From an uncultured Gammaproteobacteria bacterium (GTDB lineage: Bacteria; Pseudomonadota; Gammaproteobacteria; UBA9214): a stretch of 64,000 nt of DNA. This document shows positions 1 to 64,000 of the stretch, in pieces. Both the position numbers and the translations under genes were made by a program. Location of the stretch: assembly GCA_963824045.1 (NCBI GenBank), contig CAWGNW010000009.1, positions 4,709 to 68,708 on the forward strand, written 5' to 3'. The notes under the pieces were generated by a model. It was not told where the DNA came from and searched no databases. It saw only the letters and a list, made by a program, of their open reading frames with translations. The first letter of the stretch is position 1, and each line of letters begins with the position of its first letter.

Positions 1-182
<182 letters not shown>

Positions 183-966
183 TCACGAGGACCCTATTGA
201 ATCACGCCGGCACGTGAAAGTGAAACCCCCGGATGAGAAATCGGGACTGAGCGATTGAAGCAGTTCCCTCAAGCGGGGCATGGCAGCGGCGACGCCAGCT
301 GGCCCGGGACAAAAGGCGGATGCAATATGCGGGCCGGGCGTGTTGAGCGAATCAGTCCTCGTAGTCGCTGAATGTCATTCCCGTCTCCCTGGCGACTTCC
401 GCCCAGTAGGGCTCCATTTCGCAGGAGCAGCAGTCGCACCAGACGGCGATGCCGTCGTGCATGCTCTTGCTCATGCCTTCAGGCCGCCGCCTGGCGGCAG
501 CCGGTTTCGCCACTGTGTCCGTGTCGGATGGTTGCCGTGAATACGCCATGGATCCGGCCCTCCTTGAAGGTCTGTGTGCCAGCGCAGTATTGCTTCTCTG
601 CATATAGCAGGTTTTCATGCACCCGTGGGCCAATATTGCACCCTTGCCTGAAGCATGAACAGGGTTGCCGGCCACGGAGGCGCACGGAGAACACAGGCAA
701 TGCGGGTCCGTGTCCGTATGCTTCTGTGTGCCCCGTGGCCGTTCTGAACCTCAATTTGAGACGGCACCCTTCAGGCAGTCGCCATTACGCATCGACTCGG
801 CTCCTGTTACTATCCGCTGCATGAAAAGCCTGTTGCGGCAAGCGGCAGACGCCTGCTTGAGGTGCTGCTTCTGCTGCAGTACGGGCCTGGCTGTCCGGAT
901 TAACAGGTGCCGGAAAAGGCGTTAGGATAGGCCGGGTTACTCGACAGGCCGCGGAGGCGTTCAGGC

Positions 967-1227
967 ATGAAGAAACTCAGGCACGAAAACGAACTGGTCA
1001 AGGAGGCGATCCGTGCCGGGATGAAATACGGCGAGGAGCGCGGGGTTGTCGAGTTCGAGCCGACCGATTCCGCGCACGAGAAGATCGAGTATATCTACCG
1101 GCTGCTGGTCCATGACAAGGTGATCGCGCCGCTGCCGGAGGAGCAGGTCTCGCAGCAGTCCATGCGCCACCGCCTGGCCATGTGGATTTCCAGGCAGCTG
1201 CCAAAGGATCATCCCTTGCTGAAATAG
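967..1227 (+). CDS. Hypothetical small protein (86 aa)
   Basis: ORF with a GGAGG Shine-Dalgarno (SD) sequence 9 nt upstream of the ATG. Amino-acid composition is balanced. No recognisable domain. Confidence 0.4.
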
Positions 1228-1308
1228 CCTGGCCGGAACCTGACCGGGTGCGGCCCTGCGGCGTCCGGAGAACGAATAAATCACAATATCAAGCTGTGGA
1301 GGGGAACC

Positions 1309-1728
1309 GTGTTACACCATACGCTCACCGGAAGTTGCCTGTGCGGCGCCGTGCATTACGAGATCAACGGCGAGCCGACGCGCTTCTACCATTGCCATTG
1401 CCGCCGCTGCCGCAAGGCGACCGGCACCGGCCATGCCACCAACCTCATGGTCGTGCCCGAGAGTCTCACCTGGACCCGGGGCGAGGAATTATTGCAGCGT
1501 TACAAGCTGCCCGAGGCGGAACGCTTCAGTACCTGTTTTTGCACACTTTGCGGCAGTCCCCTGCCGCGGCAGGTGCCGGAACTGCATCTGGTGGTCATCC
1601 CTGCGGGTTCCCTGGACAGCATGCCGTGGATCGAGCCGGAGGCGCGGATCTTCTGGGGCTCGCGCGCCGAGTGGTCCTGCGCTGCCGGCGATCTGCCGGT
1701 GTTTGCGGAGTACCCGAACAGCGCGTAG
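1309..1728 (+). CDS. GFA family protein (glutathione-dependent formaldehyde-activating enzyme/CENP-V-like Zn-binding domain)
   Basis: Cys-rich motifs CLCGAV...[12 protein letters not shown]...CFCTLCGS are typical of the GFA domain. Confidence 0.75.
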
Positions 1729-1787
1729 CACCGCGCATGGTCCGGGACGCCAGCGAAAGTAGCCGAGCCGGTCCCGGGAGACAGGGT

Positions 1788-2237
1788 ATGGAAATCTGGG
1801 TCGACGCGGATGCCTGTCCAAGGGTGATCAAGGAGATCCTGTTTCGCGCCGCGACGCGAACCGGCGTGACGCTGACCCTGGTCGCCAACCAGCCCGTGCC
1901 GACGCCGCCGGCACGGCACATCCGCACCCTGCAGGTAGCGCCCGGCTTCGATGTTGCGGATAACGAGATCGTGCGCAGGGTGGCCGCGGGTGACCTGGTG
2001 ATTACCGCCGACATCCCGCTGGCCGCCGAGGTCATAGCAAAAGGGGCGCACGCGCTCAATCCTCGCGGCGAGCTGTATACGCGCGAAAATATCGGCGGCC
2101 GCCTCAATATGCGGGATTTCATGGACAACCTGCGCGGCAGCGGCATCAATACGGGCGGTCCGCCACCCCTGAACCAGGCAGACAGGCAGGCCTTTGCAAA
2201 CCACCTGGACCGGCTGCTGGCGAGCCGCTCGGGGTGA
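1788..2237 (+). CDS. yaiI: YaiI/DUF188 (UPF0178) family protein
   Basis: The N-terminus [16 protein letters not shown] is the hallmark of the UPF0178/YaiI family. It is the in-frame 3' part of a longer, spurious ORF. Confidence 0.8.
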
Positions 2238-2312
2238 TGCGGCGAGCGGTACTGCGGCTGGCCCGGGCGTCGCACCGCCATCCTGCAGCGTGCGTTACAA
2301 TACGGCCTGACC

Positions 2313-2840
2313 ATGGCAAGAATTCTCATACTTTATTCCACCACAGACGGCCACACGCGCGAGATCTGCGAGCGGCTGCGGCGCCAGCTCGAGAACGCCG
2401 GCCACCAGGTGGTGGTCGACCCGATCACGGATGCGCCGGATATTGACCTTGGCCTGTTCGACAAGATCGTCATCGGGGCGAGCATTCGCTACGGCAGGCA
2501 CAGCCCGGCGGTGCATGACTTCATCGAGCGTAACCAGACGCTGCTGGACAGCCGGCCGAATGCCTTTTTCTCCGTGAATGTCGTCGCCCGCAAGGCGGAG
2601 AAAAGCCGTCCCGAGACCAATCCCTACCTGCAGAAATTCCTGCGGCGAATCAGCTGGCGGCCGCGGGAACTGGCGGTATTCGCGGGCAAGATCGACTATC
2701 CGCGCTACGGATTCCTGGACCGGCAGATGATCCGCCTTATCATGTGGATGACGCACGGACCGACCGACCCGACGGCGGTGGTGGAGTTTACCGACTGGGA
2801 GCAGGTGGAGGCCTTTGGCCGGGTGCTTGGCGAGATGTAG
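2313..2840 (+). CDS. hemG: Menaquinone-dependent protoporphyrinogen IX dehydrogenase (flavodoxin-like)
   Basis: The N-terminus MARILILYSTTDGHTREICERL and a length of 175 aa fit HemG. Confidence 0.85.
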   Translation: MARILILYSTTDGHTREICERLRRQLENAGHQVVVDPITDAPDIDLGLFDKIVIGASIRYGRHSPAVHDFIERNQTLLDSRPNAFFSVNVVARKAEKSRPETNPYLQKFLRRISWRPRELAVFAGKIDYPRYGFLDRQMIRLIMWMTHGPTDPTAVVEFTDWEQVEAFGRVLGEM

Positions 2841-2890
2841 GCGGCAAGCCGCCAGCTGCGCAACTCAATCATGAAACGGAGGAATGCATC

Positions 2891-3187
2891 ATGCATGTCA
2901 CGCTGGTACAGGTTGCCGTAAAACCCGGGCACATCGATGACTTCATCGAGGCGACGCGCCGCAACCACGAGGCATCGGTGCAGGAGACCGGCAACCGGCG
3001 CTTTGACGTGCTGCAGTCGCCCGCCGACCCGGGGCAGTTCATGTTCTACGAGGCCTATGCCAGTGCAGCGGATGCGCAGGCCCACAAGCAGACGGCCCAC
3101 TATCTTGCCTGGCGGGATGCGGTAGCCGACTGGATGGCGGAGCCGCGCCGGGGCGTGTCCTACAACGGGCTGTTTCCGCAGGAATAG
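2891..3187 (+). CDS. Antibiotic-biosynthesis-monooxygenase (ABM) domain protein / putative quinol monooxygenase
   Basis: MHVTLVQVAVKPGHIDDFIEA...FMFYEAYASAADAQAHKQTAHY is an ABM fold signature. GGAGG lies 8 nt upstream of the ATG. Confidence 0.7.
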   Translation: MHVTLVQVAVKPGHIDDFIEATRRNHEASVQETGNRRFDVLQSPADPGQFMFYEAYASAADAQAHKQTAHYLAWRDAVADWMAEPRRGVSYNGLFPQE

Positions 3188-3190
3188 CCC

Positions 3191-4384
3191 GTGAACCTGG
3201 ACGCCTTTTCCATCGCGCGCCTGCCACGCATCGAGTTCGGCGCAGGCGTGTTCTCCCGGGTGCCCGATATCATCGCGCGTTACGGCAACGGCGTGCTGCT
3301 GGTGACCGGGTCGCGGTCCTTCCCGTCAACGCCGCAGTGGGATGAACTCGTCACCACCCTGGAACAGCGCGACCTTGCCTGGTATCACGTCTGCGTGGAC
3401 GGCGAACCATCACCGCAGCTGGTCGACAGCGTTGTAGCGCAGTATGCCGGGACCGGCGTCGACGTGGTGCTGGGTGTGGGCGGCGGCAGTGCGCTGGACG
3501 CCGCCAAGGCCATTGCCGGCCTGTTGCGCGTGCAGCGCAGCGTCATGGATTACCTCGAGGGGGTCGGCCCGGAACTGCCGTACGCGGGACCGGCCGTTCC
3601 GCTGGTTGCGGTGCCCACGACCGCCGGCACCGGCAGCGAGGCCACCAGGAATGCCGTACTGAGCGTGCAGGGCAGGGAAGGCTTCAAGAAGTCGTTTCGT
3701 GACGAGCGGCTGGTGGCGGAATACGCAGTGGTCGACCCGGAACTGCTGGCGACCTGTCCGCGGCGCGTCATCGCCGCCAATGGCATGGATGCACTGACGC
3801 AGTTGCTGGAGTCCTTCGTGTCGCTGCGGGCCAATGCCTTCACCGATGCGCTGGCTGCCAGCGGCCTGCGGGCCGTACGCGACGGACTGCTGCCCTGGTT
3901 CGAGGGCGGGTCACCGGACCCTGCGGCGGCGCAGGCGCGCATGGCCTATGCCGCATTGCTTTCCGGGATCACGCTGGCGCAGTGCGGTCTGGGCTCGGTG
4001 CACGGCCTGGCATCGCCGCTGGGCGCACTCTACCCGATTCCGCACGGCGTGGTCTGCGGCACCCTGGTCGCGACCTGCACTGCGGTGAATATCGATGCCC
4101 TGCGGGAACGCGCAGCAGACAGCACTGCGCTCGACAAGTATGCCGGGGCGGCCGCCATTCTCTGTGGTCAGTCCTTCAGCAGCCGCGAGGCCGCGTGGCG
4201 GGCACTCGTCAACCTGCTGGCTGAATGGACGGCGCGCCTGGACCTGCCGCGGCTGGGTGATTACGGACTCGATACCGGCGGCCTCGACCGGGTCGTCGCC
4301 GAATCCCGGGGCAGCAGCATGCGGACCAATCCCGTGGAGTTGACCGACGCCGAGATCAAGGCCTGCCTGCAGGAGCGCCTGTAA
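3191..4384 (+). CDS. Iron-containing alcohol dehydrogenase family protein (GTG start)
   Basis: Carries the Fe-ADH motif VVLGVGGGSALDAAKAIAG and the NAD-binding region GTGSEATRNAVL. Length is 397 aa. Confidence 0.85.
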   Translation: MNLDAFSIARLPRIEFGAGVFSRVPDIIARYGNGVLLVTGSRSFPSTPQWDELVTTLEQRDLAWYHVCVDGEPSPQLVDSVVAQYAGTGVDVVLGVGGGSALDAAKAIAGLLRVQRSVMDYLEGVGPELPYAGPAVPLVAVPTTAGTGSEATRNAVLSVQGREGFKKSFRDERLVAEYAVVDPELLATCPRRVIAANGMDALTQLLESFVSLRANAFTDALAASGLRAVRDGLLPWFEGGSPDPAAAQARMAYAALLSGITLAQCGLGSVHGLASPLGALYPIPHGVVCGTLVATCTAVNIDALRERAADSTALDKYAGAAAILCGQSFSSREAAWRALVNLLAEWTARLDLPRLGDYGLDTGGLDRVVAESRGSSMRTNPVELTDAEIKACLQERL

Positions 4385-4423
4385 CTTGACTGTCTTCCAG
4401 GGCGCAGCGTTCCCGGCAGGGCT

Positions 4424-5005
4424 GTGGTGAGATTAATCTTTATGATTTACAGTAAGAAGCGATCGACATATCAAATCCGGATTATATTGCGCGGGCTGCG
4501 CCCGCCGATTTGGCGGGTACTCCAGGTGGCAAGCGACACCCGTCTGGCGGACTTCAATACCGTGCTGCAGGTGGCGATGGGGTGGAGCAATATTCACCTG
4601 CATCAATTCGAATGGCAGGGTATGCGCTACGGTATCCCGGACCCGGACGCTCCCGATGACACGTGCAGGGAGTCCGATTTCTGTCTCGACGAACTGCTGC
4701 TGGAGGCGGGCGACAGTCTGGTATATCGCTACGATTTCGGCGGCGACTGGGTGCACAGGGTTCAGCTGGAGAAGGTCCTGGACTTTGATGAGCGGCTGCC
4801 CCTGCCGCTGTGCCTGCGCGGCAGGCGCGCCTGTCCACTGGAGGACGTGGGCGGGCCTCCCGGCTACAAGGCCTTTCTCGGGACCTTTTCAGACCCGGCG
4901 CACCCGGACCATGCAGAACTGCTGGCATGGATCGAAGGGCAATTCGACCCGGAACACTTCGACGTCGGGAAAACCAACGATGCCCTGGGCCAGTATTGTC
5001 GCTGA
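4424..5005 (+). CDS. Plasmid pRiA4b ORF-3-like family protein (hypothetical)
   Basis: YQIRIILRGLRPPIWRVLQV...FNTVLQVAMGWSNIHLHQFE resembles the PRiA4_ORF3 domain. Confidence 0.55.
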   Translation: MVRLIFMIYSKKRSTYQIRIILRGLRPPIWRVLQVASDTRLADFNTVLQVAMGWSNIHLHQFEWQGMRYGIPDPDAPDDTCRESDFCLDELLLEAGDSLVYRYDFGGDWVHRVQLEKVLDFDERLPLPLCLRGRRACPLEDVGGPPGYKAFLGTFSDPAHPDHAELLAWIEGQFDPEHFDVGKTNDALGQYCR

Positions 5006-5061
5006 TGCGCTGCACCTGTCACAATCCGCTGACACGCCCACGCCGCGCGGCACAAACTAAC

Positions 5062-6741
5062 ATGAGGTTGTCCAGCACCATGCATTTCCCGGTAATCAGC
5101 TTCCTGCAGGCCCTGTGCCTGCTGCTCCTGCTGGCCGCCGCGCCGCTGCATGCCGCGGATACGGCTGCGGGTGCGAAGTCGGACACCATCAACACCCTGA
5201 ACTCACTCATGCGGCTGCAGGCGGAGCTGAAGGCCGATATCGCGGAACTGAACCGGGAACTCGATGCCGCCCAGGGTACGGCCGCGAAGCGCGACATCCA
5301 GGCGCGAATCGACAAGCTGGATGCCGACCTGCAGACCACGACCTACAACCTGCGGGAGATCGCGGCAGGCGCGGACCTGGCCAGCCTGCGGGCCGAGGAG
5401 GAGGCGCCCTTCAATTTCCAGGAGGAGATGTTTTCCCTGCTGAAGCCGGCGCTGAAAGAAATGAAGGACATGACCAGTCATGTCCGGCAGAAGTCCGAGC
5501 TGAAGGAAAGGATTGCCCACTACAGCGAGAAATTGCCGCTGGCCGAACAGGCGATTGCCAACATCAACCGCTTGCTGCAGGAAGCCGACGATGCAGCACT
5601 CGGCAAATACCTGCAGGGCATGCTGGCGGAATGGACCAAGCAGCAGACGTTCATGCAAAGCGAGCTGAAATCGGCGCAGCTGCAGCTCGATAAACTGGAA
5701 GCTTCCGAGGCCACCCTCGCCGAGGCCTCGCAGAGTTATCTGAAAACCTTTTTCCAGAAACGCGGGCTGTACCTGGCACAGGCGTTGCTGGTGGTCATCA
5801 GCATCCTGCTGCTGTCGCGCCTGTCCTACCGGCTGATGGTGCGCACAATCCCGGGCTATCGTGCGGAGCACCGCAGTTTCCGCCTGCGACTTACCGATCT
5901 GTTGCATCGCATCTTTACCATCATGCTGGCGATCATCGGACCGATGGTGGTGTTCTACCTGGTCGAGGACTGGGTACTGTTCAGTCTCGGCATCCTGTTG
6001 CTGCTGGGCATTGGCCTGACGCTGCGCCAGGCCCTGCCGCGCTACTGGCAGCAGGTCCAGCTGTTTCTCAACGTCGGTTCCGTGCGGGAAGGGGAGCGCA
6101 TCGACCTCGACGGCCTGCCGTGGCGGGTAAAGTACATCAATATCTTCAGCCAGCTGGAAAACCCGGTCGCCGGCCTCAGCCAGCGGGTGCGCATCGATGA
6201 CCTGGTGGACCTGAAATCGCGTCCGATGCAGAAGGGTGAACCCTGGTTCCCGTGCGTGCAGGGTGACTGGGTGCTGCTGAGCGACGGCATGCGCGGCAAG
6301 GTTATCGGGATCTCCCAGGAACTTGTGCAACTGGTGGCGCGTGGCGGGGCGCATCGTATCTACCGGACCGGGGACTTCCTTTCCCTGTCGCCGCTCAACC
6401 TGTCACGAAATTTCCGTCTCAAGGAAACCATCGGCATCAGCTACGACCTGCAGCGGGAAAGCGTCAGCAGCATCCCCGACCTGCTGCGGGGCCACGTGGA
6501 GAAACGCGCCGCAGAAGAAGGCTATGGCGAACAACTGCTCAACCTGCGGGTCGAGTTCGAACGTGCCAATACCTCCTCGCTTGACCTGGTGGTGATCGCC
6601 GACTTCGACGGGGAACTGGCCGACCTCTATAACCGTCTGCGTCGCTGCATGCAGCGCTGGTGCGTCGAGGCCTGCAGTGAATACAACTGGGAGATTCCGT
6701 TCACCCAGCTTACCCTGCACCAGCCCCGGGCTGCCGGCTGA
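5062..6741 (+). CDS. Mechanosensitive ion channel family protein (MscS-like) with N-terminal signal peptide and periplasmic coiled-coil
   Basis: Signal peptide FLQALCLLLLLAAAPLHA, a coiled-coil region, transmembrane helices, and an MscS beta-domain-like segment GDWVLLSDGMRGKVIGISQELVQLVARGGAHRIYRTGDFLSLSPLNLS. The 5' part of the ORF-track entry is non-coding-like. Confidence 0.65.
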   Translation: MRLSSTMHFPVISFLQALCLLLLLAAAPLHAADTAAGAKSDTINTLNSLMRLQAELKADIAELNRELDAAQGTAAKRDIQARIDKLDADLQTTTYNLREIAAGADLASLRAEEEAPFNFQEEMFSLLKPALKEMKDMTSHVRQKSELKERIAHYSEKLPLAEQAIANINRLLQEADDAALGKYLQGMLAEWTKQQTFMQSELKSAQLQLDKLEASEATLAEASQSYLKTFFQKRGLYLAQALLVVISILLLSRLSYRLMVRTIPGYRAEHRSFRLRLTDLLHRIFTIMLAIIGPMVVFYLVEDWVLFSLGILLLLGIGLTLRQALPRYWQQVQLFLNVGSVREGERIDLDGLPWRVKYINIFSQLENPVAGLSQRVRIDDLVDLKSRPMQKGEPWFPCVQGDWVLLSDGMRGKVIGISQELVQLVARGGAHRIYRTGDFLSLSPLNLSRNFRLKETIGISYDLQRESVSSIPDLLRGHVEKRAAEEGYGEQLLNLRVEFERANTSSLDLVVIADFDGELADLYNRLRRCMQRWCVEACSEYNWEIPFTQLTLHQPRAAG

Positions 6742-6823
6742 GACCGCTTGCAGCCATGTGCGGCTTCAAACGCTGCCTGCAGGTGTACGCCGACAGCAGG
6801 CTACAGTCACAGCGGATCCCGGT

Positions 6824-7126
6824 ATGACCTGTACAGTGACCATCAGCACGACCGGCGAACGCTTCCGGGTGGAGGAGGGAGAGACGATCCTGCAGGCCGC
6901 GCAGCGCCAGGGCGTATCGCTGCCCTACGGCTGTGACAGCGGTATATGCGGCGTCTGTATCAGCAGGGTGATCGAGGGGCGCATCGCATATCCGGGCGGT
7001 AATCCCATGGCGCTGTTCGAGGAAGACATCCAGGCCGGCAAGGGGCTGTGCTGTGTCGGCTACCCCTGTGGTGATCTGGTCATCGAACCACTCACGGAGG
7101 AGGGCGACTGGGAGCCCTGGGACTGA
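6824..7126 (+). CDS. 2Fe-2S ferredoxin-like protein
   Basis: MTCTVTISTTGERFRVEEGETILQAAQRQGVSLPYGCDSGICGVCISRVIEG has plant-type ferredoxin Cys spacing. It is the in-frame 3' part of a longer ORF. Confidence 0.6.
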   Translation: MTCTVTISTTGERFRVEEGETILQAAQRQGVSLPYGCDSGICGVCISRVIEGRIAYPGGNPMALFEEDIQAGKGLCCVGYPCGDLVIEPLTEEGDWEPWD

Positions 7127-7189
7127 TATTTCCTGATCTGCCGGGGTTTGTGAGGGGAATATATTGTCCAGTGGGAAACCTTCCTCCGG

Positions 7190-7520
7190 CGCGATTGTTC
7201 GAGAACCGCATCGCGGTCAGCACCCAAAGAACGGGCATAAAGAGACCGCTCCTGCCCTGCTATTGTCACCTGTAGGAGTACCCCAATGGGCACAAGCACC
7301 CCAATGGGCGTAAACGCCGCCCTCCGGCGCGAATGTTCGAGAATCGCATCGCGGTCAGCACCCAAAGAACGGGCATAAAGAGACCGCTCCTACCCTACTA
7401 TTGCCACCTGTAGGAGCACCCTGAAGGGCATAAATACCCCAATGGGCACAAGCACCCCAATGGGCACAAGCACCCCAATGGGCACAAACACCGCCCTTCG
7501 GCGCGATCATTTCCGCAACC
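7190..7520. repeat. Composite intergenic repeat: two ~96-bp units, each followed by tandem copies of an 18-bp motif CACCCCAATGGGCACAAG, then a partial third unit
   Basis: The unit CCTCCGGCGCGA..TCGCGGTCAGCACCCAAAGAACGGGCATAAAGAGACCGCTCCT..CTGTAGGAG occurs twice directly. The 18-mers are direct tandem copies. An inverted copy of the same family lies at 56641-56786. Confidence 0.85.
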
Positions 7521-7616
7521 CGCTGCATGCAGAAGACCGCTGCTGAATTTGTGCTCTGACGCGGTCAGCCGTTTCGGTTAAACTGCATCCCTGTTTTCAT
7601 CCGTAGAGTCGGCCGT

Positions 7617-8471
7617 ATGAAATTCACCGTAGCGGAATTCCACGCCTGGAAGCACAAGAGCGTGACCCTGCTGGGCATGTCGGGCGTTGGCAAGACCCAC
7701 CTGTCGATGCTGCTGCGCCGGCACCACTGGTTTCATTACTCCGGTGACTATCGCATCGGGACGCGTTACCTGGATGAGCCCATCATGGACCTGATCAAGC
7801 AGCAGGCCATGCAGGCGCCGTTCCTGCGCGACCTGCTGCGTCGCGACTGGATCTACATCCGCAACAACATCAAGGTCGACGACCTGGGACCGGTGCTGAG
7901 CTTTGTCGGCAAGCTGGGCAACCCGGAACTCGGCGGGGTGCCGCTGGAGGAATTCAGCCGGCGCCAGGCGCTGTACCGCGAGTCGGAAATTGCGGCCATG
8001 CACGACGTGCCGAAATTTATCCGCAAGGCGCAGGAGATCTACGGCTACACGAATTTCGTCAATGACGTCGGCGGCAGCCTGTGCGAACTGGGTGATCCCG
8101 GGGTGATCGACCTGCTGGTGCGGCATACCCTGATACTCTACATCCGGGTTACCGAGAAATCCGAGGAGGATGCGCTCATCAGCCGGGCCCAGACGAATCC
8201 CAAGCCGCTGTATTACCGGCCGGAGTTTCTGGCCGAGCAGCTGCGGCACTACCTGGAACTGCGCGGGCTGGAGTACGCGGCACAGGTGGAGCCGGATGAT
8301 TTCTGCAGCTGGGTTTTCCCGCGCCTGTTTCACTCGCGCCTGCCGCGCTACCAGGCGATCGCCGAACCGCACGGCTACACGGTGACCTCGCACGAGGTGG
8401 CGGCGGTACGCGACGAGCAGGACTTTCTCGAGCTCCTGGAAAGTGCCATTACCCGCACTGCAGCAGCATGA
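7617..8471 (+). CDS. P-loop NTPase/kinase-like protein of unknown function
   Basis: Walker A motif LLGMSGVGKTHLSML. 284 aa. No further family assignment is possible from the sequence alone. Confidence 0.6.
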   Translation: MKFTVAEFHAWKHKSVTLLGMSGVGKTHLSMLLRRHHWFHYSGDYRIGTRYLDEPIMDLIKQQAMQAPFLRDLLRRDWIYIRNNIKVDDLGPVLSFVGKLGNPELGGVPLEEFSRRQALYRESEIAAMHDVPKFIRKAQEIYGYTNFVNDVGGSLCELGDPGVIDLLVRHTLILYIRVTEKSEEDALISRAQTNPKPLYYRPEFLAEQLRHYLELRGLEYAAQVEPDDFCSWVFPRLFHSRLPRYQAIAEPHGYTVTSHEVAAVRDEQDFLELLESAITRTAAA

Positions 8472-8589
8472 AATCCTGCCTGCGTGAAAAATTTTCCGTG
8501 AAGTACGGCCGCAACCGGCTGCAGGATTCTGTGCTGCCTGCCGGGTGCAGCTGCATCGCCTTGCGCTAGCGAAAGACGACGAGGACGCT

Positions 8590-9672
8590 ATGCCTATCGT
8601 GGCCCACAATGATTTGCCGACCTTTGCCCGCCTGCGCCAGGAGGGACAGACCATCCTGACGCCGGAACGCGCCGTGCGCCAGACTATCCGGGAACTGCAT
8701 GTCGGTGTTCTCAACATGATGCCGGACGCCGCCCTGGCGGCGACCGAGCGGCAGTTTTTCCGGCTGGTGGGTGAGAGCAATCCGATTGCGCAGTTCTACT
8801 TGCACCCCTTCACCCTGCCGGAGCTGCCGCGGGGCAGGCAGGCACAGGCGCACATCGCGCAGTATTACGATACCTTCGATCAGCTCTGTGCCGAGGGGCT
8901 GGATGCACTCATCATTACCGGCGCGAATGTCAGTCATCCGGACCTTTCACAGGAGCCGTTCTGGCAGCCGCTTAACGCGGTGGTGGAATGGGCCGTGGAG
9001 AACGTTACCTCTGTGCTGTGCTCCTGCCTGGCCACGCACGCGGTGATGCAGTTTCACCACGGCATGCGCCGCAGGCCGTTGCCGGCGAAGCGCTGGGGCG
9101 TGTTCCCGCATCGTGTGCTGCAGCCTCAGCATTCCCTGGTGAATGACGTCAATACCCAGTTCGACGTGCCGCATTCTCGCTTCAATGACATCAGCCGCGA
9201 GCAGTTCGAGGCGGCCGGTCTGCATGTCCTGGTCGAGAGCGAAATCGCCGGTGTACACCTTGCCGTCAGCGAGGACGGTTTTCGCGTGGTCTATTTCCAG
9301 GGTCATCCGGAATACGACACCGTATCCCTGCTGAAGGAATACAAGCGCGAGGCGCTGCGCTATGCCGCCGGCGAACGCGACGATTATCCGCCTTTCCCGG
9401 ATCACTATTTCAAACCGCGCGAGCAGGCGATCTTGGACGAATACCGGAAACGCGTTGACCAGGCACGCAAGCGGGGCGAGGCCCCGCCGGTTTTCCCCGA
9501 GGGCCTCGTGGCCGGCCGCGTTGATAACACCTGGCACGATACCGCGGAGGGCATCCTCGGCAACTGGATCGGACTGGTCTACCAGCTGACCCACCATGAG
9601 CGCGCGCTGCCGTTCATGGACGGCGTCGATCCGGCCAATCCGCTGGGGTTTATCACGAGTCCGGCAAGCTGA
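8590..9672 (+). CDS. metA: Homoserine O-acyltransferase (MetA family, homoserine O-succinyl/acetyltransferase)
   Basis: MPIVAHNDLP...ELHVGVLNMMPD...FFRLVGESNPIAQFYLHPF...IITGANVS...HSRFND...YFQGHPEYD is collinear with E. coli MetA. Confidence 0.85.
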   Translation: MPIVAHNDLPTFARLRQEGQTILTPERAVRQTIRELHVGVLNMMPDAALAATERQFFRLVGESNPIAQFYLHPFTLPELPRGRQAQAHIAQYYDTFDQLCAEGLDALIITGANVSHPDLSQEPFWQPLNAVVEWAVENVTSVLCSCLATHAVMQFHHGMRRRPLPAKRWGVFPHRVLQPQHSLVNDVNTQFDVPHSRFNDISREQFEAAGLHVLVESEIAGVHLAVSEDGFRVVYFQGHPEYDTVSLLKEYKREALRYAAGERDDYPPFPDHYFKPREQAILDEYRKRVDQARKRGEAPPVFPEGLVAGRVDNTWHDTAEGILGNWIGLVYQLTHHERALPFMDGVDPANPLGFITSPAS

Positions 9673-9774
9673 AGGATGCCCCGGCCTGGCAAGCCCTCCC
9701 GGCACCTTTGCCGGCGTACTGCGCCGTGGTTGGGCAGCGCTTGCGCAAGGCAGGCAATGAGTCAGTGGCAAACG

Positions 9775-10060
9775 TTAAATCAGAGAAAATATAGGGTTTT
9801 TACTGATTGACATTTGTCTGCATTTAGAGGCCGTCTATTTTTGAGTTATTCACCGCACAAATACAGACATAAAAAATACTAATAAAATAGAGCAAAGAGC
9901 TAATTATTTTTCCAGAAATTCGTAATAATTAATTGATATTTATATAAATATGTGTATTGGTTAAAAAATGCCCGATTTAACGAAAACCCTTTGTTTGTCA
10001 GGCCTGCAGTCGGTTATCCCTGTACTTGTCCACAGACTTATCCACAGGATTTGTGGATGA
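9775..10060. promoter_or_regulatory. AT-rich tract of about 230 bp followed by a cluster of DnaA-box-like 9-mers
   Basis: Positions 9775-9990 are strongly AT-rich in a >60% GC context. The boxes are TTATCCCTG (10010-18), TTGTCCACA (10026-34), TTATCCACA (10038-46, a perfect R-box) and TGTGGATGA (10052-60, reverse strand). The tract lies between the convergent 3' ends of metA and the SCO1-MauG gene. Confidence 0.5.
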
Positions 10061-10238
10061 GCGCGTGCCCCTTCCCGGGTGTTTGCACCGGAGAAGGGCG
10101 TGCAATTTACCCCAGGCAATTCAACCTGGCCCGTGCAGGGGACCGCAAGCACATCTCCGGCAAGGCGGACAGCAGCCTGTTGCCTGCCATCAGGACGCAA
10201 CATTCCGGGGGAAGTCCCACATCCGATTGGCGTTCGCT

Positions 10239-12146
10239 TCATGGGTCGCCCACGGGGGCTGCAATGGCGTCCGCGACAAGGATATCCACATTGTCCCCGG
10301 TCAGTGACATCAGGAAGGCAACCAGGTCGTCGATGTCGGTGGGGGTGAGGCCCAGTGGCTTGATCAGGGGGTCCAGGTTCGGGTTGGCCACACCGCCGGC
10401 GTTGTAGAATGTCACCACCTCCTGCAGGCTTCCCAGTGAACCATCATGCATATAAGGCGCCGTGAGTGCGATATTGCGCAACGACGGGGTCTTGTACTTC
10501 CAGCGATCAGCCGGGTCCAGGGTGATTTCATAACGTCCCAGGTCATTGCCCGGGTTGGGGATGACGTTGGCCAGCTCCAGGGTTTCGCCGGGTGCAACGG
10601 GGATGCTTGCCGCCACGGGTCTGCTGAAACTGGCCTGATAGCCGATGCCGGTATTGTGCAGTGCGTGATCGGTGAACAGGGCATGTGACGCCTCGAGTGT
10701 ATGGCAGCGACTGCAGCCAGCCTTGCCAGCGAAGAGGCGGAAGCCGCGGACCGCCGCTGCTGTCAGGGCATCCTGCTGATGGCCGAAATACCAGCGATCG
10801 AAGGTGCTGTTGGCAGACACCAGCGTGCGCTCGTAGGCGGCAAGCGCCTTGCCGAGGTTTTCCATGCCGGGTCCCTTGCCGGCGTATGCCGCCTCGAACA
10901 GGCCCCGATAGTCCGGCAGCCCCCTGATGCGTTCGAGCACAAAGCCTACTGACGGGTTGCCCATTTCGTTGGCTGCCAGTAACGGTCCCCAGACTTGCTG
11001 CTCCAGGTTTGTTTCGCGGGCATCATGGAACAGCTGCCTTGCATAGGCCACGTTGTAAAGCGTTGGGGCATTGCGGCGCACGCTGCGGCCCTCGATGCCG
11101 ACGGCCGTGGCCATTTCATTGACCGTGAATCCCTGTTCTGGCACATGGCACATGGCGCAGGAAATCGTGTTGTTGTGCGACAGGCGGCGGTCGTAGAACA
11201 GCTTCCTGCCCAGGTCGACAGCGGACCGGGTTAAGGGGTTGTCAGCGGGTTCCGGAACCGCCGGCAGGCCTGCTGGTGGCGGCTTGACGAACTGGAGCAG
11301 GTCCGCAGCCTTGCCCTGGCGGGTGGCCAGGCTTTTCGAGCGGGTTTGATAATCCGCGGAGGCATAATCGCGCCTGTCATCGCCGGGATCCTGCAAGGTG
11401 GGCCGGGGGCTGCCGGCCAGGCTGACTGCAGCGGGTTCGGCCATAAGGATGGTCTTGATGTCACTCACGAGGGTATCCGGGTGCAGGTACGAAACGCTGT
11501 AGATATTGCGAATGCGCGCCTTCCGGTCGATCAGGTAAACACGCAGGATATGCGACCAGGCACCGGTGGAATTGCCTTCCACATCGACTTCCTTCTTCAG
11601 GCTCTGGCCATAGGCCTGCAGCAGCGGTGTCAGCCTGGATTCCGATTCCGCCGTGAGAAACCACCAGTCGTTACCGGGTTTCAGGAAGGCCTTGCTGTAT
11701 TCGCGCAATACCTCCGGGGTGTCATGCACGGGATCGAAGCTTACGCTGATCAGGCGGACCGCTGCGTTGAGGTCGTCTTCCCGGGCAAGCCGCTGCTGTA
11801 CCTGACCCAGCACATAAGCCGCGAGCGGGCAGCCGTTGCTGTCGTTGCAGGAGGTATAAATGAAACTGAGCACGACAATGCGGTCGCGGAACAACTCATG
11901 CAGAGAATGCTCCACGCCGCTGCTGTCCAGCAGGCGCGCGTCCGCGGCCGCGCCCAGCGCCGGGAGTTCATAGCTGCCGGGGACCGGCGCGGCATACGGC
12001 AGCGGCAGGTAGCCCGGCGCCGGCTCCTGCCCGGTTGCATCCTGGTGCTGGCTATGGCCTGCACACGGAAGCGGCGACGCGACCAGTGTGGCAGCCAGCA
12101 CCCACCACGCCGGTTTGCAACCCTTCCGGCCCCCTGCAAATTTCAC
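10239..12146 (-). CDS. SCO1/SenC (thioredoxin-like copper chaperone) fused to dihaem cytochrome c peroxidase/MauG family domain
   Basis: The N-terminal part has the SCO1 motif FIYTSCNDSNGCPL. The C-terminal part has two haem motifs CAMCH and CSRCH plus a CCP/MauG-like core. Single ORF of 635 aa. Confidence 0.8.
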   Translation of the reverse strand: MKFAGGRKGCKPAWWVLAATLVASPLPCAGHSQHQDATGQEPAPGYLPLPYAAPVPGSYELPALGAAADARLLDSSGVEHSLHELFRDRIVVLSFIYTSCNDSNGCPLAAYVLGQVQQRLAREDDLNAAVRLISVSFDPVHDTPEVLREYSKAFLKPGNDWWFLTAESESRLTPLLQAYGQSLKKEVDVEGNSTGAWSHILRVYLIDRKARIRNIYSVSYLHPDTLVSDIKTILMAEPAAVSLAGSPRPTLQDPGDDRRDYASADYQTRSKSLATRQGKAADLLQFVKPPPAGLPAVPEPADNPLTRSAVDLGRKLFYDRRLSHNNTISCAMCHVPEQGFTVNEMATAVGIEGRSVRRNAPTLYNVAYARQLFHDARETNLEQQVWGPLLAANEMGNPSVGFVLERIRGLPDYRGLFEAAYAGKGPGMENLGKALAAYERTLVSANSTFDRWYFGHQQDALTAAAVRGFRLFAGKAGCSRCHTLEASHALFTDHALHNTGIGYQASFSRPVAASIPVAPGETLELANVIPNPGNDLGRYEITLDPADRWKYKTPSLRNIALTAPYMHDGSLGSLQEVVTFYNAGGVANPNLDPLIKPLGLTPTDIDDLVAFLMSLTGDNVDILVADAIAAPVGDP

Positions 12147-12179
12147 TGATGCGCTTCCCGTAATGTCAGTTCCGTTGCC

Positions 12180-13494
12180 CTAATACAGCGAATAGGCCCC
12201 GAACCGCATCTGGTGCGGGCTGCCGAGCTTCGCCTCCAGAAAGTCGATCGTGAACGCGGGTTGCAGCTGCTTGCCGTCCCAGTTGTAGGCTTTGAAGAAT
12301 TGCAGGTCACCGCCGGTGGCGGGCTGCTGCTTGTCCCAGTTGGCGAGCAGGGACGAGGTAAAGTAGATCCGCTTGCCATCCCAGCTTTGGGAGGCCATGT
12401 TGAGCTGTTCGCCGATTTTCTCGGCCAGAATCTGCCGGGGCTTGAAAGGATCGCTGATGTCATACAGGCGGGCCATGCCGTCGTTCCAGGTATCCACCCA
12501 CAGCAGCGTGTCATCCGCCGCAATCGACAGGTCCACCGGCAGCGGGAGCTTGCCGGGGTCGCCAATATCGGCGACTGCTTCAGCCTGCCATTCACCCTGG
12601 TCATCCTCGTATATCAGCCACAACTTCGAGGTCAGTGCGGTCATCGTGAAGCAGTAGTTGTGGTGCGGGCCCCAGGCGCAGCGAATCTCCAGCGGCGCCC
12701 CCGGTACGTCCAGAATCTTCTTCGGCTTGCGGGTATGCAGGTCCCAGACCACGACCGTATTGCCGAAGCGCTGCATGGCTTCGCTGTCCGCCATCAGCTT
12801 GCCGAGGTTCATCATGTAGTTGTTCCAGCCGGTGAACGAGGAGGTGATCATCACGTTGCGGCGCGGCAGTACGCGGACATCGTAGCCGTAGCCGTCGGCA
12901 AACTTGCCGGACTTTACCGCGCCCTGCAGATTGTCGTCGGTCGGCATCCAGTGGGTGGCGATGTATTCGCCGTCATTGGTGTATTCGACCAGCGCGGTGC
13001 GGCCGCCATGATCCCGGTTGTTGGAAAGACCGGTCAGCAGCATGCGCCCGGGCAGGGCATAGTTGGTATGCGGTCCGACCACGCCGCCGCTGGCTTTGAC
13101 AAAGTCCTCGATGACCTTGTGCAGTTTCGGATGTGGCAGGGTCGGTATGGATGTCGAAGATGAAGATCTTGCTGGTATCCAGACCCGAGGCCCACAGATA
13201 GCCGCGGTCGTCCGTCAGCCCGGAATGGTGTGCCTCGTTGCGGCCTCCGACCGACAGCGAGTCCACAACCTTGCCGTATTCCGGTGACTTCGGGTTGACG
13301 TCAATGGTGACCAGCTTGTCCTGCTCGTCACCGACACCCGGCGTGCCCAGTGTCCAGACGTAGACAAAATCTTCCTGGCCGACGATCTTGGCCATGTAGG
13401 GTGACATGCAGGTTTCGTCCGCCGAGACGGTCTGCAACGGTGTTGCGAGCAGCAGGACAAGGCACCAAGACCATGAATATAAGTTGATTTTCAT
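12180..13494 (-). CDS. mtoX: Selenium-binding protein SBP56 family / methanethiol oxidase (MtoX-like), interrupted by a single-base frameshift near 13135-13145
   Basis: The N-terminal frame has a signal peptide plus ...VDVNPKSPEYGKVV...HHSG...IFIFDIHTDPA. The C-terminal frame continues PKLHKVIEDF...PRRNVMITSSF...RIYFTSSLLANWDKQ. Both parts are collinear with human SBP1. A one-base indel in the ccctgcc run joins them. Confidence 0.75.
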
Positions 13495-13638
13495 TTGAAA
13501 CCCCCTCCGGTAAGTGGAATTGCCAGAGGCTGCATGAATGCCCGGTTTGTTATTCTCTGCTGGCAGCCTGCTGGTGTGAGCTTGATTTGCATGAGTATAG
13601 ACAAGAATCGGGGCTTGTCTGGGGCCCGGGAATCGCGC

Positions 13639-14682
13639 TCAACGGTCGTGTTCCCGTTCCAGGAAATACAGCTGCTTGTTGCCGAAGCCCTTGATCTCGA
13701 ATTCACCGCGCGATGTGCACTTGAATTCATCGTTGATCAGCCGCCAGGTTTCCTCGCAGAGGGTGATCTGCATGGGTTCGGACAGGCTTTCCATGCGTGC
13801 GGCCAGGTTCACGCCCGGGCCGAAGATATCGTAGACATACTTGTGAATGCCGACGATGGAGCCGATGACCGGGCCGGTATTGATACCGATGCGGCACAGC
13901 CAGGGCTCGGCGTGGGCGGCATTGCGGCGTTCCAGGTAGCGGCGGATGCGCAAGGCCACGCGGGCGACATTCTGGGCATGGTCGGGGTTGGCGTCCGGTA
14001 TGCCGGATACTGCCATGTAGGCGTCGCCGATGGTTTTGATGCGCTCGCACCCGAACAGCTCGACGATCCTGTCAAACGCCGTGAATATGTCATTCAACTC
14101 GGTAATAAGACCCGCCGGATCGTGGGAAATGGCCATGTCGGTGAAGCCGACGAAGTCCAGCAACATCACCGAGGCGCTCTCGAAACGCTGCGGGGTGGTC
14201 GTGCCGAAGTCTCTCATCTCCTCGTAGACTGAGCGGGGCATGATATTCAGCAGCAGCTTCTCGCCGCGTTCCTTCTCGCGGCGCAACTCGCGGGTGTGTT
14301 TTTCCTGCAGCTTCGAATACGAGTCCAGCAGGTATTCGGCCTGCTTCTGTTTGGAGATGTCATGGCACTCGACCAGCACCTGGTCCTGCCGGTGCGGGAG
14401 TTGCCGCAGTACGATCGCCAGCGGGGTGGTACGCGCGCCCACCTTGCTTTCATATTCGAAGCGGTAGGGGCGTTCGCTGCCGAGCCGGGCCAGGGCGCGC
14501 TCGGCCTGCAGTGCCGGGACCCGGATTGTCAGCGGCGCGTCGGCATCCTCGCCGGGCGGCAGCCAGTCGAAGAATTTCGCGTTCTCGAACAGGATGCTCC
14601 AGGTCGCCGGGTCCACCACCGCAATGCCGATGTCCAGCGTGTGGATCAGTTGCTTCAGGTCGGTGGCGCTTGCGTCCGTCAT
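13639..14682 (-). CDS. Class III adenylate/guanylate cyclase with N-terminal PAS-like sensor domain
   Basis: Cyclase core FTAFDRIVELFGCERIKTIGDAYMAVSGIP...VYDIFGPGVNLAARMES. The N-terminal ~150 aa are sensor-like. Its ATG overlaps the stop of the upstream globin gene (ATGA at 14679-14682). Confidence 0.85.
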   Translation of the reverse strand: MTDASATDLKQLIHTLDIGIAVVDPATWSILFENAKFFDWLPPGEDADAPLTIRVPALQAERALARLGSERPYRFEYESKVGARTTPLAIVLRQLPHRQDQVLVECHDISKQKQAEYLLDSYSKLQEKHTRELRREKERGEKLLLNIMPRSVYEEMRDFGTTTPQRFESASVMLLDFVGFTDMAISHDPAGLITELNDIFTAFDRIVELFGCERIKTIGDAYMAVSGIPDANPDHAQNVARVALRIRRYLERRNAAHAEPWLCRIGINTGPVIGSIVGIHKYVYDIFGPGVNLAARMESLSEPMQITLCEETWRLINDEFKCTSRGEFEIKGFGNKQLYFLEREHDR

Positions 14683-15041
14683 GATTTTTTGAGGATCATT
14701 GGCGCCCGCAGCTCGAGTTCGTTACGGACGGCGGCAATGTCGGAGGCGTCGAAGTCAAAGTCCTGCAGCGTTTCCGTCAGCAGTGCCACCATCTCGTCGA
14801 AGGCGCGGCGGTCAATGTCCATGTGGCGGTGCACGCGCTCGAGATGTTCGTCCGAGAAACTCGCCGGTCCTCCCATGAGATAGGCAATGAACTTGGTCTG
14901 GTGGTCGATGAGCCGTTTCATGTCGGTGTCCGCAAAGTACGGGCTTATGACCGGCGAATCGAGTACCAGGTCATAAAATGACATCACAATCCGGCTCACT
15001 TTGGCAAAGCCGCCGTGCCGTTCGAATATGGATTGTGACAT
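14679..15041 (-). CDS. Truncated haemoglobin (group I trHb-like)
   Basis: MSQSIFERHGGFAKVSRIVMSFYDLVLDSPVISPYFADTDMKRLIDHQTKFIAYLMGGPASF matches the trHbN signature (F..GG...FY..V..D......F......Q..F...GGP). Confidence 0.8.
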   Translation of the reverse strand: MSQSIFERHGGFAKVSRIVMSFYDLVLDSPVISPYFADTDMKRLIDHQTKFIAYLMGGPASFSDEHLERVHRHMDIDRRAFDEMVALLTETLQDFDFDASDIAAVRNELELRAPMILKKS

Positions 15042-15167
15042 GTGCGGGTCCCCTTGAAGTTTTTTGTGAGTTTGCGCATCGCGCGCCGGAATTTCCTGAA
15101 TAGTGTAGTGCCTCCCTGCAGGCTGTCACAACGGTCTTGCATTGCAACGCCGCGCAGAAACTGCACT

Positions 15168-16415
15168 TCAGGAGAGCATCCCGATCACCGCGCCCGTCAT
15201 GCAGGTCGCCAGCGTGCCGGCGGCAATCGAACGGATGCCCAGGGCGACGATCTCCTCGCGGCGCTCGGGGACCATGGTACCCAGCCCGCCTATCATGATG
15301 CCCAGGCTGCCGAAGTTGGCGAAACCGCACAAGGCATAGGTCATGATCAGCCGGCTGCGGGTATCCAACTGGTCGTCGGGCAGAGCTGCCAGGTCGAGGT
15401 AGGCAAGCAGTTCATTCAGTATGACCTTGGTACCCAGCAGGCTGCCGCCGGTGATCGCCTGTTCCCAGGGCAGGCCCATCAGCCAGGCGACCGGGGCGAG
15501 CAGCCAGCCCAGCAGGCGCTGCAGCGTAACGGGTGTGCCGCCCACATCCGGCAGCAGTCCGATACCCAGGTTCGCCAGGCTTACCAGCGCGATCATCACA
15601 ACCAGCAGGGCGGTGATGTTGATGAGCAGTTCCACGCCCTGCAGGGTGCCCCTGGTGATGGCGTCCATGCTGCTTTCGGCGCGCTGCGGCGGTGCCAGTT
15701 CCCCGGCAGTGGCGCGGCCTGTCGGTGGTATCAGTGCCTGGGCGATGACGATCGCGGCGGGTGCGCTGATCAGCGAGGCAATGAGCAGGTGGCCCATGGC
15801 GTCGGGTACGGCATCCCTCAGGATACTGGCGTAAAGCACCATCACCGTGCCCGCAATAGTGGCCATGCCCGTGGTCATCAGCGTGAACAGTTCGCTGCGG
15901 CTCATTTCCCCTAGATAAGGCCGGATGAACAGCGGTGCCTCCACCATGCCGACGAAGATGTTGGTGATCGAACCCAGCGCCAGTGCGCCGCCGATGCCCA
16001 TTGCTTTCTGCAGCAGCCAGGAGAGCGCGCGCACAATCAGCGGCAGGATGCGCCAGTAGAACAGCAGAGACGATAGCGCGCTGACCAGCAGGATCAGCGG
16101 CAGGGCACGAAACGCCAGGATGAAGCTGGAACCCGCACCGGTCTCCGCAAACGGCAGTTCCCCGCCGGCCAGGTAACCGAACACGAACGCGGTACCTGCC
16201 TGAGTGGCCTGCTCGAGTGCGCGGAGCACTTCGTTGAGACTGACGAAGGCCTGCTGGAAGGCGGGCAGCCAGAGCAGCAGCGCGGCCAGGATGACCTGCA
16301 GTGCGATTCCGGTCAGCAGGGTGCGCCAGGGGATGCGGGCGCGGTCCTCACTCAGGGCCCAGGAAACCGCGATAAAACACACGAGCCCCAGGGCACTTTG
16401 CAGTGCAAGCGGCAT
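15168..16415 (-). CDS. nupC: Concentrative nucleoside transporter (NupC/CNT family)
   Basis: Polytopic membrane protein with CNT motifs FVFGYL, GAGSSFILAFRALP and TYALCGFANFGSLGIMIGGL. Confidence 0.85.
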   Translation of the reverse strand: MPLALQSALGLVCFIAVSWALSEDRARIPWRTLLTGIALQVILAALLLWLPAFQQAFVSLNEVLRALEQATQAGTAFVFGYLAGGELPFAETGAGSSFILAFRALPLILLVSALSSLLFYWRILPLIVRALSWLLQKAMGIGGALALGSITNIFVGMVEAPLFIRPYLGEMSRSELFTLMTTGMATIAGTVMVLYASILRDAVPDAMGHLLIASLISAPAAIVIAQALIPPTGRATAGELAPPQRAESSMDAITRGTLQGVELLINITALLVVMIALVSLANLGIGLLPDVGGTPVTLQRLLGWLLAPVAWLMGLPWEQAITGGSLLGTKVILNELLAYLDLAALPDDQLDTRSRLIMTYALCGFANFGSLGIMIGGLGTMVPERREEIVALGIRSIAAGTLATCMTGAVIGMLS

Positions 16416-16601
16416 TTATGCGGGCAGCTGCGGGGTGTGTAAACGGGTCATCGGGCAGATTATGTTCGACCCGGACAGCCGGCGCAAATCCTCATAAGTA
16501 TTGCTGTTATTGATAAAGGCATGATTTATTTGACCCGCTGCAGCGCGGAACGCTAGGCTGCCTGTTTTGTTTTCGCCTTGCGTACTGAGGATGACAGCCG
16601 C

Positions 16602-17768
16602 ATGCAATCGGGACCCAGGAAGATCGTCACACCATTTCGGCCCATTCCGCTGGACGTGCCGGAAGGCATGTCGCCAAACGAGTTCTTCAACAGCACGGAG
16701 AACCTCAATGACCTGATGCACAACAACGGCCTGTTGATGAACCCGGAAAACCTGTTGCTGTATCGCAAGGCGCTGGGCCACAGCAATCTTTTCGATACCT
16801 CGATCATCTATAACACCTCCAGTTGCATCCTCAATCCGCTGGGACGACCGGTGCGGCGCACCCAGGTACCGGACAACGTCGGGCATGTCTGGAACCGCAT
16901 GAACCAGATCATTATCGAGTTCATGACGGACGAGTATCCGGACCCGCAATCCCACCTGGTGCTGGCCGGTGAGGCCAGCCTCGACGCCACCTGGCCGCTG
17001 ACCTCGCCCGGTGTGCCCAGTATCCGCATGCTGCACAATCATTTCATGGTGTTCAGCAAGGATGAACTGCGCAATGCTGAATCGGCCGACCCGAAGAATC
17101 CCAACCTCACCGACGGCGGCCAGAACAGCCTGTTCGAGGCCTACATGCATGACGTGTACCGCGAGTTCTTCGACAAGGCGCTGGACCTGGAGATGCTCTG
17201 GCCGGTGGGTGAAGGCAGCTCGCGCATTGACCTGACAGGCTACCCGCAGGGCCTGCCGAGCTGGGAAATCCAGGGTGGCGTCGCGGCACTTGAGGATATC
17301 CGTTTCTGGCAGGAATATGATCAGGTCCTGAAGGGATTCATCGATTTCTACCGGACCTTCTTCAGCCAGGTGTCGACCCGCAATGCCCCGATGCTGGCGG
17401 ATGTGTATTTCCCCGCCCAGGTCGAGAGCGTACTGCTGTTCAATAATGATTTCCTGAAGACGGCGAAGAAAGTGCGTGACCGCTGCGTGGTGGATGCCGC
17501 CTATGCCAATGCCATACGCTGGCAGCCGGCCTTCAAGCAGCTTGTCTATCGCAATGACGAAGGCAAGCTGATTGTCACCATCAGCCAGAATTCCATCGGC
17601 AATGCCATCACCGAACTGCTGGGAGTGGTGGTCGAACGTATTCCCGATGCGGCGGGTTATGAACAATATGAACCGCGGCTGATAGAGCAGTTGCTGGAAA
17701 TCCGCCGGCGCCTGGTCGAGGCGGACCTGGGCGAGGGGATAGAAACATCTTACTGGTCTGCGGCCTGA
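16602..17768 (+). CDS. Hypothetical protein (about 388 aa), no recognisable domain
   Basis: Long ORF with non-biased, protein-like composition, in contrast to the Arg-rich antisense ORF at 16416..17822. GAGGA lies 9 nt upstream of the ATG at 16602. Function unknown. Confidence 0.5.
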   Translation: MQSGPRKIVTPFRPIPLDVPEGMSPNEFFNSTENLNDLMHNNGLLMNPENLLLYRKALGHSNLFDTSIIYNTSSCILNPLGRPVRRTQVPDNVGHVWNRMNQIIIEFMTDEYPDPQSHLVLAGEASLDATWPLTSPGVPSIRMLHNHFMVFSKDELRNAESADPKNPNLTDGGQNSLFEAYMHDVYREFFDKALDLEMLWPVGEGSSRIDLTGYPQGLPSWEIQGGVAALEDIRFWQEYDQVLKGFIDFYRTFFSQVSTRNAPMLADVYFPAQVESVLLFNNDFLKTAKKVRDRCVVDAAYANAIRWQPAFKQLVYRNDEGKLIVTISQNSIGNAITELLGVVVERIPDAAGYEQYEPRLIEQLLEIRRRLVEADLGEGIETSYWSAA

Positions 17769-18017
17769 TGCCGGGGGACACTGATTAATCGATGTGGCCC
17801 GTCTTTGCGGGTAGCGAAGCATGCTTTTAATTCATGATCGGCTGGCTGGAAATTGCTTCGCCACTTCGTTTCCCGGTTACTGCTCCTGCGTCACCCTGTC
17901 TCCTGCATCCTTGCAATCGTCGCAATGACTCGCCAATCAGTGTTTCCCGGCGCTGCAGCGCCGGCAGCGCCCTGGTCAGGCGAAACGGTTGTGCCTGATT
18001 CAGGGGACTACAGGTTT

Positions 18018-18404
18018 ATGTGCTACGACATTATCGGTGATTTACACGGCTGCAACCTGACCCTGCAGGCCCTGCTGGAGAAGCCGGGTTACACAAGGCG
18101 CGACGCTGTCTACCGGCATCCGTCGCGGCGGGTAATATTCCTCGGGGATTTTATCGATCACGGGCCGCAGCAACGGGCCGTGCTGGACACCGTGCGTCCC
18201 ATGATCGCTGCAGGTGCCGCACTGGCGGTGATGGGTAATCACGAGTTCAACGCCATTGCCTGGGCCATCCCGGATAAATGGTGGATTATGCGCATGATGC
18301 GCCGCCGGTGTTTCCGGGGCACTACTGGATGGAGGGTGAGCCGGCCCCGCTGGCGGAAAATATGGCCACGGAATCCACGGAAGGAAACGGAGAAGATTTT
18401 TTGA
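18018..18404 (+). pseudogene. ApaH/PrpE-like metallophosphoesterase (Ap4A hydrolase/Ser-Thr phosphatase family), 3'-truncated by insertion of a MITE-like element
   Basis: MCYDIIGDLHGC...VIFLGDFIDHGPQQ...VMGNHEFNAIAW follows the PrpE/ApaH motif order GDxHG, GDxxDRG, GNHE. The reading frame runs into the inverted-repeat element at about 18360 after roughly 115 residues, with none of the C-terminal half present. Confidence 0.7.
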
Positions 18405-18503
18405 AAACTCCGCCGGCCTGAACCGGCGGGATCCGGTTACGGCAAAAGGCCGGACCGTGGGCTCGAAATGACAGTGTTTCCTTCCGTGGGTTCCGTGGCC
18501 ATT
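18361..18503. mobile_element. MITE-like element: ~30-bp terminal inverted repeats (TATGGCCACGGAATCCACGGAAGGAAACGG ... CCGTTTCCTTCCGTGGGTTCCGTGGCCAT-like) flanking a structured ~85-bp core
   Basis: The terminal arms are near-perfect reverse complements. The core holds a perfect 7-bp hairpin CCGCCGG-cctgaa-CCGGCGG. A shorter second copy is at 56519-56607. Confidence 0.7.
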
Positions 18504-18511
18504 GAGAAATC

Positions 18512-18904
18512 CTAGTCCTCGTCTTCCTCCACCCAGGCATCATCGCTGTCTTCCTCGACCGGGATGTCGTTATAGACGGCTTCATTGGAGGCGGGTGTGC
18601 TGCTGCTGCGGTTCAGGATGCTGCGAACACCGGCGCCGCGGTCCTTGAAGCTGCGGCGGGCCTTTTTATAGGCTGCGTCGAGTTCCGTGATGGCTGCGGA
18701 CTCATCCGGCTTGAGATCGCGCAGCTTGGGTTCCACCACTTCCCGCGAATATTCCAGGATCGAGTTACGGGAGAGGTTGAACAGGTACATCGTTTTACGG
18801 TTGCCGGTATCCAGCCGGTCGTCCCGAATGACCGGACTGCTGCGGTCGCCTGCCTGGAGGAAACCGTACCAAACCGGTGAGTTTTTCTTTGCGGTTCTAG
18901 CCAT
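18512..18904 (-). CDS. Hypothetical protein (130 aa; basic N-terminus, acidic C-terminal tail)
   Basis: ORF MARTAKKNSPVWYGFLQAGDRS...EEDSDDAWVEEDED with plausible composition and no known domain. Confidence 0.4.
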   Translation of the reverse strand: MARTAKKNSPVWYGFLQAGDRSSPVIRDDRLDTGNRKTMYLFNLSRNSILEYSREVVEPKLRDLKPDESAAITELDAAYKKARRSFKDRGAGVRSILNRSSSTPASNEAVYNDIPVEEDSDDAWVEEDED

Positions 18905-19098
18905 GATCTCTCGATACCTGAGTGAGCGGAATCAAATTGTCACGAAACAACACAATCGTATAACGGCAGTTTTCCGAATTTTATTCAGGTTTTGCGTTTT
19001 GTCCAGATTAAATTACACGCCGCGGTGTGCCGGAAGATTTTCTTTATAAATCAGCCCGGCGCAGCCTATAATATGCAGCTCTATCAAGACCTGTTTAT

Positions 19099-19210
19099 GG
19101 TGGCTTGTACCGGTCCCCCCGCGACGATAAGCTGTGAACCCCGTCAGGCCCGGAAGGGAGCAGCGGCAGCAGTGGACTCGGGCGCCGGGGTGTGGCTGGT
19201 GCAGGTCACC
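19099..19210 (+). ncRNA. ffs: Signal recognition particle RNA (4.5S RNA, small SRP RNA)
   Basis: GTCAGGCCCGGAAGGGAGCAGC matches the conserved domain IV of bacterial 4.5S RNA (CAGGUCCGGAAGGAAGCAGC). The ends GGTGGC.../...GGTCACC can pair. It sits immediately upstream of dnaX, as in Pseudomonas. Confidence 0.7.
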
Positions 19211-19271
19211 TCCATTCCCTGCCTGCGCGCGGCAAGAAACACGGATATATAACAAGGCATAGTTCATCCAT

Positions 19272-20897
19272 ATGAGTTATCAGGTCCTGGCGCGCAAGTG
19301 GCGTCCCCGCGATTTCACGGAACTGGTCGGACAGGAGCATGTGCAGCGGGCGCTGGTCAATGCGCTCGATAACGACCGCCTGCACCATGCCTACCTGTTC
19401 ACCGGCACCCGCGGCGTCGGCAAGACCACCATTGCGCGCATCCTGGCCAAGTCACTGAACTGTGAAACCGGCGTCACATCCACGCCCTGCGGCAAGTGCA
19501 GCGCCTGCGAGGAGATCAATACCGGCCGCTTTCTTGACCTGATCGAGGTGGATGCGGCCTCGCGTACCAAGGTCGAGGATACCCGGGAACTGCTGGAGAA
19601 CGTGCAGTACGCGCCAACGCCGCGGCCGCTACAAGGTGTACCTGATCGACGAGGTGCACATGCTCTCGGGGCACAGTTTCAACGCCCTGCTGAAGACGCT
19701 GGAGGAACCGCCGCCGCATGTCAAGTTCCTGCTGGCGACCACGGACCCGCAGAAGCTGCCAGTGACCGTCCTGTCGCGCTGTCTGCAGTTCAATCTCAAG
19801 AGCCTGAGCGTGCCGCAGATCACCGGCCAGCTGGAAAAGATTCTGCGGCAGGAGGCGATTGCGGCGGAGCCGGGTGCCGTGCGCCAGCTCGCCTTTGCCG
19901 CGAGCGGCAGCATGCGCGATGCGCTCAGTCTGCTCGACCAGGCCATTGCCTTCGGTGGCGGCGACCTGCTGGAGTCCGAGGTGCGCAGTATGCTCGGGAC
20001 CATCGACCGCGATGTGGTGTATCGCCTGCTGGAGGCGCTGGCTGCGGGTGATGCTGCGCGGGTGCTCGCGGAGATCCGGAAGGCGGACGAGTTTGCCCCG
20101 GACTACGCCGCGCTGCTGGCGGACACGGTGTCGGTGCTGCAGCGCATTGCACTGGCGCAGACCCTGCCCGATGCCATCGACGATACCTATGGAGATCGTG
20201 AGGCGGTGCTTGCCCTGGCCGGTAAACTGCCTGCCGAGGACGTACAGCTGTATTACCAGATTGCCCTGATCGGGCGGCGTGACCTGCCGCTGTCGCCGGA
20301 ACCCCGGGGCGGTTTTGAAATGGTCCTGCTGCGCATGCTGGCCTTCCGCCCGGATACCGCCGCCAGGGTCGAGGCTTCGGCAGCCGGTACAGCCGCGGCT
20401 GCACCGGTGATGCCTGCGGCAGGCGCAGGCCCCGGCGGGTCCGCCGTGCAGGCCGCGGCGACTGCGACTGTAGCGCCGGCACCCCCGCCGGCGCCTCCCG
20501 CCAGTGCCGATGCAGCAACATGGGCCGGTATCGTGGAGGCACTGCCCGTCAAGGGGATGGTCCGTGAAATGGCGTTGAACTGCGCCTTTCACGGTGTCCA
20601 GGACGATGTTGTGCGGCTTTCCCTGGACCCCGCGCACAAGCACCTGCTGAGTCCGGCGCGTACCCGGCAGCTGGAGCAGGAACTGGCCACATACTACCAG
20701 CGCCCGGTGCAGCTGAAGATCGCAAACGAGGGGCCGCTGGCGAAAGAGACACCGGCACTGAAACGCAGCCCGCGAGCAGGTCGAGCGCCAGCAGCAGGCT
20801 GTTGCATCGATCGAGAATGACGCCAACGTCAAGGCGATTACCGGATGCCTTCGGCGGCGCCGTCAGCACGGATTCAATCCGGCCGCGGGATACGTAA
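19272..20897 (+). CDS. dnaX: DNA polymerase III subunits tau/gamma, interrupted by three apparent single-base indels (near 19617-19628, 20761-20772 and 20839-20848)
   Basis: Frame 1 reads MSYQVLARKWRP...GTRGVGKTTIARILAK...LENVQYAPT. Frame 2 reads RGRYKVYLIDEVHMLS...LLATTDPQKLPVTVLSRCLQFNL... The C-terminus RQAAREQVERQQQAVASIENDANVKAIT / DAFGGAVSTDSIRP is only recovered by two further frame changes and matches the E. coli tau C-terminus AIIADNNIQTLRRFFDAELDEESIRPI. Confidence 0.85.
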
Positions 20898-20933
20898 CGA
20901 CAATGAATATATTGATGAATCGAGGGTGGTGAT

Positions 20934-21258
20934 ATGAAAGGTGGACTAGGTAACCTGATGAAACAGGCCCAGCAGATGCAGGCCGACATGCAGAAGGCCC
21001 AGGAAGAACTGGCCAGCTATGGAAGTCACCGGTCAGTCCGGCGGTGGCCTGGTAAAGATCACCATGACCGGCAAGCATGAAGTGCGCCGGGTGGAGATTG
21101 ACGACAGCCTGCTTGCGGATGACAAGGACATGCTGGAGGACCTGGTGGCCGCAGCCATCAATGATGCTGCGCACAAGGTGGAATCCACGACGCAGGAACG
21201 CATGGCAGGTTTGACCAGCGGCATCAACCTGCCGCCGGGCATGAAGCTGCCGTTCTGA
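20934..21258 (+). CDS. ybaB: Nucleoid-associated protein YbaB/EbfC, with one apparent indel near 21015-21023
   Basis: [28 protein letters not shown], followed in another frame by [32 protein letters not shown]...LPPGMKLPF. Both halves are collinear with E. coli YbaB. Confidence 0.8.
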
Positions 21259-21262
21259 GCGG

Positions 21263-21859
21263 ATGGCAACGTCCCGCCTGATCGGGCAGCTGATCGAGAG
21301 CCTGCGGTGCCTCCCCGGCGTGGGTCCCAAGTCGGCGCAGCGCATGGCATTCCACTTGCTCGAACATAACCGCGAGGGCGGGCGGCAACTGGCCGCGGCC
21401 CTGGCACAGGCCATGGACCGGGTGGGAAACTGCAGTGCCTGCCGGACCCTGAGCGAGGATGCGGTGTGTGGCTTGTGCGCCAGCGAGCGGCGCAACCACG
21501 GCCAGCTCTGCGTTGTCGAGACGCCTGCCGATGTGCAGGCGCTGGAGCAGGCCACCGGTTACCAGGGGCTGTATTTTGTCCTGATGGGCCACCTGTCTCC
21601 GCTGGACGGCATCGGCCCCGAAGCGCTGGGTCTGGATTTGCTGGAGACGCGGCTGGCCTCGGGTGAGGTGAAGGAGCTGATCCTGGCGACAAATCCCACA
21701 GTGGAAGGCGAGGCCACGGCGCATTTCATCAGTGAAATGGCGCGAGCCCATGGAATCCGCACCACCCGGATCGCGCACGGTGTGCCGATGGGTGGTGAGC
21801 TCGAATATATCGACGGCGGTACCTTGTCGCATGCCTTTGCGGGGCGACTGGAGGTCTGA
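21263..21859 (+). CDS. recR: Recombination protein RecR
   Basis: [33 protein letters not shown]...[16 protein letters not shown] has the helix-hairpin-helix and C4 zinc finger followed by a Toprim domain. 198 aa. Confidence 0.9.
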
Positions 21860-21935
21860 AGCGGGTTCCGTAATACATGATTGCGGGCTGTGACGTCCGG
21901 CGCGGTGAGTTGGTTTCGTGAACGGGGGATAGCAA

Positions 21936-22280
21936 ATGGCTGACTGTCTGTTTTGCAGGATGGTGGCCGGCGAAATACAGCCGGACGTGGTGTACGAGGA
22001 TGACGAGGTGCTGGCGTTTCGGGATGTTAATCCGCAGGCGCCACTGCATGTGCTGGTGATACCCAAGGTGCATATTGCGACCACCAATGACCTCGATGCC
22101 GGTAATGTTGCGGTCATCGGCAGACTCTATCTCGCCGCGCAGCAGATCGCCGCGGATGCGGGTGTCGCCGGGCCGGGCTACCGCATGGTCATGAACTGCA
22201 ATCCCGCGGCCGGACAGTCGGTCTTCCATATCCACCTGCATCTGCTGGGCGGTCGTTCCATGGGCTGGCCGCCCGGCTAG
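21936..22280 (+). CDS. HIT family protein (histidine triad nucleotide-binding, HinT-like)
   Basis: Ends in the histidine triad HIHLHLLGG. 114 aa. Confidence 0.8.
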   Translation: MADCLFCRMVAGEIQPDVVYEDDEVLAFRDVNPQAPLHVLVIPKVHIATTNDLDAGNVAVIGRLYLAAQQIAADAGVAGPGYRMVMNCNPAAGQSVFHIHLHLLGGRSMGWPPG

Positions 22281-23218
22281 ACAGGCAACAGGCGCCGGTA
22301 GCTTTCCATCCTGCGTGTGCTGATCCGGCCTGCGGCAAGCGCCGCAAGCACGGCGCAACCGGGCTCGGAGACGTGCCGGCAGTCGTTGAAGCGGCATTGT
22401 CCCAGGTACGGCGTGAATTCCCGGAAACCGCTGCCGAGTTCGGCGGCGCTGACTTCTCCGAGCCGGAAATCCCGTACCCCGGGGGAATCGATCAGGCGCC
22501 CGCCGCAGGGCAGGTGGTAGAGCGTGGTCGCGGTCGTGGTATGCCGGCCCAGTCCCGATGCCGTTGACAGCCTGCCGACTGTGATGTCGCGGTCCGGCAG
22601 CAGTCGATTGATGAGCGAGGACTTGCCGACCCCCGACTGGCCAACGAGGATGCTGGTCCTGCCTGGCAGACAGTCCGCAAATGCCTCGATGCCGGTATTG
22701 TGCAGTGCGCTGGTAAACAACACCACATAGCCAAGGGTGGTGTAATCACCAAGTTGTGCCTCGATGTCGCTGCGTGCTTTTGGCGTGAGCAGGTCGGACT
22801 TGTTGATGACGATCAGCGCCGCGGTGTGCGCCAGCTCCGCGGCGATGGTGTACTTGTCGAGCAGGGAAAGGTCCAGTGCCGGTTCCTGCGCCGCTTCGAT
22901 TAACAGCTGGTCGAAATTCGCGACCAGCGGGTGCAGTTTGTTGCCGCTGTCGGCACGATTCAGGACACTGCGCCGTGGCGCCAGTTTTTCCACGACACCT
23001 TCCTGGCTGCCGGTTTGCAGCCATTCGACTTCGTCGCCGCAGACGATCTGTTCGAGCCCGCGGCGAGCGACACAGCGGACCAGGTTGCCCGCGCTGTCCT
23101 CGATCAGCGTTTGCCTGCCGTAATTGACGATGACCACGCCGTACCGCCGGGAACCTGTCCTGGCCCCGGGTCCTGTTGCTGTGGCTGCTTGTTGTGAACG
23201 GGCTGGCTGCGCTGGCAT
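22277..23218 (-). CDS. rsgA: Ribosome small subunit-dependent GTPase A
   Basis: Circularly permuted GTPase motifs: INKSDLL (G4) precedes GQSGVGKSSLIN (G1). A C-terminal Zn-finger reads CRFNDCRHVSEPGCAV. Confidence 0.85.
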   Translation of the reverse strand: MPAQPARSQQAATATGPGARTGSRRYGVVIVNYGRQTLIEDSAGNLVRCVARRGLEQIVCGDEVEWLQTGSQEGVVEKLAPRRSVLNRADSGNKLHPLVANFDQLLIEAAQEPALDLSLLDKYTIAAELAHTAALIVINKSDLLTPKARSDIEAQLGDYTTLGYVVLFTSALHNTGIEAFADCLPGRTSILVGQSGVGKSSLINRLLPDRDITVGRLSTASGLGRHTTTATTLYHLPCGGRLIDSPGVRDFRLGEVSAAELGSGFREFTPYLGQCRFNDCRHVSEPGCAVLAALAAGRISTRRMESYRRLLPV

Positions 23219-23230
23219 GCCGCAATGATT

Positions 23231-23582
23231 TTATTCGGACGGGGGCAGCAGGGCGTCGATTTTGGCCGCGCAGATAAAATCGTTCTCGGACAGGCCGCCG
23301 ATGGCGTGGGTGCTGTAGCGGACAAGGCAGCGGTTATAGCCGACCTCGATGTCCGGGTGGTGGTCTTCAGCGTGGGCAATCCACGCCAGGGCGTTTACGA
23401 AGGCCATGGTCTGGTAATAGTTGCCGAACCTGAAAGTACGGCTGATTTCCCCGCCGCTGGCGTCGCTGGCCCAGTCGGCATGCAGTTCGGCCAGCAGTGC
23501 CTGCACCCGGGATGAGGACAGGGGTGCGGTACCGGCGGCGACAGGCTTGCAAGTATTTGCCGGTCAGGCCGCTGTCGGTCAT
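23231..23582 (-). CDS. phhB: Pterin-4a-carbinolamine dehydratase, with apparent indel near 23505-23525
   Basis: The C-terminal frame [60 protein letters not shown] is a clear PCD match. The N-terminus [23 protein letters not shown] is in the +1 frame. Confidence 0.7.
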
Positions 23583-23584
23583 GG

Positions 23585-23869
23585 CCTTACTTGAACTTGT
23601 AGTAGGTCGTGTTCAGGTAATTCACAACGTCATCGACATCCTCATCAAACCATTTCAGTCCCTGCGACAGTTCACAGCGCTGCACCTGCTTCTTGAGTCC
23701 AGCCAGGCTCGTCACGCGGCGGTCCTTGCGCGTGTAGACGCCGTCATCGTGGCAACTGGTGCAGTTTTCCTGGTGCAGTGTTGCGCCATTGTCCGCAGCG
23801 GCAGTTGCCGGCAGTGGCGCCCGCTGCCAGCAGACAGGTCGTTATGTGGATCAGGAGTCGCTTGTGCAT
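23585..23869 (-). CDS. Small monohaem cytochrome c (secreted), with apparent indel near 23800-23815
   Basis: Signal peptide MHKRLLIHITTCLLAAGATA. After a frame change the sequence reads AADNGATLHQENCTSCHDDGVYTRKDRRVTSLAGLKKQVQRCELSQGLKWFDEDVDDVVNYLNTTYYKFK, which contains a CXXCH motif. Confidence 0.6.
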
Positions 23870-23871
23870 GT

Positions 23872-25135
23872 TCAACCTCCGGGTGATTGGACACCCATGT
23901 TACCGGATATGTGCGCGATGCGCACCGGTGCCGGCGGGTGGGAATCGTGAAACGACGAGTACAGCGGGTCGGGGGTCAGCGTGCTGGCGTTTTCGCGATA
24001 CATCTTGACCAGGGCCTGGATCAGGTCCGCACCGCTGGATTGCTGCACGGCATAGGCATCGGCCTCGAACTCGTGCTTGCGCGACAGGCGTGACAGCAGC
24101 GGCTGCAGGAATATGGTGAATACCGGCAGCACCAGCATGAACAGCAGCAGCGCCATGCCGGAGGAGGCCTGGCTGACGCCGAGGCCGGTGTAGAACCAGG
24201 ACTCGCCGGCCAGCCAGCCGAGCAGGGCCAGCGCGGCGAAGCTGAGGAGCATCGTCGACAGCAGGCGTTTCTGGATATGCCTGAGCCGGAAATGACCGAG
24301 TTCATGTGCAAGTACCGCCTCGATTTCCTGTGGTTCCAGCGACTCCAGCAGGGTGTCGAAGAAGACGATGCGCTTGTTGCTGCCAAAGCCGGTGAAATAG
24401 GCGTTGCCGTGTCCCGAGCGCTTGGAACCGTCCATGACGAAGATCCCCTTGCTGTGGAAGCCGCACTTGTCCATCAGCGCCTGGATGCGTTGTTTCAGCG
24501 CCTCGTTATCCAGCGGCATGAACTTGTTGAACAGGGGTGCGATAATCGCGGGATAGGCCCAGAACATCACCAGGGTGAAGGCCATCCAGACCAGCCAGAC
24601 ATACAGCCACCAGAGCCCGCCCGAGGATTCCATGATCCACAGGGCCAGCGCCAGCAACGGAGCCGCCGATGACGAGCAGCAGTATGGCCTGCTTCAGCAG
24701 GTCGGCGATGAACACGCCGGCCGTGGAGCGGTTGAAGCCAAAGCGCTGTTCGATCACGAAGGTGTGGTAGAGCGTGAACGGCATGTCCAGCAGGGTCATG
24801 ATGACCATGGCACTGAGCAGCAGGCCGGTGCCGCCGGGGATCGGGCCGAGTCCGGTATCGCGCCAGATGCCGTCCAGCAGTTCGAGTCCGCCGCCCAGGG
24901 TCCAGCCCAGCAGCAGCAGGCTGTCCCAGGCCAGTGCCAGCATCCCGAAACGGGTATTGGTGAGGGTGTAGTCTGCGGCCTTCTGGTGATCCGCCAGCGA
25001 AATGCGTTCTGCGAAGGAGGCGGGGACCGCCGCGCGATGCGCACGCACGTGGGCCAGGTGCCTGGCGGCAAGCCAGTAACGCAGCAGCAGCGAGCCGGCC
25101 AGCGCCGCGATAAAAATAAAGCTGAAGTTATTCAT
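23872..25135 (-). CDS. M48 family zinc metalloprotease (Ste24/HtpX-like), with apparent indel near 24655-24668
   Basis: The N-terminal frame is a multi-TM region ending ...LLKQAILLLVIGG. The C-terminal frame continues ALALWIMESSGGLWWLYVWL...PLFNKFMPL...HELGHFRLRHI, which is the HEXXH motif. Confidence 0.8.
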
Positions 25136-25226
25136 GCAGTAATCATGTCCGTTTAATGAGCTGGTAGCAGATTAGCCTCTGCTACAATGCGACTCAACCA
25201 TAGTTTTCGGAAGGAAGAACGACTGT

Positions 25227-25772
25227 ATGACGCAAGATGCCAACAACCTGATATGGATCGACCTGGAAATGACGGGACTGGATACGACGACCGACGCTAT
25301 TATCGAGATCGCGACCATCGTAACCGACAGCCAGCTCAATATCCTGGCGGAAGGTCCGGTGCTGGCGATTCACCAGCCGGATGCGATGCTGAATGCCATG
25401 GATGAGTGGAATACCCGCCAGCATGCCGGTTCCGGGCTGACCGAGCGCGTGCGCAAGAGCACCCTTGACGAACAGGCGGCAGAGCGTCAGACCCTCGAGT
25501 TTCTGGCGCAGTATGTCCCTCCGAATGCCTCCCCGATGTGCGGCAACAGCATCTGCCAGGACCGGCGTTTCCTGGCGCGCTGCATGCCGGAACTGGAGCG
25601 CTATTTCCATTACCGCAATCTTGATGTCAGTACCCTCAAGGAACTGGCGAAACGCTGGTCGCCGAATATCCTGTCCGGTTTTACCAAGGGCGGCAGCCAT
25701 CTGGCGCTGGATGACACCCGTGATTCCATTCGCGAGTTGCAGTACTACCGGGAGCAGCTGTTTCGCGCCTGA
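25227..25772 (+). CDS. orn: Oligoribonuclease
   Basis: [12 protein letters not shown]...ATIVTD is the DEDDh exonuclease motif. 181 aa. Confidence 0.9.
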
Positions 25773-25972
25773 ATCCCTGGACATAACCGGCTGACTTTGG
25801 CCAGTACGGGCGTCAAAGTCGGGGCATGGCAAAAACGGTTTTGTACATGTTTTGGTCGGATTTCTCGTATATGAGAGAATCAAAACGCCAACAAATTGAC
25901 GTTATGGCCGTTTTCGTGTTCTAGTAACTAAACCCTCGCGTTTCAGGATTCTGTTATTCAAAGGAAAAGCGG

Positions 25973-28060
25973 ATGGTCGCAGGTAATTCCCGGAGTCGTT
26001 GGCGGATAGCGGTATTCTTCCTGGCTATGCTGGCCCTGGGCCAGACCGGACTGCAGGCAGCGCCGACAGTCGATCCTGCTGCAGCTTCCTCACATCCGAA
26101 TTCAGGCAATTCCAGCCAGGTACGTTCCCGCAGACAGGAAATTCTTGCGCAAGTGCCCCGGTATGCGCCCGATCGAGTCCTGGTCCGTTTCAAGCCAGGG
26201 ACTGCCGCCAGCGACATCGGCAAGGCGCATCGACAGGCCGGTGGCAGCAAGTTGCGGGAAATCCCCGCTATCGGCGTCCATATCGTGCAGGTGCCCGCCG
26301 GGAGTGTCGAGCAGAAAATCGCCCGCTACCGGGCCAACCCCAATGTCGAATACGCCGAGCCGGATTTCTACCGGGTGCTGATCGTTCCGGACGAGGGCAA
26401 CGATCCGGGGCCACTGAATTGCGGCGCTGTTGAGGACCGGGAATATTTTGAAGAGCAATGGGGACTGAACAATACCGGGCAGGAGCACACTGATACAAGT
26501 CTTGGTATTCCGATACAGGTCACCGGTACGCCTGACGCCGATATCGATGCGCCCGAGGGCTGGGATGTCACAACAGGTGATCCGGCCGTCAAGATCGCAA
26601 TCCTGGACACCGGCATTGACTGCGCCAGTATCGAGCTTGCCGGCAAGTGCGTGGAGGAAATCAGCTTTGTCGGCGCGTTCAGTCCCTATCTCGATGACAC
26701 CGGGGACTATATGGCGCACGGGACCGCCGTGGCAGGCATTGCCGCTGCGAATACCGACAACCATAAAGGTATTGCCGGTGTCGGCTGGAATACATCACTG
26801 GGGAACCTGAAGGCATGCTTCCAGTATGTGTATTACCCGTATCCGGATGATCTTCCCGAGTACTACGAATACATTGGCGTCTGCCCGGTGTCAGCCTCGA
26901 CCGAGGCCATCATCCACGCAGCTGACAACGACTACCATGTCATCAACATGAGCTACGGCAGTGACGACCTGGATAGCAATGGTGATCCAACCTTCAACCC
27001 GCCTGCCCAGCCCAATACGGAGACCGCCGCCATCGATTATGCCTGGAGCCAGGGTGTGGTGCTGGTCGCGGCAGCCGGCAATGACGGTGATACCAACCTG
27101 GTCTACCCCGCGGCCCATCCCGATGTGATTGCCGTGGCCGGCACAGACCATTATGACGACAAGTGGGCGAGTTCCACGTTCGGCAACGGCTGGGTGTCCA
27201 TGATGGCGCCCGGTAAAGGTATTCTCTCGACGTTTCCTGCGGATTTCTGCGAGTTCAATGCCTCCCTGCTGGGGTGTACGTTTGACCGCAACACCGAGAG
27301 TTGCCTGACATGGAGTACCGGGACGTCGCTGGCCGGTCCGCATGTGGCGGGAGCCGCGGCGCTGGTCTGGGCACACCTTTTTCCCGGGCAGTCACCGCAG
27401 TCCTGTGTCAGTCCTGGCGGTGTGCCATGCAACGAGGTCGTGCGTCGGCACCTGGAATATGGCGCGGATACGGCGGGTGCACTGGGGCAGAACTTCCTGG
27501 CATGGAGCCAGCATGGTCGCCTGAACCTGCTTGGTGCGCTCAGTGTCGTCGACACCGATCTCGATGGCCTGCCGGACAATATCGACGACGATGACGACAA
27601 CGACGGACTGGCCGACAGTGTCGAAACCTCGCCCGGCATCGGAACGGACCCGCTGGATGCAGACTCGGACGATGACGGGCTGAGTGATGGCGCTGAAGTC
27701 AACTATGTTGCGACCCCGCCTGACACCTATTCCGCCGGACAGGATACCGACCCGCTGAATCCGGATACGGACGGTGACGGTTTCCTTGACGGGATGGAAC
27801 TGGCTGCCGGACATGATCCGCTGTATGCGGGTGATGCGCCGGTCTGGGGAGATACCGATGGCAATGGCGTCGTCAATGCCGCTGACGTACTGCTGCTGAC
27901 GCGCGCCGTGCTGGGGCAGGCAATGCTGGCCGACGATCAGAAGGCGCGCGTCGACATCGCCCCGGTCATCGCCGGCATCCCGTCGCCGGACAAGCAGCTG
28001 ACGCCGGGCGATCTGGCGGTGATCGAACGAATTCTGCTCGGTCAGGCAAGCTATCCATAG
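25973..28060 (+). CDS. Secreted subtilisin-like serine protease (S8 family) with C-terminal thrombospondin-type-3 Ca-binding repeats and a dockerin-like segment
   Basis: Signal peptide and I9-like propeptide. Catalytic triad motifs ILDTGID, HGTAVAGIAA and GTSLAGPHVAGAAAL. The C-terminus has DxDxDG repeats (DTDGDG, DTDGNGVVNAADVLLLTRAVLG). Confidence 0.85.
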   Translation: MVAGNSRSRWRIAVFFLAMLALGQTGLQAAPTVDPAAASSHPNSGNSSQVRSRRQEILAQVPRYAPDRVLVRFKPGTAASDIGKAHRQAGGSKLREIPAIGVHIVQVPAGSVEQKIARYRANPNVEYAEPDFYRVLIVPDEGNDPGPLNCGAVEDREYFEEQWGLNNTGQEHTDTSLGIPIQVTGTPDADIDAPEGWDVTTGDPAVKIAILDTGIDCASIELAGKCVEEISFVGAFSPYLDDTGDYMAHGTAVAGIAAANTDNHKGIAGVGWNTSLGNLKACFQYVYYPYPDDLPEYYEYIGVCPVSASTEAIIHAADNDYHVINMSYGSDDLDSNGDPTFNPPAQPNTETAAIDYAWSQGVVLVAAAGNDGDTNLVYPAAHPDVIAVAGTDHYDDKWASSTFGNGWVSMMAPGKGILSTFPADFCEFNASLLGCTFDRNTESCLTWSTGTSLAGPHVAGAAALVWAHLFPGQSPQSCVSPGGVPCNEVVRRHLEYGADTAGALGQNFLAWSQHGRLNLLGALSVVDTDLDGLPDNIDDDDDNDGLADSVETSPGIGTDPLDADSDDDGLSDGAEVNYVATPPDTYSAGQDTDPLNPDTDGDGFLDGMELAAGHDPLYAGDAPVWGDTDGNGVVNAADVLLLTRAVLGQAMLADDQKARVDIAPVIAGIPSPDKQLTPGDLAVIERILLGQASYP

Positions 28061-28110
28061 CGCGAAGCACGTCCCAGCGCCGCCTTCCCCGTCGCCATGC
28101 CGGTGTGCTG

Positions 28111-28929
28111 TTAAACTTCCAGCGGCAGTTCCGGGTTGTTGCCCCAGTCTGACCAGGACCCGACATAACCCCTGACGCGTTCAAAGCCCAGGCTTTGCAG
28201 CACCAGGCAGGTGTGCGCGGAGCGGTGATGGGTCTGGCAGTAGGCGATGATTTCCTTGTCGGGGGTGATGCCGCGCTCCGCCAGCAGGCCTTTGAGTTCG
28301 TCGGCAGGCTTCAGGCGCAGGTTGCTTGCCTGATCCATGGCCTCGGTCCATTCGAAATTCACAGCGCCGGGTATGTGGCCGGCGCGTTCGGCGTATTTCT
28401 TGATACCCTTGTACTCGTCAGGGCTGCGGGCATCCAGCAGGACGCAGTCGTCCCTGTTCAGGTGCGCCATGATGTAGTCGCTGTCCGCGCTGGATGCCGT
28501 GTCGCGGTGCACCTCGAATACCCTTGCGACGGGCGTCGCCGGGACTGAATCCAGGGTGTGTCCCTCGTTCACCCAGGCATGCAGGCCGCCGTTGAGCAGT
28601 GACAGGCTGTGATGGCCGGCGACTTCCAGCGTCCACAGCAGGCGGGCAGCGCGGCCGCCACCCTCGTCATCACAGGCAACGATGTGTGTCCGGGCATCGA
28701 TCCCGATGTTGGAGAATACCGCGGCCAGTGTGGCGTCGTCCGGTACCAGGCCCATCACCGGTTTTTGCGCGGTGATGATCCTGGCGTAGTCCAGGTGCAC
28801 CGCGCCGGGCACATGAAATTTTGCATAGCTTTCAGGCCTGGAGAGATCGACCACCAGCAGGTCATCGCGTCCCAGGTTCGCCTCCAGTTCATCCGGTTCC
28901 AGTAACAGGGGCAACTTGTCCGTTGTCAT
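28111..28929 (-). CDS. Tandem-domain rhodanese-like sulfurtransferase (thiosulfate/3-mercaptopyruvate sulfurtransferase family)
   Basis: Two rhodanese domains. The active-site loop is CQTHHRS. Confidence 0.8.
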   Translation of the reverse strand: MTTDKLPLLLEPDELEANLGRDDLLVVDLSRPESYAKFHVPGAVHLDYARIITAQKPVMGLVPDDATLAAVFSNIGIDARTHIVACDDEGGGRAARLLWTLEVAGHHSLSLLNGGLHAWVNEGHTLDSVPATPVARVFEVHRDTASSADSDYIMAHLNRDDCVLLDARSPDEYKGIKKYAERAGHIPGAVNFEWTEAMDQASNLRLKPADELKGLLAERGITPDKEIIAYCQTHHRSAHTCLVLQSLGFERVRGYVGSWSDWGNNPELPLEV

Positions 28930-30157
28930 TTGTTCCTCTCGGTATCAGGGTTTCAAGGAGTTCGATCCAGTGTTTCACCGGTACGTCCGCATGGTTCGCC
29001 ATGTGCACCAGACAGCCGATGTTCGCGGTCGCAATGAGGTCCGGCCTGCCGGCCTGCAGGGCTTCGAGCTTGTTGTCACGCAGCACGGTGGCCATGCCAG
29101 GCTGCAGGATCGAGTAGGTGCCTGCGGAGCCGCAGCAGAGATGGCTGTTTGTGACCGGCGTCAGTTCGTAGCCGAGCCTTTCCAGCAGGCGCTCGACCAC
29201 GCCGCTGATGCCCTGGCCGTGCTGCAGGGTGCAGGGAGAATGAAATGCGACTTTTTGCCCGGCGCCACAAGGCACGAGGACCTGCTCCGCCGCTTCGCTG
29301 GCGATGACTTCGCTGAGGTCCTTCGCCAGGGCGCTGACGCGGGCAGCCTTGTCGGCATAGCCGGTATCCGCGAGCAGCCGTCCATAGTCCTTCACCATGG
29401 GCGCACAGCCGCTGGCCGTCACGATTATCGCCTCCGCGCCGTTTTCGATTGCCGGCCACCACGCGTCGATGTTGTTGCGTATGAAGGTGCGCGCCTCGGC
29501 GGTTGCCGTCAGGTGCTGGCTGAGCGCACCGCAACAGCCGGCGTTCCCGGCGACCAGGGTGTTGATGCCCATGGCATCCAGCACCCGGCGCGTGGCTGCA
29601 TTGATCTGCGGTGCAAGTGCCGGCTGCACGCAGCCGTCCAGCAGCAGCATGCTGCGGTTGTGGACGCTTGTTGCGCGGAAAGGCGCCGCCCGCTGCCTTG
29701 CGGGGATGCGCTTCCTCAGCGCCGCCGGCAGCACCGGGCGCGCGAATTGCCCCAGCCGCAGCAGCGGCGTGAAGCGGGCCGCCCACGGCAGCACCAGGCG
29801 CAGGGTCCGGCGCAGCAGGCGGTCCTGCAGACTGCGGGGAAGGCGTTCCTCGATGATTTCCCGGCCGGTATCGAGCAGCAGGTGGTAGTCCACGCCGGAC
29901 GGGCAGGTGGTCTCACAGGCGCGGCAGGTCAGGCAGCGGTCCAGGTGCAGCCGGTTGCGTTCGGTGGGTGCCTTGCCTTCGAGCACCTGCTTGATTTGAT
30001 AGATGCGCCCGCGGGGTCCGTCGAGTTCATCGCCGGTCAGCTGGTAGGTCGGGCAGGTCGCGTTGCAGAAACCGCAGTGCACGCAGTTGCGCAGGATCTC
30101 GTCCGCAACCTGTCCGGTGACGGTTCTGAGCAGATCTTCCGGGAGCGCGGTTTGCAT
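28889..30157 (-). CDS. glcF: Glycolate oxidase iron-sulfur subunit
   Basis: Starts MQTALPEDLL. Two 4Fe-4S ferredoxin motifs CxxCxxCxxxCP and CCG domains. The upstream glcE stop lies 2 nt away. Confidence 0.85.
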   Translation of the reverse strand: MQTALPEDLLRTVTGQVADEILRNCVHCGFCNATCPTYQLTGDELDGPRGRIYQIKQVLEGKAPTERNRLHLDRCLTCRACETTCPSGVDYHLLLDTGREIIEERLPRSLQDRLLRRTLRLVLPWAARFTPLLRLGQFARPVLPAALRKRIPARQRAAPFRATSVHNRSMLLLDGCVQPALAPQINAATRRVLDAMGINTLVAGNAGCCGALSQHLTATAEARTFIRNNIDAWWPAIENGAEAIIVTASGCAPMVKDYGRLLADTGYADKAARVSALAKDLSEVIASEAAEQVLVPCGAGQKVAFHSPCTLQHGQGISGVVERLLERLGYELTPVTNSHLCCGSAGTYSILQPGMATVLRDNKLEALQAGRPDLIATANIGCLVHMANHADVPVKHWIELLETLIPRGTNDNGQVAPVTGTG

Positions 30158-30159
30158 CG

Positions 30160-31215
30160 CTACAGCTCCGCGTACATACGACCGGGGTTGAGGATGCCGG
30201 CGGGGTCGAAACTTTGCTTGAGCCGCCGCTGCAGTGCAAGCATGCCGGGCGGCAGCGGGTGAAAAACCGCGCCGCTGCGGTCGCCATGCCGGTACAGGGT
30301 GGCGTGGCCGCCGCTTGCCGCGGTCAGATCGCGGATGTGTTCCGGGTTGGCATGGCTCTTCAGCCAGCGCTGCGCACCACCCCAGTCGAGCAGCTGCCTG
30401 CCGTCGAGGCCGAGGCCGGGCGCGGCCGGGGGTACGGACAGTCTCCACAAGGGAATGTCGTCCCGGAAGAAGGGCAGTTGCTGTTCGCGCAGCGCCTGCC
30501 AGACCTGCGCACCTTCCTCGCAGGTATCGCCGCCAACAACCGCAGCTGCCGCCGCTACACCCCGGGTCGAGCCGGAAAGCCGCAGGTACAGACGGCCATC
30601 GATATGGCAGGCGCCGGACAAGGGCAGGGGCTGGCCTGCCCAGCGGTTGCAGCGGAGCACGGCCTCGTCTGCCGCGCAGTCCTGCTGCAGGGTGATATCG
30701 GCTTCCGGTCGCGGCAGGACCTTCAGGTTGATTTCGAGCAGTACGGCCAGGGTGCCGAGCGAACCGGTCAGCAGGCGCGACAGGTCATAGCCGGCGACAT
30801 TCTTCATGACCTGGCCGCCGAAGCGCAGGATTTCACCCCTGCCATTGAGACAGCGCACACCCAGCACGAAATCGCGCGCCGCACCGGCGTAGGGTCGCCG
30901 CGGTCCCGACAGGCCGCAGGCGATGGTGCCCCCCAGTGTGGCCGTGCTGCCGAAATGCGGTGGCTCGAAGGCCAGCATCTGACCTTCCTCTGCCAGCGCC
31001 GCTTCCAGCACGGCCAGCGGTGTGCCGGCGCGTGCCGAGATGACCAGTTCCGCCGGTGTGTAGTCAATGATGCCGCTGTGCTCGCCGACCGGGCAGGTCC
31101 GGCCTTCACAGGCACGCCCGTAAAAGGCCTTGCTGCCGCCACCCCGGATGGCCAGCGGGGTGCCGTCCGCGGTGGCGGCCTGTAGTTGCTCGACGAGGGT
31201 TTGTTCGCAGCTCAT
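30160..31215 (-). CDS. glcE: Glycolate oxidase FAD-binding subunit
   Basis: FAD-binding PCMH-type domain: TPLAIRGGGSKAFYG. Confidence 0.85.
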   Translation of the reverse strand: MSCEQTLVEQLQAATADGTPLAIRGGGSKAFYGRACEGRTCPVGEHSGIIDYTPAELVISARAGTPLAVLEAALAEEGQMLAFEPPHFGSTATLGGTIACGLSGPRRPYAGAARDFVLGVRCLNGRGEILRFGGQVMKNVAGYDLSRLLTGSLGTLAVLLEINLKVLPRPEADITLQQDCAADEAVLRCNRWAGQPLPLSGACHIDGRLYLRLSGSTRGVAAAAAVVGGDTCEEGAQVWQALREQQLPFFRDDIPLWRLSVPPAAPGLGLDGRQLLDWGGAQRWLKSHANPEHIRDLTAASGGHATLYRHGDRSGAVFHPLPPGMLALQRRLKQSFDPAGILNPGRMYAEL

Positions 31216-31237
31216 GCCGGGTCAGTGGTTCGTTGTT

Positions 31238-32692
31238 TCAGAAACGTTCCAGCCCGGGGTGCGGCAGCTGGCCATGATGGACGTGCATGGCGCCGAATTC
31301 GGCGCAGCGGTGCAGGGTGGGAATCGCCTTGCCGGGATTGAGCAGGTTCTGCGGATCGAATGCCTGCTTCACGGCGTGAAACTGCTGCAATTCGGCTTCG
31401 TTGAACTGCACGCACATCTGGTTGATTTTCTCGAGGCCGACGCCGTGCTCGCCGGTGATGGTGCCGCCGACTGCTACGCACAGCTCCAGGATTTTTCCGC
31501 CGAGTTCCTCGGTACGTTCCAGTTCGCCGGCCTTGTTGGCATCGTAGAGAATCAGCGGGTGCAGATTGCCGTCGCCCGCGTGAAAGACATTGCAGATCGG
31601 CAGGCCGTATTCCCCGGAGAGTTCGCCGATGCGGGTCAGCACTGCCGCCAGATGCTTGCGGGGGATCGTGCCGTCCATGCAGTAATAGTCGGGTGACAGC
31701 CTTCCCATGGCGGGGAAGGCGGCCTTCCTGCCAGCCCAGAAGCGCTGGCGCTCCGCCTCGTCGCGGGATACCTGCAGCGAGGTTGCGCCGGCATCCCGGT
31801 AGACCTGGCTGACACGCTCGACCTGGGCCAGGACATCTTCCCGGGAGCCGTCCAGTTCGCACAGCAGGATCGCGCTGGCGTCTTCCGGATAGCCCGTATC
31901 GATGAATCTGCGCACGGCATGAATTGCCGGCCGGTCCAGCAGTTCCAGGCCGGCGGGAATGATGCCGCTGGCGATGGTCGCCGTTACGGCGGCGCCGGCG
32001 GCATCGACCGAATCGAAGGCGGCCAGCACGACCTGTGCGGTGGCCGGCTTCGGCAGCAGCTTGACGGTGACCTCGACAATAATGCCCAGCAGCCCCTCGG
32101 AACCGGTCAGCAGCGCAAGCAGGTCATAGCCGGGGCTGTCGAGTGCCGCGCCTCCAATCGTGAGCGCTTCACCGTCTATAGTCAGGATTTCCAGCGCCAG
32201 GATGTTGTGCGTGGTGAGGCCATACTTGAGGCAATGCACGCCGCCGGCATTTTCCGCTACATTGCCGCCGATGGAACAGGCGATCTGTGACGACGGGTCG
32301 GGTGCGTAGTACAGGCCGTGTGGAGCTGCGGCGCAGGAGATGGCCAGGTTGGTAACGCCGGGTTGTACGCGCGCAATGCGGTTGCCGGTGTCCAGTTCAA
32401 GGATGCGGTTGAACCTCGCCAGACTGAGCAGCACACCGTTGCCAAGCGGCATGGCACCGCCGGACAGTCCGGTGCCGGCGCCGCGCGCGACTACCGGCAC
32501 CTGGTGTTGTGCGCACAGGCGTAACGTTGCCTGCAATTGTTGCAGCGTTTCCGGAATCACCACGACCAGCGGCAGCTGGCGGTACGCGGACAGTGCATCG
32601 CATTCGTAGGGGCGCAATTCATCCGAATGCGACAGGATGCAACGCGCCGGAAGCAGATTTTGCAACAGGCGTATGAACGATTCTTCGTGCAT
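31238..32692 (-). CDS. glcD: Glycolate oxidase subunit GlcD (FAD-linked oxidase)
   Basis: VVARGAGTGLSGGAMPL is the FAD-binding motif. 484 aa. Confidence 0.85.
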   Translation of the reverse strand: MHEESFIRLLQNLLPARCILSHSDELRPYECDALSAYRQLPLVVVIPETLQQLQATLRLCAQHQVPVVARGAGTGLSGGAMPLGNGVLLSLARFNRILELDTGNRIARVQPGVTNLAISCAAAPHGLYYAPDPSSQIACSIGGNVAENAGGVHCLKYGLTTHNILALEILTIDGEALTIGGAALDSPGYDLLALLTGSEGLLGIIVEVTVKLLPKPATAQVVLAAFDSVDAAGAAVTATIASGIIPAGLELLDRPAIHAVRRFIDTGYPEDASAILLCELDGSREDVLAQVERVSQVYRDAGATSLQVSRDEAERQRFWAGRKAAFPAMGRLSPDYYCMDGTIPRKHLAAVLTRIGELSGEYGLPICNVFHAGDGNLHPLILYDANKAGELERTEELGGKILELCVAVGGTITGEHGVGLEKINQMCVQFNEAELQQFHAVKQAFDPQNLLNPGKAIPTLHRCAEFGAMHVHHGQLPHPGLERF

Positions 32693-32823
32693 GAATGCGG
32701 GCTTGTGTCAAGCGTTGAAGTCAGATCAAGATCAGGGGATTATCGCCGATAGCGCGGGAAATAGCAGTAATCAGTCGAGAGTATTGCGGCAGTCAGCAGC
32801 AGTCAGCATGTTACTATACGAAG

Positions 32824-33346
32824 ATGAATCAGGTACTCGGACAATATGTGCATCATGGCATTCCACCGGTGAGTTTTGCCGGCCTGATGGAATTGTACGA
32901 GTGCAATTACATTCGCCTGCGTAATCTGGTGCCGGATAGCTGACGCCATTCCTGACGCAGTTGTTTCACACATCGATGGCGCGCTCGACCTGCATCTGCG
33001 CATCACGGAGCGCTGCAGGTTTACTACCACGCTCGGCCTCACTTACTATTTCCAGGACGCTGTCGGCAGTTTTCCTGCACCTGACATACAGGTCCGTATC
33101 TACCACGATGCCCAGGTCGGGGAAGTCATTTCCTGCGGCCGCCGCCGCGGCATGCGTCACGCACGCTACAACCGCATGCGCAACCACTACACCCTGGCCG
33201 AGAAATGGCGCATGAACCGGTTTCTGCAGAAATGGCTGGGATACTGCCTGATGCAGGGGCATCGCTTTACTCCCGGGAACATCATCCTTGCAGCAGAAAA
33301 TACCCTCCCAGCAGTCGAGGATTCCCTGCTGATTGTTGAATCCTGA
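32824..33346 (+). CDS. yqiB: DUF1249 (YqiB-like) protein, with apparent indel near 32925-32950
   Basis: Frame 1 reads ...GLMELYECNYIRLRNLVPD and stops at a TGA. The +1 frame continues ...HIDGALDLHLRITERCRFTTT...VRIYHDAQVGEVI...NRFLQKWLGYCLMQGH. Both parts are collinear with E. coli YqiB. Confidence 0.6.
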
Positions 33347-33424
33347 AGAATTTCTACCCCCTGTATACCCCTATTGAGCAGTAAGCCAAGACTTGCGCCA
33401 CCCCCGGGTCTGTCGCATACTTAG

Positions 33425-33450
33425 TACCTGAGCATTTTACTCGGTTATTA
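33425..33450 (+). promoter_or_regulatory. Putative IscR autoregulatory site in the iscR promoter region
   Basis: GCATTTTACTCGGTTATT resembles the CAATTTACTCGGGAATG element of the E. coli iscR promoter. It lies about 50 bp upstream of the iscR ATG. Confidence 0.35.
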
Positions 33451-33494
33451 TTCCAGGGTCATAACCACGGTCCCGAGAATCGACAGGTAATATC

Positions 33495-33974
33495 ATGCGG
33501 CTATCAACCAAGGGGCGCTATGCAGTGACCGCCATGCTGGATCTTGCCATCCACCATGACGAGGGTCCTGTAACGCTCGCGGATATATCCGAGTCACAGG
33601 GCATCTCGCTGTCCTACCTCGAGCAGCTGTTCGCGCGCCTGAAGAAACAGGGCCTGGTAACCGGCATGCGCGGCCCGGGTGGCGGCTACCGGCTGTCGCA
33701 CCCGCCGGGCGAAATTTCCATCGCACAGGTGATCAATGCAATCGGTGAGGGAATCGATGCAACCATGTGCCAGGGCAAGCAGGATTGCCAGGACGGCGAA
33801 CGCTGCCTGACACATGAATTGTGGCAGAAGCTGGGTGCCGAGATTTATAATTTCCTCAGTGGTATTACGCTTGCCGGTTTTCTCGAACGTGACCGGGTGA
33901 ATGAGATTGTGCTCCGCCAGCGCAAGGCTGTGCCTGTCGCAACGCCCGCGCTGAACAAGACGATGGTCGGGTGA
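33495..33974 (+). CDS. iscR: Fe-S cluster assembly transcriptional regulator IscR (Rrf2 family)
   Basis: [18 protein letters not shown]... is the Rrf2 N-terminus. It contains three Cys cluster ligands. Confidence 0.85.
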
Positions 33975-34015
33975 TCCCCCCTTTTTTCTGAAATTTGATT
34001 GTCAAGGTGACAGGA

Positions 34016-35236
34016 ATGAATATCAGCATCCCTATCTACATGGATTACTCGGCTACCACACCGGTTGATGAGCGTGTGGCCGAGAAAATGTGTACCTATC
34101 TCACGCGCCAGGGCAAGTTCGGCAACCCGGCATCGCGCTCGCACCAGTTCGGCTGGCAGGCGGAGGAGGCCGTGCAGCAGGCCCGCGAAGATGTGGCCCG
34201 GCTGATCAATGCCGACCCGCGGGAAATCGTCTGGACGTCGGGTGCGACAGAGTCCGACAACCTGGCCATCAAGGGCGTTGCGCATTTCTACAAGAAGAAC
34301 GGCAAGCACATTATCACCCTGAAAACCGAACACAAGGCGGTGCTGGATTCCTGCCGGCAGCTGGAACGCGAAGGCTATGAAGTCACTTACCTCGAGCCCG
34401 AATCCAGCGGACTGCTGGACCTGGAGAAATTCCAGAGCGCCTTGCGGGATGACACCATTCTGGTCAGTGTCATGCACGTCAACAACGAGATCGGCGTGAT
34501 ACAGGACATCGCTGCGATCGGCGAGATTTGCCGCGCCCGCAAGATCATCTTCCATGTCGATGCCGCGCAAAGTGCCGGCAAGGTCGAGATCGACATGGAG
34601 AAGCTCAAGGTCGACCTGATGTCGTTTTCCGCACACAAGATCTACGGTCCCAAGGGCATCGGCGCCCTCTATGTCAGGCGCAAGCCGCGGGTGCGAATCG
34701 AGGCGCAGATGCATGGCGGCGGGCATGAGCGCGGCTTGCGTTCCGGTACCCTGCCGACTCACCAGATCGTTGGCATGGGAGAGGCATTCCGTATTGCCCG
34801 GCTGGAAATGGCCGAGGAAGAAGCGCGTATCCGCGTGTTGCGTGATCTTCTCTGGCAGGGGCTGAACGAAATGGAGGAGGTCTATCTCAACGGTGACTTC
34901 GATCAGCGGGTGCCGGGCAACCTGAACGTGAGCTTTAATTACGTGGAGGGTGAAAGCCTGATCATGGCGCTGAAGGATATGGCGGTTTCTTCAGGTTCCG
35001 CCTGTACCAGTTCCAGTCTGGAACCCTCCTATGTCCTGCGGGCGATCGGCCGCAATGACGAGTTGGCGCACAGTTCCATCCGCTTTACCATCGGTCGCTT
35101 TACCACCCGGGAAGAGATCGACTATATCGTCGAGCGGGTCAGGGAAAAGGTCGCCAAGCTGCGCGAGCTGTCGCCGCTCTGGGACATGTTCAAGGAGGGC
35201 ATCGACCTGAACTCTGTCAAATGGGCGGCACACTAG
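34016..35236 (+). CDS. iscS: Cysteine desulfurase IscS
   Basis: Near-identical in motif order to E. coli IscS, including [12 protein letters not shown], the [15 protein letters not shown]-Lys motif and SSGSACTS. Confidence 0.9.
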
Positions 35237-35240
35237 AAGG

Positions 35241-35573
35241 ATGGCAGGCATGGCAATCACATTGACAACCGCGGCGGCAGAGCGCGTCAGGAACTTTCTG
35301 GAACAGCGGGGCAAGGGCGTGGGCCTGCGCCTCGGCGTGAAGACCACCGGTTGTTCCGGAATGGCCTATGTCATGGAGTATGCCGACAGCATCGAGGACG
35401 AGGACGTGGTGTTCGAGGACCAGGGTGTCAAGGTCATCATCAACCCGAAGAGCCTGGTCTACCTGGACGGTACCGAGCTGGACTACACCCGCGAAGGACT
35501 GAACGAGGGCTTCCAGTTCAACAATCCCAATGTCAAGGATATGTGCGGCTGCGGGGAGAGTTTCAACGTTTGA
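35241..35573 (+). CDS. iscA: Iron-sulfur cluster insertion protein IscA (A-type carrier)
   Basis: Ends CGCGESF. 110 aa. It starts 5 nt after the iscS stop, so there is no iscU between them. Confidence 0.85.
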
Positions 35574-35613
35574 CGATCGGTGGCAGCAGCCCCGCACGCA
35601 GTCAGTTTCCGTT

Positions 35614-36166
35614 ATGGCCAAGCATGCTTCCACAGACCATTTCGCGCGATTCGGAATGCCAAGGTCGTTCGACATGGACCTCGGTGTTCTGGACTCCCGT
35701 TACCGCGAACTGCAGCGAACCGTCCATCCGGACCGGTTTGCCAGCGCCGGGGAGGCCGAGCGTCGCCTCTCCATGCAGCAGGCAACGACTATCAACGAGG
35801 GCTACCAGACGCTGAAGGATCCCCTGAAGCGGGGACGCTACCTGCTGGAGTTATCCGGTTACAATCTCGGGGACGAGCCGCATACCACCCGCGATACCGC
35901 ATTTCTCATGCAGCAGATGGAGTTGCGCGAAGCTGCTGGACGAGGTGCGTGGCAGCAGCGACCCGTTTGCCGCCTTGCAAAGTATCATGGACAGGATCGC
36001 TGCGGACATTGTCAACTTGCAGGCGCAGCTGCGGGAAAATTTCGAGCGCGCCACCGTTGCTGATCTGGAAGCCGCCGCCACTGCCTTGATGAAGATGCAG
36101 TTCTTTCGGCGCCTGCAGGAAGAGGTCATGGACCTGGAAGCCGCGCTGGAGGATGAACTGGTCTGA
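35614..36166 (+). CDS. hscB: Co-chaperone HscB, with apparent indel near 35928-35934
   Basis: The J-domain frame reads ...[14 protein letters not shown]...[13 protein letters not shown]. The +1 frame continues [30 protein letters not shown]...LEDELV. Confidence 0.8.
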
Positions 36167-36249
36167 ACGTGCATTACCGGTGACGCTTGCTCACCTGGTC
36201 GACTTCCCCCGGACCTTGTCTGGTAACAAGTATATAAACCAAATCAATC

Positions 36250-38130
36250 ATGGCATTACTACAAATCTCCGAACCCGGTCAGTCCACCGCGCCACACCAG
36301 CACCGGCTGGCGGCAGGCATCGACCTGGGTACCACCAATTCACTGGTAGCCAGTGTGCGCAGCGGTACGGCTGATACCCTGCCGGATGCGGAAGGTCGCC
36401 ATCTGCTGCCTTCGGTCGTGCGCTACCAGGCAGGCAGGGCGCCGGTCGTGGGCGCGGCTGCGCTGGCAGCAGCGGTAACGGACCCGCTGAACACCATCGC
36501 TTCGGTCAAGCGGCTTATGGGCCGCGGTATCGAGGATGTACGGCATATCGGTACCTCGCTGCCGTATGAATTTGTTCCCGGTTCCAGCGGCATGCCGCTA
36601 GTGCACACTGCCGCGGGGAATCTCAGCCCCGTCGAGGTCTCGGCGGAAATCCTGCGGGCGCTGAAGACCCGGGCGGAGGCAACCCTGGGTGGAGAGCTGC
36701 AGGGCGTGGTGATTACCGTGCCGGCGTATTTCGATGATGCCCAGCGCCAGGCAACCCGGGATGCCGGGCGTCTTGCCGGTCTGAATGTAATGCGTCTGCT
36801 GAACGAACCCACGGCCGCGGCTGTAGCCTACGGACTGGACAAGGGCTCCGAGGGCATCATCGCCATCTACGATCTGGGCGGGGGTACCTTTGATATTTCC
36901 ATCCTGCGTCTCAACCGCGGCGTGTTCGAAGTCATGTCGACGGCCGGTGATTCGGCGCTGGGCGGTGATGACATGGACCGCGCCGTGGCCGGCTGGCTGA
37001 TGCAGCAGGCCGGCATCGAGGATGACGCTGGACACGGGCAGCTGCGCCATTTGCTGCAGGTGGCGCGCAGCGCAAAGGAAGCACTCACCACCGGGACAAG
37101 TACGCCGGTCTGCATCGAACGCGATAACGGCAGCCGCTGGGAAGGGGAGCTGTCACGCGAAACGCTCAACCGGCTGATTGCGTCACTGGTGGAGAAATCA
37201 CTGTTGCCCTGCCGGCGTGCGCTGCGTGATGCGGGTGTGCGTACCGCGGATATCGGGAAGATTGTCATGGTCGGCGGCTCCACACGTGTCCCTCTGGTAC
37301 GCGAGCGGGTGGCGGCATTTTTCGAAGCCGAGCCGATGGTGGATATCGACCCCGACAAGGTGGTCGCGGTCGGTGCAGCGATCCAGGCCGATATCCTGGC
37401 AGGCAACAAACCCGATGATGAAATGCTGTTGCTGGACGTGATTCCCCTGTCGCTGGGTATCGAGACCATGGGCGGACTCACGGAGAAGATCATTCCGCGC
37501 AACACCACCATCCCGACGGCACGGGCACAGGAATTCACTACCTTCAAGGACGGGCAGACGGCGATGTCACTGCACGTGGTGCAGGGCGAACGTGAACTGG
37601 TCGAGAACTGCAGGTCGCTGGCACGCTTCGAGCTGCACAATATCCCGCCGATGGTGGCCGGTGCAGCGCGTATCCGCGTGACTTTCCAGGTGGATGCCGA
37701 CGGCCTGCTGAATGTAACCGCCGAGGAGGAGACACAGGGCGTAAAAAGCAGCATCGAGGTGAAGCCCTCGTACGGCTTGAGTGACGGTGAAATTGAAACC
37801 ATGCTGCGCGACTCCATGGCATATGCCGGGGATGACCGGGATGCGCGCCGGTTGCGGGAAGAACAGGTGGAGGCCGACCGGGTACTGGAAGCGCTGCGGG
37901 CGGCGCTGGCGGCTGATGGCGACGAATTGCTGAGTGCTGCGGAACGCGAGCTTGTTGAAGCCGCCGCGCTGGCGCTGGAAGCGGCGCGCACCGGCGGCGA
38001 CTACCGGGCCATCAAGGCGGCGATTGCAGCCGTTGAACAGGCCAGCAGCGCTTATGTCGAGCGCCGCATGAATACCAGCATCAGCAAGGCCATGGCAGGA
38101 CATGCCGTGGATGAATTTAAATCAAAGTGA
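36250..38130 (+). CDS. hscA: Fe-S protein assembly chaperone HscA (Hsp70 family)
   Basis: Hsp70 signatures [11 protein letters not shown] and DLGGGTFD. 626 aa. Confidence 0.9.
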
Positions 38131-38166
38131 TTCCCGCAGGAATCAAACAGCGGATAACATGACGCC

Positions 38167-38505
38167 ATGACACAGATCATCTTTCTGCCCCATGAAGAAA
38201 TCTGCCCCGAGGGGGCGGTCGTGGAGGCCGATCCGGGTACCACCATTTGTGATGCCGCCCTGCAGCATGGCATCGAGATTGAACACGCCTGCGAGAAGTC
38301 CTGTGCCTGCACGACCTGTCATGTCTACATCCGCGAGGGTGGCGAGTCGCTGCAGGAGTCCGAAGAGGACGAGGACGACCTGCTCGACAAGGCCTGGGGG
38401 CTGGAGCCGGATTCCCGGTTGAGTTGCCAGACCGTCGTCGCGGACAAGGACCTTGTCGTGGAGATACCCAAGTACACCATCAACATGGTGAGCGAGACCC
38501 ATTGA
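38167..38505 (+). CDS. fdx: ISC-system [2Fe-2S] ferredoxin
   Basis: CEKSCACTTCH...C motif. 112 aa. Confidence 0.9.
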   Translation: MTQIIFLPHEEICPEGAVVEADPGTTICDAALQHGIEIEHACEKSCACTTCHVYIREGGESLQESEEDEDDLLDKAWGLEPDSRLSCQTVVADKDLVVEIPKYTINMVSETH

Positions 38506-38532
38506 ATTAACTGCCGCGACGTCTGCAGCGCG

Positions 38533-38757
38533 GTGCTGGAGTGGAGAAATATGCTGATGCCCCTGAGCTGGACTGACACGCTGGATATCGCTATCGAACT
38601 CGAAGAGGCCCATCCGGAAGTGGACCCCCTGCACGTCAACTTCGTGGACCTGCGCAACTGGGTGCTGGCGCTGGATGATTTCGACGACGATCCGGAGCAC
38701 TGCGGTGAACGCATACTCGAGGCCATCCAGATGGCCTGGATCGAGGAGCGCCAGTAG
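38533..38757 (+). CDS. iscX: Fe-S assembly protein IscX (true start probably at the Met at 38557)
   Basis: MPLSWTDTLDIAIELEEAHPEVDPLHVNFVDLRNWVLALDDFDDDPEHC is collinear with E. coli IscX. Confidence 0.75.
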   Translation: MLEWRNMLMPLSWTDTLDIAIELEEAHPEVDPLHVNFVDLRNWVLALDDFDDDPEHCGERILEAIQMAWIEERQ

Positions 38758-38805
38758 CCGGTTCTTCCCGGCAGAGGCCAGCGCGCACCGTGCCGCGGCC
38801 CATGG

Positions 38806-38838
38806 AAAAACGGCGACACCAGTCGTCGTTTTTTATTG
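38806..38838 (+). terminator. Rho-independent terminator after iscX
   Basis: Hairpin GGCGACacCaGTCGtCG followed by TTTTTTATT. Confidence 0.5.
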
Positions 38839-39292
38839 AGTCATGTGGACTCCGGGTTGCTGCCGGATACAGTGGTTTCCTGTTGCCGGCGCGAAGCGGG
38901 CTTCACCAGAGCTGGCCGGCTATCGCCTGGCGCATGACATCAAAAGACAGCTGCGGGGCGCGGGAATAATCACCTGCACATCAGCAGTCCCGGGATCTCT
39001 CACCAGACGCGAGTGACGGCGCGGTTTTGCTGTGCCAGCAAATCTGTCGACATCCCCGGAATGTGTTTATCCGTATGTTTTATAAGCACAATAGTGTGCA
39101 TGCCGGGGCGTTGCCGGCGGGCCGGATCGGATATGGCCACGGCCGCCCTGGCGGGTATTCACATTCCATTAGGCGCGCCAACCTTGTATATTACGCGGCT
39201 TTGCTCCTGCCGGTATTCCGCTGGGTAACATTTCCGGGCCGATCGACGTGGCCGGGTTCCGATGTGCTGACAAATCTGACTAGAGGTAGACC

Positions 39293-40268
39293 ATGGCTGT
39301 AAGAAATCGCCTGCATCGCAGTGAACTGGCTGTTCCCGGAAGCAATATCCGCATGCTGGAAAAGGCGCCCACTGCCGGCGCCGACGTGGTATTCCTGGAT
39401 CTGGAGGATGCCGTTGCACCGGATGACAAGGCGCAGGCCCGCAAGAATGTCATCGAGGCGCTGAATGACATGGACTGGTCGAACTGCTCCGTGTCCGTGC
39501 GGATCAACGGGCTGGATACCCACTACTGCTACCGCGACATCGTCGACGTGGTCGAGCAGGCCGGTGACAAGCTCGACACCATCCTGATTCCCAAGGTAAA
39601 CACTCCCGCTGACATTCTGTTCGTCTCGACCATGCTGGAGCAGATCGAGGCCGCGAAGGGCTATGATCCCGATCAACCTGCACATCCTGATCGAGACCGC
39701 CAGGGGCATGGCGAATGTGGAAAGCATTGCGCAGACCTGCCCCGAACGCCTCGAGGCCATGGTCTTCGGGGTTGCGGATTACGCCGCATCCACCCAGGCG
39801 CGCACCACCAACATGGGCGGCGCCAACCCGGATTACTACACCCTGACGCACCCGGACGAGCAGGGCAGGCGCGAGCGTCACTGGGGCGACCAGTGGCATT
39901 TCGCGATCTCGCGCATGGTTGTCGCCTGCCGTGCCTACGGCTTGCGCCCGATCGACGGGCCTTTTGGTGACTTCAACGACCCGGACGGCTATCTCGCCGT
40001 TTCCAGCAGTGTCGCGGCCCTGGGTGTCGAGGGCAAGTGGGCCATCCATCCGTCGCAGATTGCGCTGGCCAACCAGATATTTACCCCGGCCGCGAAGGAA
40101 GTTGACCGTGCCCGTCGCATCCTGGCGGCGATGGCAGAGGCCGCCCGGGAAGGCCGCGGCGCAGTGGCGCTTGACGGGCGCCTGATCGATGCCGCCTCGA
40201 TTCGCCAGGCACAGGTGCTGGTGGACAAGGCCGACCAGATCGAGAAATCCCTGGCGGGCCGTCATTAA
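39293..40268 (+). CDS. mcl: HpcH/CitE-like lyase, probable malyl-CoA lyase, with apparent indel near 39665-39674
   Basis: Frame 1 reads SELAVPGSNIRMLEKAPTAGADVVFLDLEDAVAPDDKAQARKNVIEALND...ILIPKVNTPADI. The +1 frame reads IPINLHILIETARGMANVESIA...VDGPFGDFND...GKWAIHPSQIALANQIFTP. Both are collinear with L-malyl-CoA lyase. Confidence 0.75.
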
Positions 40269-40291
40269 CGCAAAGAAGCGGAGAAGCTGAC

Positions 40292-41461
40292 GTGAATATT
40301 CATGAATATCAGACCAAGGAACTGCTGCGCGGCTACGGCGTGCCGGTTCCGGATGGCCGTGTGGCCCACACCGTGGACAATGCTGCCACGGTAGCCGAGG
40401 AACTTGGCGGTGAACGCTGGGTCGTGAAGGCGCAGATCCATGCCGGCGGCCGCGGCAAGGGCGGCGGGGTAAAGGTCGCCTCCAGCATCGATGAGGTCAA
40501 GCAGTTCACGGACCACATGATAGGCAGCCACCTGGTGACGCCGCAGACCGGACCGGAAGGCCGGCTGGTGCAGCGCGTGCTGGTCGAGCAGGCATCCAGC
40601 ATCCGGAAGGAATTCTACCTCGGCCTGGTCATCGATCGCGCCACCCAGCGCATCACCGTCATCGCCTCGGCCTCGGGCGGCATGAATATCGAGGAGGTCG
40701 CCAGGACCCACCCCGAACGCGTGATTCGCGAGGCCGTCGACCCGGCGGTCGGGCTGATGCCGTTTCAGTGCCGCAAGATCGCCGCGCAGATCGGTCTCAC
40801 CGGCAAGCAGATCAACGAGGCCACCAAGCTGATGCGGTCTCTGTACCGCTGTTTCCGCGACAAGGATGCGCTGCTGGCGGAAATCAATCCGCTGGCGGAA
40901 GTCGACGGCGGCAAGCTGATTGCGCTGGACGCCAAGATGTCCTTTGATGGCAATGCCATGTTCCGTCGTCCCGGCATCACGGAACTGCGCGACTTCGACG
41001 AGGAAGATCCGAAAGAGGTCGAGGCCACCGCCCACGGTCTGAACTACATCGCACTCGATGGCAACGTCGGCTGCATCGTGAACGGTGCCGGACTGGCCAT
41101 GGCCACCATGGATGCCATCAGTTTCCACAATGGCAAGCCGGCCAACTTCCTCGATGTCGGCGGCGGCGCCTCGCCGGAAAAAGTGGGCAATGCCTTCCGT
41201 ATCGTGCTGCAGGACCCCAACGTCAAGATCATCCTGGTCAACATTTTCGCCGGCATCAATCGCTGCGACTGGATCGCCGAGGGGCTGGTGCAGGCAATGC
41301 GCGATCAGCATATCGAGGTGCCAATCGTGGTGCGCCTAGCCGGGACCAACGTCGAGAAGGGCGGTCCGATCCTGGTGGAGTCCGGCTTCCCGTTTATCAT
41401 GGCCGAAAACCTGGATGATGCCGCCACCAGGGTCATGGCTGCGCTGGAGGGTTTGTCATGA
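40292..41461 (+). CDS. mtkA: Succinyl-CoA-synthetase-like ligase beta subunit, probable malate-CoA ligase (malate thiokinase) large subunit (GTG start)
   Basis: ATP-grasp motif MNIHEYQTKELL...VVKAQIHAGGRGKGGGVKV and the SucC/MtkA signature GIVNGAGLAMATMD. It directly follows the lyase gene. It is not in a sucABCD context. Confidence 0.75.
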   Translation: MNIHEYQTKELLRGYGVPVPDGRVAHTVDNAATVAEELGGERWVVKAQIHAGGRGKGGGVKVASSIDEVKQFTDHMIGSHLVTPQTGPEGRLVQRVLVEQASSIRKEFYLGLVIDRATQRITVIASASGGMNIEEVARTHPERVIREAVDPAVGLMPFQCRKIAAQIGLTGKQINEATKLMRSLYRCFRDKDALLAEINPLAEVDGGKLIALDAKMSFDGNAMFRRPGITELRDFDEEDPKEVEATAHGLNYIALDGNVGCIVNGAGLAMATMDAISFHNGKPANFLDVGGGASPEKVGNAFRIVLQDPNVKIILVNIFAGINRCDWIAEGLVQAMRDQHIEVPIVVRLAGTNVEKGGPILVESGFPFIMAENLDDAATRVMAALEGLS

Positions 41462-42327
41462 GCGTCTTCGTCCACAAACATTCACGCGTCATTATCCAGG
41501 GTTTCACCGGTCAGCACGCAACCTTTCATGCCGAAGAGGCCATGCAACACGGCACCACCGTGGTTGGCGGCGTGACGCCCGGGAAGGGCGGCATGACCCA
41601 TCTCGGCCTGCCGGTATTCGACACGGTGCACCAGGCGGTGCAGGAAACCGGCGCCGATGTCAGCGGTATTTTCGTGCCGCCGCCCTTTGCCGCCGATGCC
41701 ATCATGGAGGCGCTGGAAGCCGGGGTCGGGGTGGTGGTGGTAATCGCCGACGGCATCCCGGTCCAGGACATGGTGCAGGTGAAGCGCTACGCCGCCGATC
41801 GCAACGCCGTGATCATCGGGCCGAACACGCCGGGCATCATCACACCCCGGGCCTGCAAGGTCGGCATCATGCCGTCACATATCTACACGCCGGGCCGCAT
41901 CGGCGTGGTGTCGCGTTCCGGTACGCTAAACTACGAGGCCGTGCAGCAGATGTCCGTGCTGGGCATGGGCCAGTCGACCTCGGTCGGCATCGGTGGCGAC
42001 CCGGTGAACGGCACCGATTTCGTGACCGTGCTGCGCGCCTTCGAGGAAGACCCCGAAACGGATGCGGTGATCATGATCGGCGAGATCGGCGGGCCGCAGG
42101 AAGTTGATGCGGCGCGCTGGGCGCAGGAAAACATGAGCAAGCCCATCGTCGGCTTCGTGGCCGGCGTGTCGGCGCCGCCCGGGCGGCGTATGGGTCACGC
42201 GGGCGCCATCATCTCCGGGGAAGCCGATACCGCGAATGCGAAAATGGACCTGATGGCGGAACTGGGCGTGCACGTGGTGCGCAATCCCGCCCTGATCGGC
42301 GAGACTGCCCACCGGGTGTTTTCCTGA
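41458..42327 (+). CDS. mtkB: Succinyl-CoA-synthetase-like ligase alpha subunit, probable malate-CoA ligase small subunit
   Basis: CoA-binding fold VIIQGFTGQHATFH and a phospho-His region. Its ATG overlaps the mtkA stop (ATGA). Confidence 0.75.
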   Translation: MSVFVHKHSRVIIQGFTGQHATFHAEEAMQHGTTVVGGVTPGKGGMTHLGLPVFDTVHQAVQETGADVSGIFVPPPFAADAIMEALEAGVGVVVVIADGIPVQDMVQVKRYAADRNAVIIGPNTPGIITPRACKVGIMPSHIYTPGRIGVVSRSGTLNYEAVQQMSVLGMGQSTSVGIGGDPVNGTDFVTVLRAFEEDPETDAVIMIGEIGGPQEVDAARWAQENMSKPIVGFVAGVSAPPGRRMGHAGAIISGEADTANAKMDLMAELGVHVVRNPALIGETAHRVFS

Positions 42328-42590
42328 GCCAGGAAGGGGTGCGGACGGTTCTGTCGCTCCTGTTACCGCAGCCGCCGGGGAAATGCGGGTGCTGCCGCTG
42401 TGGCACTCCTCATGCCACTGGCGGCTGTGCCGGCGAGCGGTATTTTGGCAGTCGGGCAGCCCCGCCGGGGCAGCCCGGCGGCATTGCCTAAGACGTCCCT
42501 TCCGCTTAAACTACCGGCTCGAAATAGTGTCGATAAATTACCGTTTTTTTACGGATTTCCAGTTAGCAGAAAGTATGCACGGAGTATTGC

Positions 42591-43022
42591 ATGGCCATTG
42601 AGAGAACCTTTTCCATTATCAAACCCGACGCAGTCGCCAGGAACGTGATCGGCGAGATTGTCAGCCGGTTCGAGAAGAACGGGCTGCGCATCATCGCCTC
42701 GCGCATGCTGCATCTGAGCAGGGAACAGGCGGAAGGCTTCTATGCCGTGCACCGGGGACGTCCTTTCTTCAATGACCTGGTTGCCTTCATGATCTCCGGG
42801 CCGGTAGTCGTGCAGGTGCTCGAGGGTGAAAATGCCATCAGCAAGAACCGCGAACTGATGGGCGCCACCAACCCCCAGGAAGCAGCCCCCGGCACCATTC
42901 GCGCGGATTTCGCCAAGACCGTGGACGAAAATGCCGTGCACGGTTCCGATGCACCTGAAACCGCCGCCCAGGAAATCGAGTTCTTCTTCGGTGAAGGCGG
43001 GCTGTGTCCGAGAACCCGCTAG
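42591..43022 (+). CDS. ndk: Nucleoside diphosphate kinase
   Basis: [15 protein letters not shown]...NAVHGSD is the active-site His region. 143 aa. Confidence 0.9.
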
Positions 43023-43044
43023 TCGGACACGGGACAGGCAGGCC

Positions 43045-44148
43045 ATGACGGACGCAAGCAAAACCAATCTGCTGGACCTGGACCGGGCCGGCCTGGTGGC
43101 GTATTTCGCTGCACGCGGCGAGAAGCCCTTTCGCGCCACCCAGGTGATGAAATGGGTTCATGACCAGGGCGTGGCGGATTTTACTGCCATGACCAATATC
43201 AGCAAGGCCTTGCGGGCCAGCCTGCAGGACGAGGCCGAAATCTGCCTGCCGGAGATCGCCGCGGACAGGCTTTCGGATGACGGTTCGCGCAAGTGGTTGT
43301 TGCGGCTGGCCGACGGCAACTGTATCGAGACGGTTTTCATCCCGGAGGCGGAGCGCGGCACCCTGTGCATTTCCTCGCAGGTTGGCTGCATGCTGAACTG
43401 CAGCTTCTGTTCCACCGCGCAGCAGGGCTTCAACCGCAACCTGACGACCGGGGAGATTATTGGCCAGCTGTGGCTCGCGGCCCGCGCCCTTGGCCAGACC
43501 TCGCAGGGTGAACGCGTTGTTTCCAATGTCGTGCTGATGGGCATGGGCGAGCCATTGCTGAACTACGATAACGTGGTGCGCGCCATCCGCATCATGCTGG
43601 ACGATTTCGCCTACGGTCTTTCCAGGCGGCGCGTTACCCTGAGTACCGCCGGGGTGGTGCCTGCCATCAGCCGGCTGCGCGAAGACTGCGATGTCAGTCT
43701 CGCCGTGTCGCTGCACGCGCCTGATGACGAATTGCGCAATGAACTGGTGCCTTTGAACAGGAAATATCCGATCCAGACCCTGCTGACGGCCTGCAAGGAC
43801 TACGTCGGGGAGGGGCGCCGCCGGGTAACCTTCGAGTACGTGCTGCTGGATGGCGTCAACGACAGCGATGCGCATGCGCGGCGCCTGATCCGCTGCCTCG
43901 AGGGTGTGCCGGCCAAGGTCAACCTGATTCCCTTTAATCCGTTTCCGCAGACCCGTTACCGGCGCAGCCCGGATGCGCGCATCGGGCGTTTCTTCGAAAT
44001 CCTGAACCATGCCGGTATCGTCACGATTACCCGGCGCACCCGCGGTGATGATATCGACGCGGCGTGTGGCCAGCTGGCCGGCCGCTTCCAGGATCGTACC
44101 CGGCGCCGGGACCGCGGTTTGGCAGTGACACAGGTGGCAGGCGCATGA
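43045..44148 (+). CDS. rlmN: 23S rRNA (adenine2503-C2)-methyltransferase, radical SAM
   Basis: Radical SAM cluster motif [17 protein letters not shown] and [13 protein letters not shown]. It is the in-frame 3' part of a longer ORF. Confidence 0.9.
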
Positions 44149-44930
44149 AGCTCCTGCAGCATTTCACTGTCCTGCTGCTGGCCGCGCTGTTCACGGGTTG
44201 CGCAACCGTCGGCGAGGATGGCCGGTTCGTCGACCAGAAAAAGAAAAATGCCGATATTGCGCACGCCAACACCATGCTCGGAATCGAGTATCTGCGCGCC
44301 GGCAACTACGAGATGTCGCGGGAGAAACTGGACAGGGCGTTGGCCGCAGATCCAGACAGTGCCGAGGCGAATGATGCTATCGCGGTGCTCTACGAACAAG
44401 TGGGCGAACCGGACAAGGCGGAGCAGCACTACAGGAAAAGCCTGAGTTTGAATCCGGACAATCCGCGGGGACATAACAACTACGGCCAGTTCCTGTGTGT
44501 TCACGATCGCTACCAGGAGGCAGAGAAGCAATTCCTGATCGCGGCAAATGCCCCGTTCTACCCGGTACCGGCCCTGGCACTGACCAATGCCGGCCTGTGC
44601 GCCTTGCGCATTCCTGACGAGGAGATGGCCGAGAAGTATTTCCGCCAGGCGCTGGAGCTGGATCCGAAGTATCCACCGGCACTGCTGCAGATGGCGACGC
44701 TGAGCTATTCGAGGAGCAATTACCTGAGCGCCCGCGCATACCTGCAACGCTACCAGGAATCCGGCAAGGACACGCCGGAAAGTCTCTGGCTGGGAATTCG
44801 TACCGAATATGCGCTTGATGATCACCAGGCCTGGGGTAACTATGCCCTTACCCTGAGAAACAACTTCCCGAACAGTCCACAGGCTGCCGAATTGCAGAAA
44901 TGGGAGTATGAACGCCGGTCAGGAAAATGA
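44145..44930 (+). CDS. pilF: Type IV pilus assembly TPR lipoprotein PilF/PilW
   Basis: Lipobox [10 protein letters not shown] followed by TPR repeats. Its ATG overlaps the rlmN stop. Confidence 0.75.
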
Positions 44931-45441
44931 TGCCGTGTCCGGTCGTCCACACAGCGGTGAGACGGCGTCGATAGGCCGGCGACTGGCACATGCCAGGGAA
45001 GCGCGCAAGCTCACAATCGAGAAGGTGGCCGACAGCCTGCATCTTGATGTCAGGATGGTCGCGGCACTGGAGCGGGATGATCAGGCGGCACTGCCGTCAG
45101 CGATATTTGTGAAAGGTTACCTGCGCGGCTACGCGGGCCTGGTCGGACTGCCGGCCGAGGAACTGGTCAGCGAGTACACTGCACTTGCCGGTGAGCCGCC
45201 GCCGCTGACGGTGGTGAGCATCAAGCAGAAGGTTCCATTTTTCCAGCTACCCTCAACGCGTATGCTGCGGAAAATCATTCTGCTGCTGCTGGCAGCCATC
45301 CTGGTATGGCTGGCCTACCCCTTTGTCGAGCAACTCCTGGACAGGCGCGGCGTGCAGGAGGAGGAGTCGCAGCCGGGGCGTCTGGAGCTGCCACCGGTAG
45401 ACAGTGAGGCGGGTTCCGCGCCAGGGTTTGAAACCGAATAA
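44908..45441 (+). CDS. rodZ: RodZ-like cytoskeleton protein (XRE-type HTH plus one transmembrane helix), short form
   Basis: HTH region SIGRRLAHAREARKLTIEKVADSL and a transmembrane helix ILLLLAAILVWLAY. Its position between pilF and hisS matches the conserved neighbourhood. Confidence 0.55.
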   Translation: MNAGQENDAVSGRPHSGETASIGRRLAHAREARKLTIEKVADSLHLDVRMVAALERDDQAALPSAIFVKGYLRGYAGLVGLPAEELVSEYTALAGEPPPLTVVSIKQKVPFFQLPSTRMLRKIILLLLAAILVWLAYPFVEQLLDRRGVQEEESQPGRLELPPVDSEAGSAPGFETE

Positions 45442-45525
45442 CTTGCCGCGAACAGCGAGCCGGTAGATAGGACTACGGGCGCAGCGCGCCATTACAACAC
45501 CCGGACAGGCACGGCAAACCACAGT

Positions 45526-46812
45526 ATGTCGAAGACGATCCAGGCCGTTCGCGGCATGAACGACATTCTTCCTGCAGAGACCGCTGCCTGGCAGCACCTC
45601 GAGGAGACCCTGAGACGTGTCGTGCATGCCTACGGTTATCACGAGATCCGGATGCCGTTGCTGGAGAAGACCGAGCTGTTCAAACGTTCCATCGGTGAAA
45701 TTACCGATATCGTTGAAAAGGAAATGTATAGCTTCGACGATCGCAACGGGGACAGCCTGACACTGCGGCCCGAGGGGACCGCCAGCTGCGTACGTGCCTG
45801 CATGGAACACGGTCTGCTGCACAACCAGACTCAGCGACTCTGGTACGCGGGTCCCATGTTCCGGCATGAACGTCCGCAGAAAGGCCGCTACCGCCAGTTT
45901 CACCAGGTCGGTGTCGAGGCCTTCGGCATGGCAGGACCGGATATCGATGCGGAGCTGATCTTCATGACCGCCCGCATCTGGGAGCGGCTGGGCCTGTCCG
46001 GGGCTGTGCTGCAACTGAACTCGCTGGGGACGCTGCAGGCGCGGGCGGCGTATCGGGACGCCCTGGTCGATTACCTGCAGACACATGCCGCCGCCCTGGA
46101 CGCAGACAGCCTGCGGCGACTCGACAGCAATCCGCTGCGGATCCTGGACAGCAAGAACCCGGACATGCAGGCCCTGCTGGCGGCTGCCCCCGGGCTGCCG
46201 GAATACCTGGACGATGAGTCACGCGAGCATTTCACGGAACTTTGCGCCCTGCTGGATGCTGCCGGAGTTCGTTATGAACTGAACCCGCGGCTGGTGCGCG
46301 GTCTGGATTATTATTCAAAAACCGTGTTCGAGTGGGTTACCGATCAGCTCGGTGCGCAGGGTACAATCTGCGCCGGTGGCCGTTATGACGGACTGGTGGA
46401 GTACCTCGGGGGCAGGCCGGTACCGGCAGTCGGATTTGCAGTGGGACTCGAACGCTTGCTGGGCTTGCTGGCAGCCGGGGGTGTCGAGCTGCCCGGGAAT
46501 GTTCCGCACGTCTACCTGGTTCTCGACGGCGAGCAGGGCTCGCGGCGCGGCATGGTGTTCGCCGAGGAACTGCGCGCCGCGCTGCCCGGCCTGCGGCTGC
46601 AGGCGAACTGCGGTGGCGGCAGTTTCAAGAGCCAGTTCAAGCGGGCTGACCGGAGCGGAGCGAGCTTTGCTCTGGTGATCGGTGACGACGAAGCGGCGCA
46701 GCAGCAGGTGGTACTCAAGCCACTGCGCAGTGAAGCCGCCCAGGAAACGGTATTGCAAGGGGATATCGCCGGCATTCTCGGTGATCGGCTGCAGCTCGCT
46801 GCCGTGACCTGA
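45526..46812 (+). CDS. hisS: Histidine--tRNA ligase
   Basis: Class II aaRS motifs. 428 aa. Collinear with E. coli HisS. Confidence 0.9.
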
Positions 46813-46852
46813 GTGCGAGCCCGTGCACACACATAATGTCTAGTGACAGGAG

Positions 46853-47521
46853 TTGTTGATGGATACGCTTACAACCGAAGAACAGCAACTTGCCGCCATT
46901 AAACAATGGTGGAAAGAGAACGGCAGTTCCATTGTAACGGGCGTCGTGCTGGGGCTGGCCGTGTTGTTCGGCGGCAAGGCCTGGTTCGCCTACCAGGAGC
47001 GCAATGCGCAGACTGCATCGAACATCTATGCCGCCATGATGCGCGCTCTGCAGGCGGGTGATGCCCTGAATACGGGCGAGAAGGCCGGTCTGTTGCTGGC
47101 TGACTACGGCAACACACCCTATGCGTCACTCGGGGCACTGGCACTGGCACGCATCAGGCTGGAGGAGGGTGAAGCGGACGCAGCCCGCGGGCAGCTGCAA
47201 TGGGTGCTCGACAACAGCGACAGCGCGATCTTCCGCGATATCGCCCGCCTGCGCCTGGCTCGCGTTCTGATTGCCGGCGGGGAACTGGATGCCGCCACGG
47301 CCGTGGTCGGGCAGACGGAGTCTGCCGGCGCCTTCAATGCCCTGTTTACCGAGGTGCGGGGCGACATCCAGCGCGCTCGCGGCGACCTGACCGGGGCGAG
47401 TGACGCCTACCAGCAGGCGCTGGCCGCCATGCCCCCGGGTACGCAGGAACGGGATTTGCTGCAGCTCAAGTATACCGATGCCCTGGCGGCAGCTTCCTCC
47501 GCGGCGGAGTCCGCAAAGTGA
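46853..47521 (+). CDS. yfgM: YfgM-like membrane-anchored TPR protein (UPF0070)
   Basis: N-terminal TM helix plus TPR repeats. Conserved position between hisS and bamB. Confidence 0.7.
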   Translation: MLMDTLTTEEQQLAAIKQWWKENGSSIVTGVVLGLAVLFGGKAWFAYQERNAQTASNIYAAMMRALQAGDALNTGEKAGLLLADYGNTPYASLGALALARIRLEEGEADAARGQLQWVLDNSDSAIFRDIARLRLARVLIAGGELDAATAVVGQTESAGAFNALFTEVRGDIQRARGDLTGASDAYQQALAAMPPGTQERDLLQLKYTDALAAASSAAESAK

Positions 47522-48678
47522 AACGCACCTTTGCGATTCTGCTGCTGGTAATGGTGTTGCCGGGTTGCTCCTGGGTTTCGGGTTTGTTTGGCGGCGAGGA
47601 CAATTCCGAGCCTCCCACCCCCCTGAAAAAGCTGGAAGACCCGCTGCCGCTCAAGAAGCTCTGGAGCAAGGGGATCGGTGCCGGCTATGAGAAACAATTC
47701 CTCAATCTGGTACCGGCCAGTGCGGATGGCCAGATAGTCGTTGCCGATCGCAAGGGCCGCGTCCTGGCACTGGATGCACTCACGGGCAAGGAACACTGGG
47801 ATGTAAAGACGGGTGCTACCGTATCCGCGGGGCCGGGTGCCGGGGAGGGGCTGGTGCTGCTGGGTACCAGTAATGCCGAGGTAATGGCGCTGAACGCTGC
47901 GGATGGCAGTAAACGCTGGGTAGCTGCGGTCAGCAGCGAGGTGCTGTCGGTACCGCAAATCGATCTGGACCGGGTCATCGTGCAGGCGGTCGACGGTACC
48001 CTCACCGCCCTGGATGCGGAAACCGGTGCGCAGCTCTGGATTTATGACCGCACCGTGCCGGTGCTGACCTTGCGCGGCACCAGTACACCGGCAGTCGAGC
48101 ACGGCCTGGTGGTGGCGGGCTTTGCGAACGGCAAGCTGGTCGCCCTCAGCGCCGAAAAGGGGTTCGTGGGCTGGGAGACCAATATCGCTATCCCGCAGGG
48201 CCGCTCGGAACTGGAACGCATCGTCGATATCGATGGCAACCCGATTATCGTCGGCACCGCGGTTTACGTAACCACTTACCAGGGGCGCATTGCGGTCATC
48301 GACCTGCAGAGCGGGAATCCCGGCTGGAAGCGTGATATGTCGTCGTATGTCGGGCTGGGCGTCGATTTTTCCCAGGTCTATGTGACCGATGCCGACAGCC
48401 ATGTATGGGCACTGTCGCGCAGTACCGGGGCAACGGTGTGGCGGGTGGAGGAACTGGCCAACCGTCGCCTGACTGCACCGGTGCCATACAAGGATTACAT
48501 CGCGGTCGGAGACTACGAAGGCTATGTGCACCTGCTGTCACGCTATGACGGCCATATCGTCGCGCGGGTCAGGGCTGACGGTGATGCCATCCGTGCCCGG
48601 CCGCTGGTGGTTGACGACATCCTCTATGTCTACAGCACCGACGGTAAACTTTCCGCCTATACCCTGGGAGCAGAATAG
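47518..48678 (+). CDS. bamB: Outer membrane protein assembly factor BamB (PQQ beta-propeller lipoprotein)
   Basis: Lipobox LLLVMVLPGCSW followed by PQQ-like repeats. Confidence 0.85.
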   Translation: MKRTFAILLLVMVLPGCSWVSGLFGGEDNSEPPTPLKKLEDPLPLKKLWSKGIGAGYEKQFLNLVPASADGQIVVADRKGRVLALDALTGKEHWDVKTGATVSAGPGAGEGLVLLGTSNAEVMALNAADGSKRWVAAVSSEVLSVPQIDLDRVIVQAVDGTLTALDAETGAQLWIYDRTVPVLTLRGTSTPAVEHGLVVAGFANGKLVALSAEKGFVGWETNIAIPQGRSELERIVDIDGNPIIVGTAVYVTTYQGRIAVIDLQSGNPGWKRDMSSYVGLGVDFSQVYVTDADSHVWALSRSTGATVWRVEELANRRLTAPVPYKDYIAVGDYEGYVHLLSRYDGHIVARVRADGDAIRARPLVVDDILYVYSTDGKLSAYTLGAE

Positions 48679-48748
48679 CGCACCGGGATGGCCGCGTGGT
48701 CCCGGGTTTTCACTTGCCGGCGCCTGTACTGAACAACGAGCATAAACC

Positions 48749-50149
48749 ATGATACCGGTCATCGCCCTGGTGGGCCGCCCCAATGTCGGCAAGTCAACGC
48801 TGTTCAATCGACTCACCCGCACCCGAGACGCACTGGTTGCCGACGTCCCGGGGCTGACGCGCGATCGCAAGTATGGCGACGGCAGGGTGGGCGACCGGCC
48901 GTTTATCGTGATCGATACCGGCGGCTTGAGCGGCGCCACCGATGACCTGGACGGCATGATGGCGCAACAGGCCTGGCAGGCAATCAACGAGGCCGACCAG
49001 GTGTTTTTCCTGGTCGACGGGCGTGCCGGACTGACAGCAAGCGACGAGATGGTAGCGATGGCACTGCGCCGTACCGGGAAACCGGCCGTGCTGGTGGTCA
49101 ACAAGACCGACGGTGTAGATCCCGATACTGCGATGGCGGAATTCCACACCCTCGGACTCGGTGAACCGGTGCCGATCGCTGCGGTGCACGGACGCGGCGT
49201 CACGGCACTGATTACCCACGCCCTGGAAAGCCTGCCGGACACAGCAGCTGTTGACACGGATGACGAAACCGCCAGCGGCCGTATTCGTGTGGCTGTCGCC
49301 GGGCGTCCCAATGTCGGCAAGTCCACCCTGATCAACCGCATGCTGGGCGAGGAACGGGTGCTGGCCTATGACCAGCCGGGCACCACCCGGGACAGCATCT
49401 TCATCCCCTTCGAACGTGACGGGGTCGACTACACACTGATCGATACGGCCGGCGTGCGGCGTCGTGCACGCGTGCACGAGGCGATCGAGAAGTTCAGTGT
49501 CATCAAGACGCTGCAGGCCATCGATGCGGCACACGTGGTGATCCTGGTGCTGGACGCGCACCAGGGTATTGGCGATCAGGATGCCAGCCTGGCCGGGTAT
49601 ATTGCGGAAAAGGGGCGTGCTCTGGTGGTCGCGGTGAACAAGTGGGACGGCCTGCAGTCGCACGAGCGCAGCGATCTGGTTGCGCAACTGGAGCGCAAGC
49701 TGCCGTTTCTGGGCTTTGCGACCACCTGTTTTATTTCGGCCCGGCACGGTACCGGCGTCGGTGACCTGTTTCCGGAAATCACCCGGGCCTATGCTGCTGC
49801 CACGCGGGAGCTGTCGACACCCGAACTGACCACGATTCTCGAGCAGGCGGTCCAGGAACACCAGCCGCCGCTGGTCCGGGGGCGGCGCATCAAGTTGCGT
49901 TACGCCCACCAGGGCGGACGGAATCCGCCGCTGATCGTAATACACGGTAACCAGACCGAACACCTGCCAGACAGCTACCGGCGCTACCTGGTCAATGTCT
50001 TCCGTGAGGCATTGCGACTGTCAGGCACTCCGATCCGACTCGAGTTCCGGACCGGCAGCAACCCCTTCCAGGGTCGCAGGAACAAGCTAACCCCGCGCCA
50101 GGAAAAGCGCCGCACGCGACTGGTGCGGCACGTCAGGAAAGCACACTAG
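48749..50149 (+). CDS. der: Ribosome biogenesis GTPase Der (EngA)
   Basis: Two GTPase domains ([12 protein letters not shown] and [12 protein letters not shown]) plus a KH-like C-terminus. Confidence 0.9.
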
Positions 50150-50631
50150 GACTTCCCCCGTCTGACCGCATAGCAGCTTATATATACCCGAAGATGTCAT
50201 GAGGAGTATCAGGGCAGTTGCAATTTGCGCAACAAACACCTGCCCGAACAGGCATGATGATTTCATAGTGATCTACCCGAAAACCCTGCCCGTTTCTGGA
50301 TTTACAGCCAGAAATTTGTTGTTGATTCTTGACTGTTATCCCAACCATATCCCAACAGCATATCCACCATCAGGCTCTGATAGATTCAGGATGACACATA
50401 TACCGCGTTATCAGTTCGCAGATGTTCCAAACGGGTCGTTACCCGTCCTTCAATGTAATCCTGTACCAGAAAATCCTCCAGGGCCGGGTTCGGGCAGCTT
50501 CTTGTCGTTCTTCAGATTCGGTCGCGTTTCTGAAAAGCAGCAACCCCGGTCTTTTGGCAGCTGGAGAAGTTGAAAAAGAAAACATTGGGATGATCCACAA
50601 TGAGGGCTTGATCAACTGGTCCTTGATACAA

Positions 50632-50922
50632 TTAACTGGACACGAGCTTATCAACTTCCTGCTCTGCCTCGACCCAGTCCTGCAACTCGCCCCCTGGTTC
50701 GAACCCCCTGTTTTCTGCCTTATGGTAGGCAGTGATGGCAATCATCTTCCAGCGTTCCTCTGGCGAAATGTTTATCGACGATATATCCGGCATGGAGGTG
50801 TTTGCGGGGTTCTTTGCGACCTTTCTCGTGGTGGTTTTCTTTACGTTGACTGCCTTTTTCTCGGGCACTGCTTCCTTGGCAGCTTTCTTCGTGGAAGATT
50901 TCTTTTTGATAGGGGGATTCAT
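50632..50922 (-). CDS. DUF2934 domain protein with Lys-rich N-terminus
   Basis: C-terminal EERWKMIAITAYHKAENRGFEPGGELQDWVEAEQEV matches the DUF2934 consensus. AGGAGA lies 6 nt upstream of the ATG. Confidence 0.7.
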   Translation of the reverse strand: MNPPIKKKSSTKKAAKEAVPEKKAVNVKKTTTRKVAKNPANTSMPDISSINISPEERWKMIAITAYHKAENRGFEPGGELQDWVEAEQEVDKLVSS

Positions 50923-51767
50923 GACACTCTCCTGTCAGTTGATGGTAGACACTCTGGTTTGTTGAAAACAGGTGGAGACATTGAGGGTTCCTGTACTCGT
51001 ATGTCGCCAAGGTTACTTTTGTAAAAAAAACGCATTATCCCACCAACAACCCGGGATGTCTTGCCTTGCTCGGGTATGCAGTTCCGGTGACTCAACCCGG
51101 GAAGAGTATGTTCCCGTGTGTGCACCGGGTCAGTATGTCGTGAGTGCCGGGAAACGATCGTGTGTACCCTGTCTTTGCGCAAGGGCGCATGCTCCAGAAT
51201 CACAATAACTTGCCCCTTTCCCGGGTCCCCGGCCTGCTTCCGGCGGGGCACTGCGATCATCCTTTTCGAAAGACTGTTGATCCCGTTCCGCCATGTTTCC
51301 ATTCCTCCCTGTTTGCGTTCCTTGTTCAGGGCTTCGCGCCAGCCGACATCCCGGGCGAGTCGAATCGGCACAGTATACTCAACCCTGTCAGCACCTTGCC
51401 AGGTGTCGAGTGTTTTATGCCCCTTTATAGACCGTGTACAGGAAACATAGCCGACGCATCTCGAGACAATCCAGCCGATAAACGGGGTGGATTCAGCGGT
51501 TATATCCTGTTCAGTCCAGGGGCGATATTCCCCGGGTTCCCGTGAAGGCCAGGTAAGTACCGGCAGACCTTCGGTTTCTGCCCACTATCTGGTAATACCG
51601 GCAATCAGCCTGCAGGAGTTGGCGGGGGTCGGTGGATGGCAGTCGGACGAAATGTCTTGCGGTATCCCGTTCTTGCACAGGAGCAGCTGGCATGCGCGGC
51701 GGCTCGTATTGAGATGCCGCCGGGGACCGTCGCGAATCACACTGCGACTGCGCTGCGCCAGAAAAGC

Positions 51768-51800
51768 AAAAGGCCCGCACCAGGATGCAGGCTTTTTACT
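51768..51800. terminator. Bidirectional rho-independent terminator downstream of the Gly/Tyr-rich protein gene
   Basis: AAAAGGCCCGCAccaggaTGCAGGCTTTTT: a stem flanked by an A-run and a T-run. Confidence 0.45.
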
Positions 51801-51910
51801 CTATGGTACGCCCGGTGTATCCGTGGCTGACTGGTCGGTCAGCTTTTGCCCCCGGCATTACTGCACAGGCATATTTCCGGACCTGTTTACCCGGTACATT
51901 CTGTTCGGTC

Positions 51911-52297
51911 CTATTCAGGCAGCCTTGGTGGAGGGGCGGCTTGCTCTGCGCCACTTGTCGGGTTTACAACAATGGTCCTCTGCTGCCCGTAACCACCATA
52001 ACCACCATAACCGGGATAGCCACCATAACCACCATAACCACCATAACCGGGATAGCCACCATAACCACCATAACCGGGATAGCCACCATAACCATAGGGT
52101 CCACCTCCGTAGCCGTAGGGTCCATAGCCTCCGTAATCACGGTCATAATACCTGTGATGATCATTGTCATTGTTAAACCACTTGTCCGGCTTCATCATGT
52201 TGCCCATATCGAAGGCCTGCGCGACATTCGCCGCAGCGAGAATTGTCATGCCAAGGGCAGTTCCTGTTGCTACTGAAATGATTTTTATCCGATTCAT
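51911..52297 (-). CDS. Secreted glycine/tyrosine/proline-rich low-complexity protein
   Basis: Signal peptide MNRIKIISVATGTALGMTILAAANVAQA, then DRDYGGYGPYGYGGGPYGYGGYPGYGGYGGYPGYGG... GAGGT lies 8 nt upstream of the ATG. The DNA underneath is a near-perfect tandem repeat (ccaccataacc-type units). Confidence 0.55.
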   Translation of the reverse strand: MNRIKIISVATGTALGMTILAAANVAQAFDMGNMMKPDKWFNNDNDHHRYYDRDYGGYGPYGYGGGPYGYGGYPGYGGYGGYPGYGGYGGYGGYPGYGGYGGYGQQRTIVVNPTSGAEQAAPPPRLPE

Positions 52298-52646
52298 TAC
52301 GGTTACCTCATGGTTGCCATTATTTAACTCGAACCCGGGTTCAAGCAGTTTAACCAGTAATCAGGTGGGCCAGGTGACTGTGCATATCTTCAAATGAGCT
52401 GACTTCCACATATACCCGCTTATAAAACAGACAGCCATACTGCATGATTTACAAACATATTGCATGGTAATCTTGTGCAACGCTGCCTTGGTGGCAGGTG
52501 CCATGGAAAATCCCTGCCGGAATAATATTTGCCCTGCGTCTGGGGACAGTGTAATCGAAATCCCTTGTCGGGTAATTCCTGAAGGGCTATAAGTCAGTTT
52601 GCGCCCCTGGTTTATCGTATTAAACAAAGCCGGTTCGGGGATAATA

Positions 52647-53387
52647 ATGAAATATCTGTATATTTTTATGATCCTGAGCCTGCCTTTGATCTGTCGGGCA
52701 GATACCTATGAATCCACACTGCTGGTACAAACCGGTGAAATGCGAGAGGGTGACCTTATCGTGCGTACCGTCACCGATCTGGAAAGCAGCAGGATCTGTC
52801 TGGCATTTTATATTCGAACCACTGGCACGAGCCCCGTGATGAACTGTTACGATGCTGTTTCCGGATATGCTTCCAATATCAGTCAGGTCGGGAACTTCAA
52901 GGAAGAACAGCTGATTGTCCGTAAAATAAAGGATACCCTGAACGACATATCCTGCCTGGTGGCTTACGTGGGTACGCCTGGAACCTCTCCATCCATAGAC
53001 TGTTACAAAAGCAGGAAGTCCGCCACTGATGAGCTGGTGCGAGACGGGCACCTGCGGGAGGGCGATCTCGATATTTACCGGGTCGTGGACAAGGATAGTA
53101 CAAAGACCTGTCTGGTTGCCTATGTCTCTACCAGTGGTACCGCACCTTCACTGAAATGCTATAACAGCAATTCGGGAGGCAAGGGCGGACTGGTTCAGAG
53201 CAACTCTTTACGCAAGGGTGACCTCATTGTGCGCAAGATCGTCGATCACGCCAACCGGGAAGAATGTCTGATTTCCTATGTCAGTACAGAGGGCACTTCT
53301 CCGGGTATCAACTGTTTCGATGCTGTTTCCACTCCCCTGCGCAGTGTTCCTCCAACAGTATCCATCCCGGTTAGCCCGAAGCGTTGA
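52647..53387 (+). CDS. Secreted protein built from four tandem ~52-aa repeats (GDLIVR-x-V-D-x5-CL-x-YV-x-T-x-GTSP-x3-C[YF]), no known family
   Basis: Signal peptide MKYLYIFMILSLPLICRA. Four repeats each carry two conserved Cys. The gene lies in a lower-GC island. Confidence 0.6.
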   Translation: MKYLYIFMILSLPLICRADTYESTLLVQTGEMREGDLIVRTVTDLESSRICLAFYIRTTGTSPVMNCYDAVSGYASNISQVGNFKEEQLIVRKIKDTLNDISCLVAYVGTPGTSPSIDCYKSRKSATDELVRDGHLREGDLDIYRVVDKDSTKTCLVAYVSTSGTAPSLKCYNSNSGGKGGLVQSNSLRKGDLIVRKIVDHANREECLISYVSTEGTSPGINCFDAVSTPLRSVPPTVSIPVSPKR

Positions 53388-53985
53388 GTTCAACAGCCTG
53401 AATTGACGGCTGCACTTGATCCGGTTCGCCACGTTCTGCCACCACAACCCTGTCTTGCCCTGGAATGTCGACTTGCAGTTGCGAGATTGCGCTAAGGAGG
53501 AGGGTATTTATATCCCGGCAAATGTGGCGATGGCGGCAGGCTGGCGATCAGCGTTTCCCATGCACGTGCCGGCAGCAGGTATAACACGGCAGGCTTGTCA
53601 ATGTCCGTGCCGAACACCGAATCCCGTACAGGAAGACACGTGTCGGGGTCAGGGAGTGCAGAACTTCTTTCCACCAAACCTCACGATGAACAGTAAAGGC
53701 AGCGGAAACAAGATAAAAATTGTTCCTCTTTGGAAACCGATTCCATCCAGGAAGGCTTCCCTGTGACAGTTGCCTGCTACAAGAACAGGACACTCCCCTT
53801 GATCAGGCATGTACTGTATTTAATTTTTAAAAAACAAGGCAATACATTGACTGCCCTGATCCCCCGGTGTTCGGTGAACAAGCATATAGAGCTGAAATGG
53901 CCGGGCAGCGGCGCTGTTTGCCAGGCGCAGTCGGGTGTAATGGAGCGGCGGAGAGGTTCGACGCTCCGGGGAGCGTACTGCGCAA

Positions 53986-54011
53986 TGAAAAACGGCGACC
54001 CGGAGGTCGCC
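53986..54011 (-). terminator. Orphan rho-independent terminator (minus strand)
   Basis: Perfect 7-bp stem GGCGACC-cgga-GGTCGCC. Read on the minus strand it is followed by TTTTTC. No convincing CDS lies upstream of it on that strand. Confidence 0.4.
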
Positions 54012-54260
54012 GCGTAATGAATCCCCACCGTGAAAAAAGCACAATGATGTGCAAAAAAGCAGTGCGGACGAACTACAGGATAGCAGCTGGCAAATTGCAG
54101 TAATATTGTGGAGACTACGTAGCGTGAGGAATAAACTCCGGAAATCGCCTGACTGAACACATTGGCAGTAACCTGTGGATGGTATTCCGGCCATGCGTAA
54201 TAAATTCGCGGCTGCCAGTAATGCTGCGTACCTGCACCGATACCTTCAGGAAAATACCTC

Positions 54261-56504
54261 ATGTTGAGAAACCTCCTGTACCGCCTCCGTGCCGGCCGGT
54301 TGCCGGCCGGCTTGCTGGCTGCACTTGCAGCGTGCACCAGCCACGCTGCCGACTATGTCGGCGGCGAGGTTTGCCGCGGTTGTCATGCGGCGGAGTACAG
54401 CGCCTGGCAGGGCTCCCCTCACGACCTGGCCATGCAGACGGCAAGCGAGGCGACCGTACTGGGAGATTTCGACAATGCCAGTGTGACCCACTTCGGCGTG
54501 ACGACCTCCTTTTACAGGAAGGATGGCCGGTACATGGTTCGTACCGAGGGTCCGGACGGCAAGCTCCATGACTACGAAATCAGCTACACCTTCGGTGCCG
54601 TGCCGCTGCAGCAGTACCTGATCAAGTTCCCCGGCGGCCGCATGCAGGCGCTGAGCCTGGCCTGGGACAGCCGGCCGGAAGCGCAGGGCGGGCAGCGCTG
54701 GTTTCATCTCTATCCCGACGAGCAGATCAGCCACGATGATGAGTTGCACTGGACCCGACTCCGGCAGAACTGGAACAGCATGTGCGCGGAATGCCATGCA
54801 ACACACCTGGAGAAAAATTATGACCCGGTCGCCAGGACATTCGCGACCACGTGGTCGGAGATCGACGTGTCCTGTGAGGCATGCCATGGACCCGGCTCGG
54901 ACCACGTGGCGTGGGCAGGGCGCAAACCGGGTTGGGAAAAACTTGATGCCGGCAAGGGGCTGGCAATCGCGCTCGACGAACGCAAGGGTATCCAGTGGAA
55001 GATCGACGCGGCAAGTGGCAAGCCCGTTCGCAGTGAAACCCGCAGCAGTGTTCGGGAAATCGGGATGTGCGCCCGCTGTCATGCACGGCGCAGCCCGATA
55101 AGCACTGGCTATGTACATGGCGAGCCGTTGCTGGACCACTATCTCCCGCAGCTGCTGGAAGCCGGCATGTATTACCCCGATGGCCAGATTGAAGACGAGG
55201 TCTACGTCTACGGGTCATTTGTCCAGAGCCGGATGTACCATGCCGGTGTCACGTGCAGTGATTGCCACGAGCCGCACAGCTCGGCATTGCGGGTCGCCGG
55301 CAACGGCGTCTGCCTGCAGTGCCACCAGGCGGAAAAATATGATCAGCCCGGCCACCATTTCCACAAGCAGGAATCAGCGGGAGCGAGCTGTGCCGAGTGC
55401 CATATGCCGCCAAGGACCTACATGGTGGTCGACCCGCGCCATGACCACAGCATGCGCATTCCGCGCCCGGATCTGTCACTGAAACTCGGCACGCCCAACG
55501 CGTGCAACAATTGCCATAAGGACAAGGATGCCGGGTGGGCTGACACGCAGGTCAGGAACTGGTATGGCGCTGCACCGCAGGGTTTCCAGAGATTCGCACA
55601 GGGACTGTACGATGCACGGCATGATGCCGCGTCTGCCGGCACCACCCTGGCCGCGCTGATTCGGGACACGGAAACCCCTGATATTGCACGTGCGACTGCG
55701 CTTGCCGCGATAGGCCCGTACCTGGGTGCCGCCACGATTGACGTACTGCCGCTGGCGTTGTCGGATCCCGATCCGGGCGTGCGCGCGGCGGCTGTGGGCC
55801 TGCTGGAGCAAACGCCGTTGAACGTCCGGGTGCGTCTCGCCTTCCCGATGCTCGATGACCCTGTGCGCGCCGTGCGTATAGAAACCGCACGGGTGCTGGC
55901 GTCGATTCCGGCCGGCGAGCTGTCGACGCAGCAGCAGGCATCACTGGATGCGGCGCTGCAGGAATATGTCACGGCCCAGCAGGCCAGCGCGGAGCGGCCC
56001 GAGGCACAGACCAATCTCGGCAATCTGTATGCGATGCAGGGTAAGGAGGAGCAGGCGGTTGCCGCATATAACACGGCGATTGATCTTGATCCCGCCTATG
56101 TCCCGGCCTATGTGAACCTGGCTGACCTTTACCGCGCCGTGGGAAAGGAGGTGGACTCCGACAAGGTGCTGCGCCGGGCGGCCGTGATCGTGCCGGAAAA
56201 TGCGGCCATACACTATGCGCTGGGTTTGTCGCTGGTGCGGCAGCAGCGGACTGGTGAGGGTCTTGAGGAACTCCGCGAGGCTGTAACCATGAGCCCGGAG
56301 GATGCGCACTATGTTTATGTTTACGCGGTGGCGCTGAATTCAACCGGGAAGCCGGAACAGGCAATCCTGGTGTTGCAGGGCGCGTACAACCAGCACCCGA
56401 ATGACCGTGACATTCTGGGCGCCCTGGCAGCGTTCCACCGTGACATGGGGAATGAGGATGCGGCACGTGTCTATGCCGGGAAGTTGCGTGCGCTGGCGCC
56501 CTAG
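54261..56504 (+). CDS. Octahaem c-type cytochrome (cytochrome c554/multihaem family) fused to C-terminal TPR/HEAT-like repeats
   Basis: Signal peptide plus eight CXXCH motifs (CRGCH, CAECH, CEACH, CARCH, CSDCH, CLQCH, CAECH, CNNCH). TPR repeats occupy the last ~250 aa. Confidence 0.85.
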   Translation: MLRNLLYRLRAGRLPAGLLAALAACTSHAADYVGGEVCRGCHAAEYSAWQGSPHDLAMQTASEATVLGDFDNASVTHFGVTTSFYRKDGRYMVRTEGPDGKLHDYEISYTFGAVPLQQYLIKFPGGRMQALSLAWDSRPEAQGGQRWFHLYPDEQISHDDELHWTRLRQNWNSMCAECHATHLEKNYDPVARTFATTWSEIDVSCEACHGPGSDHVAWAGRKPGWEKLDAGKGLAIALDERKGIQWKIDAASGKPVRSETRSSVREIGMCARCHARRSPISTGYVHGEPLLDHYLPQLLEAGMYYPDGQIEDEVYVYGSFVQSRMYHAGVTCSDCHEPHSSALRVAGNGVCLQCHQAEKYDQPGHHFHKQESAGASCAECHMPPRTYMVVDPRHDHSMRIPRPDLSLKLGTPNACNNCHKDKDAGWADTQVRNWYGAAPQGFQRFAQGLYDARHDAASAGTTLAALIRDTETPDIARATALAAIGPYLGAATIDVLPLALSDPDPGVRAAAVGLLEQTPLNVRVRLAFPMLDDPVRAVRIETARVLASIPAGELSTQQQASLDAALQEYVTAQQASAERPEAQTNLGNLYAMQGKEEQAVAAYNTAIDLDPAYVPAYVNLADLYRAVGKEVDSDKVLRRAAVIVPENAAIHYALGLSLVRQQRTGEGLEELREAVTMSPEDAHYVYVYAVALNSTGKPEQAILVLQGAYNQHPNDRDILGALAAFHRDMGNEDAARVYAGKLRALAP

Positions 56505-56518
56505 GAGCCTGTCGGATA

Positions 56519-56607
56519 TATGGCCACGGAACCCACGGAAAAACACGGAAAGAAATAATACCCGCCAGAAACTTTTCCGTGTCCGTCCGTGGTTTCCGTG
56601 GTTATAG
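56519..56607. mobile_element. Second, shorter copy of the MITE-like inverted-repeat element
   Basis: ATGGCCACGGAACCCACGGAAAAACACGG ... CCGTGTCCGTCCGTGGTTTCCGTGGTTAT. The arms are homologous to the 18361-18503 element. Confidence 0.65.
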
Positions 56608-56640
56608 AGAAGGGTTGCCCCAATCATTGCATAAATCCTG

Positions 56641-56786
56641 CTGTAGGAGCGGCCTCTTTATGCCCGTTTTCCGGGTACTGGCCGCGATCGCGCCGAAGGA
56701 CGGCGCCTGTGCCCACTGGGGTGCTTGTGCCCACTGGGGTGCTTGTGCCCACTGGGGTGCTTGTGCCTACCGGGGTACTCCTACAG
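56641..56786. repeat. Inverted copy of the 7.2-7.5 kb repeat unit with three or four 18-bp tandem motifs, bounded by CTGTAGGAG / CTCCTACAG inverted ends
   Basis: The reverse complement matches TCCGGCGCGA..CGGGCATAAAGAG.CCGCTCCTAC, and CACCCCAGTGGGCACAAG x3 matches CACCCCAATGGGCACAAG with one difference. Confidence 0.8.
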
Positions 56787-57000
56787 TACAGGTCCAGAAT
56801 CGCACTACCGGTGAATTCCGGAATCACTACACCGGGATGAATCTCGTCCTGTCAATCAGCTGTCGAAACCGGATTACACCCCGGGTTTATGCAACTACCG
56901 GGTTGATTCTCTGCTTAACCAGTCAACATCCGGTATTTTCAAGTTGAAAAAATTCCAGCGACCGACGCTCACTGGTTTCTGAAAGGCAGGCGCAGCCGGG

Positions 57001-58662
57001 TCAGTTTTCCATTTGCAAGGCAGTTGCTGGTCCCGGCGGCTGCGCCCCGGCAGGTTCCCGGAGCCGTTCCCAGGCATGCCGGGCAAAACCCGACCCGGCC
57101 TCTGCAAGGACGTAGTAGCTCTCCACCCCGATTGCCGCCAGATCCTGCACCTGGTCAGGATAGATGGCGGTGGCGGCGATCTTGCCCCTGAAATTTTCCT
57201 GCTGCAGCTGCGCAATGGCGTCCAGGTTGGTCCGGTGGTTGCTCAGGGTCACAAGCACCAGCTCGATGTTTTCTGACTCACGGTCTATCCGACTGGTGAA
57301 ATCCGGGTTGGCCGCGTCGCCAAGGATGACACGGCGTCCCGCGGTCAGCTGGCGCGCGACCACGCCGGGATCGGAGTCGATGCCCAGCACGGTGTCGCCG
57401 CAGGTGGTTTTCAGGTAATCGTAGGCACCGCTGCCAACCCTGCCCATGCCAAGAATGGCCACCCTGGCGCCGGCAAGGCTGACGGTTTCATCCCCGGGCA
57501 GGCGCTGCGGACGCTCAAAGCGTCGCAGCAGCTTGCGATAGCGGGCGTACAGGACATCCGCCTTGCTGTTGAGCGGAGCCGACAGGATAAACGAGCAGGA
57601 CAGGGCTACCGCGATCAGGACCAGCCAGTCACTGTCCAGCCAGCCATGCCTGATGGCGATGGCGCCGACAATCAGGCCGAACTCGCTGTAGTTTGCGAGA
57701 TACAGTGCGGTCAGCGTCGAGGTGCGCGCGCGCAGCCGGAAGCGCGCCGCCAGCCAGAAGTATAACGCCGTCTTTACCGGCAGCAGGGCCAGCAGCAGCA
57801 ACAGGGCAGGCAGTATCCCGATCCCCGGCAGCCCGATCAGCCCGATATTCAGGAAGAAGCCGATCAGGAACAGTTCCTTGAAGTTCAGCAGGGCCCTGGC
57901 AAGCTCATTGGTCTTGGTATGCCCGGACAGCAGCAGCCCGAGGATCAGGGCCCCGAAATCGCCCTTGATCCCGACCAGTTCAAACAGCGCGGCGCCGCCT
58001 AGGGCCAGGACGAATCCGTAAAGGATCAACAGCTCACCGTGGCCGGCCCGCTGCAGCATTGCCAGCAACAGGCGGCGTGCCGGGATCAGCAGCAGCAGGC
58101 CGAACGCCCAGGGCGAGGGGGTCTTGCCGGTGGAAATCGCCAGGAAGGCGACGGCAGCGATGTCCTGCATGATCAGGATGCCGATGGCAAGCTGGCCGTG
58201 ACGCGACGCTATAGCGCTTTTTTCTTCCAGGACCTTGACGGCGAACACCGTGCTGGAGAAGCTCAGCGCGAAGCCGACAAGCAGTGCCTGCTGCATGCCG
58301 AAATGTGCAAAGAAAGCCAGCGGCAACAGGGTGAGCGTCAGTAGCAGCGATGCCAGCAGCAGCACCATGATGAGCATGTGCGCCAGTGCCAGACCCCAGA
58401 CCTGGGGCTTCAGCAGCTTCCCGACCTGCAGTTTCAGGCCGATGGAAAACAGCAACAGCGTCACGCCCAGGTCGGCAATCTCGTCAAGGAAGCTGCCGCC
58501 CTCGGCGCCTGCCCAGTTAAGCGCAAAGCCGGCCAGCAGAAAGCCTACCAATGGTGGCAGCCCCACCTGGAGGACGGCCATGCCCAGCGCAAAGGCGACC
58601 GCTATCCAGATGGGGTCATGGTAATCGAGTGAGCTGAACAGCGCGTCCATATCGGGGATCAT
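57001..58662 (-). CDS. Monovalent cation:proton antiporter-2 (CPA2) family K+/H+ exchanger with C-terminal RCK/TrkA-N domain (KefB/KefC-like)
   Basis: About 12 TM helices, then the Rossmann motif ILGMGRVGSGA. 553 aa. Confidence 0.85.
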   Translation of the reverse strand: MIPDMDALFSSLDYHDPIWIAVAFALGMAVLQVGLPPLVGFLLAGFALNWAGAEGGSFLDEIADLGVTLLLFSIGLKLQVGKLLKPQVWGLALAHMLIMVLLLASLLLTLTLLPLAFFAHFGMQQALLVGFALSFSSTVFAVKVLEEKSAIASRHGQLAIGILIMQDIAAVAFLAISTGKTPSPWAFGLLLLIPARRLLLAMLQRAGHGELLILYGFVLALGGAALFELVGIKGDFGALILGLLLSGHTKTNELARALLNFKELFLIGFFLNIGLIGLPGIGILPALLLLLALLPVKTALYFWLAARFRLRARTSTLTALYLANYSEFGLIVGAIAIRHGWLDSDWLVLIAVALSCSFILSAPLNSKADVLYARYRKLLRRFERPQRLPGDETVSLAGARVAILGMGRVGSGAYDYLKTTCGDTVLGIDSDPGVVARQLTAGRRVILGDAANPDFTSRIDRESENIELVLVTLSNHRTNLDAIAQLQQENFRGKIAATAIYPDQVQDLAAIGVESYYVLAEAGSGFARHAWERLREPAGAQPPGPATALQMEN

Positions 58663-58776
58663 AACAAACCCGGCACGACCCCGGCGGCGGTTCCGGAGAA
58701 GCGGACCTGTCAGTTGCGCCCCGCCTGGCAGGGCAGAAAGATTCGCGCTGGCGCGGCCCGGATACGGTCTTGCAGG

Positions 58777-59361
58777 CTAGTCGACGTATTCAAACAGCTT
58801 GACGATTTTCTGCACGCCACCGACCTGGCGCGCCGCGTCGGTGACGGTATCAGCTTCGCTGTGTGTCAGGATGCCCATGAGATAGACGATGCCGTTCTCG
58901 CTGACGACCTTGACGCGCGTCGGGTCGAAGTTCTCGTGGTCCCTGATAGTGAACATCCTGGCCTTGACCTTGGCGGTTATCAGGGCGTCGCTGCTGCGGG
59001 TCATGTAGGAATTCGGCGCGGCAATCGTCATCTCGTTGTGAATCATGCGCACCTTGGGAACAGTCGAGACGAGTTCCTCCGCCCGCTGGCGCATCGCGTC
59101 CGTGGGGGCCTGGCCAACCAGCAGGACCACGCCGTTGATGCTGATGATGTTGATGTGAATCTGGCTGTTGAGTTCCTTGTCATCGAAGATGGCGAGGCGT
59201 GCCTTCAGTTCGATGCCCTCGTCATCTATGAAGGTGCCCACGGTGCGCCGGTCATGCACGGCCGTGGCACCGGTCGCCGCGCCGCCGACAACGGCGGCCG
59301 CACACCCGCAGAGCAGGCTGATGGTGAGTGAAACGACGAGCAGGGCATTGAGTGGCTTCAT
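58777..59361 (-). CDS. dolP: Outer-membrane lipoprotein DolP/YraP (two BON domains)
   Basis: Lipobox LLCGCAA plus two BON domains. Collinear with E. coli YraP. Confidence 0.8.
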   Translation of the reverse strand: MKPLNALLVVSLTISLLCGCAAAVVGGAATGATAVHDRRTVGTFIDDEGIELKARLAIFDDKELNSQIHINIISINGVVLLVGQAPTDAMRQRAEELVSTVPKVRMIHNEMTIAAPNSYMTRSSDALITAKVKARMFTIRDHENFDPTRVKVVSENGIVYLMGILTHSEADTVTDAARQVGGVQKIVKLFEYVD

Positions 59362-59365
59362 GGAT

Positions 59366-59971
<606 letters not shown>

Positions 59972-60331
59972 TTACTCCCCCGCACCAAAGGCATTACGGA
60001 TCCACTCTATCGATTCGTCCGGGCCGCCGACAGATATCACGTCAAAGCGGCACGGCTGTTGCGCGATTTCGGGATAGGCCTGCATATAGGTCTGTGCGCA
60101 GGCGATGAGTTTTGACTGCTTGCGCCGGTCGACGCTTTCCGCGCCCGAACCAAACCGGGATTCGCGGCGGTAGCGTACCTCGACGAATACCAGGCTGTCC
60201 TGGTCCTGCAGCACCAGGTCGATCTCCCCGCGGCGGCTGCGAAAGTTCCGCTGCAGCAGACGCAGTCCCCTGGACTGCAGGTACTGCCAGGCACGGGTCT
60301 CGGCCTCCCTGCCGCGGGTCGTGGTATCCAT
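59972..60331 (-). CDS. yraN: YraN family (UPF0102) putative endonuclease
   Basis: GEIDLVLQD...LVFVEVRYRR...RFDVISV. Confidence 0.75.
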   Translation of the reverse strand: MDTTTRGREAETRAWQYLQSRGLRLLQRNFRSRRGEIDLVLQDQDSLVFVEVRYRRESRFGSGAESVDRRKQSKLIACAQTYMQAYPEIAQQPCRFDVISVGGPDESIEWIRNAFGAGE

Positions 60332-60333
60332 GT

Positions 60334-62259
60334 TCAGAATGCTGCTGGCGCCGCAGCGTCTGTGGTGTCCCTGGCGGTTTCCAGCAGCACCGGCATGCCG
60401 TTTCTGAAGCGTGCACATCGCAGGCTGCGGTTGATCACCCCGCGGTTGTCCAGGGAGAGATTTCCGGTGACGCCGTGGTAGGCGCCAAACATGCTGCCCC
60501 CGAGTTCACCCAGGTAGGGGACGATGCGCCAGGCATCGATGCCCAGTGCATACAGCCGGGAATAGCGCGTTGCGTTCGGGCCCCAGTATTCGCTGATGCC
60601 TTGCTGCAGGTGTTTCCAGTTGTTGCCGCTGTCCAGCACCCAGGGCATGTCGCAAAAGGTGATGCCATCCATGTCTGCATCCGTGGATGCGTTCGGGGTA
60701 CCGCCATATACCTGGGAGGTTGCGTAGACCGGCACACTGGTGGCCCGGAAAAAACTCAGTTGCGGGCGAATCAGGCGCGCCTGCCCGGGGGAGGCTACCA
60801 GGAAAATCATGTCCACGTCCTGGCGGCGGCGGGGTTCAAAGTCCAGCTGGCGCCCGAGATGTGCGGAGAGCTGCTTGTGGCGGGCAATGCTGTTGTCGAG
60901 GTTCAGCGCGGCGCTGATGACCTTGCTGTGGTCCGTTTTGGCGGACTCGTAGCGTTGCGTTTCAAGGATAACACCGCCGAGAGACTGCCATTCCCCGGCG
61001 AAAGCCGCATAGACCCGTTCTCCCCATTCGGTGTCGGGCAACAGCGCGACGCAATGGGTGTAGCCTTCTCGCCATGCCCGCCTGGCCGCTTCGCGTGCCT
61101 CGTCCTCGGGCGCCAGACCAAACTGGAAGCGACCCGTGGTATCGGGCAGGGCTGTTTCTATCTGGTTCAGGGCCAGCACCGGCACCGGCAGGGCCGGCTG
61201 GCTCAATACGGCCTCAACCGCTTCCTTGCGCAGCGGGCCGATCACGAATTCAGCACCCTCAGCAACGGCCTGCCGGTAGCCGGCCAGGGCGGTTTCCGGC
61301 AGGTCGCCGCTGTCGTAGATACGCAGCTGCGGCTGCACTCCCGGCGCCGGGGTGTCGTAGTAGGCCGCGAGGACGCCGTCACGCACCGCGCTGGCGGCGT
61401 CGGCCAGGGTTCCATTGAGGGGCAGCAGCAGGGCGATGCTGGCGGGTGGCCGGCCGGCCTGGCGCATGGTATCCAGCAGTCTGGCGACGAATGCCGGGCT
61501 GGCGGGGTGGCCCGGATAGCGTTGCTGCCACTGCGGAATGACAACCGCCAGCGCGTCCGGCTGCTGCAGGTACAGGCGCGTCAGTTCCATCAGCTCCAGC
61601 CAGCCGCTGAGCGCGTCCGGCGGCGGTGCGCTGCGGTATTGCTGCAACTCGGCATCGGTCAGGTTGTTGAGCGTTTCCCACAATTGCGTGTTGTTTTCCA
61701 GCTGCGCGTCCGAATCCTGCAGGTTATTGCCCAGCAGCACGCGTTCCCTGGCGCTCAGCAGGTACTCCGACTTTTGCGCGTAGGCGGCGGCACGCACGCG
61801 GTGGTATGCGGCGATATGCGGACCGCTGGCAGGTACGCTGGCCAGCAACGCCAGGGCAATGTCGGGGTGTTGTTGCGCGACGGCGATTGCGGCCCGGTTG
61901 AGGTCGTAGAGCTGACCGTCTGTTGCATCCAGCATCATTCTCGGGATGGCATCCAGCAGGCTCTCCGCGCGCAACAGGTCGTCACCGCGAATCAGGATGG
62001 CGGCGGCCTGCAGGTTAAGATGGTATTGTTCCGGCGGGACCGCCCGGGCTGCTGCCTGCAGGTAGACTTCCGCCGCACCCTGGTAGTTGCCGGCAGCCTC
62101 CAGTGCTACGGCCTGCAGCTGCAGGTGGTCATCGGCCGCCGGTGCGCCGGGGCGAATTCCACCGCTGCAGCCGACCAGCAGCACTGCCGCCAGCAGTACT
62201 GCCGCCAGCAGTTGTTGGCGAAACGGCGCCAGGCATGCGTTCAGGGTCGGGAGCGGCAA
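60334..62259 (-). CDS. lpoA: Penicillin-binding protein activator LpoA (lipoprotein with TPR N-domain and periplasmic-binding-like C-domain)
   Basis: Lipobox LLVGCSG. Its size and the conserved lpoA-yraN-diaA-dolP order support the call. Confidence 0.75.
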   Translation of the reverse strand: MPLPTLNACLAPFRQQLLAAVLLAAVLLVGCSGGIRPGAPAADDHLQLQAVALEAAGNYQGAAEVYLQAAARAVPPEQYHLNLQAAAILIRGDDLLRAESLLDAIPRMMLDATDGQLYDLNRAAIAVAQQHPDIALALLASVPASGPHIAAYHRVRAAAYAQKSEYLLSARERVLLGNNLQDSDAQLENNTQLWETLNNLTDAELQQYRSAPPPDALSGWLELMELTRLYLQQPDALAVVIPQWQQRYPGHPASPAFVARLLDTMRQAGRPPASIALLLPLNGTLADAASAVRDGVLAAYYDTPAPGVQPQLRIYDSGDLPETALAGYRQAVAEGAEFVIGPLRKEAVEAVLSQPALPVPVLALNQIETALPDTTGRFQFGLAPEDEAREAARRAWREGYTHCVALLPDTEWGERVYAAFAGEWQSLGGVILETQRYESAKTDHSKVISAALNLDNSIARHKQLSAHLGRQLDFEPRRRQDVDMIFLVASPGQARLIRPQLSFFRATSVPVYATSQVYGGTPNASTDADMDGITFCDMPWVLDSGNNWKHLQQGISEYWGPNATRYSRLYALGIDAWRIVPYLGELGGSMFGAYHGVTGNLSLDNRGVINRSLRCARFRNGMPVLLETARDTTDAAAPAAF

Positions 62260-62382
62260 TCTGCATAGATTAAGGAAACGACAAAAGGTTGCGGTGACTC
62301 TACTGAAAACCCGCTAGCACGTCCACCTCAAAAACAGGCGCGGCAGTATGCCGCCGTGAATATTTGCTAGGATGGGTGCACC

Positions 62383-63256
62383 ATGAATTCCGGCAACAGG
62401 ACACCTGGCGTACTCTACGTGGTCGCCACACCCATCGGTAACCTGCTGGACATCACCCGGCGTGCGCTGGAGATCCTGCAGTCGGTGTCACTGGTTGCGG
62501 CGGAAGATACCCGGCACAGCAGGAAGCTGTTGCTGCATTACGGCATCGGTACCCCGCTGCTGGCCCTGCACGAGCATAATGAACGGGCGGCCACGGCCGG
62601 TTTGCTCCGCAGGCTGGACGCGGGGGCGGACATCGCACTGGTGTCGGATGCGGGTACGCCACTGATCAGCGATCCGGGCTTTTACCTGGTGCGAACAGCA
62701 CGCGCAGGCAGGGCTGCGGGTGGTGCCGGTACCCGGACCCTCAGCCCTGACTGCCGCCCTGTCGGTTGCCGGCCTGCCGACCGACCGCTTTATTTTCGAG
62801 GGCTTCTTGCCGGCGAAACAGGCGGCGCGCCGCCAGCGCCTGCTGGAACTGCAGGACGCCACGGCGACAGTGGTCTTTTACGAATCCAGCCACCGTATCC
62901 TGGCGAGCCTTGGCGACATGCTGGCGCTGTTCGGCGCAGATCGCGAGGCCACGCTTGCCCGGGAACTGACCAAGACCTTCGAGACCATCCGCCAGGCAAG
63001 CCTGGCAGAACTGCTTGCCTGGGTGGCGGCGGACAGTGACCAGCAGAAAGGCGAATTTGTCGTGCTGGTTCACGGTGCTGCAAAAATTGCCGCCACGGAA
63101 ATCGACTCAGGCACCGACCGGATGCTGCGCGTGCTGATGGCGGAGCTGCCGCTGCGGCAGGCCGCATCCCTTGCCGCGCAAATCAGCGGCATCGGCAGGA
63201 ATGTCCTGTACGCGTATGCACTGCGAATGAAGGAGCAGGCTCCTAGGGCGTTGTAA
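62383..63256 (+). CDS. rsmI: 16S rRNA (cytidine1402-2'-O)-methyltransferase, with apparent indel near 62700-62712
   Basis: Frame 1 reads [16 protein letters not shown]...[22 protein letters not shown]. The +1 frame continues [37 protein letters not shown]... Both are collinear with E. coli RsmI. Confidence 0.8.
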
Positions 63257-63348
63257 CCGCATCCCCGGATTTCGCGGTGCTCCATTCGGGCTACCGGATT
63301 ATTCACGTTTCACATATTACTTTTTCACTGTTCCTGCGTGTGTCGGTC

Positions 63349-64000
63349 TCACAAGTGGTGCTGCTGCAGTGCCCACGCCACGTGTTCACGTACCAGTGCC
63401 GAGGGATGACTGCTTTTCTCTTCCAGCGCGAGCACCACGGCGGCTGAGGTCGGGGCATTCCCCAGGGCGACCGCGATATTGCGCAGCCAGCATTCATACC
63501 CGATGCGGTGAATGGCGCTGCCCTGTGTGTTCTGCTCGAACAGCGATTCACTCCAGTGAAACAGGCGCACCAGGTCGGCAGCATCCAGTTCGTGGCGCGG
63601 GCGAAAGTCGGTTTCCCCGCCGGGCACGGCGAAGCGATTCCAGGGGCAGGCGAGCTGGCAGTCGTCGCAGCCGTAGATGCGATTGCCCATGGCGGTGCGC
63701 AGCGGCTCCGGGATACTGCCGCGCGCCTCGATGGTCAGGTAGGAAATGCAGCGTCGCGCATCCAGCTGGTACGGCGCGGTAATGGCCTGTGTTGGACAGG
63801 CATCGATGCAGGCGTGACAGTCCCCGCAATGGTTGGCGGCGGGTGCATCAGCGGGCAGGGGCAGGTCGGTAAACAGTTCCCCGAGAAAAAACCAGGAGCC
63901 GGCGCGCTCGTTGATCAGGTTGGTATGCTTGCCGATCCATCCCAGTCCGGCATTTTCAGCCAGGGCCTTTTCCAGCACCGGTGCGCTGTCGGTGAATGCG
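63349..64000 (-). CDS. queG: Epoxyqueuosine reductase, C-terminal part; the gene continues beyond the window end
   Basis: Two 4Fe-4S ferredoxin motifs (CGDCHACIDACP, CDDCQLACPWN) and the HEAT-like C-terminus of QueG. Confidence 0.85.
   Translation of the reverse strand, partial: AFTDSAPVLEKALAENAGLGWIGKHTNLINERAGSWFFLGELFTDLPLPADAPAANHCGDCHACIDACPTQAITAPYQLDARRCISYLTIEARGSIPEPLRTAMGNRIYGCDDCQLACPWNRFAVPGGETDFRPRHELDAADLVRLFHWSESLFEQNTQGSAIHRIGYECWLRNIAVALGNAPTSAAVVLALEEKSSHPSALVREHVAWALQQHHL

Follow-up and report, generated by a model that had tools for sequence, protein, structure and literature searches.

Clusters in which a gene for methanethiol oxidase (mtoX) is accompanied by SCO1/senC and mauG were first described in Hyphomicrobium sp. 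VS, the source of a purified copper methanethiol oxidase, where the two accessory genes are separate (PMC5739008). In Ruegeria pomeroyi DSS-3, SPOA0268 to SPOA0271 encode an IclR regulator, MtoX, a SCO protein and a MauG-like protein, respectively, the last two being separate genes with a 4-nt overlap; a formaldehyde dehydrogenase gene lies downstream, and both the function of mtoX and its induction by methanethiol have been shown genetically (PMC5739008). Clusters 1 and 2 of the gammaproteobacterium Methylophaga thiooxydans DMS010 consist of a gene for a Sec-exported MtoX followed by a SCO1/MauG-type dihaem fusion gene, whose expression rises together with that of mtoX on dimethylsulfide (PMC5739008; PMC6548844), and they extend to tlpA-like, persulfide dioxygenase, sulfide:quinone reductase and sulP genes (PMC6548844). 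The same fold family includes the cytosolic enzymes human SELENBP1 and Roseobacter denitrificans RdMTO, which catalyze a copper-dependent reaction yielding H2S, H2O2 and formaldehyde (PMC13603461). As to the dihaem component, MauG (tryptophan tryptophylquinone biogenesis) and MbnH (formation of kynurenine in the copper protein MbnP) share a dihaem c-type fold, contain two CxxCH motifs, have a tyrosine as axial ligand where peroxidases have a methionine, and are each genetically coupled to their own substrate protein.

The window analyzed here, 64,000 nt of DNA from an uncultured gammaproteobacterium, possesses a locus with the three functions of the Hyphomicrobium cluster in the same order (compared by description), and this association, pointed out in an initial annotation of the DNA, was borne out. 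With a probability of about 80%, the locus represents a two-gene periplasmic methanethiol oxidase module, composed of mtoX and a fused gene with a probable maturation role, in which a one-base insertion at nt 13134 is likely an error and mtoX is probably intact.

Organization of the locus

The SBP56 gene and the following SCO1/SenC-MauG fusion ORF were found on the minus strand of the region in which they had been reported, with the features listed below. Their close spacing on one strand was also confirmed, except that the gap is 33 nt instead of 34.

13135-13494, minus strand: 5′ segment of mtoX, codons 1-120 (open reading frame)
13420-13494, minus strand: putative Sec-type signal peptide, MtoX residues 1-25 (by inspection)
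13225-13230, minus strand: codons for His89 and His90 of MtoX (by alignment)
13134, minus strand: one inserted base (coding-strand A), shifting the mtoX frame by +1 (by comparison with intact orthologues)
12180-13133, minus strand: 3′ segment of mtoX, codons 121-437 plus stop (open reading frame)
13068-13070, minus strand: codon for His142 of MtoX (by alignment)
12213-12215, minus strand: codon for His427 of MtoX (by alignment)
12180-12182, minus strand: mtoX stop codon
12147-12179, minus strand: intergenic spacer, 33 nt
12154-12159, minus strand: GGGAAG, Shine-Dalgarno-like site, 7 nt 5′ of the fusion-gene start
10239-12146, minus strand: SCO1/SenC-dihaem fusion gene, 635 aa, GTG start at 12146
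11514-11900, minus strand: SCO1/SenC thioredoxin-fold domain, residues 83-211 (Pfam)
11829-11849, minus strand: Cx5C motif C100-N-D-S-N-G-C106 of the SCO domain
10254-11270, minus strand: dihaem MauG/MbnH-like domain, residues about 293-631
11145-11159, minus strand: haem motif CAMCH, residues 330-334
10701-10715, minus strand: haem motif CSRCH, residues 478-482
10404-10406, minus strand: codon for Tyr581, at the position of MauG Tyr294 (by alignment)

The operon is bordered by cyclase, globin, nupC and homoserine O-succinyltransferase genes; those upstream of mtoX encode a truncated globin and a class III cyclase, and the cluster ends with the fusion gene, which converges on the homoserine O-succinyltransferase gene. 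Thus the cluster lacks the downstream extension present in Methylophaga (compared by description), as well as the IclR regulator and formaldehyde dehydrogenase genes that flank the Ruegeria genes. A general regulatory tie to the globin and cyclase genes was rejected, since this arrangement was confined to three close relatives (L001, L084 and L085) and did not occur at any of the 80 loci from other species. A scan of nt 9600-13800 for promoters and terminators gave nothing above chance (two promoter-like sequences versus 1.4 expected and one terminator-like sequence versus 4.1 expected).

A rhodanese gene at nt 28111-28929 had been taken as further support for organosulfur metabolism. Its product is similar to SseA/3-mercaptopyruvate sulfurtransferase and the gene is located beside GlcD/GlcF-like genes, 15 kb from the operon and across dnaX, recR and rsgA; only one of the 80 other loci listed had a rhodanese gene at 5 kb or less from the accessory gene. 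On account of the distance, the different gene surroundings and the rarity of co-occurrence, a link between the two was ruled out and this support was dropped.

The SBP56 protein and the one-base break in its gene

Searches and alignments of the SBP56 protein were carried out with the frame-corrected sequence, one base being removed. The joined protein matched Pfam PF05694 (SBP56) at residues 25-431 with an E value of 2.7e-51, and scored 742.1 bits against the NCBIfam equivalog model for methanethiol oxidase, NF052453 (cut-off 650), the match spanning residues 24-436 and profile positions 2-405 of 408. It shared 67% identity by tblastn, or 64% over 430 aligned columns, with SPOA0269 of R. pomeroyi, which is annotated as mtoX. 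Plasmid-borne matches were bimodal, with six at 60-80% and 69 below 60% identity, those listed beneath the MtoX group having 26-30%. In a neighbour-joining tree, the protein fell within the MtoX clade and far from other SBP56 proteins, three of which, included as outgroups, were 29-30% identical to it. Eyice et al. 2017 (PMC5739008) recognized MtoX by clade placement together with a full-length identity to a characterized MtoX of no less than 52%, and the window protein lies within both bounds. The same authors proposed His89, His90, His140 and His412 of the Hyphomicrobium enzyme as copper ligands (PMC5739008); these correspond to His89, His90, His142 and His427 here, which were invariant in all 23 MtoX sequences and in the three outgroups. 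Two tryptophans, Trp250 and Trp386, likewise did not vary between the clades.

The N-terminus, MKINLYSWSWCLVLLLATPLQTVSA immediately followed by DETC, resembles a Sec signal peptide on inspection: a hydrophobic core and a basic residue are present, Asp26 is preceded by V-S-A, and the profile match begins at residue 24. Cytosolic SBP56 proteins, compared here through the three outgroup proteins, belong to a different clade and have neither a signal peptide nor SCO or MauG partner genes. The His-His pair is common to both, as is the histidine that opens the HxxH motif. Where the S. tokodaii SBP56 motif HTVH has its second histidine (SELENBP1 His140, PMC13603461), the aligned residue in the window protein is Tyr (GPHTNY). 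Equivalog score, identity to SPOA0269, clade and conserved histidines all agree with the original reading of the gene as mtoX-type, and two of its proposed checks, phylogeny against characterized MtoX and retention of the copper-binding histidines, came out in its favour. The SBP56 protein is thus an MtoX-type methanethiol oxidase whose activity is predicted by similarity.

The indel reported in mtoX was traced to a single extra base at nt 13134. Codons 1-120 (13494-13135) and codons 121-437 (13133-12183) are one frame apart, and the window reads GCC-A-CATCCG where intact orthologues read GCC-CATCCG, a context that is not a homopolymer. The extra base is missing from contig L084 (98.8% identity across 7.46 kb) and also from L001 and L002; comparison with L084 revealed no second indel, either in mtoX or in the other complete genes. 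The 14 homologue clusters sharing at least 88% identity all have a length of 437 aa, close homologues overall are intact at 437-438 aa, and no split mtoX occurred among about 60 copies in other genomes. Exact-pattern scans of a metagenome-contig collection, with zero or one extra base allowed at the site, matched neither allele, not even the intact one known from L084, which shows that these samples are absent from that collection. Both parts of the split frame match orthologues at 89-92% identity, as the adjoining genes do, and have accumulated no further substitutions or stops. In addition, at least seven more single-base +1 shifts were observed in the window, in dnaX (three), ybaB, rsmI, an M48 peptidase gene and a malyl-CoA-lyase-like gene, at the following positions.

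19620, 20768 and 20842: +1 shifts in dnaX
21018: +1 shift in ybaB
about 24670: +1 shift in the M48 peptidase gene
about 39650: +1 shift in the malyl-CoA-lyase-like gene
about 62700: +1 shift in rsmI

All eight shifts have the same direction, for which the chance would be about 0.4% given equal odds of insertion and deletion. Five of them could be aligned, and each of these proved to be a one-base insertion. The gene dnaX is essential, and one of its shifts falls between the Walker A and Walker B motifs.

Because at least seven further +1 shifts are present, including those in essential dnaX, and because the base is absent in relatives, the insertion at 13134 most likely arose through insertion-biased error in sequencing or assembly and is not a sign of gene loss. 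If the frameshift were real, mtoX would be a recent pseudogene and methanethiol oxidation would have been lost with the accessory gene still intact. The extra base is unambiguous in the sequence and outside any homopolymer, a true strain-specific inactivating mutation would look identical, and some real decay or rearrangement has occurred nearby, that is, a genuine-looking internal deletion in a Metallophos gene common to L084, an inversion of 141 bp and, downstream of the fusion gene, the loss of a UPF0114 gene. Nevertheless, the uniform direction of the eight shifts, the intact copies in L084 and all close homologues, and the unblemished halves make recent gene loss distinctly improbable. 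As for programmed +1 ribosomal frameshifting or transcriptional slippage, two long open frames do span the shift site with an overlap of about 110 nt (12973-13082), but 13134 lacks a slippery or homopolymeric sequence, the zero frame continues for 53 codons with no stop or rare codon nearby, and the site is not conserved, the frame being uninterrupted in the 98.8%-identical relative and all others. This comparison effectively refutes such decoding. In the organism, mtoX is therefore probably intact and functional.

The SCO1/SenC-dihaem fusion protein

That SCO1/SenC and MauG functions reside in one ORF was upheld by the finding of both Pfam domains in the 635-aa protein, which comprises, in order, an N-terminal signal or anchor, the SCO1/SenC domain, an Ala/Pro-rich linker and the dihaem domain. 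Residues 83-211 matched PF02630 (SCO1-SenC) with 49.4 bits against a cut-off of 22.8, B. subtilis Sco was matched in the PDB, and this part was 36% identical to SPOA0270. The classic CxxxC copper motif is absent from the SCO domain; the cysteines are instead spaced as Cx5C (C100-NDSNG-C106), and alignment with B. subtilis Sco (CETICP) takes a 2-residue gap. This spacing was invariant in 12 fusion proteins and was also present in SPOA0270, with which the window protein shares the motif C-x-D-x-N-G-C-P-L. His199, aligned with the distal Sco histidine, is conserved. As judged from these alignments, Cx5C is a variant of the copper motif and not a loss of the site.

In a database search, fused homologues numbered in the thousands. 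Among 80 loci, one per species, taken from the matches listed in a genome-contig search, 31 had the fused gene, which directly followed mtoX in 26, and 28 had separate SCO and MauG genes, with mtoX upstream in 27; linkage to mtoX was thus found in 53 of the 59 fused or split loci. Since the fusion is common among these loci and has already been described in M. thiooxydans (Eyice et al. 2017, PMC5739008; Kroeber & Schaefer 2019, PMC6548844), the fused architecture is a common, published variant with no novelty.

The C-terminal part matched PF03150 (CCP_MauG) at residues 309-457, with a second cytochrome c region in addition, and was 54% identical to SPOA0271. Both CxxCH motifs (residues 330-334 and 478-482) were invariant in the 12 fusion proteins, as was Tyr581, which aligned gap-free with residue 294 of MauG, the tyrosine of MbnH (DIYSEGG) and the methionine of the P. 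aeruginosa peroxidase (AIMG); the corresponding tyrosine in Ruegeria lies in FYNAGG, as in the window protein. Among NCBIfam models, the best matches were MbnH (TIGR04039) with 250.7 bits (cut-off 362.85) and MauG (TIGR03791) with 202.7 (cut-off 443.85); the peroxidase subfamily model gave 19.7. By sequence, the domain is related to MbnH and MauG but belongs to neither equivalog, and differs from both in being fused to a copper chaperone. Genes for their substrate partners, mauA/mauB of methylamine dehydrogenase and mbnP, were not found in the 64-kb window.

By analogy with characterized orthologues, the module would operate as follows. MtoX would be a Sec-exported, copper-dependent SBP56-family enzyme converting methanethiol to formaldehyde, H2S and H2O2. 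The downstream gene would provide one membrane-anchored or periplasmic polypeptide combining a SCO1/SenC-type copper chaperone with a MauG/MbnH-type dihaem domain, for which maturation of MtoX seems the most likely role: the SCO domain may deliver copper, and the dihaem domain may use H2O2 or O2 to modify apo-MtoX oxidatively.

Two other readings bear on this proposal. The dihaem domain could be a periplasmic cytochrome c peroxidase, tethered to the copper chaperone, that clears the H2O2 formed by MtoX, a reading that bears solely on mechanism and leaves the identity of the operon untouched. H2O2 is indeed a product of MtoX (PMC5739008), bacterial peroxidases score higher than MauG in sequence matches to the PDB (150 versus about 87 bits), databases name such proteins cytochrome c peroxidase, and catalase and peroxiredoxin are induced alongside MtoX in M. 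thiooxydans, which makes peroxide stress relevant (PMC6548844). However, the methionine ligand of the His/Met electron-transfer haem of bacterial peroxidases is replaced in the alignment by the invariant Tyr581, as in MauG and MbnH, and this favours a maturation role; the NCBIfam scores point the same way, and the domain is strictly linked, at the genetic level, with mtoX and a copper chaperone, which recalls the logic of MbnH-MbnP and MauG-methylamine dehydrogenase. A peroxidase is thus considered unlikely. That the SBP56 protein serves a different function, for example in selenium binding or in oxidizing another thiol, is very unlikely: SBP56 enzymes do accept other short alkyl thiols (PMC13603461), but the equivalog cut-off is exceeded, the protein shares a clade with the genetically tested SPOA0269, the gene context is diagnostic, and every mtoX-carrying isolate tested by Eyice et al. 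degraded methanethiol (PMC5739008).

Against the maturation role stands the observation that SELENBP1 and RdMTO obtained from E. coli are active with copper alone (PMC13603461), which implies that a MauG-made cofactor is not a general requirement of the fold. On the features aligned above, it can be tentatively suggested that the accessory protein is a dedicated two-in-one maturase, with a family-specific Cx5C copper site and a Tyr-ligated dihaem domain that may install a protein-derived modification required for copper binding or catalysis by MtoX, whereas cytosolic SBP56 oxidases would have no such need. This suggestion concerns the whole family and not the window in particular.

Implications

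The operon is an already described system that had been correctly annotated, and for the family-level question of how SCO-MauG proteins act on MtoX the locus offers no special handle. The assembly contains at least eight single-base insertions in 64 kb of coding DNA; with insertions this frequent, genes that look like pseudogenes in this assembly should not be given a biological interpretation. For the organism itself, an uncultured gammaproteobacterium with 62% G+C, the operon marks a probable methanethiol consumer and is thus relevant to organosulfur cycling.

The mtoX operon and the identity of its first gene

The operon and the genes directly upstream of it were arranged as follows.

10239-13494, minus strand: mtoX and the SCO1/SenC-MauG fusion gene
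13639-15041, minus strand: truncated-globin gene (120 aa) and class III adenylate/guanylate cyclase gene (347 aa), overlapping by 4 nt, directly upstream of mtoX

As the initial annotation had described, an SBP56-family gene is followed on the same strand by a SCO1/SenC-MauG fusion gene, with a spacer measured as 33 nt rather than 34 bp. The fusion gene (10239-12146) encoded a 635-aa protein from a GTG start, preceded by GGGAAG and located 33 nt past the mtoX stop, while mtoX appeared as two minus-strand ORFs overlapping in different frames, of 173 aa (12973-13494) and 300 aa (12180-13082).

With the extra base removed, MtoX matched Pfam SBP56 from end to end, and its score against the methanethiol oxidase equivalog model, NCBIfam NF052453, was 742 bits (cut-off, 650 bits). 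Plasmid records found by tblastn with MtoX were bimodal, six sharing 60-80% identity and the other 69 less than 60%; those listed below the MtoX group shared 26-30%. The six included SPOA0269 (67% identity), annotated as mtoX on the megaplasmid of Ruegeria pomeroyi DSS-3. In a neighbour-joining tree of 27 sequences, the window protein grouped inside the MtoX clade and not with the other SBP56 proteins, to which a long branch led. This clade takes in Ruegeria, Methylocystis, Thiobacillus, and Pseudovibrio, and isolates of the last three degraded methanethiol (Eyice et al. 2017, PMC5739008). The proposed copper-ligand histidines, His89, His90, His142, and His427, were all kept and invariant in the alignment, and no SCO or MauG neighbours were observed beside the inspected non-MtoX SBP56 genes. 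The interpretation as a methanethiol-oxidase-type operon is correct.

The split mtoX frame and similar shifts

Upon three-frame translation, the mtoX residues running through FIFDIHTDPA resumed one frame over as HPKLHKVIEDF... By tblastn, residues 1-120 of an intact 437-aa orthologue fell at 13494..13135 and residues 121-437 at 13133..12183, leaving one surplus base, 13134. The one-base indel reported previously was confirmed. The base is absent from the close relative L084, which shares 98.8% identity with the window over 7.46 kb and encodes an intact 437-aa MtoX (99% identical), and no other indel occurs in mtoX or in the remaining complete genes of that alignment. All 14 homologue clusters with at least 88% identity were 437 aa long.

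Similar shifts were present in other genes. Relative to the syntenic contig L085, dnaX carried single-base insertions at 19620, 20768, and 20842, and ybaB one at 21018; the first dnaX insertion sits between the Walker A and Walker B motifs, and the repaired N-terminus gave a continuous DnaX profile match (positions 1-142). Three further genes, each with full-length Pfam coverage after rejoining, were split by a +1 shift.

~24670, minus strand: M48 peptidase gene
~39650: HpcH/malyl-CoA-lyase-like gene
~62700: rsmI

Including mtoX, at least eight single-base +1 shifts were found in six genes, 8/8 in the same direction; for five of them an alignment with an intact relative was possible, and each of these proved to be a one-base insertion, in several cases not within a homopolymer. 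To our knowledge, an organism would not survive three frameshifts in dnaX, so that insertion-biased assembly error is the economical reading, at a rate that these counts suggest to be about one insertion for every 8 kb of coding sequence. Judged from sequence comparison, the mtoX shift is very probably an assembly artefact (roughly 85-90%), and the only oddity of the operon, its split mtoX, is most likely technical.

Surroundings of the operon

Only the close relatives L001, L084, and L085 kept the gene order nupC, truncated globin, class III cyclase, mtoX, and fusion gene; none of 80 loci from other species did. The globin-cyclase pair may form a cyclic-nucleotide module that senses gas or redox state. 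In L001 and L085, a UPF0114 gene comes after the fusion gene. That gene was missing here, and the corresponding interval of the window (9673-10238, about 570 nt) was non-coding and contained a segment very rich in AT (about 9780-9990), against a genome G+C of 62%. Among the matches listed, the nearest named homologues of this uncultured gammaproteobacterium were from gammaproteobacterial MAGs and Methylococcales.

Other features of the window were as follows.

19108-19204, plus strand: bacterial small SRP RNA (Rfam RF00169, 68.9 bits), just upstream of dnaX
28111-28929: rhodanese, an SseA-like two-domain sulfurtransferase adjoining GlcF/GlcD-like genes
51911-52297, minus strand: Gly/Tyr-rich secreted protein, 128 aa
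52599-53387, plus strand: 262-aa secreted protein with four ~60-aa repeats

The rhodanese, previously taken to support organosulfur metabolism, lends no support to an organosulfur island; dnaX, ybaB, recR, a HIT-family gene, rsgA, and others lie between it and mtoX. The 64-kb window yielded no tRNA genes.

A Metallophos (ApaH/PrpE-like) gene (18018-18370, plus strand) was without residues 88-244 of the 314-aa L085 orthologue; because the gene is also short in L084, the deletion appears to be real and not an error. Between it and a 130-aa ORF, a 141-bp segment (18362-18502), inverted relative to L084 and with 27-nt inverted repeats (96% complementary) around an 87-nt core, may represent either a small invertible element or an inversion mediated by a hairpin. 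At 39293-42327 (plus strand), the malyl-CoA-lyase-like gene was followed by two succinyl-CoA-synthetase/malate-thiokinase-like genes, an arrangement typical of serine-cycle or glyoxylate-assimilating methylotrophs. The stretch at 50150-54260, holding both secreted-protein genes, was low in G+C (0.51-0.54 versus about 0.62) with few convincing genes, and may be a foreign island.

The SCO1/SenC-MauG fusion protein

The fusion is not new; it belongs to a published operon type, of which this system is a textbook example. A SCO1/MauG fusion has been described in Methylophaga thiooxydans (Eyice et al., PMC5739008), and both Methylophaga fusion genes are induced by dimethylsulfide, their products being proposed to process exported pre-MtoX (Kroeber & Schaefer 2019, PMC6548844). 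Our search gave 3817 significant homologues, both domains being present in nearly all of the best 120. In a set of 80 loci representing different species, 31 had the fused architecture (mtoX immediately upstream in 26), 28 had separate SCO and MauG genes (mtoX upstream in 27), and 15, distant relatives with identity of at most 46%, were MauG-only without mtoX. In four loci (L004, L009, L019, and L023, from a few Methylococcales and other genomes) no mtoX lay within 5 kb upstream of the fusion gene, and the fusion protein there may serve another client protein.

By Pfam, the protein possessed SCO1-SenC (residues 83-211), CCP_MauG, and a second cytochrome c region; it had two CxxCH motifs. Its N-terminal part shared 36% identity with R. 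pomeroyi SPOA0270 (SCO) and its C-terminal part 54% with SPOA0271 (MauG-like); the characterised cluster's two accessory genes are therefore joined end to end in it. The SCO cysteines were spaced as Cx5C (C-x-D-x-N-G-C-P-L, residues 100-106; 11829-11849, minus strand) instead of the canonical CxxxC, a spacing that did not vary among 12 fusion proteins and that the unfused SCO protein of Ruegeria has as well. This motif, invariant in mtoX-associated SCO domains whether fused or separate, was not found described in the literature consulted. In the dihaem part, Tyr581 stood where bacterial cytochrome c peroxidases have their Met ligand, and it aligned with MauG Tyr294 and the MbnH tyrosine; the best NCBIfam models were MbnH and MauG, each below its cut-off, and the peroxidase model gave only 19.7 bits. 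Because of this tyrosine and these best models, the role favoured, as predicted by alignment, is a MauG/MbnH-like, protein-oxidising one, over mere removal of the H2O2 made by MtoX.

Follow-up and report, generated by a model that had tools for sequence, protein, structure and literature searches.

How does an ISC operon operate when the gene of its scaffold protein is missing from it? The ISC machinery centres on IscU, and the roles of IscS, Fdx, IscX, HscB and HscA are all interpreted in terms of what they do to this protein. The question is raised by a 64-kb stretch of DNA from an uncultured gammaproteobacterium (hereafter the window), in which the isc genes read iscR-iscS-iscA-hscB-hscA-fdx-iscX, all on the plus strand. 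Apart from iscU, these are the genes of the canonical operon iscRSUA-hscBA-fdx-iscX of E. coli and Azotobacter vinelandii, with the same order, strand and tight spacing. The catalytic and ligand residues are also kept, as is the downstream ndk-rlmN-pilW-rodZ-hisS synteny. The differences are the lack of iscU, which leaves iscS and iscA 4-13 nt apart, and an IscR with scores just short of the equivalog cut-offs and with departures from the norm at conserved columns. The iscU-less operon is a new variant of the known ISC system. Our reading, to which we give a probability of about 0.7, is that the deletion of iscU is true and inherited, that the rest of the ISC system works, that the scaffold gene lies elsewhere, and that a frameshift seen in hscB is most likely a consensus error.

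Gene identities were assigned by comparing NCBIfam profile scores with the family cut-offs. The first gene, iscR (33495..33974, plus strand, as are all features below), encodes a 159-aa Rrf2-family regulator with the cluster ligands Cys-x5-Cys-x5-Cys-x2-His. Its score against the Rrf2 superfamily is 147 bits, well above the cut-off of 73, while those against TIGR02010 (196.6 bits, equivalog cut-off 207.55) and NF008110 (197.6 bits, cut-off 275) are just below and below the mark, respectively. IscR also matches 0.907 of the near-invariant columns, defined here as those with a conservation of 95% or more among iscU-containing relatives, for which the minimum is 0.963. Both its cluster ligands and its place as first gene of the operon are those expected of IscR. 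Upstream, a putative promoter/operator region (33428..33462), read from the sequence, contains TTTACTCGG, which we take, as a lead only, to resemble the type-1 IscR site of E. coli. The iscS gene (34016..35236) encodes a 406-aa cysteine desulfurase with the PLP-lysine motif and the catalytic loop SSGSACTS. It scores 776 bits against NF010611 (cut-off 548) and 763 bits against TIGR02006 (cut-off 643), and matches 195 of 196 near-invariant columns. The ATG at 34016 is the likely start of this gene.

The usual site of iscU is the iscS-iscA junction (35237..35249). The iscS stop codon, TAG, occupies 35234-35236, and the next ATGs are at 35241 and 35250, leaving a gap of 4 or 13 nt depending on which of them starts iscA. 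The tight junction reported earlier is confirmed. All relatives begin IscA at MAITLT, so by homology the start is 35250; the gene then spans 35250..35573 and encodes an A-type carrier of 107 aa (110 aa from 35241), which scores 182 bits against TIGR02011 (cut-off 150.6) and has its three Cys ligands in the motifs GCSG and CGCGESF. With either start, the gap is too small for a 128-codon iscU. Nor is the gene found elsewhere in the window: tblastn with IscU, SufU and NfuA queries returned nothing IscU-like from the 64 kb, and the motif LPP[VI]K is in none of their reading frames. A U-type scaffold (PF01592) encoded with iscS is one of the criteria of an ISC system, and at this locus iscS has no such companion.

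Could iscU have been lost by a collapse or mis-join at the junction during assembly? The window does have a raised rate of single-base insertions, which indicates imperfect assembly quality. However, the errors observed are single-base indels and not 400-bp deletions. An independently assembled JGI metagenome contig (L081) has the same junction, with 99.72% identity over 10.85 kb. Identical junctions are present in JGI, ENA and NCBI assemblies made by differing methods, from organisms whose HscB identity ranges from 65 to 100%. Since an independent assembly and many relatives show this junction too, the gap is not an artefact, and the collapse that the preliminary description had wanted checked is excluded. 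The independent assemblies have already refuted this explanation.

The remaining genes of the operon follow in canonical order. The co-chaperone gene hscB (35614..36166), listed as an unbroken gene in the preliminary description, carries a frameshift in the window, caused by a single inserted G at 35932. The N-terminal portion, read in the frame of 35614, scores 96 bits against TIGR00714 (cut-off 46.75); the C-terminal portion, read in that of 35945, aligns to positions 107-171 of PRK05014. The Hsp70-type chaperone gene hscA (36250..38130, 626 aa) was identified by profile match (985 bits against NF003520, cut-off 620; 892 bits against TIGR01991, cut-off 709), its product matching 98.1% of the near-invariant columns. 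A profile match also identifies fdx (38167..38505), which encodes a 112-aa ISC-type [2Fe-2S] ferredoxin (184 bits against TIGR02007, cut-off 132); the protein encoded by the JGI contig is identical. Exact matches to Fdx and to a flavodoxin-like protein come from short contigs of JGI sample 3300081966 and a contig of 50-200 kb; HscA and GmhA have no exact match on record. The last gene, iscX (38551..38757), is 68 aa long, with relatives called at 66 aa from MPLSWTD, and scores 116 bits against TIGR03412 (cut-off 40). A hairpin followed by a T-run (38810..38840), a candidate terminator from a consensus scan, is probably the end of the operon. The 64-kb window has no rRNA or tRNA genes.

Taken at face value, a missing iscU and an hscB divided by an insertion might mean that the chaperone branch of the ISC system is decaying, the frameshift being a true pseudogenising mutation. 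The comparison with the JGI contig argues otherwise. In that contig, which is 99.7% identical, the extra base is missing and hscB is intact. All four indels between the two sequences are single-base insertions in the window, and every broken window gene that the contig covers is whole there. At least four further window genes are broken likewise: an mcl/citE-like gene, mtoX, an M48 protease gene and DUF1249. Besides 35932, the sites of suspected insertions are 32941, 39672 and 42451, along with frameshift zones in mtoX and the M48 protease gene. Given the intact hscB of the contig and the repetition of the same kind of break, all of these, the hscB frameshift included, are most likely consensus errors. 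Moreover, the shifted C-terminal frame of hscB is free of stop codons and can be aligned to relatives, and dN/dS for the gene is 0.08-0.20 over the clade of related iscU-less loci. Decay is therefore very improbable. For annotation of this sequence, the apparent hscB pseudogene and the other broken genes, at least four in number, matter as what are most likely assembly errors.

The iscU-less order is not a peculiarity of one genome. Among 78 informative species-level loci, iscU lies directly 3' of iscS in 72 and is absent from that place in 6, in agreement with the earlier view that the architecture is atypical for gammaproteobacteria. The tight iscS-iscA junction recurs in L001-L004, L034, L081, L083, L084, L088 and L089. 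In L083, L084, L088 and L089 the iscU-less order comes with full flanking synteny, and the gene tables of these four and of L081 (within 10 kb on either side) do not contain PF01592 (NifU_N). In trees of IscS and of IscS plus IscA, the window and ten other iscU-less loci form one clade, which comprises the window lineage, L001/L002/L083/L084/L088/L089, L003, and the Thiohalobacter MAG L004. Two separate lineages outside the clade, L022 and L034, are also iscU-less. Bins that contain iscU-less loci are CAVWDM010000013.1 (MFD03804.bin.1.259), ENA ERZ25039603 contig_2355, ERZ25039549 contig_9771, JBDLIH01, JAZGGH01, JALSRI01 (Thiohalobacter sp.), JANQRK01 and JAOTSL01. Loss of the gene from the operon has occurred independently two or more times; the trees indicate three such losses (the window clade, L022 and L034). 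The comparison with relatives that had been proposed shows the same architecture in them, which makes it a lineage trait by the preliminary description's own standard: the iscU-less operon is an inherited variant of a group of uncultured sulfur-type gammaproteobacteria. A possible remnant of iscU in the 185 nt between an RRM gene and iscA of L022 was rejected, its apparent match in a MAFFT alignment scoring 16 against 18.3±2.4 for shuffled controls. In the literature we found no report of iscU-less isc operons, nor of Thiohalobacter together with iscU.

IscR, IscS, IscA, HscB, HscA, Fdx and IscX are maintained by purifying selection. Within the clade, dN/dS is 0.08-0.20 for hscB and 0.08-0.13 for hscA, at dS values from 0.5 to more than 1. 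The selection on hscBA is as strong as that on iscS, and similar in the other isc genes. IscS, IscA, HscA, Fdx and IscX conserve the near-invariant columns at the rate of iscU-containing relatives. The window lineage, L001, L002, L004 and L034 retain the HPD motif of HscB and the equivalents of L92, M93 and F153, which we take from E. coli work to be the IscU-contacting residues; M93 is substituted in two iscU-less lineages, by G in L003 and by A in L022. On sequence grounds, the chaperones look functional. The intact IscU-binding residues of HscB and the purifying selection on hscBA point indirectly to a scaffold that is encoded elsewhere or replaced, as the preliminary description had proposed.

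We infer that the remaining isc genes have kept their canonical roles, with a U-type scaffold probably supplied from another locus. In this scheme, the common ancestor of the clade would have lost iscU from its place between iscS and iscA, and the variant would then have been inherited vertically. IscS would provide sulfur and Fdx electrons, as in the canonical system. HscB would deliver the U-type scaffold to HscA, and ATP-driven release would pass the cluster to IscA and target proteins. The scaffold itself could come from a gene at another place in the genome, for example in a second iscR-iscS-iscU module or as a stand-alone iscU- or nifU-type gene. Such modules exist in other gammaproteobacteria. 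L011 and L043 are iscR-iscS-iscU-only loci, and one 2.27-Mb contig (ENA ERZ21271020 contig_33) carries a full operon (L090) and, about 290 kb away, a second Rrf2-IscS-IscU module (L091). These loci indicate that the desulfurase/scaffold unit can be separated from the carrier/chaperone unit, or duplicated. L011, L043 and L091 are the complement of the window, the scaffold being present and iscA-hscBA-fdx missing from the locus.

Searches for such a gene covered several kinds of sequence. No U-type scaffold gene was found in 167 kb of the loci of iscU-less relatives at E<=1. A species-representative scan found no second IscS of about 74% identity or more in the L001 or L002 genomes, which is weak evidence against a recent duplication of iscRSU. 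When IscU queries from L005 and from L051 (a locus sister to the iscU-less L022) were compared with a protein database, no match among those listed was traceable to iscU-less genomes; with at least 120 matches, all of 89% identity or higher, this outcome is uninformative rather than negative. Ordinary flanking genes are all that the iscU-less operons have in common, and no gene family accompanies them as a substitute scaffold.

Two other known systems might provide the scaffold function. A U-type domain might alternatively come from the NIF system (NifS/NifU), as suggested in the preliminary description. Nothing found here speaks for NifU specifically, and no NifU/NifS-type genes are present in the window or in the flanks of its relatives. 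NifU is also not known to have LPPVK, the motif used by HscA, and would be a poor fit with the retained HscBA. In E. coli, SUF can stand in for ISC scaffolding after deletion of iscU, and the loss of IscU together with SufBCD is lethal (PMC2682760). No suf genes (SufBCD) were seen in the accessible sequence, the window being partly annotated. SUF does not, to our knowledge, use HscBA, so a replacement by SUF would leave the conservation of HscBA unexplained.

A more radical explanation is that the genomes have no U-type scaffold at all, SufBCD or IscA taking its place and HscBA, Fdx and IscX serving another client, for instance IscA or a different carrier. IscU, SufU and Nfu were found in no accessible sequence of the clade, but only about 2% of a genome is visible, so their absence there says little. 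If iscU were dispensable, its repeated independent loss from the operon could happen easily, and the alteration of HscB M93 in L003 and L022 fits as well. Against this, most iscU-less lineages keep the HPD motif and the IscU-binding triad of HscB, and selection on hscBA equals that on iscS. Two proteins with the IscS-IscU complex as their site of action, IscX and Fdx, are still present. Furthermore, we know of no HscBA client other than U-type scaffolds. We therefore regard this explanation as unlikely. Somewhat more doubtful still is its strict form, in which the clade, L022 and L034 all lack a U-type scaffold genome-wide while HscB, HscA, Fdx and IscX remain under strong purifying selection. 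If true, it would mean an ISC pathway without IscU, and the HscBA pair would have a different client, for example IscA as primary scaffold or a non-homologous scaffold.

With a scaffold supplied from another locus as the preferred reading, the finding is that a large environmental clade has kept all the partners of IscU under selection while iscU was removed from the operon. At the least, expression of the scaffold would be uncoupled from the IscR-controlled operon; at the most, the clade may be a natural experiment on HscBA serving another client.

The isc operon of the window, delineated by ORF listing and NCBIfam scans, lies entirely on the forward strand and reads iscR (33495-33974), iscS (34016-35236; 406 aa from its likely ATG start), iscA (35250-35573; alternative start at 35241), hscB (35614-36166, frameshifted), hscA (36250-38130), fdx (38167-38505) and iscX (38551-38757), with a terminator-like hairpin 3' of iscX at about 38810-38840. 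IscS, IscA, HscA, Fdx and IscX exceed the curated NCBIfam equivalog cut-offs. IscR, at 196.6 bits, stays short of its threshold of 207.55; the IscR proteins of two related loci, L001 and L002, likewise fall below the equivalog cut-offs, and the Cys3His ligands are retained in all three. The stop codon of iscS occupies 35234-35236 and the next ATG codons are at 35241 and 35250, the latter matching the MAITLT with which IscA of relatives begins. The intergenic gap is thus 4-13 nt, and therefore no iscU lies between iscS and iscA. Nor was a scaffold gene found in the 64 kb by tblastn, for which IscU and NfuA of E. coli and SufU of B. subtilis served as queries, and the LPP[VI]K motif is absent from the window, every frame of which was searched. 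The E. coli IscU query is valid, as it matched iscU in 72 other loci at 76-97% identity. The operon without iscU reported in the preliminary description is thus borne out.

That description also called the architecture atypical, and the relatives agree. Among 80 loci from an IscS scan of one genome per species, whose isc genes were mapped by tblastn, iscU directly follows iscS in 72; two stop at iscS and are hence uninformative, and six lack iscU (L001, L002, L003, L004 from a Thiohalobacter sp. MAG, L022 and L034). An HscB search yielded many closer relatives; of these, the long contigs L083, L084, L088 and L089 (HscB identity 90%, 79%, 72% and 65%, respectively) were examined. All four have the order protease-rhodanese-glcFED-DUF1249-iscR-iscS-iscA-hscB-hscA-fdx-iscX, and no PF01592 gene occurs within 10 kb on either side of their isc operons. 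In neighbor-joining trees, which carry no bootstrap support, the window, these four contigs, L001 and L002 group together and are joined next by L003 and L004, making one iscU-less clade. The gap is a clade-wide trait and not peculiar to one genome.

Genes of the C2/glyoxylate type flank the operon (28111-32692 and 39293-42327). The upstream set, a rhodanese/3-mercaptopyruvate sulfurtransferase-like gene and glcFED, followed by the DUF1249 gene, is common to the window, L001, L002 and the four long contigs. The downstream set, a malyl-CoA-lyase-like gene (mcl) and malate/succinate-CoA ligase subunits (mtkAB), is found in L083, L084 and L088, where it continues into ndk-rlmN-pilW-rodZ-hisS, and in L081, a near-identical contig; L089 has other genes in its place and then ndk-rlmN again. 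Elsewhere, an island of low GC (50400-54340; 0.51-0.54 vs. about 0.61), possibly acquired horizontally, contains four ORFs, 185-262 aa in length (50422-51024, 51487-52176, 52599-53387, 53777-54337). None has a Pfam match, and the second and third, the two scanned with NCBIfam, have none there. The window also encodes a bacterial small SRP RNA (19108-19204, 68.9 bits), a 747-aa protein with multiheme cytochrome c motifs and TPR repeats (54261-56504), and a PRiA4_ORF3-like protein with, after it, a 643-aa ORF without family match (4424-6741).

Outside the clade, the order in L022 is iscS-RRM protein-iscA, with no detectable iscU relic, and in its sisters L051 and L024 it is iscS-RRM-iscU-iscA, the RRM gene being 90% identical. 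This gene, for a 90-aa RRM-type RNA-binding protein, follows iscS in one Chromatiales lineage (L022 7482-7754; L051 7611-7841; L024 1799-2068). L034 is placed elsewhere in the trees, apart from both the window clade and L022. Since these three are separate, the operon has lost iscU on at least two occasions, or on three if the trees, lacking bootstraps, are followed. Assembly artefact, whose probability we put close to nil, is excluded as the cause, the loss recurring in separate lineages and throughout a clade.

The preliminary description overlooked that hscB of the window is broken: its J-domain and C-terminal halves are in different frames because of a surplus G at 35932 that L001, L002 and L081 lack. 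The last, a metagenome contig from JGI sample 3300081966, shares 99.72% identity with positions 31871-42723 of the window. The two are separated by 26 substitutions and by four insertions of a single base, each on the window side (32941, 35932, 39672, 42451) and none in a homopolymer; in L081, HscB, the malyl-CoA-lyase-like protein (324 aa) and DUF1249 are encoded by unbroken genes. At least four more window genes are split by frameshifts, those for methanethiol oxidase MtoX (12180-13494, reverse strand), an M48/HtpX-like protease (23872-25135, reverse strand; unbroken in L088), DUF1249 (32824-33346, forward strand) and the citE/malyl-CoA-lyase-like protein (39293-40268, forward strand). The single-base insertion rate of the window is raised, and its consensus quality is suspect because every indel against L081 is such an insertion in the window. 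The most fitting reading of the hscB break is an error in the consensus or a very recent variant of the strain rather than decay tied to iscU loss, and genuine decay of the chaperone branch, which a split hscB might suggest, is highly improbable. Within the clade, where dS ranges from 0.4 to above 1, dN/dS is 0.08-0.20 for hscB and 0.08-0.13 for hscA; the other genes have 0.01-0.14. In iscU-less loci, IscS, IscA, HscA, Fdx and IscX agree with 97-100% of the columns whose conservation in iscU-containing loci is 95% or more, inside the range of the iscU-containing loci themselves. IscR alone is unusually divergent (0.89-0.91 in the window, L001 and L002 vs. an iscU-containing minimum of 0.963), perhaps a sign that regulation has changed in the iscU-less clade. 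The HPD motif of HscB is retained in every iscU-less lineage. Füzéry et al. reportedly found that L92, M93 and F153 of E. coli HscB dominate IscU binding; their equivalents are kept in the window lineage, L001, L002, L004 and L034. At the M93 position, the iscU-less L003 and L022 have G and A, respectively, and 62 of 67 iscU-containing loci have M.

In other gammaproteobacteria that the searches recovered, isc genes also occur as partial modules. Loci L011 and L043 comprise iscR-iscS-iscU only, followed by genes on the opposite strand, and at L012 no iscA, hscBA or fdx match is present in the 5.6 kb 3' of iscU. On ENA ERZ21271020 contig_33 (2.27 Mb), a full operon, L090 (iscR-desulfurase-iscS-iscU-iscA-hscBA-fdx-iscX), lies about 290 kb from L091, a second Rrf2-IscS-IscU module whose IscS is closest to that of L005. 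Such modularity makes a scaffold from another locus plausible, and redundancy of modules would permit loss of the operon copy of iscU. The Lamprocystis and Chromatiaceae loci L028 and L033 have iscU and lack iscA. In several lineages a NifS-like second cysteine desulfurase, with about 37-40% identity to IscS, lies between iscR and iscS (L004 4818-5966; also L005, L034, L036, L041, L067, L079 and L090); it occurs both with and without iscU, and the window, L001, L002 and L003 do not have it.

Conservation of the IscU-binding surface of HscB, selection on HscBA, Fdx and IscX, and the fact that we know of no HscBA client other than a U-type scaffold lead us to favor, at about 70%, an ordinary ISC pathway in which the U-type scaffold would be supplied from elsewhere in the genome. 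The alternative that there is no U-type scaffold at all, SUF or IscA serving as scaffold and HscBA acting on a new client, is unlikely. Searches of the protein database with IscU gave, among the matches listed, in which near-identical ones dominate, none traceable to iscU-less genomes, and no gene family was found that consistently accompanies iscU-less operons. No description of the iscU-less architecture was found in the literature, and it represents a new variant of the ISC system. If whole-genome searches found no U-type scaffold, these bacteria would depart notably from the ISC paradigm.

Follow-up and report, generated by a model that had tools for sequence, protein, structure and literature searches.

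We found that the core of a lower-GC islet in the genome of an uncultured Gammaproteobacterium is best explained as a mobile two-gene module for coating periplasmic sulfur globules with protein, an explanation that, taken as a whole, we hold to be about 60% probable. The module (51603..53460 of the window, i.e. of the whole 64,000-nucleotide stretch of DNA that was analysed) consists of an sgpC-like gene, a shared control region and a four-repeat gene. The minus-strand gene would encode a sulfur globule protein of the SgpC (CV3) type, and the plus-strand gene a compact all-beta periplasmic protein that would work together with it.

The islet and its two exported proteins

The islet (50150..54260) lies between der (48749-50149, plus strand) and a multihaem cytochrome/TPR gene that starts at 54261. 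Its GC content is 51.6% (0.516, determined for 50160-54250) versus 61.9% (0.619) in the remainder of the window, and in 400-nt windows it ranges from 0.46 to 0.55 across 50000-54400 and from 0.60 to 0.67 on either side. This bears out the GC drop between der and the cytochrome gene that had been noted in an earlier, sequence-only reading of the same DNA. The other structural observations of that reading were recovered as well: two divergent genes for signal-peptide proteins (one made of G-Y-P repeats and one of four ~52-aa repeats with two Cys each), an AT-richer region shared between them, and no integrase or tRNA at the edges (we found no tRNA across the whole window and no integrase or transposase signal in the islet ORFs tested). 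The DUF2934 gene that had been counted to the islet is indeed there (50632..50922, minus strand, 96 aa; Pfam PF11154, E=6e-14, 51.8 bits versus a cut-off of 22, model positions 1-36 of 37), with an AGGAG Shine-Dalgarno sequence ahead of its ATG, but it is an islet gene outside the conserved module: it adjoins the two-gene pair only in contigs of the same strain and is absent from that place in other genomes.

The remainder of the islet yielded little. An ORF of 150 aa (50919..51371, minus strand), called as a gene by JGI in locus L008, is of doubtful reality; it has no Pfam or PHROG match and is conserved in no other locus. The 873 bp at 53388..54260 contain no credible ORF, no ORF matching a family and no Rfam match, and carry three terminator-like hairpins on the minus strand (54013-53992, 53858-53835 and 54052-54039); past ~53460 this stretch is conserved in the same strain only. 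A PHROG search of the islet ORFs returned nothing meaningful, and the Rfam search gave just two sub-threshold Thr-leader matches, located on a terminator hairpin and taken as chance. A remnant sigma-factor gene at 51636-51830, suspected from the reading frame, was rejected as it had no Pfam support, and the terminator region of the Gly/Tyr gene accounts better for the DNA conservation with locus L010 at this position. Two edge repeats, D11 (50165/54075, 14 nt, 86%) and I5, were similarly rejected as att sites, being short two-copy matches of a quality estimated to occur dozens of times by chance in 4.8 kb.

The Gly/Tyr/Pro-rich, SgpC (CV3)-like secreted protein (128 aa) is encoded at 51911..52297 on the minus strand, behind a GAGGT Shine-Dalgarno sequence. 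As read from the sequence, its N-terminus (MNRIKIISVATGTALGMTILAAANVAQA/FDMG) resembles a signal peptide, with a charged n-region, a hydrophobic core and an A-x-A site. The mature protein (~100 aa, 10.8 kDa) contains 30% Gly, 19% Tyr and 11% Pro, and AF2 predicted no fold except for the signal helix (residues 2-34; pLDDT 50.5). The protein belongs to a family of 779 members. Its Sec signal peptide is followed by a conserved motif near the N-terminus (F-D/N-M-G-N-M-M-x-P-x-x-W-F), by a linker that is acidic and rich in Tyr, and by a Gly-Tyr-Pro repeat of variable length that is predicted to be intrinsically disordered; the C-terminal end carries the conserved motifs TIVVNP and PPPRLPE. Its GYGGYPGYGGYG units are encoded by a 9-bp/36-bp tandem DNA repeat (51990..52094, minus strand; period 36 with 2.4 copies and 100% match, period 9 with 11.7 copies according to TRF), the copy number of which varies between close relatives. 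That the ORF is an artefact of this DNA repeat was rejected, because the non-repetitive N- and C-termini, the Shine-Dalgarno sequence and the signal peptide are conserved in hundreds of homologues. A terminator-like hairpin (51773..51792, minus strand; GCCTGCATCCTGGTGCGGGC then CTTTTGCTTT in the consensus scan) is found ~120 nt downstream of the gene, within the stretch that is conserved with L010.

The second protein (246 aa; 52647..53387, plus strand) is a secreted four-repeat, eight-Cys protein of an uncharacterised family. A signal-peptide-like N-terminus (MKYLYIFMILSLPLICRA/DTYE) is followed by four repeats of ~52 aa (aa 23-231; 52713..53339, plus strand), namely aa 23-75 (52713-52871), aa 76-128 (52872-53030), aa 129-180 (53031-53186) and aa 181-231 (53187-53339). 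The repeats are 37-49% identical in the alignment, with L, D, C, L, Y, T, G, T, P and C invariant, including two Cys in each repeat. Conservation of the arrangement in four repeats and of all eight Cys in 536 homologues shows that the repeats are not a matter of chance, and over 44 diverse sequences the eight Cys are invariant or nearly so. With a mean column identity of 64-72% the protein is, at the sequence level, far more conserved than the coat proteins. It matched nothing in Pfam, NCBIfam or PDB, had no relative below ~46% identity, and no distant homologues turned up when 1.84 billion representatives were scanned in full with HMMER. Literature searches with the peptide motifs of either protein found no paper, and the searchable literature yielded no description of the four-repeat gene. 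A lipoprotein reading was rejected: the signal-peptide Cys is not conserved (homologues P0115 and P0121 lack it) and the preceding residue does not fit a lipobox. AlphaFold confidently predicted 16 beta-strands arranged as four blade-like units, with four strands per repeat and the Cys residues on strands three and four of every unit. One Cys-Cys pair probably pins each blade-like repeat, and stabilisation of the protein by disulfides is plausible.

Linkage, control region and origin of the module

We collected 80 species-level genome loci through the repeat protein. The Gly/Tyr gene was located divergently upstream in 53 of these, in tandem downstream in 9 and in both positions in 8, and a relaxed scan added 2 further loci; the remaining loci were truncated (4) or truly without a Gly/Tyr gene (4). 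The two genes are thus adjacent in 72 of the 76 informative loci. No other conserved neighbours of the pair were found and the flanking genes change between loci. Adjacency combined with unrelated flanks supports a functional pair, as had been suggested from the sequence alone. In the complete genome of a Lamellibrachia symbiont a gene named CV3 is found 129 bp downstream of a four-repeat Cys gene, and a second Gly/Tyr gene lies divergently upstream. A multihaem cytochrome/TPR gene also adjoins the pair in two loci (L004 and L005), but a conserved link was rejected as coincidence, since these cytochromes are not homologous to that of the window. When 80 metagenome loci encoding relatives of the window's cytochrome were inspected, none (0/80) had der, the pair or DUF2934 in the vicinity, and therefore the insertion could not be delimited by synteny.

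The shared divergent control region (52298..52646), estimated at 300 bp in the sequence-only reading, measures 349 bp, has a GC content of 45.8% and aligns with five relatives. It contains two direct repeats with a 20-bp period (52429..52462, plus strand), AGACAGCCATACTG and TTACAAACATATTG, for which the family consensus is (A/T)TACAACCATATTG. Both copies, which precede the repeat gene by ~220 and ~200 nt, are present in 10 other loci; the -200 copy alone was recorded for L010, L015 and the window (the window within the 3 mismatches allowed). These repeats form a candidate binding site for a regulator. The two genes may be co-regulated, either through this divergent region with its conserved repeat pair or, in other clades, as an operon.

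Comparison by blastn to the nearest relatives gave matches of 83% over 51603-53460 (L010) and of 76% over 51900-53409 (L001 and L011), and no stretch outside 51603-53460 was alignable to them. The islet as a whole stretch is common only to L008 and L009, which are contigs of the same strain. The GC content of the module lies 11 points under that of its host, and in 38 other genomes gene GC tracks host GC (within 3.5 points on average); the deviation in the window was the largest among the compared loci, and the genomes of the nearest relatives have a GC content of 53-56%. As the GC content has not ameliorated, recent horizontal acquisition is plausible, in line with the differing flanks and with the earlier reading, and the source may have been a lower-GC relative.

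Kinship to sulfur globule proteins and role of the partner

The loci that carry a taxon name derive mostly from sulfur-oxidising Gammaproteobacteria, and include Chromatiaceae, Ectothiorhodospiraceae, Thiogranum, Sedimenticola, Ca. Thiosymbion, a tubeworm endosymbiont, Ca. Venteria and Thiotrichales. These named carrier taxa are sulfur oxidisers. The profile of the Gly/Tyr family scored 84.7 bits against P0273 (QYZ66959.1, from the Lamellibrachia symbiont), which carries the name 'sulfur globule protein CV3' at NCBI; composition-preserving shuffles averaged -13.8 and did not exceed 19.1. BLASTP aligned the non-repetitive N-termini of P0273 and the window protein. The UniRef name of a member from a Seepiophila symbiont begins 'Sulfur globul', presumably 'sulfur globule protein', and most members are annotated 'hypothetical'. 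The claim that neither protein falls into a known family thus holds for Pfam and NCBIfam, where no model matches either of them, but not for the Gly/Tyr protein when NCBI and UniRef names are considered: by sequence it belongs to a family that NCBI in places annotates as sulfur globule protein CV3. The link to SgpC rests on these database names of relatives, themselves predictions, and not on Alvin_1325 itself. Published Sgps have a Sec signal peptide, a size of 8-13 kDa, Gly/aromatic-rich repeats and regularly spaced Pro (PMC10386293, PMC7356093, PMC10892978), and the Gly/Tyr protein likewise is a small Gly/aromatic repeat protein with spaced Pro and a Sec-type signal peptide. Given the distance between 84.7 bits and the shuffle maximum of ~19, the Gly/Tyr protein is most likely a periplasmic sulfur-globule envelope protein and not a component of an extracellular matrix; the known relatives are coats of periplasmic sulfur globules (PMC10386293).

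A matrix is what the sequence-only reading had envisaged, i.e. a matrix or adhesive system in which a Gly/Tyr protein open to Tyr cross-linking and a repeat protein stabilised by disulfides are exported to the surface or a biofilm, comparable to plant glycine-rich wall proteins or to a curli-like fibre with its accessory protein. Such a system would fit the signal peptides on both proteins, the conservation of the pair and the glycine-rich structural composition (a few homologues have a precomputed match to PF07172, GRP, and there is a weak GRP match with E=0.022, below threshold). We nevertheless consider it very unlikely: the named carriers are sulfur oxidisers and not biofilm formers at large, no gene for a secretion system, sortase, oxidase or peroxidase accompanies the pair, and the relatives are named after globules that are periplasmic (PMC10386293). 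Of the original proposal, a structural role of the Gly/Tyr protein is likely, while Tyr cross-linking found no support.

It could also be argued that the pair is unrelated to sulfur storage and represents a lineage-restricted low-complexity protein of the periplasm or outer membrane together with its binding partner, with another role in the envelope (e.g. protection from stress, or binding of metals or minerals via the acidic stretch). The 'sulfur globule' names would in that case be a composition-driven annotation carry-over. The many hypothetical annotations, the lack of a curated model, the purely compositional likeness to a Beggiatoa Sgp (see below) and the absence of sulfur-oxidation genes (sox, dsr and sqr) from the window are consistent with this. 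It is made unlikely by the likeness to the CV3-named protein, which extends to non-repetitive motifs and scores far over the shuffled controls, by taxonomic labels that consistently point to sulfur oxidisers (among them symbionts with known sulfur storage), and by size, signal peptide and repeat style, which fit the published Sgps (PMC10386293).

In the explanation that we prefer, which draws on the analogy with SgpA-D of Allochromatium vinosum, periplasmic deposits of zero-valent sulfur would be the surface on which the Gly/Tyr protein assembles. The mechanism that we favour for the repeat protein is that of a multivalent binder or assembly factor, which would physically interact with the conserved termini of its partner or with the repeated GY(G)P units and thereby organise or nucleate the envelope. 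The Gly/Tyr proteins that adjoin the repeat gene nearly always end in P-x-(L/V/M/I/A)-P-(E/Q). Within the same system, the partner might instead handle thiols or polysulfide, its eight Cys carrying or anchoring sulfur chains (Cys-S-Sn), so that it nucleates globules or passes sulfur to or from them while the Gly/Tyr protein coats the product. The near invariance of the eight Cys over the 44 diverse sequences, their placement on the last two strands of each unit and the linkage to sgpC-like genes are in line with such a role. Yet in exported proteins, two Cys with fixed spacing on neighbouring strands of each repeat usually point to structural disulfides. The partner shows no likeness to SoxY, DsrE, TusA or rhodanese folds, no conserved redox partner gene is found near the pair, and we regard thiol handling as improbable. 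Taken further, the repeat protein might be a core part of globule biogenesis, a thiol nucleator or anchor of polysulfane ends that recruits the SgpC-type coat protein via the conserved C-terminal P-x-L-P-E tail of the latter. This idea is decidedly speculative, and if true, the thiol-bearing repeat protein would be the 'organic residue' of the organyl sulfanes reported in globules of purple sulfur bacteria, and globule initiation would be a defined protein-templated step and not spontaneous deposition.

The sulfur globules that occur in sediment bacteria, in purple sulfur bacteria and in symbionts of animals from vents and seeps represent a major and visible intermediate of the sulfur cycle, and the known coat proteins are four, from one model organism. 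The repeat gene, travelling with sgpC-like genes in ~70 species-level genomes, is a concrete candidate for the missing assembly or anchoring factor. In addition, the folded partner provides a practical marker, as its homologues are much easier to detect than those of the low-complexity Sgp proteins.

Comparison with known systems

The repeat protein can be compared with beta-propeller blades (WD40, BamB and YncE), with which ~100-120 residues align at high rmsd (Foldseek TM-score <=0.24). Beta-propellers have six to eight units versus four here, there is no sequence similarity, and the paired Cys in every unit are a trait of the repeat protein that propellers do not have. Membership of the beta-propellers was rejected, as neither a closed ring of four-stranded blades nor global similarity was found. 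The Gly/Tyr protein is alike in composition and predicted disorder to plant glycine-rich proteins (PF07172), keratin heads and FUS-like domains, a likeness of composition only, with scores below threshold and no shared ancestry; the comparison with keratin and plant-wall proteins has been made before in the Sgp literature (PMC10386293).

Proteins of the SgpA/SgpB type, including ALG67575.1 of Beggiatoa leptomitoformis (identified by proteomics; Beggiatoa sequences were taken from the supplement of PMC7356093), are of the same class, with a signal peptide and a similar composition (mature ~11-13 kDa; 25-27% Gly, 15-16% Tyr and 15-17% Pro). The Gly/Tyr profile scored -16 bits against the Beggiatoa Sgp, inside the shuffle range, the likeness being compositional only, and the Beggiatoa termini (AWWGG at the N-terminus and PEAK at the C-terminus) are unlike those of the window protein. 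Paralogues of an 'AWWGG...KAK' type were observed near the module in some loci (L016 and L017).

SgpA-C are described in the literature as extremely hydrophobic, whereas the GRAVY of the mature window protein is -1.12. The Beggiatoa Sgps are GRAVY-negative too (-0.5 to -0.7), and the index may miss the sense in which the literature uses the term. In A. vinosum, where SgpC is reported to control globule expansion (PMC10386293), sgpC is flanked on one side by a gene for a thiol peroxidase (PMC4213376) instead of a four-repeat Cys gene. The sgp genes of this organism are described as unlinked, and together these observations indicate that the four-repeat partner may be absent from A. vinosum. SgpC (CV3, Alvin_1325) and the window protein, which carries TIVVNP and a C-terminal PPPRLPE and was compared with SgpC by description only, are both small and exported, with a Sec signal peptide, Gly/aromatic repeats and spaced prolines, and in the Lamellibrachia symbiont a CV3-named protein that matches the family profile of the window protein sits in the same gene module.

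A conserved gene pair in a low-GC islet

The conserved unit of this locus is a pair of genes, one encoding a Gly/Tyr/Pro-rich protein of 128 aa (51911-52297, minus strand) and the other, divergent from it, a protein of 246 aa made of four repeats (52647-53387, plus strand). Both products have a signal-peptide-like N-terminus, and the genes are separated by 349 bp of 45.8% GC. When one genome per species was scanned, 100 genomes were found to encode the four-repeat protein, and 80 loci were retrieved. A gene for a secreted Gly/Tyr(/Trp)/Pro-rich protein was located beside the repeat gene divergently upstream in 53 loci, directly downstream in the same orientation in 9 and at both positions in 8; a relaxed scan added two loci (L080 and L083), and such a neighbour was absent in four (L065, L073, L078 and L088). 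With four truncated loci excluded, the pair was adjacent in 72 of the 76 informative loci. All-against-all clustering of the flanking ORFs revealed no other conserved neighbours: the families it grouped were generic and restricted to a minority of loci. The functional pairing proposed in the sequence-only reading is thereby supported. By blastn, the nearest relatives aligned only with window positions 51603-53460 (83% for L010 and 76% for L001/L011), and the flanks towards der and towards the cytochrome gene, like the DUF2934 gene, recur only in two short same-strain contigs. One MAG (MFD09779.bin.2.146, contigs L010 and L014) carries the complete module twice; its partners share 89% and 81% identity with that of the window, consistent with duplication or repeated acquisition.

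In the clade of the symbionts, Sedimenticola and Venteria, the genes lie on one strand at a distance of 7-291 nt and are therefore probably co-transcribed. In the clade to which the window belongs (partners ~68% or more identical) they share a control region with direct repeats (A/T)TACAACCATATTG at a 20-bp period, a candidate regulator site as judged from sequence. Ten other loci had both copies, which lie ~220 and ~200 nt upstream of the repeat gene; in L010, L015 and the window only the -200 copy was matched (within three mismatches). In the window this copy lies at 52449-52462, and a weaker one, visible only by alignment, at 52429-52442.

The pair is embedded in an islet (50160-54250) of 51.6% GC, compared with 61.9% for the remainder of the window, the values falling from 0.60-0.67 outside to 0.46-0.55 across ~50000-54400. 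It is preceded by hisS-yfgM-bamB-der, the usual gammaproteobacterial run (der ends at 50149), and also holds a DUF2934 gene (50632-50922, minus strand; PF11154, E=6e-14). Pfam and PHROG searches of the islet ORFs yielded no credible gene in the ~1 kb between 50923 and 51910. A 150-aa ORF (50919-51371, minus strand), which shares 4 nt with the start of the DUF2934 gene, is called as a gene by JGI; it has no family match and no homologue among the loci compared, and its coding status is doubtful. The 873 bp at 53388-54260 contain no credible ORF and no Rfam match. Three terminator-like hairpins (54052-54039, 54013-53992 and 53858-53835) are present there on the minus strand, and past ~53460 conservation is limited to the same strain. 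This stretch could represent a small RNA or decayed genes. There is no tRNA in the whole window and no trace of an integrase or transposase in the islet, so the earlier description of the islet (its GC drop, gene content and lack of tRNA or integrase) was accurate.

Origin and surroundings of the module

In 38 loci with long flanks the GC content of the repeat gene tracked that of the host, from 0.44 (Ca. Venteria) to 0.65, lying on average 3.5 and at most 9 points below the flanks. The repeat gene of the window lies 11 points below (0.507 versus 0.619), with a GC3 of 0.56 versus 0.75-0.83 in neighbouring genes, and its closest relatives occur in genomes of 53-56% GC, one of them the MAG with two copies (L010 and L014). 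The GC deficit, these relatives and the unrelated flanks support a recent transfer from a lower-GC relative, in line with the horizontal acquisition suggested before. Relatives of the adjacent cytochrome gene (at most 75% identical) were never adjacent to der, and the bounds of the insertion are not set by synteny.

This cytochrome (54261-56504, 747 aa) carries several CXXCH haem motifs (Cytochrome_C554, c7, paired-CXXCH), after which HEAT and TPR repeats follow. It has 438 relatives of 50-75% identity in a metagenome collection, from sediment and other samples to judge by the contig names. None of the window genes tested (der, bamB, yfgM, hisS, the pair, DUF2934 and the Na/H exchanger) was present in the neighbourhoods of these relatives. 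In L004 (440-6918) the pair is located beside a multihaem cytochrome not homologous to that of the window, an FG-GAP/UnbV_ASPIC protein and a large TPR protein; that multihaem/TPR neighbours of two different families occur may be a coincidence or reflect a shared periplasmic redox context. Further, ~3.7 tandem copies of an 18-bp unit (GGGCACAAACACCCCAAT versus TGTGCCCACTGGGGTGCT, in opposite orientation) were found at 7426-7492 and 56708-56776, both intergenic and 49 kb apart. A 138-bp repeat (7183-7447) adjoins the first array, and the sequence directly downstream of the second (56778-56904) matches L001 2849-2723 at 73%. The arrays may belong to a dispersed intergenic repeat family.

The Gly/Tyr protein and sulfur globule proteins

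The named loci that carry the module belong to Chromatiaceae, Ectothiorhodospiraceae, Thiogranum, Sedimenticola, Ca. Thiosymbion, a Lamellibrachia endosymbiont, Ca. Venteria ishoeyi and Thiotrichales. All of these taxa oxidise sulfur, and sulfur storage is known for several of them. Four labels fit poorly, those of L016 and L017 (Halobacteria archaeon), L056 (Bdellovibrio bacteriovorus) and L049 (Deltaproteobacteria); the first three hold a typical gammaproteobacterial module and L049 is a short contig with the repeat gene only, and these bins are probably mis-assigned or contaminated. Within the window we found no sox, dsr or sqr genes, only rhodanese, glycolate-oxidase-type genes and cytochromes, which leaves a real gap in the argument for sulfur storage.

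Because small exported Gly/aromatic-repeat proteins occur in these taxa, an identity as sulfur globule protein (Sgp) was considered. SgpA, SgpB and SgpC of Allochromatium vinosum are exported envelope proteins of periplasmic sulfur globules, repetitive with prolines at regular spacing and likened to keratins and plant wall proteins, and SgpC is required for globule expansion (PMC10386293; also PMC3368242, PMC10892978, PMC7356093). By exact-sequence look-up, the Gly/Tyr neighbour in the Lamellibrachia symbiont (L060) shares a 90% cluster with QYZ66959.1 (P0273), named 'sulfur globule protein CV3' (i.e. SgpC) at NCBI, and a Seepiophila-symbiont relative has a UniRef name beginning 'Sulfur globul'. 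In the complete symbiont genome CP053680.1 the CV3-named gene lies 129 bp downstream of a four-repeat Cys gene (3140195-3140875), with a second Gly/Tyr gene divergent upstream. The profile of the window family scored 84.7 bits against P0273, and shuffles preserving the signal peptide and composition averaged -13.8 and reached 19.1 at most; the similarity thus reflects homology, not composition. BLASTP aligned the N-termini of the two proteins. The Gly/Tyr gene is a further member of an already known protein class, and the view that its product matches no known family was wrong. By the annotation of its relatives, most of them still named hypothetical, the product would belong to the SgpC family.

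The mature Gly/Tyr protein consists of 30% Gly, 19% Tyr and 11% Pro, and a 9/36-bp tandem DNA repeat makes up part of its gene. Gly/Tyr proteins adjacent to the repeat gene have in common a non-repetitive N-terminus AQAF(D/N)MGNMMNPxxWF, followed by an acidic Asp/Arg/Tyr linker and repeats of varying length. Almost all of them end in P-x-(L/V/M/I/A)-P-(E/Q), and the divergent type also carries STIVV(N/T)P. In the window protein the terminal peptides are FDMGNMMKPDKWF and TIVVNP...PPPRLPE. AlphaFold predicted only the signal helix and otherwise no fold (pLDDT 50.5, pTM 0.17). On the 428-kb contig of L004/L017 the gene (7286-7606) ends out of frame with …VGTVGTVATVGNQAPSL, and the otherwise identical genes of L005 (4695-5063) and L006 end with …YGGYGGQPSTIVVNP…PPPRLPE; the difference is a frameshift within the repeat, which marks either a pseudogene or a fault in the assembly.

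The four-repeat partner and comparison with known systems

The partner consists of four ~52-aa repeats (37-49% mutual identity) with two invariant Cys each. At the 90% cluster level there are 536 homologues; almost all have a length of ~246 aa, none carries a Pfam domain, and those to which a source gives a name are all called hypothetical. Searches of NCBIfam, Pfam and PHROGs gave nothing significant, and when 1.84 billion representatives were scanned exhaustively with HMMER, only 29 clusters were found, all fragments or at least 46% identical, indicating that the protein has no distant relatives. Across sequences labelled Chromatiaceae, Ectothiorhodospiraceae and Thiotrichales column identity averages 64-72%, and each of the eight Cys is fully or almost fully conserved. 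The protein is not mentioned in the Sgp literature examined, nor did a literature search by peptide motif find it; both the partner gene and its close association with sgpC-like genes seem to be undescribed.

In the mechanism that we consider most likely, both products would be exported. The disordered Gly/Tyr/Pro protein would, like other Sgps, form a coat around periplasmic zero-valent sulfur, and the folded, highly conserved partner would act together with it. We favour a role of the latter as a multivalent binder or assembly factor, its four similar units facing the repeated GY(G)P units and the conserved termini of the Gly/Tyr protein. The pattern of the eight cysteines can be read in two ways: in the more novel alternative their thiols would anchor or carry sulfur chains, and on the more conservative view they would form ordinary structural disulfides. 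The earlier interpretation is partly right, in the pairing, in horizontal acquisition and in a structural role, which is likely for the Gly/Tyr protein as a putative globule coat of the Sgp type; an extracellular matrix is probably wrong, since related Sgps coat periplasmic globules (PMC10386293).

A third, longer secreted Gly/Tyr/Pro type was observed near the module in L001/L011 (8830-9348, plus strand), L034 (5435-6010), L083 (6366-7325) and L084 (5662-6222). It shares the N-terminal motif FDMGNMMNPSKW with the Gly/Tyr protein and has a C-terminal coiled-coil-like segment (e.g. AEIRRLKERLRQLE), some members ending with YRPLDRN or RPMDKN, and may be another sulfur-globule protein class.

The module would combine a known sulfur-globule system with an apparently undescribed partner, and is of moderate interest, mainly for the sulfur-storage field. 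Compared with the Beggiatoa Sgp that has proteomic support (sequences from the supplement of PMC7356093), on which the profile of the window family scored inside the shuffle range, the Gly/Tyr protein of the window shares the class but not detectably the family; at some loci 'AWWGG...KAK' paralogues of the Beggiatoa type, like the longer coiled-coil type, are nevertheless located close to the module.

Follow-up and report, generated by a model that had tools for sequence, protein, structure and literature searches.

The REP4 gene and its divergent neighbour

The locus described here lies in a 64-kb stretch of DNA, referred to below as the window. It holds two divergent genes that share an intergenic region: one on the plus strand encoding a four-repeat protein, REP4, and one on the minus strand encoding a Gly/Tyr-rich protein that we call the partner. 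The features outside the repeats are as follows:

51773..51792, minus strand: intrinsic-terminator-like hairpin followed by a T run, ~120 nt 3' of the partner stop, located by consensus scan
51911..52297, minus strand: partner gene, 128 aa, signal peptide followed by a Gly/Tyr/Pro-rich protein; divergent neighbour of REP4
52431..52467, no strand assigned: tandem operator-like element of the divergent promoter region that both genes share, made up of ACAGCCATACTGCATGA and ACAAACATATTGCATGG at a spacing of 20 nt
52647..53387, plus strand: REP4 coding sequence, 246 aa and stop; signal peptide, four 52-aa β repeats and Pro-rich tail
52647..52700, plus strand: putative Sec-type signal peptide of REP4, residues 1-18, MKYLYIFMILSLPLICRA, with a hydrophobic N-terminus and an A-x-A-like site
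53340..53384, plus strand: Pro-rich C-terminal tail of REP4, variable in the alignment, predicted to be disordered and ending in a basic residue

The open reading frame of REP4, proposed in the sequence-only reading that preceded this work, is present exactly as described there: translation gave 246 codons from an ATG at 52647 to a stop that ends at 53387. Comparison with five orthologues yielded a dN/dS of 0.10-0.13, and REP4 is under purifying selection. This low ratio (~0.1), together with a Shine-Dalgarno sequence (GGGGA) ~5 nt 5' of the ATG and an alignment in which the N-termini of all homologues begin at the Met encoded at 52647, indicates that REP4 is a real coding gene. Two other candidates, a longer frame with a TTG start at 52599 and an antisense frame at 52620-53051, were rejected as by-products of mechanical ORF listing; for the former, the homologues fix the start at 52647.

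REP4 would be exported via Sec, judging from its N-terminal sequence, and cleavage is expected after Ala18, a residue at the predicted site that is invariant among the aligned orthologues. Neither the sequence nor the alignment contains the lipobox pattern [LVI][ASTVI][GAS]C in the signal peptide, because the relevant segment, L-P-L-I-C, has Ile at position -1 and C16 is replaced in several orthologues. The mature protein has a mass of ~24.7 kDa, and residues 231-243, near its C-terminus, were modelled by AlphaFold2 with a pLDDT below 50.

The mature partner comprises 100 aa (~10.8 kDa), of which 30% are Gly, 19% Tyr and 11% Pro. Its signal peptide is followed by an AFDMGNMM(K/N)P..WF motif and a stretch rich in Asp, Arg and Tyr, while the C-terminal part consists of (GPYGYGG/GYPGYGG)n repeats, a (S/R)TIVVNP motif and a terminal PPPRLPE. 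The partner family numbers at least 387 proteins, all of them unnamed, and NCBIfam holds no model that matches the partner. In the family alignment the three short motifs, represented by the peptides FDMGNMMNPSRWF, PSTIVVNP and PPPPRLPE-COOH, are invariant, and the Gly/Tyr/Pro repeats vary in length. The partner is a low-complexity protein and probably largely disordered. A second type of paralogue lies directly 3' of REP4 in several loci. It has an N-terminal AFDMGNMMNPSKW motif, the only one that it has in common with the partner, and continues with (PGYGYGGx)n repeats and a coiled-coil-like tail.

The intergenic region between the 2 genes contains, within a conserved alignment block, two copies of ACAACCATATTGCATG spaced 20 nt apart. 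These are the only matches to the element in the window, where 0.1 would be expected by chance. The pair recurs, identically placed, in 57 of 80 loci, and at least one copy is found in 41 of the 42 loci of the clade with at least 75% identity; elsewhere, ~0.5 Mb of flanking DNA yielded 3 matches on both strands combined. The tandem element looks like the operator of a regulator common to REP4 and the partner, and the 2 genes appear to be separately transcribed. A scan for sigma-70 promoters and terminators returned sites no more numerous than in shuffled sequence, a repeat finder gave nothing useful for the intergenic region, and Rfam searches found nothing near the REP4 locus.

Repeat architecture and predicted fold of REP4

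Self-comparison of REP4 gave a repeat period of exactly 52 aa with four units, scoring 259 at shift 52 over the whole protein. The best-shift score of the core was 287, compared to -52 ± 12 (maximum -9) for 1000 shuffles, or z ~29. The repeats are arranged as follows:

52716..52871, plus strand: repeat 1, residues 24-75, four predicted β strands, Cys51 and Cys67
52872..53027, plus strand: repeat 2, residues 76-127, Cys103 and Cys119
53028..53183, plus strand: repeat 3, residues 128-179, Cys155 and Cys171, with a family-wide variant of strand 2, DLD(V/I)YR
53184..53339, plus strand: repeat 4, residues 180-231, Cys207 and Cys223

Their 52-residue consensus reads ..lvQ.G.lrEgDLiVRk..D..n.k.CL..YVsT.GTSPsi.Cy.s..g.. 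and any two repeats are 35-48% identical at the protein level. Identity at third codon positions is just 25-40%, near random, and the duplications are therefore old rather than recent DNA repeats. The four clean repeat peptides of the sequence-only reading occur verbatim at residues 34-73, 86-125, 138-177 and 190-229. Its repeats were thus correctly recognized; the extent of the unit was not, as the true unit is 52 aa long and includes what had been taken for a linker. AlphaFold2 predicts that this presumed linker forms the first β strand of each repeat. In every one of the four repeats, the two Cys described as invariant occupy positions 28 and 44 of the unit; they are kept in 35-36 orthologues, and the turn described as GTSP is likewise borne out as a GT(S/A)P loop conserved in 35-36 diverse orthologues.

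We modelled REP4 with AlphaFold2 from a shallow alignment of ~35-36 similar sequences, which gave a pLDDT of 82.6 and pTM of 0.75 for the full-length precursor, and a pLDDT of 88.3 and pTM of 0.84 for the core (residues 24-228). The five models of the core were concordant, lying within one pLDDT unit of each other. DSSP analysis of two AlphaFold2 models assigned an all-β structure of 16 strands, four per 52-aa repeat, and within each repeat the antiparallel strands span 9, 8, 8 and 6 residues. The repeats are accordingly predicted to form one compact all-β domain. If 16 strands do pack into a single compact domain, then the four repeats do not constitute small domains of their own; in combination with a fixed repeat number and the absence of fusions, such a model has them behave like blades of one fold.

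Eight Cys are left in REP4 after removal of the signal peptide, two per repeat, and in the predicted structure those of each repeat lie on the neighbouring strands 3 and 4. Export, the invariant pairing of Cys on strands 3 and 4 and the even Cys count of the mature protein lead us to infer one disulfide per repeat, joining strands 3 and 4. A gene for DsbB adjoins the two genes in ~10 loci, and a gene with a DsbA domain does so in one; we count these neighbours in favour of the two-protein module proposed below.

The sequence-only reading had pictured a small disulfide-bonded β domain present four times. Its β character and Cys pairs agree with the models, whereas the separation into small domains conflicts with the pTM of the core. 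The corresponding structural alternative, in which REP4 consists of four independent disulfide-bonded β beads on a string and serves, for example, as a spacer or stalk, draws on the cleanness of the repeat, the Cys pair that each unit has of its own and the moderate identity between units. It nevertheless appears very unlikely to us: the high pTM and the five concordant models point to a fixed packing between repeats, the presumed linkers are predicted strands, REP4 proteins never have other than four repeats, and the features peculiar to each repeat position recur from one orthologue to the next.

Strand 3 has the pattern C-L-x-[AS]-Y-V in every repeat, with hydrophobic residues at successive positions, as expected of sheets buried on both faces, such as those of propeller blades. 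Almost all of the best Foldseek matches in PDB and BFVD were β-propellers (PREPL/prolyl oligopeptidase, Sec12, WD40, Kelch and BNR). These matches were weak and local (E of 7e-4 in PDB and 2e-5 in BFVD), and none of the PDB and BFVD structures listed by Foldseek matched REP4 globally (TM <=0.30). As judged by DSSP on the AlphaFold2 models, the REP4 repeat has the four-stranded antiparallel β-meander that defines a propeller blade. REP4 thus resembles the β-propellers of the WD40, Kelch, BNR/sialidase and prolyl-oligopeptidase types in its meander unit, which in these families measures ~40-55 residues, and, by prediction, in the joining of its repeats into one domain. It differs from them in having just four repeats, each with an invariant Cys pair, and in showing no sequence similarity to any propeller family in Pfam and PDB sequence searches.

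The four repeats may close into a four-bladed ring. Hemopexin domains are known four-bladed propellers, extracellular and disulfide-containing, with four repeats of ~45-50 residues with four strands each. Their disulfide joins blades 1 and 4. REP4 is similar to these four-bladed domains in the number of its repeats and of the strands within them, and unlike them in carrying a Cys pair in every repeat. Pfam returned no hemopexin match for REP4, and hemopexin/MMP domains were absent from the 50 best-ranked Foldseek matches in PDB for both REP4 models.

Family, neighbourhood and conservation of the module

REP4 had been described from its sequence as a domain that could not be assigned to a known family, a view that an HMM match to a known domain would have overturned. 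The searches returned no such match, and Pfam, NCBIfam, PHROGs and PDB sequences all lack a described family that fits. In Pfam the best matches, with E of 0.069 and 0.095, fell far short of the cut-offs; NCBIfam and PHROGs gave no match; and the REP4 family profile matched no PDB chain at E <= 10. A word-indexed search returned 536 homologues, all unnamed and none with a precomputed Pfam domain; among the 120 listed, every one is at least 64% identical to REP4 and ~246 aa in length. A HMMER search of 1.84 billion representatives at 50% identity with the family profile returned 32 proteins. Apart from two full-length clusters, these were fragments belonging to the family and a single artefact, P0150, a multi-stretch match to a eukaryotic Myb-repeat protein that we rejected as a distant relative. 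No distant relative outside the family was found among these representatives, which confines the REP4 domain to a single tight family. Across the homologue listing and the HMMER search, the number of repeats is always four and REP4 is never fused to other domains; proteins with a single repeat or some other number were fragments only. A full-text literature search with the conserved peptide motifs found no paper. Taken together, these results identify REP4 as an undescribed sequence family of a familiar structural kind.

The partner, which escaped the sequence-only reading, is an obligate Gly/Tyr-rich neighbour and the most informative feature of the locus. It is divergently adjacent to REP4 in all 15 genome or long-contig loci, including 6 of 6 genome loci found by way of REP4. 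The same holds in both directions of search. Starting from REP4, homologues of 68-85% identity were retrieved on contigs that all contain the partner, and the most divergent partner homologues (33-50% identity) led in every case to a divergently adjacent REP4 homologue of 60-64% identity. A metagenome scan provided 80 further loci, 66 of them with enough upstream DNA, and in 65 of these 66 the partner adjoins REP4; this count is made up of 56 loci with the strict motif, 7 with motif variants and 2 with recognisable partner DNA from which the correct reading frame was not recovered. The sole metagenome locus without an upstream partner (L046) has a related, SHOCT-tailed paralogue downstream. 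In addition, one MAG carries two complete modules, each REP4 with a partner of its own (L001 and L005). When all flanking ORFs were clustered, no further gene proved conserved: the next real cluster was present in at most 15 of 96 loci. The conserved adjacency of REP4 and the partner is a functional link, not evidence of physical binding. Since REP4 always stands back-to-back with a Gly/Tyr-rich gene, both proteins probably build some extracytoplasmic structure.

These data bear on the view that REP4 is a lectin-like or solute-binding protein of the periplasm or cell surface whose Gly/Tyr-rich neighbour is merely co-regulated. One face of small propeller-like repeat proteins is often a binding site for sugars, ions or cell-wall components, the blade-like REP4 repeats present four copies of conserved acidic and hydroxyl loops (REGDL, D and GTSP), and propellers of the sialidase/BNR and Kelch types are among the Foldseek matches. 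We nonetheless consider this view rather doubtful. The two genes stand 1:1 next to each other almost universally, whichever of them a search starts from and across widely diverged homologues, and they are duplicated together; co-regulation alone would hardly account for this. Moreover, the clustering of flanking ORFs identified no conserved carbohydrate or transport genes nearby.

The hosts of the module are MAGs of uncultured Gammaproteobacteria, including CAVOZZ01, CALOCX01, JBATFE01, JAJDNX01 and CAYQDX01; one MAG bears the label Ectothiorhodospiraceae. A search with Der led only to MAGs of unnamed or uncultured Gammaproteobacteria/Pseudomonadota. In the window the module is preceded by the housekeeping genes isc, sucCD, rlmN, hisS, bamB and der and followed by a gene for a multihaem cytochrome/HEAT/TPR protein, and none of these neighbours is conserved with it in other loci. 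We discarded an association of the module with multihaem cytochrome/TPR proteins (window, L009 and L010), as no similarity could be detected among these nearby proteins and the other loci lack them. On contigs that appear to be the same for both proteins, identities to the window proteins were 85% and 83% for REP4, and 78% and 83% for Der. REP4 is thus as conserved as the essential GTPase Der, which for an exported protein without enzymatic function is constraint of unusual strength.

Locally, the module sits in 4 kb of the window where GC is 47-55%, distinctly lower than the 61-65% of the genome. Across the clade, the GC and GC3 of REP4 track the GC of the host, which argues for long residence and led us to reject recent horizontal transfer as a general explanation. 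This history is relevant to the notion that REP4 and the partner form a bacteriocin/immunity or toxin/antitoxin-like pair, a Gly-rich secreted peptide with its protective protein. Gly-rich secreted peptides are known among microcins, and the partner would be another; the variable genomic contexts of the module and its low-GC stretch in this window are likewise compatible with such a pair. We regard the notion as highly implausible, given that the partner has a Sec signal peptide instead of a double-glycine leader, that no exporter is conserved nearby and that PHROGs yielded no matches. The strong purifying selection on both proteins, with its Der-like conservation, and the long residence signalled by REP4 GC weigh against it as well.

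Proposed role and comparison with known systems

Our findings point to a novel two-gene module whose function is probably structural. In the reading that we prefer, and to which we assign a probability of roughly 40%, REP4 and the partner constitute a two-protein extracytoplasmic structural module in which REP4 organises the partner via the conserved motifs. REP4 would be exported by Sec, each of its repeats folding as a four-stranded antiparallel meander with a disulfide staple between strands 3 and 4, and the four repeats would pack as a single compact, pseudo-four-fold, β-propeller-like domain. The partner would be the co-regulated, exported, low-complexity other half of the module, bearing the three invariant linear motifs. 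As the folded organiser, REP4 would bind at least one partner motif through its R-E-G-D-L turns and G-T-S-P loops, present in four copies each. Such binding would give the Gly/Tyr-rich protein an anchor, a nucleus or a cap for its assembly. The assembled product could be a layer or matrix of protein, located periplasmically or at the cell surface. Both physical binding between REP4 and the partner and the structural or matrix role are inferred.

A more specific form of this model, a novel two-component coat or matrix of an uncultured gammaproteobacterial clade in which a disulfide-stapled, four-blade, propeller-like REP4 recognises the short motifs of a keratin-like, low-complexity protein and templates its assembly, for example in the envelope of periplasmic sulfur globules or of another inclusion, is a distinctly tentative proposal. 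If it holds, a folded organiser would be added to envelopes so far known from low-complexity proteins only.

The same synteny and conserved linear motifs are compatible with a different relationship, namely that REP4 acts as a periplasmic chaperone or anti-aggregation factor for the partner, by analogy with CsgC/CsgE for curli. The partner sequence is of extremely low complexity with much Tyr, and the apparently separate transcription of the 2 genes would permit different stoichiometries. Such a role seems unlikely to us, as the clustering of flanking ORFs found no secretion or assembly machinery conserved nearby, and the very high conservation of the whole REP4 surface suits a role in a lattice or structure no less well.

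Should the structural module prove correct, it would comprise an undescribed domain family, possibly with an unusual four-blade, disulfide-stapled, propeller-like fold, in one environmental gammaproteobacterial lineage. Its obligate pairing with a keratin-like protein would offer a testable handle on how bacteria organise extracytoplasmic low-complexity structural proteins, a question that the familiar envelope of sulfur globules still poses as well. Were the pairing merely regulatory, REP4 would be one more conserved hypothetical repeat protein.

Among low-complexity proteins, the partner shares secretion, Gly/Tyr-richness and low complexity with plant-type glycine-rich proteins (PF07172, GRP). 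Two partner homologues carry a precomputed PF07172 match, and one homologue scores E = 0.005, short of the cut-off. This match is compositional and sub-threshold, and the partner differs from GRPs in being bacterial and in having conserved terminal motifs that they lack.

A closer comparison is with the sulfur-globule proteins (Sgp), which are exported, ~10 kDa in size, rich in Gly and aromatic residues, and keratin-like or similar to plant cell-wall proteins (PMC10386293). The Sgp genes are single, each with its own promoter and terminator, and SgpD (Allochromatium vinosum Alvin_2515) is a helical protein with Pro-spaced repeats that is restricted to Chromatiaceae (PMC10386293). The partner has the features by which Sgp are described, namely export, a size of ~8-15 kDa, Gly/aromatic-richness, repeats and regularly spaced Pro. 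Membership of the sulfur-globule-protein family was rejected on the basis of the PF17228 model and of hhalign. PF17228 (SGP) found no match at E <= 10 in the window partner, P0266 or P0241, whereas the positive control, Beggiatoa ALG67575.1, matched with E = 5.2e-6 (27.7 bits). When the partner family was compared by hhalign with three Thiotrichaceae Sgp sequences, only the signal peptides aligned; the Sgp sequences for comparison, from Beggiatoa and Thioflexithrix, were taken from the supplement of PMC7356093. NCBIfam contains no model that matches the Sgp controls. The identification of REP4 with SgpD was dropped too, REP4 being predicted all-β and thereby set apart from SgpD as described.

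These results also bear on the idea that the module is itself a periplasmic sulfur-globule envelope of sulfur-oxidising sediment Gammaproteobacteria, in which the partner would be analogous to Sgp and REP4 would be an extra component. The signal peptide of the partner, its ~10.8-kDa size, its Gly/Tyr/Pro repeats and its Met-containing motif are all as in Sgp, and the Ectothiorhodospiraceae label of one module-carrying MAG points the same way. We judge the idea improbable, however, in view of the PF17228 and hhalign results and of the lack of a REP4-like component in known Sgp systems, where SgpD is helical; indeed, we know of no REP4-like protein in any sulfur-globule system. Likewise, no genes for sulfur oxidation (dsr, sox or sqr) were seen in the window or in any of the flanks that were examined.

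Features common to the partner, SgpA/B/C and the Thiotrichaceae Sgp are the Sec signal peptide, a size of ~10 kDa for the mature protein and Gly/Tyr/Pro-rich repeats, as well as a stand-alone gene with a terminator-like hairpin. The partner also shares the short motif F-(D/N)-M-x-(N/M)-M, with an R/G/Y stretch after it, comparable to DFNMSMGGGGRGYGR in Beggiatoa and Thioflexithrix, and it departs from Sgp in its own conserved STIVVNP and PRLPE-COOH motifs. As the likeness is one of composition and layout only, the partner may work like an Sgp, by analogy, while standing outside the Sgp family. The closest analogy to the proposed layer is with the Gly/Tyr-rich proteins that envelop sulfur globules in bacteria.

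A low-GC stretch around the module

REP4 and its partner gene both lie inside a sparsely coding stretch of ~4 kb (window 50150-54260) with a GC content of 47-55%, compared with 61-65% for the genome, flanked by der and a multihaem cytochrome gene. The GC3 of REP4 was 0.56, versus ~0.75-0.8 for neighbouring genes of the window. Possibly, this low-GC stretch is an island that came from a relative with lower GC. Additional features in and beside it were as follows:

50632-50922, minus strand: DUF2934 gene, inside the stretch
50919-51371, minus strand: 150-aa ORF, inside the stretch
51487-52276, plus strand: long ORF over the partner gene's G/Y repeat DNA
51964-52170, minus strand: long ORF over the same repeat DNA
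54261-56504, plus strand: 747-aa multihaem cytochrome c, HEAT and TPR protein, directly 3' of the module

The 150-aa ORF had no homologues in Pfam or PHROGs. The 2 long ORFs are not genes and result from reading the G/Y repeat DNA in other frames; they are full of HNHHN and ITTITG or VMVV repeats, and clustering of flanking ORFs returned clusters of comparable false ORFs in 40-59 loci. The multihaem part of the 747-aa protein is of the c554/c7/paired CXXCH type, and multihaem/TPR genes near the module in 2 other loci (L009 and L010) displayed no detectable similarity to it.

Features elsewhere in the window

4810-6741, plus strand: large ORF
7578-8780, minus strand: large ORF
10239-12146, minus strand: 635-aa ORF with SCO1/SenC, di-haem cytochrome c peroxidase/MauG and cytochrome c domains
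16416-17822, minus strand: large ORF
19108-19204, plus strand: bacterial small SRP RNA (RF00169, 68.9 bits)
19516-20832, minus strand: large ORF
60112-62268, plus strand: large ORF

The 5 large ORFs (400-718 aa) lacked a match in Pfam, and part of them may be wrong-strand artefacts arising from GC-rich sequence. The SRP RNA was the sole Rfam match within the window. Fusion of SCO1/SenC, MauG and cytochrome c domains in a single ORF is unusual.

Genes neighbouring the module in other loci

A DsbB gene was located directly downstream of REP4 in ~10 loci, and a DsbA-domain gene was found near the module in one locus. These neighbours fit a disulfide-dependent protein, albeit their proximity may simply reflect clade synteny. 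In some genomes, REP4 is neighboured by another Gly/Tyr-rich secreted protein, of a second type, which is distinct from the main partner and shares with it only the AFDMGNMMNPSKW motif; in the second type this motif precedes (PGYGYGGx)n repeats, and the tail (REAEIRRLKERLRQLE) that comes after them is coiled-coil-like.

L090 1781-2491, minus strand: DsbB gene (Pfam E = 8e-44)
L012 6183-6821, minus strand: DsbA-domain gene
L002 6758-7345, plus strand: second-type gene, adjoining REP4
L012 8758-9345: same second-type gene; the gene caller annotated the opposite strand
L013, from 1455: same second-type gene

The second-type gene was also found in L027, L029, L032, L033 and L037. In L075, L077, L079, L084 and L088 it lies 2.5-3.3 kb downstream and is encoded on the minus strand.

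Promoter-region element and module duplication

Window 52431-52467: tandem element of 16-17 nt, ACAACCATATTGCATG, two copies 20 nt apart

The copies comprise half-sites of a TACAA/TTGTA-type dyad. The element is specific to the module's divergent promoter region, its position being kept in 57 of 80 loci; it is absent from the most divergent, GC-rich loci (L014-L017, L083, L085 and L091). Only one locus, L046, lacked the partner upstream of REP4, and there a divergent relative lies downstream instead:

L046 4134-4424, minus strand: AFDMCKDMFGKMNQSEW..., few G/Y repeats, SHOCT domain at its end (Pfam E = 1e-7)

Finally, one MAG holds 2 complete modules (L001, CAVOZZ010000005.1; L005, CAVOZZ010000012.1), their REP4 copies sharing 89% and 81% identity with that of the window, indicating that REP4 and its partner were duplicated as a unit.
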